Assembly (NCBI RefSeq): GCF_900182575.1
Contig: NZ_FXSZ01000002.1
Span: 263,501 to 295,500 of the forward strand
From: Solitalea koreensis
GTDB lineage: Bacteria; Bacteroidota; Bacteroidia; Sphingobacteriales; Sphingobacteriaceae
DNA: 32,000 bases
Reading direction: 5' to 3'
The translations under genes were made by a program, and so were the position numbers. The notes beneath the pieces are model-generated. The model was not told the DNA's origin and searched no databases. It saw only the letters and a program-made list of their open reading frames with translations. Of this stretch, positions 1-32,000 are shown in pieces; the stretch's first letter is position 1, and every line of letters begins with the position of its first letter.

Positions 1-1957
1 AAATGCCGTTATTCCAGGCATGTTCGCCTCCGGCATTGTAATTCTTGTTAGCCAATGTTTTTAACTTTGAAGCCCTTCCTGTAGCCGCATTAATCGTGAA
101 GGTTTTCTGCACTTTATCAACCACAACATTGTTATAAATAACCCCTACTGTAAGTTTGGCGTTGGCAGTGATGTCGACAGGACCAGTATAGGCTTTGGCA
201 TCCTTGGTTGGTAAGGAACCATCGGTAGTATAAAATACCTGAAAGCCATTTGGAATTCCTACAACCTTCGCCATTAATTTGTTGCTCACAGAATCAACGA
301 AGCTGTTTATTTTGATATCGAATAAGTGTTTCGAATAATTCACCTGATGCTTATCAAGTCTTTTCAAATAAGGTAACAATCTACTTAAAAACTGCTCATA
401 AGTTTGTTTTTTCGCAGACCAGGTAGCTTCAGACAAAGCCACAGAACGAGGAAAAAACATATATTCAGCTTGTTGAACTGAAGGAACAAATTCAGTCCAC
501 AGATTACCTTGCGCGCCTGCTACTAATTTTCCCTCTTCTGCCGTAAGCTCTTTCGGAATGGGTTGATAGCTGTAAACTTTGGCTAGTTTGGTGAGCCCTC
601 CGAAAGCGGCAGGTTCATTAGGATCATCCGACTGAAAATGGTCGAAATAACAATATTCGCCAGGTGTCATTATTACGTTGTGACCTTGTTTAGCCGCTTC
701 AATTCCTCCTTTTTCACCACGCCAGCTCATTACCGTAGCATTGGGTGCTAATCCGCCTTCTAAAATTTCATCCCAACCAATTATTTGTCTTCCCTTTTGG
801 TTAACAAAACGTTCTATACGTTTAATAAAGTAGCTTTGTAATTCTTCTACCGATTTTAAATGTTCGTCTTTAATGCGTTGCTGACAAATACGGCATTTGC
901 GCCAATTAACTTTCGACGCTTCATCACCCGCTACATGAATATATTTACTTGGAAATACATTCATCACCTCAGTTAAAATATCTGTAAGGAAAGTAAACGT
1001 AGCATCTTTGGTACAAAATTCATCCTGAACTTGCGAAGGATAAGGGAATGCTTTACCAGTACTGTCTAAACAAGCCAATTCAGGATAAGCCGCCAATGCC
1101 GATTTAGAATGCGCGGGCATTTCAATTTCGGGAATGATAGTTATAAACTTTGATTGTGCATAGGCCACCAATTTCCTCAACTGTGCTTGCGTATAATAAC
1201 CACCATACAGGGAATCATCAGGTCTGGATGCGTAATCATAAGTAGTATTTAACGGCGTACCTTTACGATAAGCCCCGATATTAGTAAGTTTTGGATACTT
1301 TTTGCTTTCGAAACGCCATCCTTGACTATCGGTTAAATGCAAATGCAGTTTGTTCATTTTTTGCATTGCCATCAAATCGATCAACTTCTCAAGAAATGAA
1401 TAAGGCATATAATGGCGAGCCACATCCATCATTAATCCTCGGTAAGAAAAGCTTGGCGCATCTTCTATCGTTACCGCCGGCACTTTCCAGGTTACATTAT
1501 TTGCCAGAGTGCTGCTTTCTATATCATCAGGCAAAAGCTGCAACAGTGATTGAACAGCATAAAAAACACCAATAGGAGTTTTTGCCTTGATATTTATTTG
1601 TTTAGGCGATACAACCAATTGATAACCTTCAGCCTCAGTAATTGAGTTATTAAGTTCAACTACAATTACATTGGTTTTATTGGCTTTTTTCCCTTTTGTT
1701 AAAACGATGCCGGATGCGGTTTTCAATTTTGAAACCAAAGGCTCAATTGCAGTGGCAAGCTCCTTATTATGGCTTTTATTAACAATTTTTGTAGTTCCTG
1801 AAAAAATAAATTCTCCATCTCCCCTTTCAACTTTATTTGGATAAGGAATAATATTAAAGGACTGACTAAAACCCTTAAAAGGAAAAAAAGAAATCATGCT
1901 CAGCATGACTATTGCTGAAACATAGGTGGTTATTTTATTTTTTATAAACTGATTCAT
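1..1957 (-). CDS. Beta-N-acetylhexosaminidase, GH20 family (partial; C-terminus runs off the window start)
   Basis: Not in the ORF track because it is edge-truncated. Manual minus-strand translation from the ATG at 1957-1955 gives MNQFIKNKITTYVSAIVMLSMISFFPFKGFSQS (signal-peptide-like). Further on it gives KMNKLHLHLTDSQGWRFESKKYPKLT, IPEIEMPAHS, YIHVAGDEASKVNW, IIGWDEILEGG and VMSWRGEKGG. The frame stays open to position 2. HLHLTD-QGWR and the D-E catalytic pair are GH20 hallmarks. Confidence 0.85.
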   Translation of the reverse strand, partial: MNQFIKNKITTYVSAIVMLSMISFFPFKGFSQSFNIIPYPNKVERGDGEFIFSGTTKIVNKSHNKELATAIEPLVSKLKTASGIVLTKGKKANKTNVIVVELNNSITEAEGYQLVVSPKQINIKAKTPIGVFYAVQSLLQLLPDDIESSTLANNVTWKVPAVTIEDAPSFSYRGLMMDVARHYMPYSFLEKLIDLMAMQKMNKLHLHLTDSQGWRFESKKYPKLTNIGAYRKGTPLNTTYDYASRPDDSLYGGYYTQAQLRKLVAYAQSKFITIIPEIEMPAHSKSALAAYPELACLDSTGKAFPYPSQVQDEFCTKDATFTFLTDILTEVMNVFPSKYIHVAGDEASKVNWRKCRICQQRIKDEHLKSVEELQSYFIKRIERFVNQKGRQIIGWDEILEGGLAPNATVMSWRGEKGGIEAAKQGHNVIMTPGEYCYFDHFQSDDPNEPAAFGGLTKLAKVYSYQPIPKELTAEEGKLVAGAQGNLWTEFVPSVQQAEYMFFPRSVALSEATWSAKKQTYEQFLSRLLPYLKRLDKHQVNYSKHLFDIKINSFVDSVSNKLMAKVVGIPNGFQVFYTTDGSLPTKDAKAYTGPVDITANAKLTVGVIYNNVVVDKVQKTFTINAATGRASKLKTLANKNYNAGGEHAWNNGI

Positions 1958-1995
1958 AATAGCTTTACTTTCAGGAATCTTCAAAACTGATTCAA

Positions 1996-2760
1996 TTAAT
2001 TATTTAGTTTGATAAAACCACCATCTATAGGGTAGTCACAGCCGGTTATAAAACCGGATTCATCAGAGCAGAGATACAAGGCCAGAGAAGCAACCTCCTC
2101 TGGTTTACCCATTCGTCCCATAGGTTGACTTTTTGATAGTTTTTCAAAAATCTCCTCTTCTTTTCCAGCGTAATTTTTAGCGATAAAGCCATCCACAAAT
2201 GGAGTATGAACGCGTGCCGGAGAAATACTATTACATCGAATATTATCTTGCAAATAATCTTTAGCAACTGACAAAGTCATAGCGAACACAGCACCTTTAC
2301 TCATTGAATAAGCAAAGCGATCAGGTATGCCTACCAAGGTTGCAATAGAAGCCATGTTAAGGATTGCACCTCCACCGTTATTTCTCATTAGTGGAATTAC
2401 GGCAAACAAACAATTATAGGCACCTTTTACATTCACATCAAACACTTTGGTAAAATCTGCTTCACTCGTTGTATCGGCCTTTCCAATATGCGCGATACCT
2501 GCATTATTCACCAGAATATCTACTTTACCTATTTTATTGAATACTTCGACAACTTCTTGCTGATTGGCTACATTACAGGAATGACCAAACACTTTACCAC
2601 CTGTTGCTTCAATTGCAGCAATAGTAGCAGCTGTATTTTCTTTACTTAATTCTAAAATATGAACCGTTGCACCTTGCTTGGCAAATAATTCGCTGATTGC
2701 GCGACCTATACCGCTTCCGCCACCTGTTATAACTGCTGTTTTATTTTGTAATGAAAACAT
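1996..2760 (-). CDS. Short-chain dehydrogenase/reductase (classical SDR). Context suggests a 2-keto-3-deoxy-sugar-acid (e.g. L-fuconate-derived) dehydrogenase.
   Basis: 254-aa ORF with an ATG start. It has the TGGGSGIGRA Rossmann motif, NNAG and the catalytic YSMSK (YxxxK). Substrate is inferred from neighbours only. Confidence 0.85.
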   Translation of the reverse strand: MFSLQNKTAVITGGGSGIGRAISELFAKQGATVHILELSKENTAATIAAIEATGGKVFGHSCNVANQQEVVEVFNKIGKVDILVNNAGIAHIGKADTTSEADFTKVFDVNVKGAYNCLFAVIPLMRNNGGGAILNMASIATLVGIPDRFAYSMSKGAVFAMTLSVAKDYLQDNIRCNSISPARVHTPFVDGFIAKNYAGKEEEIFEKLSKSQPMGRMGKPEEVASLALYLCSDESGFITGCDYPIDGGFIKLNN

Positions 2761-2809
2761 GACTTTTATTTATATTTTTTAATAACTCAATGAATAAATA
2801 GGTGAAAAA

Positions 2810-5017
2810 CTATTCGATAGTAAACCAGGTATAACTTTCCGGTTCAATACTACAGGTTAATTCAACTTCGTAGTTCCGGTTAAGTTTATAGGATTTATAG
2901 TCACCGTCCTTCTCTTTTAATTTGGCAGATGTTGCTAATCCGGTATAATACAACGGAACTTTAATGGTTCTTGTAATTTTTTCCTTTAATGGATTGTATA
3001 GCATCACCAATCCTTTTGTTTTTAGATTAGGATTAACGTGCAATAGGCCATCCCAATCTCTTCCATCAGCTCTGCGTAAATGAATAATGTCGGAATTGAG
3101 AATATCACGATACTTTTTATACCAGCTGATAACATTTATTACCGTTTGTTTAGTGGTTTCGGTATCGTATAGTCTTGGACCACGATAACACGCTTGTACT
3201 CCGGCACCATAATACTGCATCATTAGTTGATCATAATCTTTCAAATGTTCAGAAAGTGGTTCCAAGACAGATTCGGGTCCACCACCATGATAACGGGTAA
3301 GCGGTACAAAACCCCAACCCATGGATGCTGTTTTTTCCCAGGTGCCATCAAAAATATTCTGGCGGTTTAAAATTTTCTGATTCTCTCTGGGTAATGAAAA
3401 GTTTACTTCCCGATAACCGATGGCTATTTTATGTGTACCATCCAAAAAGTACCAATCAGGAGCGTTCACATATACTCCTTTTTCATTAAGCCAGTGGTAT
3501 AACTCTTTTTGAATCTCCATTTGTCGCCATTGCGAATCATCCAAACCTATATGCCCCGGATGGGTGGTTGATGCACATACATCACCAGGGTATGGCCCAT
3601 CATTTTCCCAAATATCAAAACCAGTTTGGGTATAGAATTTTTTTATCTTATCACGGTAGCCCAAGCCCCATTTACTACCATAACAAGGAGCATGACCGAA
3701 AAATGCGCCACCAGGTTTACCTGTTTTTGGATCGACAACATCATCTTCATCACTAATTCTACGGCTACTGAACAAGGAGTAACCTCCTATCATTATTCCT
3801 TTACTATGGGCATAATCAGCAAGAACCTTCCATTTTTGTAAATTGGTTGCTGTTGTGTCTTCCATATTTACATGACTACCAAAACTAAGTATCAATGCTT
3901 CATAACCGGTAGCAGCACATTGATCAACAGCTGTACGAACCTGTTCATCATTTTTACTAACCAAGTGCATGAAAATTGGGTTAGCAGTTGTCCATGGTGC
4001 AACTGTAGCGTACATTTTACGAATAGCTAATCCTCGTCTTTCTCTGTCGTAACTATCGATTAGCAACTCATGTGTACGCACTGATTTGAAATTTTCACCA
4101 GGCTGTAATTCAATGTCAGGATCTTTTACCGGATACACCTCCAATAAACAAGGGGTGTGATAATCGTAGTTTACCTGAGAAGTATAAGTTGAATCAACTT
4201 TCCAATGGGTAGTTTGGTCGCTGATATCGTACCGCATGGCATTATTGAACGCATAATTGGTTTCTATATAAATACCATGAGGTTTTTTCATCACTTCAGG
4301 TTTTCCCACCACAGCACTTTCTTCTTCTACGGTTCCTAAAATTTCATTGACAACACGATCTATCTTAAATACTTTATTGCCTTTATTTTCGATGCTGAGG
4401 GATTTTACAATTAAAGGTAGTCCATCATACAATTCATAATTCACTCTCACTTGCAAACCTGATAGGCGTGCAACACTAGGCTCGTATAGAAATGAAATCA
4501 TTTTACCAGTGGCCTGACTATTATTGGTAGCCCAAAACTTATTTTTCCATTGTAAGTAAGGCGTAAGTGGTTTTATTTCAAATGAAACAAACTGAAAATC
4601 GTTTTCTCCCTTTGTAAACTTATTTACCCATTCCGGTCTGAGATACGCATTTTCTTTTTGTCCACTCAATCCTCCAACATTATAATCTATTCCATTAATA
4701 GTTAAACGGGCTTCAGCTTTTACCGACCTAAGCAATTGTTCATCATTGATAAGGTTTGAATAATCAATACAAGCAACATTGGGCGTAATAGTAAAAACTC
4801 TTCTTACTAAACCATTGCTAAGAATGATCTCTTTATTGTTTTCACTTTTATAAATGGTTGCAATATATGGTTGAGCGTTTAACAGCCAATCAACTTTTTT
4901 TATATTTTGAATTTTAGCATTCAAAACCGGCAACTGTTGGATGCTTGTTTGAGCCTGAACATGAATTGCGGCACCTGACAGAAGTAAAAACAGTATTTTA
5001 TTGAAACCCATAATCAT
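2810..5017 (-). CDS. Secreted glycoside-hydrolase-like protein, family uncertain (possibly clan GH-D / alpha-galactosidase-like TIM barrel)
   Basis: 735-aa ORF. The N-terminal MIMGFNKILFLLLSGAAIHVQAQ looks like a signal peptide. GFDIWENDGPYPG resembles the G-x-D-x-x-K/E-x-D nucleophile region of GH27/36 enzymes. It sits inside the sugar operon. The family call is weak. Confidence 0.55.
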   Translation of the reverse strand: MIMGFNKILFLLLSGAAIHVQAQTSIQQLPVLNAKIQNIKKVDWLLNAQPYIATIYKSENNKEIILSNGLVRRVFTITPNVACIDYSNLINDEQLLRSVKAEARLTINGIDYNVGGLSGQKENAYLRPEWVNKFTKGENDFQFVSFEIKPLTPYLQWKNKFWATNNSQATGKMISFLYEPSVARLSGLQVRVNYELYDGLPLIVKSLSIENKGNKVFKIDRVVNEILGTVEEESAVVGKPEVMKKPHGIYIETNYAFNNAMRYDISDQTTHWKVDSTYTSQVNYDYHTPCLLEVYPVKDPDIELQPGENFKSVRTHELLIDSYDRERRGLAIRKMYATVAPWTTANPIFMHLVSKNDEQVRTAVDQCAATGYEALILSFGSHVNMEDTTATNLQKWKVLADYAHSKGIMIGGYSLFSSRRISDEDDVVDPKTGKPGGAFFGHAPCYGSKWGLGYRDKIKKFYTQTGFDIWENDGPYPGDVCASTTHPGHIGLDDSQWRQMEIQKELYHWLNEKGVYVNAPDWYFLDGTHKIAIGYREVNFSLPRENQKILNRQNIFDGTWEKTASMGWGFVPLTRYHGGGPESVLEPLSEHLKDYDQLMMQYYGAGVQACYRGPRLYDTETTKQTVINVISWYKKYRDILNSDIIHLRRADGRDWDGLLHVNPNLKTKGLVMLYNPLKEKITRTIKVPLYYTGLATSAKLKEKDGDYKSYKLNRNYEVELTCSIEPESYTWFTIE

Positions 5018-5126
5018 TTTAATTTTTCAGTGAAATACTTCTATAAAATTAGACTAGCATGTGACACTCCTTCTCCCCGCCGATACTTACAACGACTCCC
5101 TGTTAAACAAAAAACGCTAGGATACA

Positions 5127-6779
5127 TTATAATGAAACGCCTCGTTTCCATGGAATAAAATCATCCTGACCTAATTCTACAGACTTAGGAATAATTTCTC
5201 CGCTAGCCGCTTTAATACAATATTCCAAAATCTCCTCTCCCATTTGTTCGAGTGTTTTTTCGCCGGTAATTACACCACCGCAATCAATATCAATAATATC
5301 ACTCATTCTGGTAGCCAAGGCCGTATTAGATGAGAGCTTAATAGTTGGGCAAACAACATTGCCGGTTGGTGTTCCTAAACCGGTGGTAAACAAAATCAGA
5401 GTAGCACCACTGGCTGCTTTTCCGGTAGTAGCCTCCACATCATTACCTGGTGTACAAACCAAATGCAGACCCGGCTTAACAACTGGTTCCGTATAATCTA
5501 AAACATCAGTAATTGGGGCTGTACCTCCTTTTTTAGCCGCTCCAACAGATTTTATCGCATCGGTAATTAATCCATCCTTAATATTACCCGGTGAAGGATT
5601 CATATAAAAACCACTACCTACAGCTTTTGCCTGAGCGTCATAAGCCTTCATGAGATGAGTGAATTTATCAGCAGCTTGGTGGGTAACACAGCGGTCAACT
5701 AAGTTTTGTTCAGCGCCAAACAGTTCAGGAAACTCCGCCAATAAAACTTGTCCACCTAGTGCTACTAATAAATCAGAAGTATATCCAACTGCCGGATTTG
5801 CCGAAATACCTGAGAACCCATCAGAACCTCCACATTTTACGCCAATGCAAAGTTTACTTAGTGGTTGAGGAGTTCTCTCGACTTTGTTTACTTCAATTAA
5901 GCCCTCAAATGTTTTTTGAATAGCTTCTGCAATCATTAATTCTTCTGATACAGCCGATTGTTGTTCGAAAATATACATCGGCTTATTAAAGTTAGGATTG
6001 CGTTTTTTGATGTCTTGCAGTAATAAATCAACTTGCAAGTGCTGACAGCCTAAACTCAGAATAGTGATACCGGCAACATTGGCGTGGTCGGCATATGAAG
6101 CTAATAATTTGCTAAGCATTTCACTATCTTGCCTTGTGCCACCACAACCGCCTTCATGATTTAAAAATTTAATACCATCAATGTTTGGAAACAAACGATC
6201 ATTAATAATAATATCTTCTTCCTGTAACAAAAATTGTGGGGTCAGCGTCGCCGTATCGGTTTGTTGTTTATGAGCTGAAATTAATTTACTAACTGCTTTC
6301 CGGTATTTATGAGATGGCGCATACCCCAATTGTTGAAGCAGCGCATCTTTGATATAATCCAGATTTCTATTTTCGCAAAAAACCGTTGGAATAAATAACC
6401 AATAATTAGCTGTTCCTACTCTTCCATCGTTACGTAAATAACCGTTAAAAGTTCTTTCTTCCCATTTGTTCACATCCGGTGCTGTCCAATGATAATCATT
6501 TTGCTTTTTATAATTTTCATTAGAAGCATGCTTGATATTATGAGTATGAATTAACTCTCCTTTTTGAATAGATTGAGTGGCTTTGCCAACCAAAACACCA
6601 TACATAATAATCTCATCACCCACGACAAAATGCTTCATGGCAAACTTGTGCTTGGCTGCAATATCATTTTGCAAAGTATAACATTCATTCTTAAATTCGA
6701 TAATATCGTTTTTGGACAAATCGGTTAAAGCAACTAGTACGTTATCTGTAGAATGAATTTGTAATATTTTTTGAAACAT
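5127..6779 (-). CDS. UxaA-family sugar-acid dehydratase (altronate dehydratase-like, N-terminal SAF domain)
   Basis: 550-aa ORF. The N-terminal VLVALTDL...G..I beta-clip resembles a SAF domain. The C-terminal region, with a CGGT..D-type cysteine region (NHEGGCGGTRQD) and GVKCGGSDGFSG, is typical of UxaA/GarD-family dehydratases. Confidence 0.8.
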   Translation of the reverse strand: MFQKILQIHSTDNVLVALTDLSKNDIIEFKNECYTLQNDIAAKHKFAMKHFVVGDEIIMYGVLVGKATQSIQKGELIHTHNIKHASNENYKKQNDYHWTAPDVNKWEERTFNGYLRNDGRVGTANYWLFIPTVFCENRNLDYIKDALLQQLGYAPSHKYRKAVSKLISAHKQQTDTATLTPQFLLQEEDIIINDRLFPNIDGIKFLNHEGGCGGTRQDSEMLSKLLASYADHANVAGITILSLGCQHLQVDLLLQDIKKRNPNFNKPMYIFEQQSAVSEELMIAEAIQKTFEGLIEVNKVERTPQPLSKLCIGVKCGGSDGFSGISANPAVGYTSDLLVALGGQVLLAEFPELFGAEQNLVDRCVTHQAADKFTHLMKAYDAQAKAVGSGFYMNPSPGNIKDGLITDAIKSVGAAKKGGTAPITDVLDYTEPVVKPGLHLVCTPGNDVEATTGKAASGATLILFTTGLGTPTGNVVCPTIKLSSNTALATRMSDIIDIDCGGVITGEKTLEQMGEEILEYCIKAASGEIIPKSVELGQDDFIPWKRGVSL

Positions 6780-6808
6780 AAAAGTGATTGTTATTGCACC
6801 TGAACTAA

Positions 6809-8092
6809 TTAATTGCTTTCTGTTTTAATTTTATGACCCTTCCAACCGAACCAGGCCACAACTATAAAGCAAACCAATGGTACTGTATAGCCATACTGAA
6901 TGTTATCAATTGATTCGCCAACCATTGCAAAAACGCGCGGCAATATAGCACCTCCAACAATTGACATTACGATTAAGCTACTTCCGAATTCTGTATCGCC
7001 ACCCAAATCTTTAATGCCTAAAGAAAAAATAGTAGGGAACATAATAGACATAAAGAAGCATATACCTATTACTGTATACACGGTAATCATTCCATGCGCA
7101 AATATGGCAACTAAGCATAATGCTATATTTATTACGGCATAAGAAGCAAGTAAATACTGAGGTTTGATGAAAACATTTAAACCTGTTCCTACAAATCGGC
7201 CTATTAAAAAGGCAATACCGCATATTCCAAGATAGTCAGCTGCCTGTACATCTGTTATACCTGCTGATTTTGTTGCATATAAAATAAACAAACTAAAAAC
7301 ACAAACCTGAGCGCCTACATAGAAAAATTGAGCCGCTACCCCCCACGATAAATGCTTGTGTTTAAAGGCATGTAAAATGTTTTTACCAGCAACATGTTCG
7401 CCGGTTGTTTGAATTTTTGGAAGCTTAACTAATGAGAATAAGATTGCTATCAAAACCAGAATACCACCTAAAACAAGATAAGGTGTTTTTACTGAAGAGG
7501 CCTCTGCTGCTAGTGCAAGTTTTTTGGCACCTTCGGTCATTGCATTTAATTCATTATCTGTATGCCCTTTTGTTAGTATAAGTCTTGCTCCGATAACAGG
7601 AGCTAAAGCAGCAGCCAGCCCATTAAACGATTGTGCAAAATTCAGTCTTAACACCGATGTTTTAGCATCACCAAGAGAAGATATATAGGGATTTGCTGCG
7701 GTTTCTAAAATAGTTAAGCCACAAGCTATAATAAACAATGCTACCAAGAAGAAGCCGTAAAGCTGAGTGTTTGCGGCAGGAATAAACAGGAACGAACCCG
7801 TAGCAAAAATCAATAATCCTATAATGATACTCGATTTATAACCATATTTCTTCATGATAATGCCCGCAGGTATAGCCATTATAAAATAAGCTATAAATAC
7901 AGCAGAATCAACCAATGTGGCCTGAACGGCGGTAAGTGTAAATGAGCGTTTTAAATGCGGTATTAGTATTGGATCCAAGTTATGTGCAAACCCCCACAGG
8001 AAGAATAAGCTTGTTACCAAAATAAGTGGTACTAAATAGTTTTTGGTTCTGCTAGGACTTTTAACAGCTACGGTTTGAGTTGATAATTCCAT
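6809..8092 (-). CDS. fucP: L-fucose:H+ symporter permease (MFS, FucP family)
   Basis: 427-aa, 12-TM-like hydrophobic protein. The N-terminal LILVTSLFFLWGFAHNLDPILIPHLKRSF matches the FucP-family signature region. It lies next to a mutarotase and a sugar-acid dehydratase. Confidence 0.8.
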   Translation of the reverse strand: MELSTQTVAVKSPSRTKNYLVPLILVTSLFFLWGFAHNLDPILIPHLKRSFTLTAVQATLVDSAVFIAYFIMAIPAGIIMKKYGYKSSIIIGLLIFATGSFLFIPAANTQLYGFFLVALFIIACGLTILETAANPYISSLGDAKTSVLRLNFAQSFNGLAAALAPVIGARLILTKGHTDNELNAMTEGAKKLALAAEASSVKTPYLVLGGILVLIAILFSLVKLPKIQTTGEHVAGKNILHAFKHKHLSWGVAAQFFYVGAQVCVFSLFILYATKSAGITDVQAADYLGICGIAFLIGRFVGTGLNVFIKPQYLLASYAVINIALCLVAIFAHGMITVYTVIGICFFMSIMFPTIFSLGIKDLGGDTEFGSSLIVMSIVGGAILPRVFAMVGESIDNIQYGYTVPLVCFIVVAWFGWKGHKIKTESN

Positions 8093-8105
8093 GAAAGAGT
8101 TTAGG

Positions 8106-8438
8106 TTAAAGTTGAAAGATTTTATTCATTTCTACCCATTTCTGACCAGGTAAGGCAGATGGTAAGGCTTGTTGATAGTTCCACATCAGCGTTTCCCATT
8201 CCTGTACTTTTGGATTATTATCATCCATAGTACTCTTTTTTTCAAAAGAAAATTGTTCATTGGCTTCCAGTATCATGAACAACCTGTTTTCAATGCGATA
8301 AATTTCAAGACGTTCAATTCCTGCAGCAGTTATGCTCTCTAAAATTTCCGGCCAAACTTGTTGATGATACTTTTCGTATTCTGTAATTAGCGCTGCATCA
8401 GGTATTAAATCAAGTGCAAGGCAGTGTCTTTTTAACAT
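8106..8438 (-). CDS. L-rhamnose mutarotase-family (DUF718) protein, probable L-fucose/L-rhamnose mutarotase
   Basis: 110-aa ORF. MLKRHCLALDLIPDAALITEYEKYHQQVWPEILESI and RLFMILE are typical of RhaM-family mutarotases. It is the first gene of the minus-strand operon. Confidence 0.7.
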   Translation of the reverse strand: MLKRHCLALDLIPDAALITEYEKYHQQVWPEILESITAAGIERLEIYRIENRLFMILEANEQFSFEKKSTMDDNNPKVQEWETLMWNYQQALPSALPGQKWVEMNKIFQL

Positions 8439-8542
8439 TATTTAAATAGTAAGGTTGTTAATAATTTTTCGAATTCAATATCTATATGCAATAGCTTTAG
8501 CTTAACAAGTGTAAATCCTCGCAATTTTAAACATTGTATTTC

Positions 8543-8609
8543 ACAAAGAAAGTGTTATTGTTCAAAATTAATTTTATCTAATTGTCGAATTAATAAACGA
8601 TATTAACAT
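8543..8609 (-). promoter_or_regulatory. Putative promoter/operator of the mutarotase-fucP-uxaA operon, copy 1 of the conserved box
   Basis: A 27-nt box at 8583-8609 (tgtcgaattaataaacgatattaacat) matches 11428-11454 at 26/27 positions. In both copies the box lies exactly 30 nt upstream (minus sense) of a TTTCTTTG element (caaagaaa on plus, 8544-8551). Confidence 0.5.
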
Positions 8610-8686
8610 ACAATGCTACAAATTGACTCAAATAAATGAATATAGCATTGAAGTCTTCTTACTGAAAATCGCATAAAGCAAATAGC

Positions 8687-11362
8687 TTATTTATCAACTG
8701 TAACAATATCCCTAACCCGAATATCTTTTGAAGATGCCCCAATCATAATTCTAAATTCACCGGGTTCAACTACCCACTGCATCTGCTCATTTAGCATTTT
8801 TAACAGGTCGGGGGTAATCGTAAATGTAACTTCTTTTGTTTCTCCTGGTTTTAAATGAATACGTTGAAAACCTTTCAACTCTTTAAGAGGACGAGCCACT
8901 GATGACACCAAGTCGCGAATGTACAGCTGTACCACTTCGTCGCCTTCTCGTGTTCCGATATTTTTTATCGTGCAATAAACTACAGTTGATTCATTTTTAG
9001 AAAAATGCTGTTTATCAAAACGCAGATTACTGTATGCAAATTTAGTATAGCTTAATCCGAAGCCAAACGGAAATAAGGGTTGACCGGTAAGGTTGACATA
9101 ATCATCGGTGCGTCCGGTGGGTTTATGATTGTACACTAAAGGTAACTGCCCCTCGGCTATAGGAAAAGTAATTGGCAAGCGGCCGGCAGGATTGTAATCA
9201 CCAAATAACACATCGGCTAAGGCATTTCCTCCTTCTTCTCCCGGATACCATGCATCTACAACTGAAGAAACATTATTGATCCATTTGGTCATGGTAATGG
9301 CACTACCACCAATTAGAACCACCACCACAGGTTTGCCGGTCGCGGCAATTCTATTAATCATTTCTTCCTGATAACCGGGTAAATTTAAATAAGCCCTGTC
9401 GAGTGATTCTCCTTCTTCAATACCGGTTACAACAACAGCTACATCCGATTTTTGAGCCGTTGCCACTGCATCATCAATTTTCTGTTGCCAATCATTAGGC
9501 ACACCGATATTCCAAATAAGCTTAAACCACGCTGAACCCGAAGACTCAAAAAATTCTACACGGATATCATATTCCTTGTCTTTTTCAAAATAATAGTCGG
9601 TTAATAAGGTACTGTATGTTTGGCTTTTCCAATTATCAATTATTAGTTTTCCATTCAAATAAAGCCGATAACCATCGTTACCATCCAGTCCAATCTTAAA
9701 TTTACCTGTTGCCGGTGCTTTTAATTTACCTGTCCATTTAACCGAATAGAAATCATAATTAATGTCTGGGTGAGGAGAATACAGGGTCCAGCGAAAATTC
9801 ATTTTTTTATCCACCCTGGTCACTACCGGTTTACCATTTAAGGCAATATTGTTGAAATATTCACCCAATAAACCATTCTCTGTTTTTCCGTTTGCGCTTA
9901 CAGATAAATTTGCTGATGGCACCGTAACCCATTCATCCGATTGGCGGCCGCAACCAGGGGAATACAGTACATTGCTTGTTTTATTTAACTTATTTTTAAT
10001 ACCATCGAGAATACTAATTTTTCCATTGCCAGGTCCGCTGTAACCGCCCAACCTTGCTTCAACGGCATCGGTGCCGATAAGCGCCAATGAATGTATTGAT
10101 TTCTGAAGTGGTAAAACGTTATTATCATTCTTTAATAACACTATGGATTTTAATGCTGCTTCTTTTGCTAATGTTTTGTGAGCCGGATTCCCATTCCATT
10201 TATTCACTTCATTTTCATTTACATACGGATGTTCGAAAAGCCCCAATTGGAATTTAATTGTCAGAACCCGTTTTACGGCTTCATCCATAGTTTTTTGATC
10301 AATTCTGCCATCCAAAAATGGTGGGATAAATAGCTTGTAATGCTCATAATCCGTCTGAAATATGACATCCAATCCATTGTTGATGGCTTTAGCCGAAGCA
10401 TCGGGATAATCGTTTGCTGTAAAATGCAAAACATTGGCACCTCCAACAGCCGAAGCGTCTGAAATTACGAATCCCTTAAAGTTCAATTCTTGTTTCAGTT
10501 TTTTGTTTAACAACCAATCATTTGCAGTACATGGACTTCCATTTAAAGAATTGTAAGAAGTCATTACACTGCGGGATCCTCCTCTTTCGAAACAAGCCTT
10601 AAAAGGTGGAAGATAAATTTCTTCCAGCAAGCGTTCATCGAAATCAATGGGATAACTATCACGGCCGCCATCTCCACTATTAGCTAAAAAATGCTTAGGT
10701 GTAGTAACCACATCCATTTTTTCAAATGGAGAAACGAAAGCTACTCCCATTTCCGATGATAAATAAGGATCCTCCCCATAGGTTTCCTCCACCCTTCCCC
10801 AACGAACATCACTGGCAATATTGACAACAGGGGACAAAATTTGACGAATCCCCCTGCTTTTTGTTTCACGGGCAATGGCTTCGGCTACGCGTCTCATCAA
10901 CGACGTGTCCCACATGGCAGAAAGACCTATGGATTGAGGAAATGCAGTAGCTCCATCCCTGACCAAACCATGCAATGTTTCATCAAAGGCAATTATGGGG
11001 ATGCCTAAGCGTGTTTCTTCTACAAAATAGTTTTGAATAGCGTTAATCTTCCTGGCTGTTTCCAATGCCGTTGCAGAAGAGCTGTAACTAAGCAACTGTC
11101 CGGCGGCATCCGTATTACCCTTGGTACTTACCTGAAATCCAAATATGCCCTTCTGGTATTTTTCCTTTCCTTCTTCCAAATCGCCCGGAATCATGAATAA
11201 TTGCCAAAACTTTTCCTCAGTATTCATTCGTGATAATAAATCCTTTACTCTTTCATCTATGGAAAGCTTAGGGTTTTTATAAGGCAACTTGGCTTGTGAA
11301 AAAGCAGAAAAAGATAAAAATGTGAATAGTATTAAAATGAAGAACCTTTTCTTTTCTATCAT
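8687..11362 (-). CDS. Glycoside hydrolase family 3 beta-glucosidase with inserted PA14 domain
   Basis: 891-aa ORF with a signal-peptide-like N-terminus (FILILFTFLSFSAFSQA). GH3 motifs are present (SDVRWGRVEETYGEDPYL and GFVISDASAV with the nucleophile Asp). A PA14-like insert is present (GLLGEYFNN...YSVKWTGKL...DGYRLYLNGKLIID). Confidence 0.9.
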   Translation of the reverse strand: MIEKKRFFILILFTFLSFSAFSQAKLPYKNPKLSIDERVKDLLSRMNTEEKFWQLFMIPGDLEEGKEKYQKGIFGFQVSTKGNTDAAGQLLSYSSSATALETARKINAIQNYFVEETRLGIPIIAFDETLHGLVRDGATAFPQSIGLSAMWDTSLMRRVAEAIARETKSRGIRQILSPVVNIASDVRWGRVEETYGEDPYLSSEMGVAFVSPFEKMDVVTTPKHFLANSGDGGRDSYPIDFDERLLEEIYLPPFKACFERGGSRSVMTSYNSLNGSPCTANDWLLNKKLKQELNFKGFVISDASAVGGANVLHFTANDYPDASAKAINNGLDVIFQTDYEHYKLFIPPFLDGRIDQKTMDEAVKRVLTIKFQLGLFEHPYVNENEVNKWNGNPAHKTLAKEAALKSIVLLKNDNNVLPLQKSIHSLALIGTDAVEARLGGYSGPGNGKISILDGIKNKLNKTSNVLYSPGCGRQSDEWVTVPSANLSVSANGKTENGLLGEYFNNIALNGKPVVTRVDKKMNFRWTLYSPHPDINYDFYSVKWTGKLKAPATGKFKIGLDGNDGYRLYLNGKLIIDNWKSQTYSTLLTDYYFEKDKEYDIRVEFFESSGSAWFKLIWNIGVPNDWQQKIDDAVATAQKSDVAVVVTGIEEGESLDRAYLNLPGYQEEMINRIAATGKPVVVVLIGGSAITMTKWINNVSSVVDAWYPGEEGGNALADVLFGDYNPAGRLPITFPIAEGQLPLVYNHKPTGRTDDYVNLTGQPLFPFGFGLSYTKFAYSNLRFDKQHFSKNESTVVYCTIKNIGTREGDEVVQLYIRDLVSSVARPLKELKGFQRIHLKPGETKEVTFTITPDLLKMLNEQMQWVVEPGEFRIMIGASSKDIRVRDIVTVDK

Positions 11363-11387
11363 AATTATTTATAAATAGCTATCAATA

Positions 11388-11454
11388 ACAAAGAAAAGCT
11401 ATTTACTGAGAATAAATTTTACCAAACTGTCGAATTAGTAAACGATATTAACAT
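11388..11454 (-). promoter_or_regulatory. Putative promoter/operator of the GH3 gene in the divergent araC intergenic region, copy 2 of the conserved box
   Basis: The box at 11428-11454 (tgtcgaattagtaaacgatattaacat) plus an identically spaced TTTCTTTG-type element (caaagaaa, 11389-11396). On the minus strand the terminal G of that element (11389) lies 27 nt upstream of the GH3 ATG (11362). The box ends 85 nt upstream of the araC ATG on the other strand. Confidence 0.5.
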
Positions 11455-11538
11455 GGTCTTCTATGAAATAATTCACACGAAGTATATAGAATTGAATTAC
11501 AATTTTTTATTTTCATCGGTTCAACCGATAAACCCAAA

Positions 11539-12411
11539 ATGAAACCTCAATTATTAAAAGTAGCCGTTAACCCTACAAATTCATTCAATGCCCGACAGGA
11601 TACGGTTCCATATATGAATAACCGCTGGCATTATCACAAGGAAGTAGAACTTATATATTTTAAGCAAGGTAATGGAACACAGTTTATTGGCGACAGTATT
11701 AAACGTTTTCAATCTGGCGATGTGGTATTAGTAGGGGCTTATTTGCCCCATTACTGGCGATTCGACGATGTTTACTTTGAGGAAAATACGGACGTTACCG
11801 CAGATGTAAGGGTTATACATTTTTGCGAGAATTTTTGGGGTGACCATTTTCTAAATTTACCAGAAAACAACTTAATTAGAACAACACTCGACAAAGCCAA
11901 ACGTGGCATCCAGCTGAGTGGAGAAACGCAGATTGATGTTGGTGAATTACTTAATCAAATTCTTAGTACCGAAGGGCCAAAAAAAATAATTTTACTGATG
12001 GAAGCGCTCATGGCCATTGGCAGCTGCAGCCAGCAAACCTTATTGTCATCTATTGGTTTCCGTCATGATTTTGAACAGTCTGAAAATGACCGGATACATG
12101 CAATTTATGACTTTTCACTCGCCAACTATAAACGTAAAATACAATTGGAAGAAGTAGCTAATATTGCTAATGTGAGTCCTAATTCTTTTTGCAGGTATTT
12201 CAAATCAAGAACCAGAAAAACCTATTCGCAATTCATTAATGAAATAAGGGTGGGCACAGCATGCAAACTTTTGATAGACAATAAAATAAATATTAAACAG
12301 ATTTGTTTTGAAAGCGGCTTCCAGAATTTTGCCAGCTTCCATAAATATTTTAAAATGATAACCGGCAAAAGCCCCTTAAATTATCAGAAAGAATTTTTAC
12401 CTAAAGTATAA
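11539..12411 (+). CDS. AraC-family transcriptional regulator (N-terminal cupin-like sensor, C-terminal double HTH)
   Basis: 290-aa ORF. The C-terminus (LEEVANIANVSPNSFCRYFKSRTRKTYSQFINEIRVGTACKLL...ICFESGFQNFASFHKYFKMITGKSPLNYQ) is a classic AraC/XylS HTH pair. The N-terminus has a cupin-like WHYHKEVELIYF...GD.VLV motif. Confidence 0.9.
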   Translation: MKPQLLKVAVNPTNSFNARQDTVPYMNNRWHYHKEVELIYFKQGNGTQFIGDSIKRFQSGDVVLVGAYLPHYWRFDDVYFEENTDVTADVRVIHFCENFWGDHFLNLPENNLIRTTLDKAKRGIQLSGETQIDVGELLNQILSTEGPKKIILLMEALMAIGSCSQQTLLSSIGFRHDFEQSENDRIHAIYDFSLANYKRKIQLEEVANIANVSPNSFCRYFKSRTRKTYSQFINEIRVGTACKLLIDNKINIKQICFESGFQNFASFHKYFKMITGKSPLNYQKEFLPKV

Positions 12412-12446
12412 TTAAGTGAATGCAACCACCATAATCATTAAAATAA

Positions 12447-12626
12447 ATGAAAGAGCTTACCATTATCTTTTTATTATTCCTTAGCATTGGTTGTAATCAA
12501 CTTAATGGAAATTTCACTTGAAAGATTGCCTATTACAAACAACTACATGCTCAACCCTGGATTAGCGAAGCATCAGATCTGGACGCCAATGGAATCAGTC
12601 TTTCATACCAACTAACAGTAAACTAA
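12447..12626 (+). pseudogene. Possible small lipoprotein gene interrupted by an in-frame TGA (remnant?)
   Basis: ATG at 12447 gives MKELTIIFLLFLSIGC NQLNGNFT, a signal peptide with a lipobox-like SIGC. A TGA at 12519-12521 follows, and the same frame then stays open for 34 more codons to the TAA at 12624-12626. Support is weak because the ORF is short. Confidence 0.25.
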
Positions 12627-12953
12627 TGTTACACTGTTAAAAAACTTTCAGTCAACAGTCTCGTATAACTTTGAGTAGTTGGTATAATAAACACATAGGT
12701 AAACTTATTTAATTTATAAATATATTGTTGATAGTGATAATGGCTACATAAACTTTCTTGTCAGGTCCGAAGATGATGGTACGAAGTAAGGATATAAACC
12801 TCAATTTACTAATGATTATATGGGAAAAGGATTGGATATGGTTCATAACGCTTGTTGTGAAATCGTATTCGCCATTATTAAAAAAGAATAGTTTGTTATG
12901 GATAGCAACCATTCAATTGTTGAACATCAAATTGAATATTTTAAACTATAATC

Positions 12954-12977
12954 AAAAAAGGGAGCAAAAGGCTCCCT
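12954..12977 (-). terminator. Rho-independent terminator of the orphan two-ORF module
   Basis: The minus strand reads GGGAGC-CTTTT-GCTCCC followed by TTTTTT, starting 7 nt after the stop codon at 12984-12986. Confidence 0.8.
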
Positions 12978-12983
12978 TTAATA

Positions 12984-13796
12984 TTAACTTAAATCAAGAA
13001 TTAAGAAACACTCTCGACACTTAACTTCTATATTCGCTTTTACGTATGTATCCACCGTAAGACTTAATAATAAACTTCCGATTGCATCTCCTTTAGTTTT
13101 TTCCCTGAATCTTTCTGAATTTTTATACTTATTTTCATATAATTCTTCCGCTTTTCCCGCATCAATCTCTGAAATTGTTAAAGCAAATTCCAAATTCTGA
13201 TCGGCTGATTCCAATAGAACTTTCAGACCTGATGAAATATTACAAATAATAACTTTCTCATCTATGATTTGATTTGCGAAAATCATAATCGGAATCTCTT
13301 TAAAAGTTCCAACTACATGAAAAGGATAAGGTGAAAAATTTTCATTTCGAAATGCAATAAAATCTTTATTATTTACTAATTCACCTTGAATACCAAAATA
13401 AAATTGATTGGACATAATTATCAATTCTGGTAAGTTATTCTTGAAATTCTTGAGATATAGTTCAAGGTTTTCTAAAATACTTTTTCTTGTTTTCTTAACA
13501 AAAACACCGTTTTTGATGATATTATCAAAAACGTCTTTTTCAAATAATCTACTAACTTGACTACCTATATTAGAAGGTATGTAGATTTCTTGAGCATCAT
13601 CAATAAAGAATTTTCTAGACTCAAAAAGAGTACTCCCCAGCCTCCCTAGACCGTTAACGTCATCAATTGCACTATAGGAAATATTATCTTTCGAGAAGTA
13701 TCTAATTGCTTTTAAAAGTTTATCACTCCTTTTCCATAGCTCCAAATTGGTATTTATGAACCTATTGATTTTTTGAGCAGATAAGGCTTTTTCCAA
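12984..13796 (-). CDS. Hypothetical protein (270 aa from a TTG start). The reading frame is actually open for 61 further codons upstream, to 13979.
   Basis: ORF-track entry. The annotated start is TTG (caa on plus, 13794-13796). It is Ile/Asn/Lys/Phe-rich and AT-rich, and I recognise no catalytic motif. The upstream in-frame extension (ITRCNIYISKSLVSTINENNENKIKWAEFLKIDNIDEAILRVNEIINKLDKRKEAIIEKDA) has no ATG/GTG/TTG and no stop codon. Confidence 0.6.
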   Translation of the reverse strand: MEKALSAQKINRFINTNLELWKRSDKLLKAIRYFSKDNISYSAIDDVNGLGRLGSTLFESRKFFIDDAQEIYIPSNIGSQVSRLFEKDVFDNIIKNGVFVKKTRKSILENLELYLKNFKNNLPELIIMSNQFYFGIQGELVNNKDFIAFRNENFSPYPFHVVGTFKEIPIMIFANQIIDEKVIICNISSGLKVLLESADQNLEFALTISEIDAGKAEELYENKYKNSERFREKTKGDAIGSLLLSLTVDTYVKANIEVKCRECFLILDLS

Positions 13797-13942
13797 GGCA
13801 TCTTTTTCAATTATGGCTTCTTTACGTTTATCTAATTTATTTATTATCTCGTTTACTCTTAATATTGCTTCATCAATATTATCAATTTTGAGAAATTCTG
13901 CCCATTTAATTTTATTCTCATTATTCTCATTTATTGTAGATA

Positions 13943-15508
13943 CTAAACTCTTTGATATATATATATTACATCTTGTGATTTAGATTCTGTTAAAAGTTTA
14001 TCTAATGCCTTATCTCCATATTTAGAAGACACAATCTGATTTTTCAAAATGGAAATTACAAAACCCAAAATGATGAAGTGATCAGTATAAAGCATACTAT
14101 ACGCTTGACCATTTAATCTCTTCTCAGAATTCCAAATCCAATCATTCCAATTAAAGTAACTATCTTTTTTCTCTAAATAATAAAGTGTTTTTTCGAAAAG
14201 GTAGTTTAGGCGAGTTTCACTTAAACTATTATCAAATTCTAGTAATGTAATAATATTATCAGGAACCTTTTCAAACTCAATATTCTGATAAATTTTAAAG
14301 CATAACCAATAGTAATTATAAGAAGCAATGGCGTTAAAATCGAAATAAATTGACTGCCATAACTTATATTCCGATTCTTCCGATTCGCTTAATTCATCGA
14401 ATATTATTTTACTCTCAAATGAATCATATCTTCTAAAAACTTCCGCTTTAGTCATAGAAATTTCATTCAGAATATTTTCTAAACTGTTGAAATCACCTTT
14501 TTCGATTAAAATTTTTATTGTTTCACTAAAATCAATCAATAATGGCTGGATTAACTCTTGGTGTTGAGTAGAAATCTTAACATCATCTTTATAAATAATA
14601 TTAAAATCTATAATTTCTCTAATTCTCAAAAAAAAGTCATCAACAACTTCATACCCCAATTTTTGATCATCTAGTTTTAAATATATTCTTCTCGGAAGAC
14701 CGGATAAAATATATAAAATAAGCGGTCTATTATGATTTAATGCATATACAATGCATTTGTAGTAAAATGTCAATAATACGGAAAGAATATCTGATCTATT
14801 ATTTTTATAGGTATCCACAAAAAACAAGGGGTGCTTATCAAATAATCTTAAGGAGAAAGATGGTTCATTAGGCTCTTCTAATATTCTTAAATAAGCATTT
14901 AAATTTTTATCAAGTAATCCTTGGTCATTTTGAAATAATGAATTACTTGTTTTTAGTAGAAACTCTTCTGATAATCTAGTTTTTATTCTCTCATTATGTT
15001 TATTACCAGTGGCAACAGACACTACATATGATACATATAAATCATTTAAATAATCAGCATCTAAGAACTTAAATACTCTTTGAAAAATTATAATTAAAAA
15101 AACTAGAAATAATACAAATGCATAAACTCCAGCATTAATTAACTTAATAAAAAATATGTCAGAAATAAATGAATTATCATTTCCAACTAAAATGAAAATA
15201 GATAAAGGGATAACGTTTAGGATTACGAAATAAAATAAGGAGAAAAAATATGATTCCTTAAATACTAAAAGAAGAATGCTTTGATCATTCTTCAATTGTA
15301 CAATTGAAAATATTATTGCAGAAATAGCAAGAGATATTGTCAAAATTGTAATGAAATTAGTGTTAAGATCCTTAGCAAGATCATATGCTTCAGATCGAGT
15401 CAGGTGAAAAACTTCTATCCATTCAATGGATATACAGGATATTAAGTAAAAGCAAACAATAAAAAGAAGAATTGAAAAAATAGATTTTTCAGATTTAAGA
15501 AATTCCAT
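13943..15508 (-). CDS. Hypothetical membrane protein: about four N-terminal TM helices plus a ~370-aa predicted helical soluble region
   Basis: 521-aa ORF with an ATG start. Hydrophobic segments lie at about residues 9-29, 52-72, 86-108 and 121-143 (SIFSILLFIVCFYLISCISI, FITILTISLAISAIIFSIVQL, YFFSLFYFVILNVIPLSIFILVG, IKLINAGVYAFVLFLVFLIIIF). The DNA is very AT-rich and I recognise no family signature. Confidence 0.7.
   Translation of the reverse strand: MEFLKSEKSIFSILLFIVCFYLISCISIEWIEVFHLTRSEAYDLAKDLNTNFITILTISLAISAIIFSIVQLKNDQSILLLVFKESYFFSLFYFVILNVIPLSIFILVGNDNSFISDIFFIKLINAGVYAFVLFLVFLIIIFQRVFKFLDADYLNDLYVSYVVSVATGNKHNERIKTRLSEEFLLKTSNSLFQNDQGLLDKNLNAYLRILEEPNEPSFSLRLFDKHPLFFVDTYKNNRSDILSVLLTFYYKCIVYALNHNRPLILYILSGLPRRIYLKLDDQKLGYEVVDDFFLRIREIIDFNIIYKDDVKISTQHQELIQPLLIDFSETIKILIEKGDFNSLENILNEISMTKAEVFRRYDSFESKIIFDELSESEESEYKLWQSIYFDFNAIASYNYYWLCFKIYQNIEFEKVPDNIITLLEFDNSLSETRLNYLFEKTLYYLEKKDSYFNWNDWIWNSEKRLNGQAYSMLYTDHFIILGFVISILKNQIVSSKYGDKALDKLLTESKSQDVIYIYQRV
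13955..13966. repeat. (AT)6 dinucleotide tract at the frame junction of the two orphan ORFs
   Basis: gATATATATATATtaca on plus, inside the last codons of the 521-aa ORF (…VIYIYQRV*). Removing one AT unit puts the downstream open frame in phase. Confidence 0.9.
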
Positions 15509-15582
15509 AGAAAATATAGATATTCAAGCAATATAGGAAATAATAGAAAAAGAATGTCCCCTATTCCGTCCCCTGAAAATAC

Positions 15583-15617
15583 AAAACCCCTGCAAATACT
15601 TGATTTACAGGGGTTTT
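15583..15617 (-). terminator. Rho-independent terminator downstream of tRNA-Leu (potentially bidirectional hairpin)
   Basis: aaaacccctg(15583-15592) pairs with caggggtttt(15608-15617), and aaat/attt pair further inside the loop. On the minus strand the hairpin is followed by a T-rich run (TTTTGTATTTTC). Confidence 0.7.
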
Positions 15618-15630
15618 AATGATTTTATTG

Positions 15631-15710
15631 TACCCGGAGCCGGAGTCGAACCGGCACGGTTTCCCATCGGTGTTTGAGACCGACGCGTCTACCAATTCCG
15701 CCATCCGGGC
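15631..15710 (-). tRNA. tRNA-Leu (anticodon CAA), class II with long variable arm
   Basis: Minus strand reads GCCCGGA TG GCG GAATTGGTAGA CGC G TCGGT CTCAAAC ACCGA TGGGAAACCGT GCCGG TTCGACT CCGGC TCCGGGT A. The fold was done by hand: a 7-bp acceptor stem (G1·U72 wobble), a 3-bp D stem with GG, the anticodon loop CT-CAA-AC, the T-loop TTCGACT and an 11-nt variable arm. No CCA is encoded. Confidence 0.9.
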
Positions 15711-15749
15711 ATATTTTGCTGATGTTTGGTAGTGACTACCGTTTCATCG

Positions 15750-16280
15750 TTAGCGGGCTGCAAACATAAGAAGAGAATCTTTAATTCGCAACAAATATTT
15801 TCTTCTATAATAGTTATCCTTGATTATCAGCAACTTTTTTTTCTGATCAGCTGTATTCAGTCCTTCATAATCGGTTATTAAATAAGTTAATTCCTCCGAA
15901 AGGTCTGTTTCAAAAGCTTTCACCTGCCCTTGCACCCTCTTCAAACTTTCCTCATCACCATCCATCTGCAAGTCCATTAACTCTTCATTAATATCCATCA
16001 TCTCCATTAAAAAGGCTTGCGGCAATTGATACTTTTCACCGTCTTGAATTAAGCCATTTATTTCAAGGATGTATTCCAAACGCTTATCGGGGTTAGATAG
16101 CACCTTATAGGCATTGTTATTTAATGTAGAGAGCTCCAGTATTTCATCCTGCTTTTCCTGGGATTCATTCACATAAAAATCCGGGTGATATTCTTTACTG
16201 AATGCATAAAACTTCTTTTTCAGTACAGATTCATCAATAAAAAAAGAAACAGGAAGATCGTAAAATTGGAAATAGTTCAT
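15750..16280 (-). CDS. hscB: J-domain co-chaperone, HscB-like
   Basis: 176-aa ORF. The N-terminal J-domain has the HPD motif (LKKKFYAFSKEYHPDFY), followed by a helical C-terminal domain. Size and layout are typical of HscB-type co-chaperones. Confidence 0.7.
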   Translation of the reverse strand: MNYFQFYDLPVSFFIDESVLKKKFYAFSKEYHPDFYVNESQEKQDEILELSTLNNNAYKVLSNPDKRLEYILEINGLIQDGEKYQLPQAFLMEMMDINEELMDLQMDGDEESLKRVQGQVKAFETDLSEELTYLITDYEGLNTADQKKKLLIIKDNYYRRKYLLRIKDSLLMFAAR

Positions 16281-16411
16281 TGTTCGTATTGAGAGAGGAG
16301 TATTGTATATTGAGATCTAAGTAAGTAATGAGTGTCATTCCGATAACCTTCGGAACAAAGTTGATTGCAATTCACCAAGAGCAGCATCGTTTCATCACTT
16401 GACAAAAAGGA

Positions 16412-16459
16412 CTAATGAAAATGTGAGATTCGGTTTCTCAAATCTCACATTTTCATTAG
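16412..16459 (-). terminator. Long perfect hairpin, probable rseP terminator
   Basis: A 19-bp perfect inverted repeat: ctaatgaaaatgtgagatt (16412-16430) and aatctcacattttcattag (16441-16459), with a 10-nt loop. On the minus strand it is followed by TCCTTTTT. It begins 18 nt after the rseP stop codon. Confidence 0.7.
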
Positions 16460-16476
16460 ATACGTAACTAAAAAAT

Positions 16477-17796
16477 CTATTTTATCAATTTAAGAATATC
16501 ATTACCAAATGCAAAAATCATTAAACCGATAAGAATTACAAAGCCTACCATTTGTGCACGTTCCATAAACTTATCACTTAATGGCTTGCCCTTTATCATT
16601 TCAACAACAAGAAACACGGCATGTCCACCATCAAGAGCCGGTATCGGCAATAGATTCATAAAAGCAAGCACCAATGAAATTAAACCCGTCAAGGTCCAGA
16701 ATTTAGCCCAATCAAAGGTCGAGCCGTACAGCTTAGCCATACCAATTGGACCTTGTAAGGCTTTTGTCGGCTTAACTTCACCTTTAAGAATCTTACCAAA
16801 ACCTTTAGTTTGGTCAACCAGTGTTTGTTTCGCTTTTTCAGCACCAATTGGCAATGCTTCCAGAAGACTATAGTTCTGCGTTTTATAGTTAACATCAATA
16901 ATCTTTGGCATAAAACCAATTGTTCCGTCTTCAGTCACTTGCACTTTAAGCTTATTCGGCTGACCGTTACGAACAATGGTTAATTCAACCATTTGATTTT
17001 TATAAGCAGCTAAGGCCGCTTGCAAATCATCAAAAAAATCAATTTTGGTTACGTTAACAGCAGTTATGTTATCATCTGGTAATAAACCGGCTTTTTCGGC
17101 ATTGCTACCAAGCACCAACTCTCCTACTCTAAACTGAACCCGAGGCGCTATAAAACTTCCTTTAGGAGCATCGGTTACCTTTTCAATAAAATCAGCCGGT
17201 ACCTTAATGATTAAGCGCTCAGAATCACGTTCAACCGTAAGATCCACATTGCCTAAAAGCACTTTAGCACCTAGAAGATCTTCAAAACGATCAACTGGTG
17301 TTCCGTTAACAGCTGTGATCTTATCGCCGGTTTTCAATCCGATTTCCTGGGCTAAGGGATAAGCTACAATACCGTTTTTAACTTCAGAATTAGGTGTATA
17401 GGTTTCGCCGTATTTAAAGGCAAGCATCCAAAAGATGAAAACACCTACAATTACGTTCACGATAATACCACCTAACATTACGATTAAACGTTGCCAAGCT
17501 GGTTTTGAACGAAATTCCCAAGGTTGTGCGGGCTCCTTCATGGCGTCAACATCCATTGACTCATCAATCATCCCTGCAATTTTTACATAACCACCCAATG
17601 GTAACCAACCCACTCCATATTCAGTATCACCTTTTTTAAAGCTGAATAATTTTACACCCCAAGCGTCAAAAAACAAATAGAATTTTTCGACTTTAATTCC
17701 AAAAGCACGAGCTGCCAAATAATGACCCAACTCGTGTAAAACAACCAAAATTGACAACCCGGCCAACAATTGGGCCGCCATGATTAATCCACTCAT
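16477..17796 (-). CDS. rseP: RIP zinc metalloprotease RseP (site-2 protease, M50 family, PDZ domains)
   Basis: 439-aa ORF. HELGHYLAARAFG (HExxH) sits in TM1 and the C-terminal NLLPIPALDGGH motif is present. The central PDZ-like regions contain GLKTGDKITAVNG and GLLPDDNITAVN. Confidence 0.92.
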   Translation of the reverse strand: MSGLIMAAQLLAGLSILVVLHELGHYLAARAFGIKVEKFYLFFDAWGVKLFSFKKGDTEYGVGWLPLGGYVKIAGMIDESMDVDAMKEPAQPWEFRSKPAWQRLIVMLGGIIVNVIVGVFIFWMLAFKYGETYTPNSEVKNGIVAYPLAQEIGLKTGDKITAVNGTPVDRFEDLLGAKVLLGNVDLTVERDSERLIIKVPADFIEKVTDAPKGSFIAPRVQFRVGELVLGSNAEKAGLLPDDNITAVNVTKIDFFDDLQAALAAYKNQMVELTIVRNGQPNKLKVQVTEDGTIGFMPKIIDVNYKTQNYSLLEALPIGAEKAKQTLVDQTKGFGKILKGEVKPTKALQGPIGMAKLYGSTFDWAKFWTLTGLISLVLAFMNLLPIPALDGGHAVFLVVEMIKGKPLSDKFMERAQMVGFVILIGLMIFAFGNDILKLIK

Positions 17797-17900
17797 TATT
17801 TGCTATGCGTTATATTTAATTTAATAAGTATTGATTTACACTAACCAACAAGTAATTAGTGTTGAAATTTCCGAAATGTTACAATCGAATTTTATTATTT

Positions 17901-19052
17901 CTACAAAGTAATTAATTCTCCAGCCATTTTGCGCGCTTCCCTATCTGTTTGAACGTAATCCTCGTAACAAGGTTTCGACACATAGGTAACTTTCTCCATA
18001 CAGGCTTCAATTACATCCGACATTTGTAAAAAACCGATTCTGTCCTTCAAAAATGCATCCACAACCACTTCGTTGGCAGCATTTATGACACAAGGACAGT
18101 TTCCGCCACGATTCATGGCCTCAAAAGCAAGGGCAAGATTACGGAACGTTTTAGTATCAGGAGATTTAAACGTTAGATTATTGAAATTATCAAAACTGAA
18201 ACGCGGAAAATCATTTTTTATTCTCTGAGGATAAGCTAAAGCATATTGAATAGGCAGTTTCATGTCAGGAAGTCCGAGTTGAGCTTTTATAGAGCCATCC
18301 TGAAACTGTACCAATGAATGTATAATTGACTGAGGATGAACCACCACCTCGATTTGATTAATATCTAAATTGAACAACCATTTTGCCTCAATTACTTCTA
18401 ATCCTTTATTCATCAAGCTGGCTGAATCAATGGTAATCTTTGCGCCCATTGTCCAGTTTGGGTGTTTTAATGCCTGCGTTTTGGTTACAGCTAAAAGATC
18501 TTCACGTTCTTTTCCAAGAAATGGCCCTCCGGAAGCCGTTAAAATAATTTTTTCAATCGGATTATGCTCCTCTCCTACCAAACATTGAAAAATAGCGGAA
18601 TGTTCAGAATCAACGGGTAAAATATCGACCTTATGCAATTTAGCAAGTTCGGTGATCAAATCGCCGCCAACCACTAAGGTTTCTTTGTTAGCGAGTGCAA
18701 TATTTTTATGAGCCTTTATGGCAGCAATGGTGGGTTTTAATCCCGCATAACCAACCAGAGCCGTTAACACGATGTCAACGGAATCCAATTGCACAATTTC
18801 AACTAATGCATCTTCTCCGGCTAATACTTCAATCGATGTATTTGCTAAAACCTGCTTTACCTGATTATATTTTTCTTGATCAGAAATGACCACTGCACGT
18901 GGTATAAACTCAAGCGCTTGCTCAATAAGTACATCAGCACTACCATTAACGGTCAATACCTCTGCCCTAAATTTATCAGGATTCGCCCTAATTACCTCCA
19001 ACGCCTGCGTGCCAATCGACCCGCTTGAACCTAAAATTGCTACTCTTTTCAT
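17901..19052 (-). CDS. dxr: 1-deoxy-D-xylulose-5-phosphate reductoisomerase
   Basis: 383-aa ORF with ILGSSGSIGTQALEV (NADPH-binding), LANKETLV, PVDSEHSAIFQC and ASGGPF motifs characteristic of Dxr. Confidence 0.95.
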   Translation of the reverse strand: MKRVAILGSSGSIGTQALEVIRANPDKFRAEVLTVNGSADVLIEQALEFIPRAVVISDQEKYNQVKQVLANTSIEVLAGEDALVEIVQLDSVDIVLTALVGYAGLKPTIAAIKAHKNIALANKETLVVGGDLITELAKLHKVDILPVDSEHSAIFQCLVGEEHNPIEKIILTASGGPFLGKEREDLLAVTKTQALKHPNWTMGAKITIDSASLMNKGLEVIEAKWLFNLDINQIEVVVHPQSIIHSLVQFQDGSIKAQLGLPDMKLPIQYALAYPQRIKNDFPRFSFDNFNNLTFKSPDTKTFRNLALAFEAMNRGGNCPCVINAANEVVVDAFLKDRIGFLQMSDVIEACMEKVTYVSKPCYEDYVQTDREARKMAGELITL

Positions 19053-19075
19053 CTCCCCTTCAGGATACTTCTATA

Positions 19076-20590
19076 CTAATTAATTTTATATAAGATTGTC
19101 AACGAAACTAACTCATCTGCTATTTTCCTGTCGTTTGACAATCTCGGCACTTTATTTTGGCCACCTAATTTGCCTTGAGAACGCATGTAATCAATAAAGG
19201 CTCCTTTTTTTAACATACGAATCTTTAATGGCTGCAAGATTTTACCATCTATTAAATCGAAATAGTAAACGTTCTTTTCCTGAAGCAGTTTATCCACCTT
19301 TTCCATAAACAGATCTGGATTTTCAGGCTGATGTTCACCAAACTCAACAAACCATTCATGGAAAGGCAAACCTCCATCCGGATCATTTACCTGAGGAGCT
19401 ACTGTGAACTCAACCACATCGACACCTTCCTCCTCCGCAGCTTTCATCAATGCATACTCTACTTCTTCACCGATAACATGTTCTCCAAAAGCAGAAATAT
19501 AATGTTTTATTCGACCCGAAACCACAATGCGATAAGGCTCTTTGGAAACAAATTTCACAGTATCTCCTATACTGTATCCCCAAAGACCTGCGTTGGTGTT
19601 TAAGATAATCGCATAATTTTTATCGAGTTCAACATCTTTCAAGGAAAGTCGGGTTGGATTTTCATTGAAATATTCTTCAGTTGGAATAAATTCGAAGAAT
19701 ATACCTGCATCAACATTTAATAACAATCCTTTTTCCTTTTGAGAATCCTGAAAAGCAATAAAACCTTCAGAAGCCGGATAAGTTTCAATAGAATCTACTT
19801 TGCGACCAATAACAGCTTCAAGTTTAGCACGGTAAGGTTCAAAGTTTACGCCACCATGTATAAAGAGGTTAAAATTTGGAAAAATGTCTTTAATCTTCTT
19901 TCCAGTTTTAGCGGCCAGCCGATCAAAATACATTTGAACCCAAGGAGGAATCCCGGAAATCAGAGACATATTTTCATTTATCGTTTCATCAACAATGGCG
20001 TTTACCTTTTGTTCCCAATCGTCCATACAATTGGTTTCATAACTCGGCATACGGTTCTTCTGCAAATAAGCAGGTACGTGATGAGCTGAAATGCCCGATA
20101 GACGACCCACTTTAATACCGTTCTTCTCTTCCATTTCAGGACTGCCTTGAAGGAAAATCATCTTACCATCTACAAAATCAGCATTACCTGTTTCAGCAAT
20201 GTATAACAGCAAAGCATTACGAGCAGCATTAATATGCTCAGGCATTGATTCTTTACTTATCGGAATATATTTTACACCCGAAGTTGTTCCTGAAGTTTTG
20301 GCAAAATAAAGTGGTTTTCCAGGCCAAAGAACATCCTTTTCTCCTTCAACAACGCGATCAATGTATGGACGCAAATCCTCATAATCAACAATGGGAACCT
20401 GCTTTATAAAGTCTTCGTAGGAATGAATTTTTGAAAAATGATGATCACGACCATAAGCCGTTTGTTTGGCCTGACTAAGCAATTTATGCATCCATTTATC
20501 CTGTAAAGCAACAGCATTATTCTTCCACTTATTTACACGAGCAGAAACGAGATTAGCATAAGGTTTACTCAGAGCAGCTTTAATTCCCAT
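19076..20590 (-). CDS. Bacterial GH3 (auxin-responsive promoter) family protein, adenylate-forming-enzyme-like
   Basis: The ORF track starts at a TTG (20599). The first ATG (20590, MGIKAALSKPY...) is more plausible. YFAKTSGTTSGVKYIPIS resembles the acyl-adenylate P-loop of the GH3/JAR1 family. The gene is tightly linked (23-nt gap) to dxr. Confidence 0.75.
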   Translation of the reverse strand: MGIKAALSKPYANLVSARVNKWKNNAVALQDKWMHKLLSQAKQTAYGRDHHFSKIHSYEDFIKQVPIVDYEDLRPYIDRVVEGEKDVLWPGKPLYFAKTSGTTSGVKYIPISKESMPEHINAARNALLLYIAETGNADFVDGKMIFLQGSPEMEEKNGIKVGRLSGISAHHVPAYLQKNRMPSYETNCMDDWEQKVNAIVDETINENMSLISGIPPWVQMYFDRLAAKTGKKIKDIFPNFNLFIHGGVNFEPYRAKLEAVIGRKVDSIETYPASEGFIAFQDSQKEKGLLLNVDAGIFFEFIPTEEYFNENPTRLSLKDVELDKNYAIILNTNAGLWGYSIGDTVKFVSKEPYRIVVSGRIKHYISAFGEHVIGEEVEYALMKAAEEEGVDVVEFTVAPQVNDPDGGLPFHEWFVEFGEHQPENPDLFMEKVDKLLQEKNVYYFDLIDGKILQPLKIRMLKKGAFIDYMRSQGKLGGQNKVPRLSNDRKIADELVSLTILYKIN

Positions 20591-20841
20591 AAGGGGCAAA
20601 TATAGGCTTTGAAAGGAAGATTAAAGATCTAAAAAAGTGAAAATTAGTAATACAACAATGATGAGGTAGATAAATTCATTTCCAGAAAGAGAATTATTGA
20701 ATTAAAAAATCATAAAACTGAACCTATATGAACTATTTTAATTGACTATAAGTTTGAGCTCCAATAGACCACAAATACAATTATTAATTATTGGAAATAA
20801 AAAATAACTTGCAATTTAATTTATGACATTCAACCTAAACT

Positions 20842-22086
20842 ATGAAAAAAAAGATAACTATACTGATTTTCGCCTTTTTATCATTGATTTTAGTTTATTT
20901 GATTTTCTTCAATAAGAAAAAAGAGCAATTACCAATTACAGCGGAAGCCCAAAAAACTGACTTTAAAGATCAAGTGCTGTGTAGCGGAGAATTACTAGCA
21001 GAATTCTCAGAAGACATTAATGGACCTACGAGTTTGGCAAGGTTTAATATTTATGAGGTAAAGCTGCAAGACATTATTGCTGAAGGTACAGAAGTTAAAA
21101 AAGGTGATTATATCTGTTCTCTAGACAAATCGGCTATTAGTCCAAAAATAAATGAAGCCAATGAGAGCTTGGTAAAAGCAAAATCAGAACTTACTAAAAC
21201 CTCACTTGATACAGCTTTAACCTTACGAGAAGCCCGAGTTGAAATTAACAATCAATTTTACGAAATCGAGCAAAAAAGCCTCGTCTTACAACAGAGTAAG
21301 TACGAACCACCTGCCACGATAAGGCAAGCAGAACTGGAACTTGAAAAGACCAAGCGTGAGTTAAAAATAAAAAAGGAAGATTATCGATTAAAACAAGAAA
21401 AGCAAATTGCTCTTATGAAGGCTGCTAATTCCGACGTGCAAGTATTTCAGAATAGAGTAAACGAATTAATGGCCCTACAAAACAGCTTTGTTATTAATGC
21501 TCCTAAAAATGGTTTAGTAATCTACAAAACCGACTGGAACGGTAGGAAAATAAAATCAGGATCGACTATTAGCCCATGGAACCCGGTTGTAGCTTCCCTT
21601 CCTAACTTATCAAGTATGTTAACCAAAACGTTTATCAATGAAGTTGATATTCGTAAGATCAAAAAAAACCAATTAGTACAAGTTGGTTTTGATGCCTTTC
21701 CAAACATCAAGTTACCTGGAAAAGTGATCTCTGTTGCCAATATGGGAGAAGCTCAACATGGCTCAGACAACAAAGTATTTGAGGTAATGATAAAACTAGA
21801 AAAATTAAATCCCGCTATAAAACCGGGTATGAGTACCTCAAATGCTATTCTTATTAGTGAGATAAAAAATCAATTAACTATTCCGCTTGAGGCTGTTTAC
21901 TCCGATCATAACCTAAGTTATGCCTATGTAAAAAACGGATCGACGATTGATAAAAAGGAAATAAAGCTAGGAGCAGTAAACGAAAATGAAGCAATTATTT
22001 TAAAAGGGTTGAACGAAAAAGAAACCGTGTTGCTCACTGAACCTGAATCAGCAAAAAAACTATCAATTATTCGATTAACGAAATAA
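20842..22086 (+). CDS. Efflux transporter periplasmic adaptor subunit (HlyD/MacA-type membrane fusion protein)
   Basis: 414-aa ORF with an N-terminal TM anchor (ITILIFAFLSLILVYLIFF), a long coiled-coil hairpin region, lipoyl-like segments and a C-terminal beta-barrel. It lies immediately upstream of an FtsX-type permease and TolC. Confidence 0.85.
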   Translation: MKKKITILIFAFLSLILVYLIFFNKKKEQLPITAEAQKTDFKDQVLCSGELLAEFSEDINGPTSLARFNIYEVKLQDIIAEGTEVKKGDYICSLDKSAISPKINEANESLVKAKSELTKTSLDTALTLREARVEINNQFYEIEQKSLVLQQSKYEPPATIRQAELELEKTKRELKIKKEDYRLKQEKQIALMKAANSDVQVFQNRVNELMALQNSFVINAPKNGLVIYKTDWNGRKIKSGSTISPWNPVVASLPNLSSMLTKTFINEVDIRKIKKNQLVQVGFDAFPNIKLPGKVISVANMGEAQHGSDNKVFEVMIKLEKLNPAIKPGMSTSNAILISEIKNQLTIPLEAVYSDHNLSYAYVKNGSTIDKKEIKLGAVNENEAIILKGLNEKETVLLTEPESAKKLSIIRLTK

Positions 22087-22101
22087 TCAGACTAAACATC
22101 T

Positions 22102-23445
22102 ATGATAAGTATTTTTAATGATCGCAATCTCAACAGTCTTGAGATTGCCTTTTCTTCGATCATGGCAAACAAGGTCAGAGGGGTTCTTACTGCGCTGGGA
22201 ATTATTTTTGGCGTGGCTGCCATTATTACAATGCTAGCTATTGGCAAAGGTGCCGAGGCCGAAATTTTAGAACAACTTAAAACAACAGGAGTAAACAATA
22301 TTATTATTAACGCCATTGATCTGAATAATAATGAATCAGCGACTAAAAAAGAAGAAACAGAAAATGAGGCTGTGAAACCAATAGCTCAAACTAAACTTTT
22401 TTCAAAAGGCTTAAGCTTAGAGGATGTAAAAAGTATTAAATCTATCGCCAATACGGTAGAAGATATTAGTCCTGAAGCACAATTTGAAACTAGCCTCATG
22501 TGCGCTGGGCGGAAGCAACAAATAAAGTTAATTGGCATCACCTCTTCTTTTATAAATACCAATGCTTTGGAAATTTCGCAAGGAAATCACTTCAATAAAA
22601 CTCAAGAAGAAGAGGGACTGGCTGTTTGTATTATCGGAAACGATATAAAAAAGCGTTTTTTTACTACCGAAGATGCAATTGGTAAATACATTAAATGTGG
22701 TAATCAATGGCTAAAAGTTGTGGGGGGGATCAAAGAAAAAAAAAACAATAAAACCGCGCAAAAAAACTTCGGTATTCGTGATCAAAACAGTGATATTTAT
22801 GTACCTATTCAAACGTTATTAATTCGTTATCAAAACCCCGCAATAATAAAACCACAATCATCCAATGCTGAAGAAGAAAATCAAAAACAAACAAACCACC
22901 AAATAAAACGCCTTACTGTTAAAGTAAAATCAAGTGATGATTTAGAAGCTACAGCTGAGCTGATTACCAAACTTCTAAAACGACGTCATAACCAGGTTAT
23001 GGATTTTGAGGTAATAATTCCTGAAATACTGCTCAAACAAGAGAAAAAAACCAAGGAAATCTTCAGTTTTGTTTTAAGTGCTATAGCTGGCATTTCATTA
23101 TTGGTTGGAGGTATTGGTATTATGAATATTATGCTGGCCTCGGTACTTGAGCGTACCAAAGAAATTGGTACTCGTTTAGCCATTGGTGCTCAGAAACGTG
23201 ATATTATCAAACAATTTTTGTTCGAAGCAATTTTAATCAGCCTTTCGGGTGGCATTATAGGTATCGTATTGGGTGTTAGCGGTGCTTTATTAGTTGCCAA
23301 AATTGCTAAAATTAACACTCTCATTTCGGGCTTCTCAATTATCATCTCATTTGCGGTAGCATCAGGAGTGGGTATTATTTTTGGCTATACTCCTGCAAAA
23401 AAAGCAGCCAACCAAAATCCTATTGAATCATTACGCTATGAATAA
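22102..23445 (+). CDS. ABC transporter permease, MacB/FtsX family (no nucleotide-binding domain)
   Basis: 447-aa ORF with an N-terminal TM (GVLTALGIIFGVAAIITMLAIG), a large periplasmic MacB_PCD-like domain, and the C-terminal FtsX module (GGIGIMNIMLASVLERTKEIGTRLAIGAQKRDI...). Confidence 0.85.
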   Translation: MISIFNDRNLNSLEIAFSSIMANKVRGVLTALGIIFGVAAIITMLAIGKGAEAEILEQLKTTGVNNIIINAIDLNNNESATKKEETENEAVKPIAQTKLFSKGLSLEDVKSIKSIANTVEDISPEAQFETSLMCAGRKQQIKLIGITSSFINTNALEISQGNHFNKTQEEEGLAVCIIGNDIKKRFFTTEDAIGKYIKCGNQWLKVVGGIKEKKNNKTAQKNFGIRDQNSDIYVPIQTLLIRYQNPAIIKPQSSNAEEENQKQTNHQIKRLTVKVKSSDDLEATAELITKLLKRRHNQVMDFEVIIPEILLKQEKKTKEIFSFVLSAIAGISLLVGGIGIMNIMLASVLERTKEIGTRLAIGAQKRDIIKQFLFEAILISLSGGIIGIVLGVSGALLVAKIAKINTLISGFSIIISFAVASGVGIIFGYTPAKKAANQNPIESLRYE

Positions 23446-24904
23446 AAATTTCCTAAGCTTGGTTTCTTTATTGATAACTTTTACCACCGTAAAAGCACAA
23501 TCTGATTTATTGCTGCTAAAAGATGTTGTCAGAAAAGCCCAGGTTCAATCACCTGCTTACTTCAGAGCCCGGAATATGGCTTTAAACCATATGTATTCAT
23601 ATAATGTTTACAAAGCCGGCTTATTGCCACGTTTTCAACTAGAAGGCGTCGTTACCGACTATTCAAAAGCAATTTCAAAAGTACAACAGCCAGACGGAAC
23701 CAATGATTTTAGGAATAGTGAGCAAAATTCCAGCTCAGTGGGTTTGTCTGCTACACAAAACATAGGTTTAACAGGCGGGACATTAACACTTAACTCCAGT
23801 TGGCTACGTAACGATGTTTTTAATCCTGAATCCAGATTGAATTATTATTCTGTTCCTTTTTCCGTTCGCTATAACCAACCTGTATTGCTATATAATCGAT
23901 ATAAATGGGAAAATAAAATCCAGCCGCTTCTCTATGAAGAATCAAGGCGACAGTACGTAGAAGATATGGAGAGTGTAGCTCTCCAAACGAACAGTTTATA
24001 TTTCAATGCACTTACTGCTCAAATTGAATTAGGTATTGCTAAAATAAACGTAGCTAATACAGACACACTTTATAAAATTGCACGTGGTCGCTATGAAATT
24101 GGTAAGATTGCCGAAAATGATCTGCTACAAATGGAATTGGGATATTTAAATGCACAAAACTCATTGGAGCAGTTAAAACTAAAGCTTGAAATTACTTATC
24201 AGGAATTAAAGCGATTTCTTGACTTACCTGTGAGTAAAGAGATTGAATTAAATATTCCTGATAAGGTTCCACAAATACAGGTTCCGGTAGAGAAAGCCCT
24301 TAGTGAAGCGAAAGAAAATCGGCAGTCTGTACTTTCATTTAGGCGAAAACGCTTGGAAGCAGAACGTGATATTGCAGAAGCCCGCAGTGAAAATGGGTTT
24401 AATATAAATTTGGCCGCAAACATTGGTAAATCCCAACAAAGTACAGATTTAAATAATTTGTACCGTAACAGTTTACCTCAACAAAATTTGCAGATTGGCA
24501 TATCTGTTCCATTGCTTGACTGGGGACAAACAAAATCACGCATTAAACAGGCAAAAGCAAATAAAGAATTAATTGAGGTAGATGTTAAACAAGAAGAAAC
24601 CAATTTTGACCAAGAGATTTATTTGCAAGTAATGCAGTTTAACATGCAAAATAAACAACTGTTAATTGCTGCCAAAGCCGATACCATTGCCGAAAAACGG
24701 TATGAAGTAACCAAACAACGTTATTATATTGGCAAAATCAGTATTACTGAACTCAATTTGGCTCAAACAGAAAAAGACCAAGCCAAACAGTTATTCATAA
24801 ATGCTTTACGGGTGTATTGGAACTCTTACTTTACCATTCGTCGGCTTACCTTGTATGATTTCGAAGAGAATAAAAAGATTAATTTTCAGCTGAAAGAAAA
24901 TTAA
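23438..24904 (+). CDS. TolC-family outer-membrane efflux protein
   Basis: The track ORF begins at 23381 inside the permease gene. The ATG at 23438 gives MNKNFLSLVSLLITFTTVKAQ (signal peptide) and overlaps the permease stop (ATGAATAA). Two repeated alpha/beta OEP-like halves are visible. Confidence 0.85.
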   Translation: MNKNFLSLVSLLITFTTVKAQSDLLLLKDVVRKAQVQSPAYFRARNMALNHMYSYNVYKAGLLPRFQLEGVVTDYSKAISKVQQPDGTNDFRNSEQNSSSVGLSATQNIGLTGGTLTLNSSWLRNDVFNPESRLNYYSVPFSVRYNQPVLLYNRYKWENKIQPLLYEESRRQYVEDMESVALQTNSLYFNALTAQIELGIAKINVANTDTLYKIARGRYEIGKIAENDLLQMELGYLNAQNSLEQLKLKLEITYQELKRFLDLPVSKEIELNIPDKVPQIQVPVEKALSEAKENRQSVLSFRRKRLEAERDIAEARSENGFNINLAANIGKSQQSTDLNNLYRNSLPQQNLQIGISVPLLDWGQTKSRIKQAKANKELIEVDVKQEETNFDQEIYLQVMQFNMQNKQLLIAAKADTIAEKRYEVTKQRYYIGKISITELNLAQTEKDQAKQLFINALRVYWNSYFTIRRLTLYDFEENKKINFQLKEN

Positions 24905-24910
24905 AAAAAA

Positions 24911-24955
24911 TTGCCAATTGAGTATAAATAGTCTTTAATTATGCTCAATTGACAA
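24911..24955. terminator. Bidirectional terminator between convergent tolC-like and GT4 genes
   Basis: caattgagtata (24915-24926) pairs with tatgctcaattg (24940-24951) at 11/12 positions. An A8 run flanks it on the plus strand, which is T8 on the minus strand after the hairpin. Confidence 0.6.
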
Positions 24956-24980
24956 TAAATTTTACAAAAAACCAGTAATT

Positions 24981-26126
24981 CTAAAACAATTCTTCCAACT
25001 TGCCTGTAAAATATTCCCAAGAGTATTTTTCTTTTTCCTGGTCAATGTTTTTAGCAAAAGCTTCTTCAAGGTCTTCTTGATAGAAGCGAACAATCGCTTT
25101 TGCTAATGAGGTGCTATCTTCAGCTGGAACAATGAAACCTGTTTTTCCATCAATAACCACTTCACTTAGAGCCCCTACATCCGTGCTAATCATGGGTTTA
25201 TTATAAAAATAGGCAATTTGAGAAATACCACTTTGCGTAGCTGAAACATAAGGTTGCACCACCAAATCACTTGCGCAGAAAAAATAGCGAATATGTTCAC
25301 TCGGCACGTATTTGGAGACTTGTATAACATCAACCGAAATCCCTAGTTTGTTAATTTGATCGTCATAAGGCTTTTCATCATCGTAATACTCTCCCACAAC
25401 CAAAAGTTTTAACCTTTCGTGTTTTAGAACTTCCGGCATCGCCTCCAATAAATATTGTAAACCTTTATATTTTCTGATAAAACCAAAGAATAGAATAACT
25501 TTTTCATTATCAAGATCAACATTGTAAAGTCTTTTTAACGCTAAGCGAGCGTCCGTTTTCAACACCGGTTCACCGAAAGAATTATAAATAGGATGTGGTG
25601 AATTTCTGAATGGTTTTACTTGATTGAATTTCTTCAAATCTTCTTCTACGCTATCGCTCAACACCATAAAAGCGTCGGCATTAGCAAAAACAACCTTGGT
25701 AAGTAGATTTTGTCCGGGTTGAGCCTCGTGTGGTAAAATGTTATGGCAAATAAAAATGATCCGAGTTTTACTAAACAGTTTTATGAAGAAAGAAATAACT
25801 GCAAAACAGGGAGCAAAAAATGGCATCCAATAGGAAAAAATAACCAAATCAGGTTTCATTTTCGCAATTCGCCGGCTGGTATTGATCCAACTTAACGGAT
25901 TTATGGTATCAATTAAACGAAGATTTTTTGCTTTAGGAATGCCAAATACATCTTCACCATCTTCAAACTGACTTTTACCCGGAAATAACAGATCGGGATA
26001 CTGACGCTTAAAATTCACGATTGCTACATCGTGTTTGGTTGACAGATACTGAAATAATATGGCTTCGCTCTGTGCAATTCCTCCCCGATACGGGTAAGCT
26101 GGGCCAACTAATATAATGTTACTCAA
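24981..26126 (-). CDS. Glycosyltransferase family 4 (GT-B fold)
   Basis: 381-aa ORF. The start is TTG (caa on plus, 26124-26126) and there is no in-frame ATG before the conserved N-terminal IILVGPAYPYRGGIA. The C-terminal region GKTGFIVPAEDSTSLAKAI resembles the GT4 E-x7-E region. Confidence 0.8.
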   Translation of the reverse strand: MSNIILVGPAYPYRGGIAQSEAILFQYLSTKHDVAIVNFKRQYPDLLFPGKSQFEDGEDVFGIPKAKNLRLIDTINPLSWINTSRRIAKMKPDLVIFSYWMPFFAPCFAVISFFIKLFSKTRIIFICHNILPHEAQPGQNLLTKVVFANADAFMVLSDSVEEDLKKFNQVKPFRNSPHPIYNSFGEPVLKTDARLALKRLYNVDLDNEKVILFFGFIRKYKGLQYLLEAMPEVLKHERLKLLVVGEYYDDEKPYDDQINKLGISVDVIQVSKYVPSEHIRYFFCASDLVVQPYVSATQSGISQIAYFYNKPMISTDVGALSEVVIDGKTGFIVPAEDSTSLAKAIVRFYQEDLEEAFAKNIDQEKEKYSWEYFTGKLEELF

Positions 26127-26209
26127 TGCTTATTTATTAAAAATCTTTCAGTCATAAGTCTATAGTCCCTTATCTAAAAGACTAGGACTATAGCCTATGA
26201 ACAGAAAAA

Positions 26210-27160
26210 CTAAACTTCTTTTTCTATTTGGTAAACATTACGTTCAGGTGAATTTCTGGCAATTAATTCGGCCAAAAATCCGGTTAGAAACAATTGAAAA
26301 CCTATTACGATTGCAATCAATGAAATGTAAAACAACGGATTATTGGTTACATCACGATACGTTTCATGTCGGGCAATTGCAACCAGCTTATCGATCAATA
26401 ACCATAAAGTCATGACAAAGCCGATCATAAAACTCAAAACACCCATTGCTCCAAAAAAGTGCATCGGACGTTTCGAAAATTTGCCCACAAAGAAAATAGA
26501 AAGCAAATCGAGGAAACCGTTCATGAAACGGCTCATTCCAAACTTTGTGGTTCCATATTGACGGGCGCGGTGTTCAACTACCTGCTCGCCAATCTTTTTA
26601 AAGCCTGCCCATTTTGCTATTACAGGCACGTAACGATGCATTTCACCGTACACTTCAATGCTTTTGACCACATCACTACGGTAGGCTTTTAATCCGCAGT
26701 TAAAATCATTTAACTGAATACCCGACATCCTACGAGTAGCAGCATTGAAAAATTTAGTAGGTATGGTTTTAGTAATCGGATCGTAACGTTTCTTTTTCCA
26801 ACCTGAAACTAAATCATATCCTTCTTTTACAATCTTATTATACAAACCAGGAATTTCATCAGGACTATCCTGTAAATCGGCATCCATGGTAATTACAACT
26901 CTTCCTTGAGCAGCTTCAAAGCCTACATTTAAGGCAGCTGATTTACCATAATTACGACGGAATTTTACACCCCGTACATTTTCATTCTTTGCCTCTAACT
27001 CTTCAATGACCTTCCAGGTACGATCCGTACTTCCATCATCAATAAAAAGAACTTCATAAGAAAAGTTGTTTTCCTGCATCACGCGTGCGATCCAAGCTTC
27101 TAATTCAGGCAATGATTCATCTTCGTTATAAGAAGGTACTACTATTGAAATGTCTTTCAT
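26210..27160 (-). CDS. Glycosyltransferase family 2, polyprenyl-phosphate glycosyltransferase-like (DPM1/GtrB/ArnC type) with C-terminal TM helices
   Basis: 316-aa ORF with SIVVPSYNE, FIDDGSTDRT and DADLQD (DxD) motifs. Two C-terminal hydrophobic helices are present (FFGAMGVLSFMIGFVMTLWLLI and LFYISLIAIVIGFQLFLTGFLAELI). Confidence 0.88.
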   Translation of the reverse strand: MKDISIVVPSYNEDESLPELEAWIARVMQENNFSYEVLFIDDGSTDRTWKVIEELEAKNENVRGVKFRRNYGKSAALNVGFEAAQGRVVITMDADLQDSPDEIPGLYNKIVKEGYDLVSGWKKKRYDPITKTIPTKFFNAATRRMSGIQLNDFNCGLKAYRSDVVKSIEVYGEMHRYVPVIAKWAGFKKIGEQVVEHRARQYGTTKFGMSRFMNGFLDLLSIFFVGKFSKRPMHFFGAMGVLSFMIGFVMTLWLLIDKLVAIARHETYRDVTNNPLFYISLIAIVIGFQLFLTGFLAELIARNSPERNVYQIEKEV

Positions 27161-27228
27161 TAAATTCTGTTAGTAAAATATTCCTTGTAGGATTCATTAG
27201 GAGAAAACATCTCCTTTAAACCTTAAAT

Positions 27229-27258
27229 AAAAAATCCTGCCTCTTTTTAAGGCAGGAC
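27229..27258 (-). terminator. Rho-independent terminator after the distal DUF4199-like gene
   Basis: The minus strand reads CCTGCC-TTAAAAAGA-GGCAGG followed by ATTTTTTATTT. Confidence 0.65.
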
Positions 27259-27282
27259 AAAAATATCAATATTTCTGTTACT

Positions 27283-27747
27283 TTACTTTTGTTGTTTATT
27301 AAGAATTACCGCAACGATAATTGAAAAAATAAAACCGACAATTAAAGTAAATAGAATTATAAAAACAACAGCTGAATTTGGATTTCTATCACCTAAATTA
27401 ATCCACTCAGCCATCATTACTTTCGTATTCGAAAGATGAACAGAGGTAGCATAAATGTAATAATTCAGGCCCAGCAAGAAACCGGCAATACCACAACTTA
27501 ATACCCCTAATGCCATTGCTTTTGAAAAAGCAATGGTTCCATCTAATTTATGATCTCTAAAAATCTTAACTCCGAAATACACTAAAGCAAAAAACACCAA
27601 ATAGTTAATATGGAATTTTCCTATTGTTAACCTGATATGGGTTATGTATTCCATCATGTGAACAAATCCGATAACCATAGCAATGTAAAACCCTATTAAT
27701 ATAGCACGGGGTAAAATCGGATTATAGGATTTTGGAGAGTCATCCAT
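27283..27747 (-). CDS. DUF4199-like small membrane protein (paralog 2)
   Basis: The track ORF starts at 27765, but that ATG lies inside the upstream terminator hairpin. The second ATG (27747, MDDSPKSYNPILPRA...) is preferred. The protein is multi-TM and shares the core FG[IV]...R..L.G.I.[FY]S[KR]A[LM]..G.L with the neighbouring gene. Confidence 0.6.
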   Translation of the reverse strand: MDDSPKSYNPILPRAILIGFYIAMVIGFVHMMEYITHIRLTIGKFHINYLVFFALVYFGVKIFRDHKLDGTIAFSKAMALGVLSCGIAGFLLGLNYYIYATSVHLSNTKVMMAEWINLGDRNPNSAVVFIILFTLIVGFIFSIIVAVILNKQQK

Positions 27748-27750
27748 AAC

Positions 27751-27780
27751 AAAAAAGTCCTGCATTTATGCTTGCAGGAC
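27751..27780 (-). terminator. Rho-independent terminator between the two DUF4199-like paralogs
   Basis: The minus strand reads GTCCTGCA-AGCATAAA-TGCAGGAC followed by TTTTTTG. The 8-bp stem spans 27757-27780. Confidence 0.65.
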
Positions 27781-27804
27781 TTAAATATAAGAGTTCTTGG
27801 TGAG

Positions 27805-28341
27805 TTAATGACTATCAAACATTGGTTTTTCTTTTTTCAAAACTGAAGCAAGAAGTAATGAAATAATAAAACCAGAAAAGATTGCAACAGGAACAATAGT
27901 TGTGGCCATCATAGCCGGAGTCATGAATGATGCGCTCATTTTAATTGCCTGTTCAACTTGATCTGGAGCCATACCTTTATCCAGCATTTTTTTCTCCTGC
28001 ATTGCCATGATTTTGCTAATCATTTCAGGATCAATAAATTTAAGTTGAATAAAAGTATAAATGGCTGATAGTATACCACCCACCGCTGAAATAAGTGTAC
28101 CACAACCCAAAGCCCGACTGTAACTTATAAAACCAGCCAAGTCATTTTCACGATGATGCTGGATGCCAAACCATATAGCAGCAATGTAAATTGCATATTG
28201 AATGTAATGCACTTTTGAATCAAGTGGCATTCCAAGCATATACATTATTAATGAAAAAATAATAACCCCCAATCCCATATACAGACCATAAGTTATGGCT
28301 GTTTTCATTGGAGATACATTCGGTTGAATATCTTGTTCCAT
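27805..28341 (-). CDS. DUF4199-like small membrane protein (paralog 1)
   Basis: 178-aa ORF. MKTAITYGLYMGLGVIIFSLIMYMLGM and three further hydrophobic helices are present. The layout is typical of the Bacteroidota DUF4199 family as I remember it; this is not verified by search. Confidence 0.6.
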   Translation of the reverse strand: MEQDIQPNVSPMKTAITYGLYMGLGVIIFSLIMYMLGMPLDSKVHYIQYAIYIAAIWFGIQHHRENDLAGFISYSRALGCGTLISAVGGILSAIYTFIQLKFIDPEMISKIMAMQEKKMLDKGMAPDQVEQAIKMSASFMTPAMMATTIVPVAIFSGFIISLLLASVLKKEKPMFDSH

Positions 28342-28370
28342 AGATTGTACTTGTCCCCTTAATTTTCTAC

Positions 28371-29099
28371 CTATTTGATATTTACCGGTAATTCATCAAT
28401 ACCGTAATTATAAGCAAGTATGGCAAAGAGTACTGAGGTGTCAAAAGGTTTGTTATTGGCACTTTGAATGTATTCCTGCAATTCTTCAAGCGTAGGATCA
28501 GTTTCATTAAAGAAACTCATTAAAGGATAAAACTCATCTTTCAAAGCAGCATTATCGTTTAAACTTGCAGCTACTCGAGCAATTTCCGGATAAGTGCTTT
28601 CCATCAGCATTTGGTTCGCAATTACGTCTTCATAGATCTCTAATTCTTCCTGAAACTCCTCTTCTTCGATCAATAAAAACTCTTTTAAATAATCGGTAAG
28701 TTCTGGTTCGATTTCTTCATCCTCACATTCCTGCAGGTATAAAAATAAATTAAGTAATTCTGTCCCGCGATCAATCGTTTCATCTTCAATTTTCATCCAC
28801 TCAGGTGATTCCAGGTAATCTTCCTGCAGTTTTTTGGCATCGGAATTAAAGAAATTGATGAGCAGTAAGTCGAACGTCACCTCACGCAGATTTGCAAATT
28901 CAGGATGACCATCAAACACTTCATCCATCGCATTCATTTTGGCTTTGAAACCAACTTCGGCATTAAATACATTTTCCAACTGTTGGTAAAACACTTTGCC
29001 TGTACCATCAAGAGTAAACTCATTTTCCAATTTACCTGATTTTCCAATGCTGTAACCTGCTACCGCAGCCTCCAACGCCTGTTGAACTTGTTGATCCAT
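28371..29099 (-). CDS. Acidic hypothetical protein
   Basis: 242-aa ORF, strongly Glu/Asp-rich (e.g. LIEEEEFQEELEIYED, ECEDEEIEPELTDY), with no TM segment or signal peptide and no recognisable motif. It is tightly packed between the DHOase-like and DUF4199-like genes. Confidence 0.6.
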   Translation of the reverse strand: MDQQVQQALEAAVAGYSIGKSGKLENEFTLDGTGKVFYQQLENVFNAEVGFKAKMNAMDEVFDGHPEFANLREVTFDLLLINFFNSDAKKLQEDYLESPEWMKIEDETIDRGTELLNLFLYLQECEDEEIEPELTDYLKEFLLIEEEEFQEELEIYEDVIANQMLMESTYPEIARVAASLNDNAALKDEFYPLMSFFNETDPTLEELQEYIQSANNKPFDTSVLFAILAYNYGIDELPVNIK

Positions 29100-29185
29100 T
29101 TTACTTTTTAGATATAAGATGTGCGTATTGAGAAATGAGATTTAAAAATTTGATAAATATAGCCTATCTCTATTTGTGATACACA

Positions 29186-30457
29186 TTACGCTATACTCTT
29201 TATGAATTGATTATTATTAATAACTGCAAAGGCTTTACCTTTTAGCTGTTTACCAATGAAAGGTGTATTTTTTGACCTTGACTTTATATTCGATTCGGAT
29301 AAAGTCCATTCATGATCGGTATCAAAGATGGTTAAATTAGCTTTGGATTGTTCAGAAATGGCAGGAACCTCTAATCCTAAAATTTCTCTCGGACTTATTG
29401 CCAGCGTATACACCATTTTTTCCAAAGACAATACTTTTTCACAGCTCATGTTTAATAGTGGAAAAACCGTTTCCAATCCGGTTATACCATAAGAAGCTAC
29501 TTCAAACTCTACTTCTTTAAATTCAATTTCATGAGGAGTATGCTGAGAAACGACCGCATCGATGGTTCCATCTTTCAACCCGTCTTTCAGCGCTTTAATA
29601 TCCTTTTTATCACGTAACGGAGGTTTAACCTTAAAATTACTATCGAAACCTTCCAAAACGCTATCATCAAGTAATAAATGATGTGCGGCTACGTCGGCTG
29701 TAATTTGTAATCCTTTTTTACGCGCGGCCTTAATCTGACTCACTGCGCCTGCCGTTGAAACGGTAGTAAAATGAAGTTTGGATCCGGTGTATTCTGCTAA
29801 ATAAATATCACGGGCTACCATCAACTCTTCTGCAAGATTTGGAATACCTTTCATGCCTAATAAAGTTGAAGTAGGCCCCTCGTTCATTTTTGCTTTATCG
29901 GCAATTGCCGCATCTTCAGCATATGAAATAATTAGTCCGCCAAAAGCGCTCGCGTATTGCAATGAACGCATCATTAAGCCGGCATCTTGAATTGGCTTAT
30001 TACCATCCGAAAAAGCCACGGCACCTGATTGTGTCATGTCAAACATTTCAGAAATATCTTTTCCTTCACGTTTTTGGCTTATAGTACCAATTGGCAATAC
30101 ATCGACAAGCTTTCCTTTTGCCCGGTTTTTCACGTATTCAATTTCTGATTTAGAATGTAAAGGCGGATTGGTGTTTGGCATCAGAGCTACGGCAGTAAAA
30201 CCACCTGCAGCTGCAGCTGCGCAGCCAGTATCAACATCTTCCTTGGTTTCTAAACCTGGATCACCGAAGGTTACATTCATATCCATCCATCCCGGAGAAA
30301 TATACTGGCCCGCTGCATCATATACTTCTACACCACTTTTCTCAATTCCTTTCCCAATTTTTACAACCACGCCTTTTTCGATGAGTAAATCGAGTACTTG
30401 TCCATTAAATGTGGAATTAGGATCAACGATAGTAGCAGATTTTATTAATAAGTTCAT
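29186..30457 (-). CDS. Dihydroorotase-like amidohydrolase-fold protein with degenerate active site (PyrC'-like, probably non-catalytic)
   Basis: 423-aa ORF collinear with class I dihydroorotases (PGWMDMNVTFGDPG, TGCAAAAAGGFTAVALMPNTNPP, GAVAFSDGN, VVSQHTPH). The canonical metal-ligand positions are substituted; see findings. Confidence 0.8.
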   Translation of the reverse strand: MNLLIKSATIVDPNSTFNGQVLDLLIEKGVVVKIGKGIEKSGVEVYDAAGQYISPGWMDMNVTFGDPGLETKEDVDTGCAAAAAGGFTAVALMPNTNPPLHSKSEIEYVKNRAKGKLVDVLPIGTISQKREGKDISEMFDMTQSGAVAFSDGNKPIQDAGLMMRSLQYASAFGGLIISYAEDAAIADKAKMNEGPTSTLLGMKGIPNLAEELMVARDIYLAEYTGSKLHFTTVSTAGAVSQIKAARKKGLQITADVAAHHLLLDDSVLEGFDSNFKVKPPLRDKKDIKALKDGLKDGTIDAVVSQHTPHEIEFKEVEFEVASYGITGLETVFPLLNMSCEKVLSLEKMVYTLAISPREILGLEVPAISEQSKANLTIFDTDHEWTLSESNIKSRSKNTPFIGKQLKGKAFAVINNNQFIKSIA

Positions 30458-30501
30458 TAAATGGTCAGTAATTAATATGTTAAAAGTTAAAGATCATAGC
30501 A

Positions 30502-32000
30502 TTAGACCTTGTCCATTACATTTTGTTCTTTTATAGAGAATTCAGCAATACTTGATTTCCAAAAGCGAATTAAAAGTATTTCCAGCGCTAAAAAAATCAA
30601 ACACAAAATAACGCAATATTTCCATAGCCTTATACCTGAATTTTCTTCTTGAATTACTTTTCCAACCGCTTCGGTTGGTGTGTTTAAAAGCGATATCTTT
30701 TTTTGAGAAAGAATTTTGTCAAGATCACCATCCGAATAATAACTTAAATCAGATTCTGAACGGTCAAAGTTAAAACCAAATACTGCTAATTCTTGATTTC
30801 CATTCAAAAATTGATAAATACCCTCCTTTTTCACCTGATCATCGATATACAAATTCGTACTCGATTCATTATTTCGAACATCCGGAATGAATTCCAACTG
30901 CTTATTTTTAAACTTATAATTATTGCTTACAGAAGGTGGAAGCTTTGCTGTTTCAATGGTAGAAGTTTGACCAATAACATAATATAAAGGGTGTCGACTG
31001 CTGCTTAACATCGCTACCTTATACATCATCGGAACAAAAACCGCATGTCGGGGAAGGTTGGTTAAACTATCATCAAGCGGAACAGAAGAAAGGTATAATT
31101 TCCCACTAGCAATTCTGTACTTACTGATAAGACTTTGATTTCCTTGCAAACGCATAAGTGTTTCACGGTTGGTGCGAACCACATTATCCATTGTATAATA
31201 TCGCTTTACTTTAGGCCAATCCGGATTGTGAGGGATATTTTCAAATACTCCGTTAAAAACATCAGCCTGTAAATTCACTAGATCAACTTTATTTTCAATG
31301 TAATTTAGCTTCCCATAACGGTCAACACCTACTGATAGTAGAAAATCGTTATAGCTTTTTAAATCAGAGCCTAAACCCGGAAAAATCATTACGCTTCCAC
31401 CGGCTTCAAGATATTTTTTTAGTTGTTGCGCTAAACCACCTGAAAGCGTTTTTAGTTGATCGAGTACAATCAATTTTTGTTGTGGTATTAGGGAATAATC
31501 AATCTTGTTTTCTTCATTATTACTCAGTGAAAAGTAATCATCACTACGGTAAACAGCATTGATATATGGATTTGTTGCATTTCCGCTAATGGTTAGCACA
31601 TTTACTTTGTCATCAATTTTATAACTGAAATAAAGCTTATCATCAAATGTTATAGGGTAGTCTGAAATCTGAACTTCCCCCTTTTGCCAACCGCTTGATG
31701 AAGTTTTGTATGAAAGCGTGTCAATGGCTGATGCTCTCGCCTTTACTTTTACATTTCCGATTGCTTTTTGCTCCCCGTTTAGCAATAATTTAACAGGAAC
31801 ACTTTCTGCATCCTGATCTGTAAAGTTTCTGAGTTGCACTACCAAGGTTTCTGTTTCGCCTGGTTTATGAATGGGTGAGATGAACCAAACACTATCAACA
31901 GAAACATTAACTGTATGAGCACCTGTCACTGGTAAGGCGGTAATACGGATCGTTGAATCAGAACGTAACTTTTCAGAATCAATTGTATTTAATTGAAAAT
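30502..32000 (-). CDS. Membrane-anchored hypothetical protein (partial; N-terminus beyond window end), possibly of the BatA-N-terminal/double-TM family
   Basis: The track ORF starts at an internal GTG (31929). Manual translation shows the frame stays open for all 23 upstream codons to the window edge (FQLNTIDSEKLRSDSTIRITALP-V...). A C-terminal TM helix is present (LWKYCVILCLIFLALEILLIRFW). The family guess is from memory only. Confidence 0.55.
   Translation of the reverse strand, partial: FQLNTIDSEKLRSDSTIRITALPVTGAHTVNVSVDSVWFISPIHKPGETETLVVQLRNFTDQDAESVPVKLLLNGEQKAIGNVKVKARASAIDTLSYKTSSSGWQKGEVQISDYPITFDDKLYFSYKIDDKVNVLTISGNATNPYINAVYRSDDYFSLSNNEENKIDYSLIPQQKLIVLDQLKTLSGGLAQQLKKYLEAGGSVMIFPGLGSDLKSYNDFLLSVGVDRYGKLNYIENKVDLVNLQADVFNGVFENIPHNPDWPKVKRYYTMDNVVRTNRETLMRLQGNQSLISKYRIASGKLYLSSVPLDDSLTNLPRHAVFVPMMYKVAMLSSSRHPLYYVIGQTSTIETAKLPPSVSNNYKFKNKQLEFIPDVRNNESSTNLYIDDQVKKEGIYQFLNGNQELAVFGFNFDRSESDLSYYSDGDLDKILSQKKISLLNTPTEAVGKVIQEENSGIRLWKYCVILCLIFLALEILLIRFWKSSIAEFSIKEQNVMDKV

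Follow-up and report, generated by a model that had tools for sequence, protein, structure and literature searches.

The HK97 fold is found in the capsids of tailed phages and herpesviruses and in encapsulins, and it is the most abundant viral fold; the families that share it typically have no detectable sequence similarity to each other. The mouse protein Fv1 is a restriction factor derived from a retroviral gag gene. In bacteria, Avs8 is a sensor of HK97-fold capsid proteins (PMC12236752). The sole HK97-fold proteins found fused to several transmembrane (TM) helices in the literature searched were the Family 3 encapsulins of Mesorhizobium, which carry an MFS-like extension of four to five TM helices (Andreas and Giessen 2021, PMC8346489). 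In these encapsulins, which can be recognised as PF05065 members and are encoded in natural-product gene clusters, the helices lie at the C-terminus. Single-gene abortive-infection (Abi) and superinfection-exclusion proteins of the P22 SieA type (PMC10883804) are encoded by solitary genes on integrated elements. They are anchored in the membrane at the N-terminus, have a large part in the cytoplasm, lack an enzymatic signature and have neighbours of the defence type. Islands that target tRNA or tmRNA genes with tyrosine integrases lie at the tRNA 3' end, have a low GC content and carry accessory cargo.

We analyzed a 32,000-nucleotide stretch of the Solitalea koreensis genome, referred to here as the window. 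Directly 3' of tRNA-Leu(CAA) lies a block of about 27% GC, against 36-37% around it, with two open reading frames, ORF A and ORF B. The explanation of the locus that we favor as a whole, with modest confidence, is a frameshifted gene in an island remnant, with a capsid-like domain and a role as a conflict factor. For the C-terminal ~265 residues, the predicted fold is that of HK97-type major capsid proteins and encapsulins, the only proteins among the top Foldseek matches. In contrast to those proteins, the domain here forms the end of a membrane protein of 840 aa that also has four TM helices and 400 aa of helical repeats; the family has no sequence similarity to them, and no portal, terminase, protease, scaffold or cargo-enzyme Pfam families occur among the neighbors examined at 13 loci. 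Unlike the Mesorhizobium encapsulins, to which it likewise has no sequence similarity, the family carries its TM module at the N-terminus, with a large helical region in between, and is found on mobile islands. It has the features listed above in common with SieA-type proteins (the cytoplasmic placement being a prediction) but no homology to any of them, and we know of no membrane-anchored exclusion protein of that type with a capsid-fold domain. Fv1 and Avs8 are conceptual parallels only, in that a capsid fold is used or recognized against a virus; there is no homology, and the parallel depends on an inferred function.

The low-GC block beside tRNA-Leu(CAA)

The GC content was 24.6-31.2% in 500-nt windows across positions 12501-15500, against a mean of 35.9% for the whole window, and the minimum among 2.9-kb windows of the 32 kb started at 12601 (27.1%; mean 35.7%, sd 2.5). 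ORF A and ORF B, with GC contents of 25.7% and 28.3% and GC3 values of 0.20 and 0.22, were the lowest among the 22 large ORFs; GC3 was 0.26-0.39 in the remaining ones. The first-pass annotation had described an AT-rich block that begins at the 3' end of a minus-strand tRNA and holds two co-directional ORFs between a tRNA terminator hairpin and a downstream terminator. The GC and GC3 minima, the ARAGORN and Rfam predictions and the terminator scan, respectively, bear out these points (Table 1). The scan returned 6 terminator-type sites in the region compared to 1.1 expected.

Table 1. Features of the window (positions counted from its first nucleotide) and gene company at loci of homologs
Feature	Positions	Strand	Evidence or content
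tRNA-Leu(CAA)	15630-15710 (Rfam: 15631-15710)	-	ARAGORN; Rfam tRNA, 56.3 bits
Terminator-like hairpin between the tRNA and the island gene	15582-15618	-	Scan: 16-pair stem, then T-run
ORF A, 521 aa: first 517 residues of the ancestral gene, 4 out-of-frame codons, stop	13943-15508	-	ORF list, tblastn, alignment
Four-helix transmembrane module, residues ~6-151	15056-15493	-	Hydropathy, AF2, alignment
(AT)6 tract, switch from the ORF A frame to the ORF B frame (-1)	13955-13966	.	Sequence, translation, tblastn
ORF B frame, C-terminal third of the same gene, 331 open codons	12984-13979	-	ORF list, translation, tblastn
Predicted HK97-fold (capsid-like) domain, fused residues ~575-840	12987-13784	-	AF2 and Foldseek
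Intrinsic terminator immediately downstream of the gene's stop codon	12957-12979	-	Scan: 9-pair stem, 5 GC pairs, T-run; sequence
Spacer from araC to the gene, 30.9% GC, only stop-riddled ORF fragments	12412-12983	.	Six-frame translation, GC
Locus L083			tRNA-Ser and integrase beside the homolog
Loci L086, L091			tmRNA and Kinase-PolyVal, low-GC patch
Locus L096			Tyrosine integrase and HTH_17
Locus L093			Split integrase, PADLOC candidate pair PDC-M62A/B, serine recombinase
Loci L084, L094			KAP NTPases and TIR proteins
Loci L100, L101			Mobilisable elements: relaxase, primase or serine recombinase
Locus L082			PIN_12, DACNV, HIT

The gene order dxr-rseP-hscB-tRNA-Leu(CAA) is kept in Solitalea longa and other Sphingobacteriales, and the content of the slot is polymorphic: S. 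longa has unrelated genes downstream of the tRNA, and in Pedobacter ginsengisoli (L025) the tRNA is directly followed by an integrase. Homologs of ORF A or ORF B were absent from all 80 related genome loci. A homolog was recovered from the same hscB-tRNA-Leu(CAA) slot at another locus (L095), on an intact low-GC island of about 9.7 kb (~9.65). This island includes a tyrosine integrase and an HTH_17 (excisionase-like) gene, and 15 nt of the tRNA 3' end recur exactly, as a direct repeat, at its far boundary. In the 32-kb window, tblastn found no integrase, and a second copy of the tRNA 3' end (att repeat) was found neither in the spacer nor in the rest of the window. Because of these two absences, integration in S. 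koreensis is inferred by analogy. On that analogy the 12.4-15.6 kb interval, with its position at a tRNA 3' end and its deviant composition, is what is left of a genomic island that had inserted beside the 3' end of tRNA-Leu(CAA), and its distal edge lies somewhere within the spacer. The proposal of a compositionally foreign block in a tRNA slot is supported, the site being used by integrase-bearing elements at L095 and in P. ginsengisoli. The block is not the self-contained, functional unit that had been described, as it lacks the integrase and the att repeat and its reading frame is disrupted; in contrast to complete islands such as L095, it is a remnant.

One gene split by a frameshift

We are confident that the island remnant holds one frameshifted gene and not two genes. 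This gene, of about 840 codons, is the one piece of cargo that can be recognized in it. ORF B as annotated (12984-13796, minus strand, 270 aa) begins with TTG and has no ATG start, and its frame is open back to 13979. With one AT unit fewer in the (AT)6 tract, the two frames become a continuous frame of 840 codons. Searches of the window with intact homologs (tblastn) gave matches in colinear order, first in frame -2 and then in frame -1, with the join between 13955 and 13937; with the homolog P0003 (856 aa), residues 35-536 matched 15415-13955 in frame -2 and residues 541-836 matched 13937-13059 in frame -1. Residues 10-816 of the fused query aligned to 13-836 of the same homolog (phmmer, E=1e-54), and 21 intact homologs of 818-912 aa from that search, aligned with the fused sequence (alignment A1), span both ORFs end to end. 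WP_167292470.1 of Paraflavitalea devenefica is one intact homolog. The fused chain was also predicted to fold through the junction, with an AF2 pLDDT of 84.6 overall and 86-93 at residues 501-530.

Since the intact homologs are single proteins, the frame switches at the (AT)6 tract and ORF B lacks an ATG, the locus does not belong with two-gene systems. The two co-directional ORFs noted earlier do exist, but as one gene in two frames, and the supposed membrane protein with its separate partner is a single gene of ~840 aa broken at the repeat. The two "hypothetical proteins" annotated in S. koreensis are the halves of this gene.

A two-gene module of a membrane protein and a soluble partner was rejected as a candidate, given that each intact homolog runs across both ORFs as one protein.

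We evaluated whether the frame change might instead be a sequencing artefact or a reversible phase-variation (ON/OFF) switch, the gene being functional in at least part of the S. koreensis population. The frame changes exactly within a dinucleotide repeat in which the loss of one unit restores it, neither half has further stop codons, and most family motifs are retained, for example WNDWIWNSEKRLNGQAY. However, six units are short for efficient slippage, the split proteins are identical in the NCBI assembly and in a second (Logan) assembly, and several family motifs are degraded (IYGIxWG to IYIPSNIG, FPIRLKE to FFLRIRE). The integrase and the att site are also gone from the island, consistent with general decay, and we consider a switch or an artefact very unlikely. 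The S. koreensis copy is probably inactive, as the window has neither integrase nor att repeat.

A rare family with an N-terminal membrane module

An exhaustive phmmer search with the fused 840-aa query recovered 63 cluster representatives among 1.84 billion, and many of the weaker matches cover residues ~3-170 alone; no homolog was found among 50,697 phage records. ORF A and ORF B had no sequence match in Pfam, NCBIfam, PHROGs, PADLOC or the PDB, in agreement with the earlier view that neither carries a recognizable signature. PADLOC-DB v2, which had no match for either ORF, gave no consistent match across 22 full-length members, only three different single-member matches, all at E>=0.001. 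The family is rare and unnamed, is so far found only in Bacteroidota-type contexts and, as first suggested, is uncharacterized.

Hydropathy placed the membrane segments of ORF A at residues 6-36, 48-74, 78-112 and 114-151, with AF2 helices at 9-26, 38-73, 88-108 and 117-147. Six positions are invariant across the aligned family, and two of them lie in this module, Q71 (Gln71, TM2) and Y129; A61 and A64 are nearly invariant. Beyond it, ORF A is all-helical in the AlphaFold model, which together with the hydropathy profile supports the original description of four N-terminal TM helices followed by a helical region. The architecture of the members, according to AlphaFold, consists of the four TM helices, an all-helical repeat region of ~400 aa and a C-terminal domain of ~265 residues. 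The charge distribution suggests that the large soluble part faces the cytoplasm.

A predicted HK97 fold in the C-terminal domain

The C-terminal domain is probably HK97-like in its fold, as judged from the predicted model. In the AF2 model of residues 545-840 (pLDDT 90.8, pTM 0.86), mixed beta-sheets with two helices late in the chain come after a long spine helix. Foldseek returned 156 matches at E<=1e-3 from the PDB, the top 50 of which are all HK97-fold capsid proteins or encapsulins, and 151 from BFVD, where the named matches within the top 50 are capsid, head or structural proteins without exception. The best E-values were 7.6e-7 (PDB) and 3.9e-8 (BFVD), with TM-scores of 0.32-0.57, and rmsd values were 4-8 A for most matches and larger for some. 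The matches extend over phage, archaeal-virus and encapsulin lineages with ~230-300 aligned columns, and the full-length model gave the same ones. At the sequence level, profile searches of Pfam, PHROGs and the PDB matched none of the 22 members to a capsid or encapsulin family (such as Phage_capsid PF05065, Linocin_M18 PF04454 or capsid PHROGs), and the probability from hhalign with HK97 gp5 was 0.09%. The structural comparison proposed in the first-pass annotation produced a match to HK97-fold proteins that sequence profiles did not.

The lack of any sequence-level likeness to capsid families, the moderate TM-scores and rmsd values, and the shallow alignment of only 22 sequences behind the AF2 models would be consistent with a modelling artefact or a convergent alpha/beta topology, in which case the gene would encode an uncharacterized membrane protein that has a helical sensor region but no relation to capsids. 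We consider this unlikely: two independent libraries each gave more than 150 matches led by HK97-fold proteins, the C-terminal model is very confident, and missing sequence similarity is usual between HK97-fold families.

ORF B corresponds essentially to the predicted HK97-fold domain, which is not visible by eye and had been missed; the fused product of ~840 aa was already on the list of models to be made.

Genomic context of the homologs

We surveyed 13 other loci along with the window, a small sample of 14 in all, and give raw counts. An integrase, recombinase or relaxase lies within 10 kb of the gene in 7 of the 14 loci, and in 9 the GC content of the gene is lower than that of the surrounding DNA by 3 points or more. 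PADLOC candidates adjoin the homolog in L093 (PDC-M62A+B), L084 (PDC-S49, TIR) and L094 (KAP NTPase), and suggestive Pfam domains are nearby in L082, L095, L098 and L101; clear defence-gene neighbors are present in only ~3-5 of the 14. L099, which has no defence or mobility marker, and in part L098 were uninformative. An all-against-all BLASTP of 61 neighbors revealed no conserved replication, packaging or partner gene. The homologs are lone cargo genes in regions of mobile or defence type. This agrees with the proposal of accessory cargo, since homologs occur on integrative or mobilisable elements, sometimes beside candidate defence genes, but not with a two-part module, as no partner gene is conserved across the 13 other loci.

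Proposed function

Judged from genomic context alone, a defence or abortive-infection role is plausible. We propose that the family would act as a single-protein conflict factor on mobile elements, either in defence against phages or in exclusion. The capsid-like domain may engage the HK97-fold capsid proteins of phages as a bait or poison subunit or, alternatively, may be a capsomer-type oligomerization module; the helical repeats could serve as a binding surface, and clustering of the four-helix modules would damage or gate the membrane. Conflict with phages or mobile elements through this kind of mechanism is a tentative proposal that we hold at rather less than an even chance. The most specific form is more doubtful: a previously unrecognized single-protein immune or exclusion factor based on an exapted, membrane-tethered cytoplasmic capsid fold. 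Such a factor would open or disrupt the membrane, either by co-assembling with the capsid proteins of incoming phages or by forming capsomer-like rings when cued by a phage. If true, bacteria would have an equivalent of Fv1 and other restriction factors derived from capsids, and the HK97 fold would have a third career besides virions and encapsulins.

The gene might instead serve the element and not the host, through entry or superinfection exclusion or through satellite-style capsid hijacking or interference that aids the spread of the island. In phage satellites, capsid-related proteins serve the satellite's own spread, and a capsid-like fold would suit a role in capsid biology; the mobility genes in half of the loci point the same way, as do L095 and L096, which pair a tyrosine integrase with HTH_17 (AlpA/excisionase-like) in a layout typical of small integrative elements. 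Against this, the islands have no other gene in common, a four-helix membrane anchor is unexpected in a protein in or around capsids, and the phage records hold no homolog. A selfish function appears improbable.

A cellular, non-conflict role is less probable still, whether as a membrane-tethered encapsulin-like scaffold or compartment or as a stress or transport protein riding on islands. HK97-fold proteins have been recruited elsewhere for cellular nanocompartments, the Mesorhizobium shells combine the fold with TM helices, and some loci such as L099 carry no defence or mobility marker. However, the family has no conserved cargo enzyme or operon partner and no match to encapsulin or phage-capsid Pfam families; its spread is very sparse and patchy, in low-GC, tRNA/tmRNA and integrase contexts, and pseudogenization in S. 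koreensis speaks against a needed function.

Returning to the conflict factor that we favor, a conserved family in which an HK97 fold is joined to a membrane module, and which mobile elements carry as a solitary gene, would represent a new use of the fold, and it offers a concrete single-gene candidate for cells or mobile elements that target or imitate capsid assembly. In Bacteroidota, cargo varies at the hscB-tRNA-Leu(CAA) slot and, in a second lineage, at the tmRNA gene next to rseP-dxr, and both sites could be mined for more accessory genes.

A single frameshifted gene spans ORF A and ORF B

ORF A and ORF B, the two co-directional minus-strand ORFs located 3' of tRNA-Leu(CAA), are a single gene with a frameshift. 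ORF B is in the -1 frame relative to ORF A, and their overlap holds an (AT)6 tract (13955-13966); with one AT unit deleted, the frames run together (...SQDVIYI/SKSLVST...) as an 840-codon gene. With this fused sequence as the query, an exhaustive phmmer search aligned query residues 10-816 to residues 13-836 of an 856-aa homolog, P0003 (E=1e-54), and many of the 63 matches were intact proteins of about 820-900 aa aligned over the whole fused query. In a tblastn search of the window, residues 35-536 of P0003 matched frame -2 (15415-13955) and residues 541-836 matched frame -1 (13937-13059), colinear with the frame -2 piece. The S. koreensis sequence aligned end to end in a 22-sequence alignment, with the junction in a variable linker. 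The fused chain, modeled by AlphaFold2 with the same alignment, gave a mean pLDDT of 84.6 and a pTM of 0.67, with pLDDT of 86-93 at residues 501-530. Together, the phmmer, alignment, tblastn and AlphaFold2 results demonstrate that the two ORFs are one frameshifted gene. The first-pass annotation had described a module of two ORFs, a description overturned by the end-to-end homologs, the colinear tblastn matches and the fused-chain model.

Both halves are identical in a second public assembly (source "lgn"), which disfavors an assembler-specific error. We evaluated the possibility that the tract acts as an ON/OFF switch, given that the frame is restored with one repeat unit fewer; however, six repeat units is short, and the alignment revealed several family motifs that are degraded in the S. 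koreensis copy. Phase variation or a sequencing error, as opposed to decay, is a quite improbable explanation for the local state of the gene.

The gene lies in an island remnant

The GC content was 24.6-31.2% in 500-nt windows across 12501-15500, compared to a whole-window mean of 35.9%, and of all 2.9-kb stretches in the 32 kb, the one beginning at 12601 is lowest in GC (27.1%; mean over the stretches 35.7%, sd 2.5). GC3 was 0.20 for ORF A and 0.22 for ORF B, compared to 0.26-0.39 in the remaining large ORFs (n=22 in total), and the two ORFs also have the lowest GC of these 22. The sliding-window GC and GC3 bear out the earlier claim of a low-GC block. The tRNA gene, the hairpin that follows it and the terminator after ORF B were found at the places where the first reading had put them, and the N-terminal transmembrane (TM) segments that it assigned to ORF A were confirmed as four hydrophobic segments (Table).

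Table. Coordinates of features in the window and in two loci carrying homologs
Locus	Feature	Coordinates	Remarks
Window	tRNA-Leu(CAA)	15630-15710	minus strand
Window	hairpin after tRNA	15618-15582	terminator scan
Window	ORF A	13943-15508	521 aa; four hydrophobic segments in residues 6-151
Window	ORF B		called 270 aa from TTG; frame open for 331 codons back to 13979, overlapping the end of ORF A
Window	clean terminator after ORF B	12979-12957	terminator scan
L095	island	1371-11109	
L095	family member	4536-7100	854 aa
L095	tyrosine integrase	9684-10910	
L093	PDC-M62 genes (PADLOC candidate system)	12628-15295	A, E=2.6e-69, AAA_21/AAA_15 ATPase; B, E=3.3e-49

The products of both ORFs are identical to "hypothetical proteins" of S. 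koreensis at NCBI, and the tRNA was the sole match of an Rfam scan of 12.0-16.4 kb. Tblastn detected no integrase in the window, no att repeat matching the end of the tRNA was present, and six-frame translation of the 572-nt gap from the gene to araC yielded only stop-riddled fragments. On these three results, the window holds an island remnant, an island that has decayed in an ordinary way. The low-GC spacer (12412-12983) contains an apparent decayed small lipoprotein gene on the plus strand (e.g., 12447-12521), in which a putative signal peptide and lipobox (MKELTIIFLLFLSIGC) at the start are followed by an early stop. Other spacer fragments, in different frames, end at stops after ...YKYIVDSDNGYINFLVRSEDDGTK and ...PQFTNDYMGKGLDMVHNACCEIVFAIIKKE.

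The tRNA-Leu(CAA) slot is polymorphic in relatives

The order dxr-rseP-hscB-tRNA-Leu(CAA) is kept in Solitalea longa, Desertivirga, several Pedobacter and metagenome-assembled genomes. Synteny between S. longa and S. koreensis stops exactly at the tRNA: S. longa has no island, araC or beta-glucosidase locus there, and the tRNA is followed (12104-16000 of its locus) by unrelated genes of normal GC, which encode a thioredoxin-like lipoprotein of 534 aa and an ABC-F ATPase. The position of the sugar locus beyond the island is thus likewise not conserved. In Pedobacter ginsengisoli a tyrosine integrase (13540-14793) immediately follows tRNA-Leu(CAA) (13329-13402) in a stretch of 36-39% GC within a region of about 45%; this is another element using the same site with a different cargo. 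None of 80 related loci has a homolog of ORF A or ORF B. The slot is thus polymorphic, as the proposal of an acquired block had anticipated.

The gene belongs to a small family

The exhaustive phmmer search with the fused sequence recovered 63 proteins among 1.84 billion cluster representatives, and it was the sole search to recover the family. Word-indexed homology searches with ORF A, ORF B or the family profile returned almost nothing besides the query itself, and tblastn detected no homolog in 50,697 phage records or 72,556 plasmid records. Pfam, NCBIfam, PHROGs and PADLOC gave nothing consistent for the halves or for the 22 aligned members, sequence and profile searches of the PDB gave no match, and PADLOC v2 does not contain the family. 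The earlier statements that the block is uncharacterised and that neither ORF has a recognisable signature agree with these searches of protein-family and solved-structure libraries. Kiwa-like, SLATT-like and other known TM effectors were rejected as candidates, with no HMM match to any of them.

In longer variants (P0027, P0029, P0037 and relatives, ~1013-1041 aa; P0064, 1122 aa), ~170-280 additional residues separate the TM module from the helical region. Matches of 290-395 aa to the TM module were considered as new domain combinations and rejected; they are most likely N-terminal fragments of the ~1020-aa variants. One more distant member has 'WGWDWWEMEG' as its version of the WxxWIWxxEERLxG motif.

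Homologs are cargo of mobile elements

We analyzed the context of the family in 13 further independent loci; a related-locus search using a closer alignment subset yielded six loci, all from metagenomes. The bog-metagenome locus L095 has the order hscB, tRNA-Leu(CAA) and a stretch of 27-37% GC between flanks of 40-46%, which encodes DUF8370, a PLD-like nuclease (PLDc_2), the homolog, small ORFs, HTH_17 and a tyrosine integrase. An exact copy of the 15 nt that end the tRNA (1441-1455) lies at 11095-11109, just past the integrase, the two forming att repeats. This Bacteroidota contig carries an intact integrative island of ~9.65 kb at the chromosomal slot that is occupied in the window. A second contig, L089, has the L095 arrangement.

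In L086, L087 and L091, the homolog and a Kinase-PolyVal gene form a patch of 31-40% GC in a genome of ~50% GC (9500-13900 in L086). The patch directly adjoins a tmRNA gene that is itself beside rseP-dxr, and rseP-dxr of this genome is closest to Saprospiraceae among the loci compared. The rseP-dxr neighborhood is thus an island site in two lineages, at two small-RNA genes.

Other loci also carry recombination or mobilization genes: L083 has the order tRNA-Ser(GCT), integrase, homolog; an integrase and an HTH_17 gene are present in L096; L100 and L101, both mobilisable elements, encode a relaxase and a primase or serine recombinase; in L094 a KAP NTPase occurs with a serine recombinase. In L093, both PDC-M62 genes follow directly downstream of the family member, placed between a split tyrosine integrase and a serine recombinase of large size. 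Further neighbors are a PDC-S49 KAP NTPase with two TIR proteins (L084), PIN_12, DACNV "sensor" and HIT genes (L082), and PLD and PIN toxin-type genes in Paraflavitalea devenefica (L098; intact homolog P0015, WP_167292470.1), the sole other named cultured carrier; the context of L099 was uninformative. In nine of the 14 loci, the GC content of the gene is lower than that of its surroundings by 3 points or more. These results establish the family as mobile-element cargo. Among 61 neighbor proteins of nine loci we found no conserved partner gene, and the lack of a neighbor common to independent loci indicates that the gene works on its own or together with host factors. The original interpretation is partly right, in that the block is foreign, tRNA-associated, uncharacterised accessory cargo, and wrong in its two-gene anatomy.

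Predicted architecture and the capsid-like domain

The full-length model predicts a three-part architecture for the family. Residues ~6-151 form four long TM helices, which are Ala/Gly-rich in the alignment and hold two of its six invariant residues, Gln71 (in TM2) and Tyr129; this region alone is matched by most of the weaker phmmer hits. Lys and Arg residues are distributed about the helices in a way that suggests an N-in/C-in topology, with the soluble part probably cytoplasmic. Residues ~150-575 are modeled as entirely helical, and their only Foldseek matches were designed helical repeats, importins and proteins of the armadillo/HEAT type. Residues ~575-840, almost exactly ORF B, are modeled as an alpha/beta domain.

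Foldseek with the full-length model gave a diluted result (best E=2e-3), in which designed helical repeats were mixed with HK97 capsids; the non-repeat matches were the HK97 prohead and head, the phage NF5 capsid and an encapsulin (E~3e-3 to 1.5e-2). Re-folding residues 545-840 alone with the family alignment (pLDDT 90.8, pTM 0.86) resolved it. Against the PDB, the domain gave 156 matches at E<=1e-3 (best E 7.6e-7, TM-scores 0.30-0.57, 236-340 aligned columns), and the best 50 of these were all HK97-fold capsid proteins or encapsulins, including the capsids or particles of HK97, D3, N4, lambda, SaPI1 and Pyrococcus furiosus and the encapsulins of Thermotoga, Synechococcus, Streptomyces and Bacillus. 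Against BFVD it gave 151 matches at E<=1e-3 (best E 3.9e-8), and every named one among the best 50 was a capsid, head or structural protein. Foldseek on AlphaFold models, which the first-pass annotation had suggested, thus matched the C-terminal domain to HK97-fold capsids and encapsulins.

Profile searches of Pfam, PHROGs and the PDB gave no sequence-level capsid signal, and hhalign against HK97 gp5 was not significant, so that the claim of an HK97-like fold rests on predicted structure. The absence of sequence similarity is usual between HK97-fold lineages. A spurious resemblance, a reading that overlaps the other rivals, is unlikely. The sole hhalign local alignment, statistically void, pairs A3 (family) columns 145-204 with HK97 gp5 residues 268-321, setting 'vif..s.y...nsG.y...PF...GiY..I.iVPl' beside the HK97 A-domain 'GIVLNPRDWHNIALLKDNEGRYIFGG...MWGLPVVPT' ('IVLNP...GRY...GLPVVP'); it might hint at real remote homology.

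Proposed function and comparison with known systems

We propose that the family may be a one-protein conflict factor, a model that, taken as a whole, we regard as possible, short of probable. The cytoplasmic capsid-like domain would bind phage HK97-fold capsid proteins as a bait or as a membrane-tethered poison subunit; alternatively, it would be a module that oligomerises like a capsomer (5- or 6-fold) upon a trigger received through the helical-repeat surface. In either role, the conserved four-helix modules would be brought together and the membrane compromised, leading to abortive infection or exclusion. A selfish role for the element, by exclusion or satellite-like capsid interference, appears unlikely, and a role outside conflict, as an encapsulin-like scaffold tethered to the membrane, very unlikely. 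It is somewhat doubtful that the family is an immune or exclusion factor of a new type, based on the capsid fold.

The C-terminal domain is linked to phage capsid proteins and encapsulins by its predicted fold, but neither its sequence nor its gene company places it among them. We found in the literature no membrane-anchored HK97-fold protein in defence, within incomplete coverage, and no other HK97-fold protein fused to TM helices besides a Mesorhizobium Family 3 encapsulin, which has a C-terminal MFS-like TM extension and lies in biosynthetic clusters (PMC8346489); the present family differs from it in domain order, family and context. Exapted HK97-fold proteins and solitary membrane-anchored island cargo are kinds that we rate as already known; the family is unusual in its rare predicted architecture, a TM module with helical repeats and a capsid fold, carried on mobile elements.
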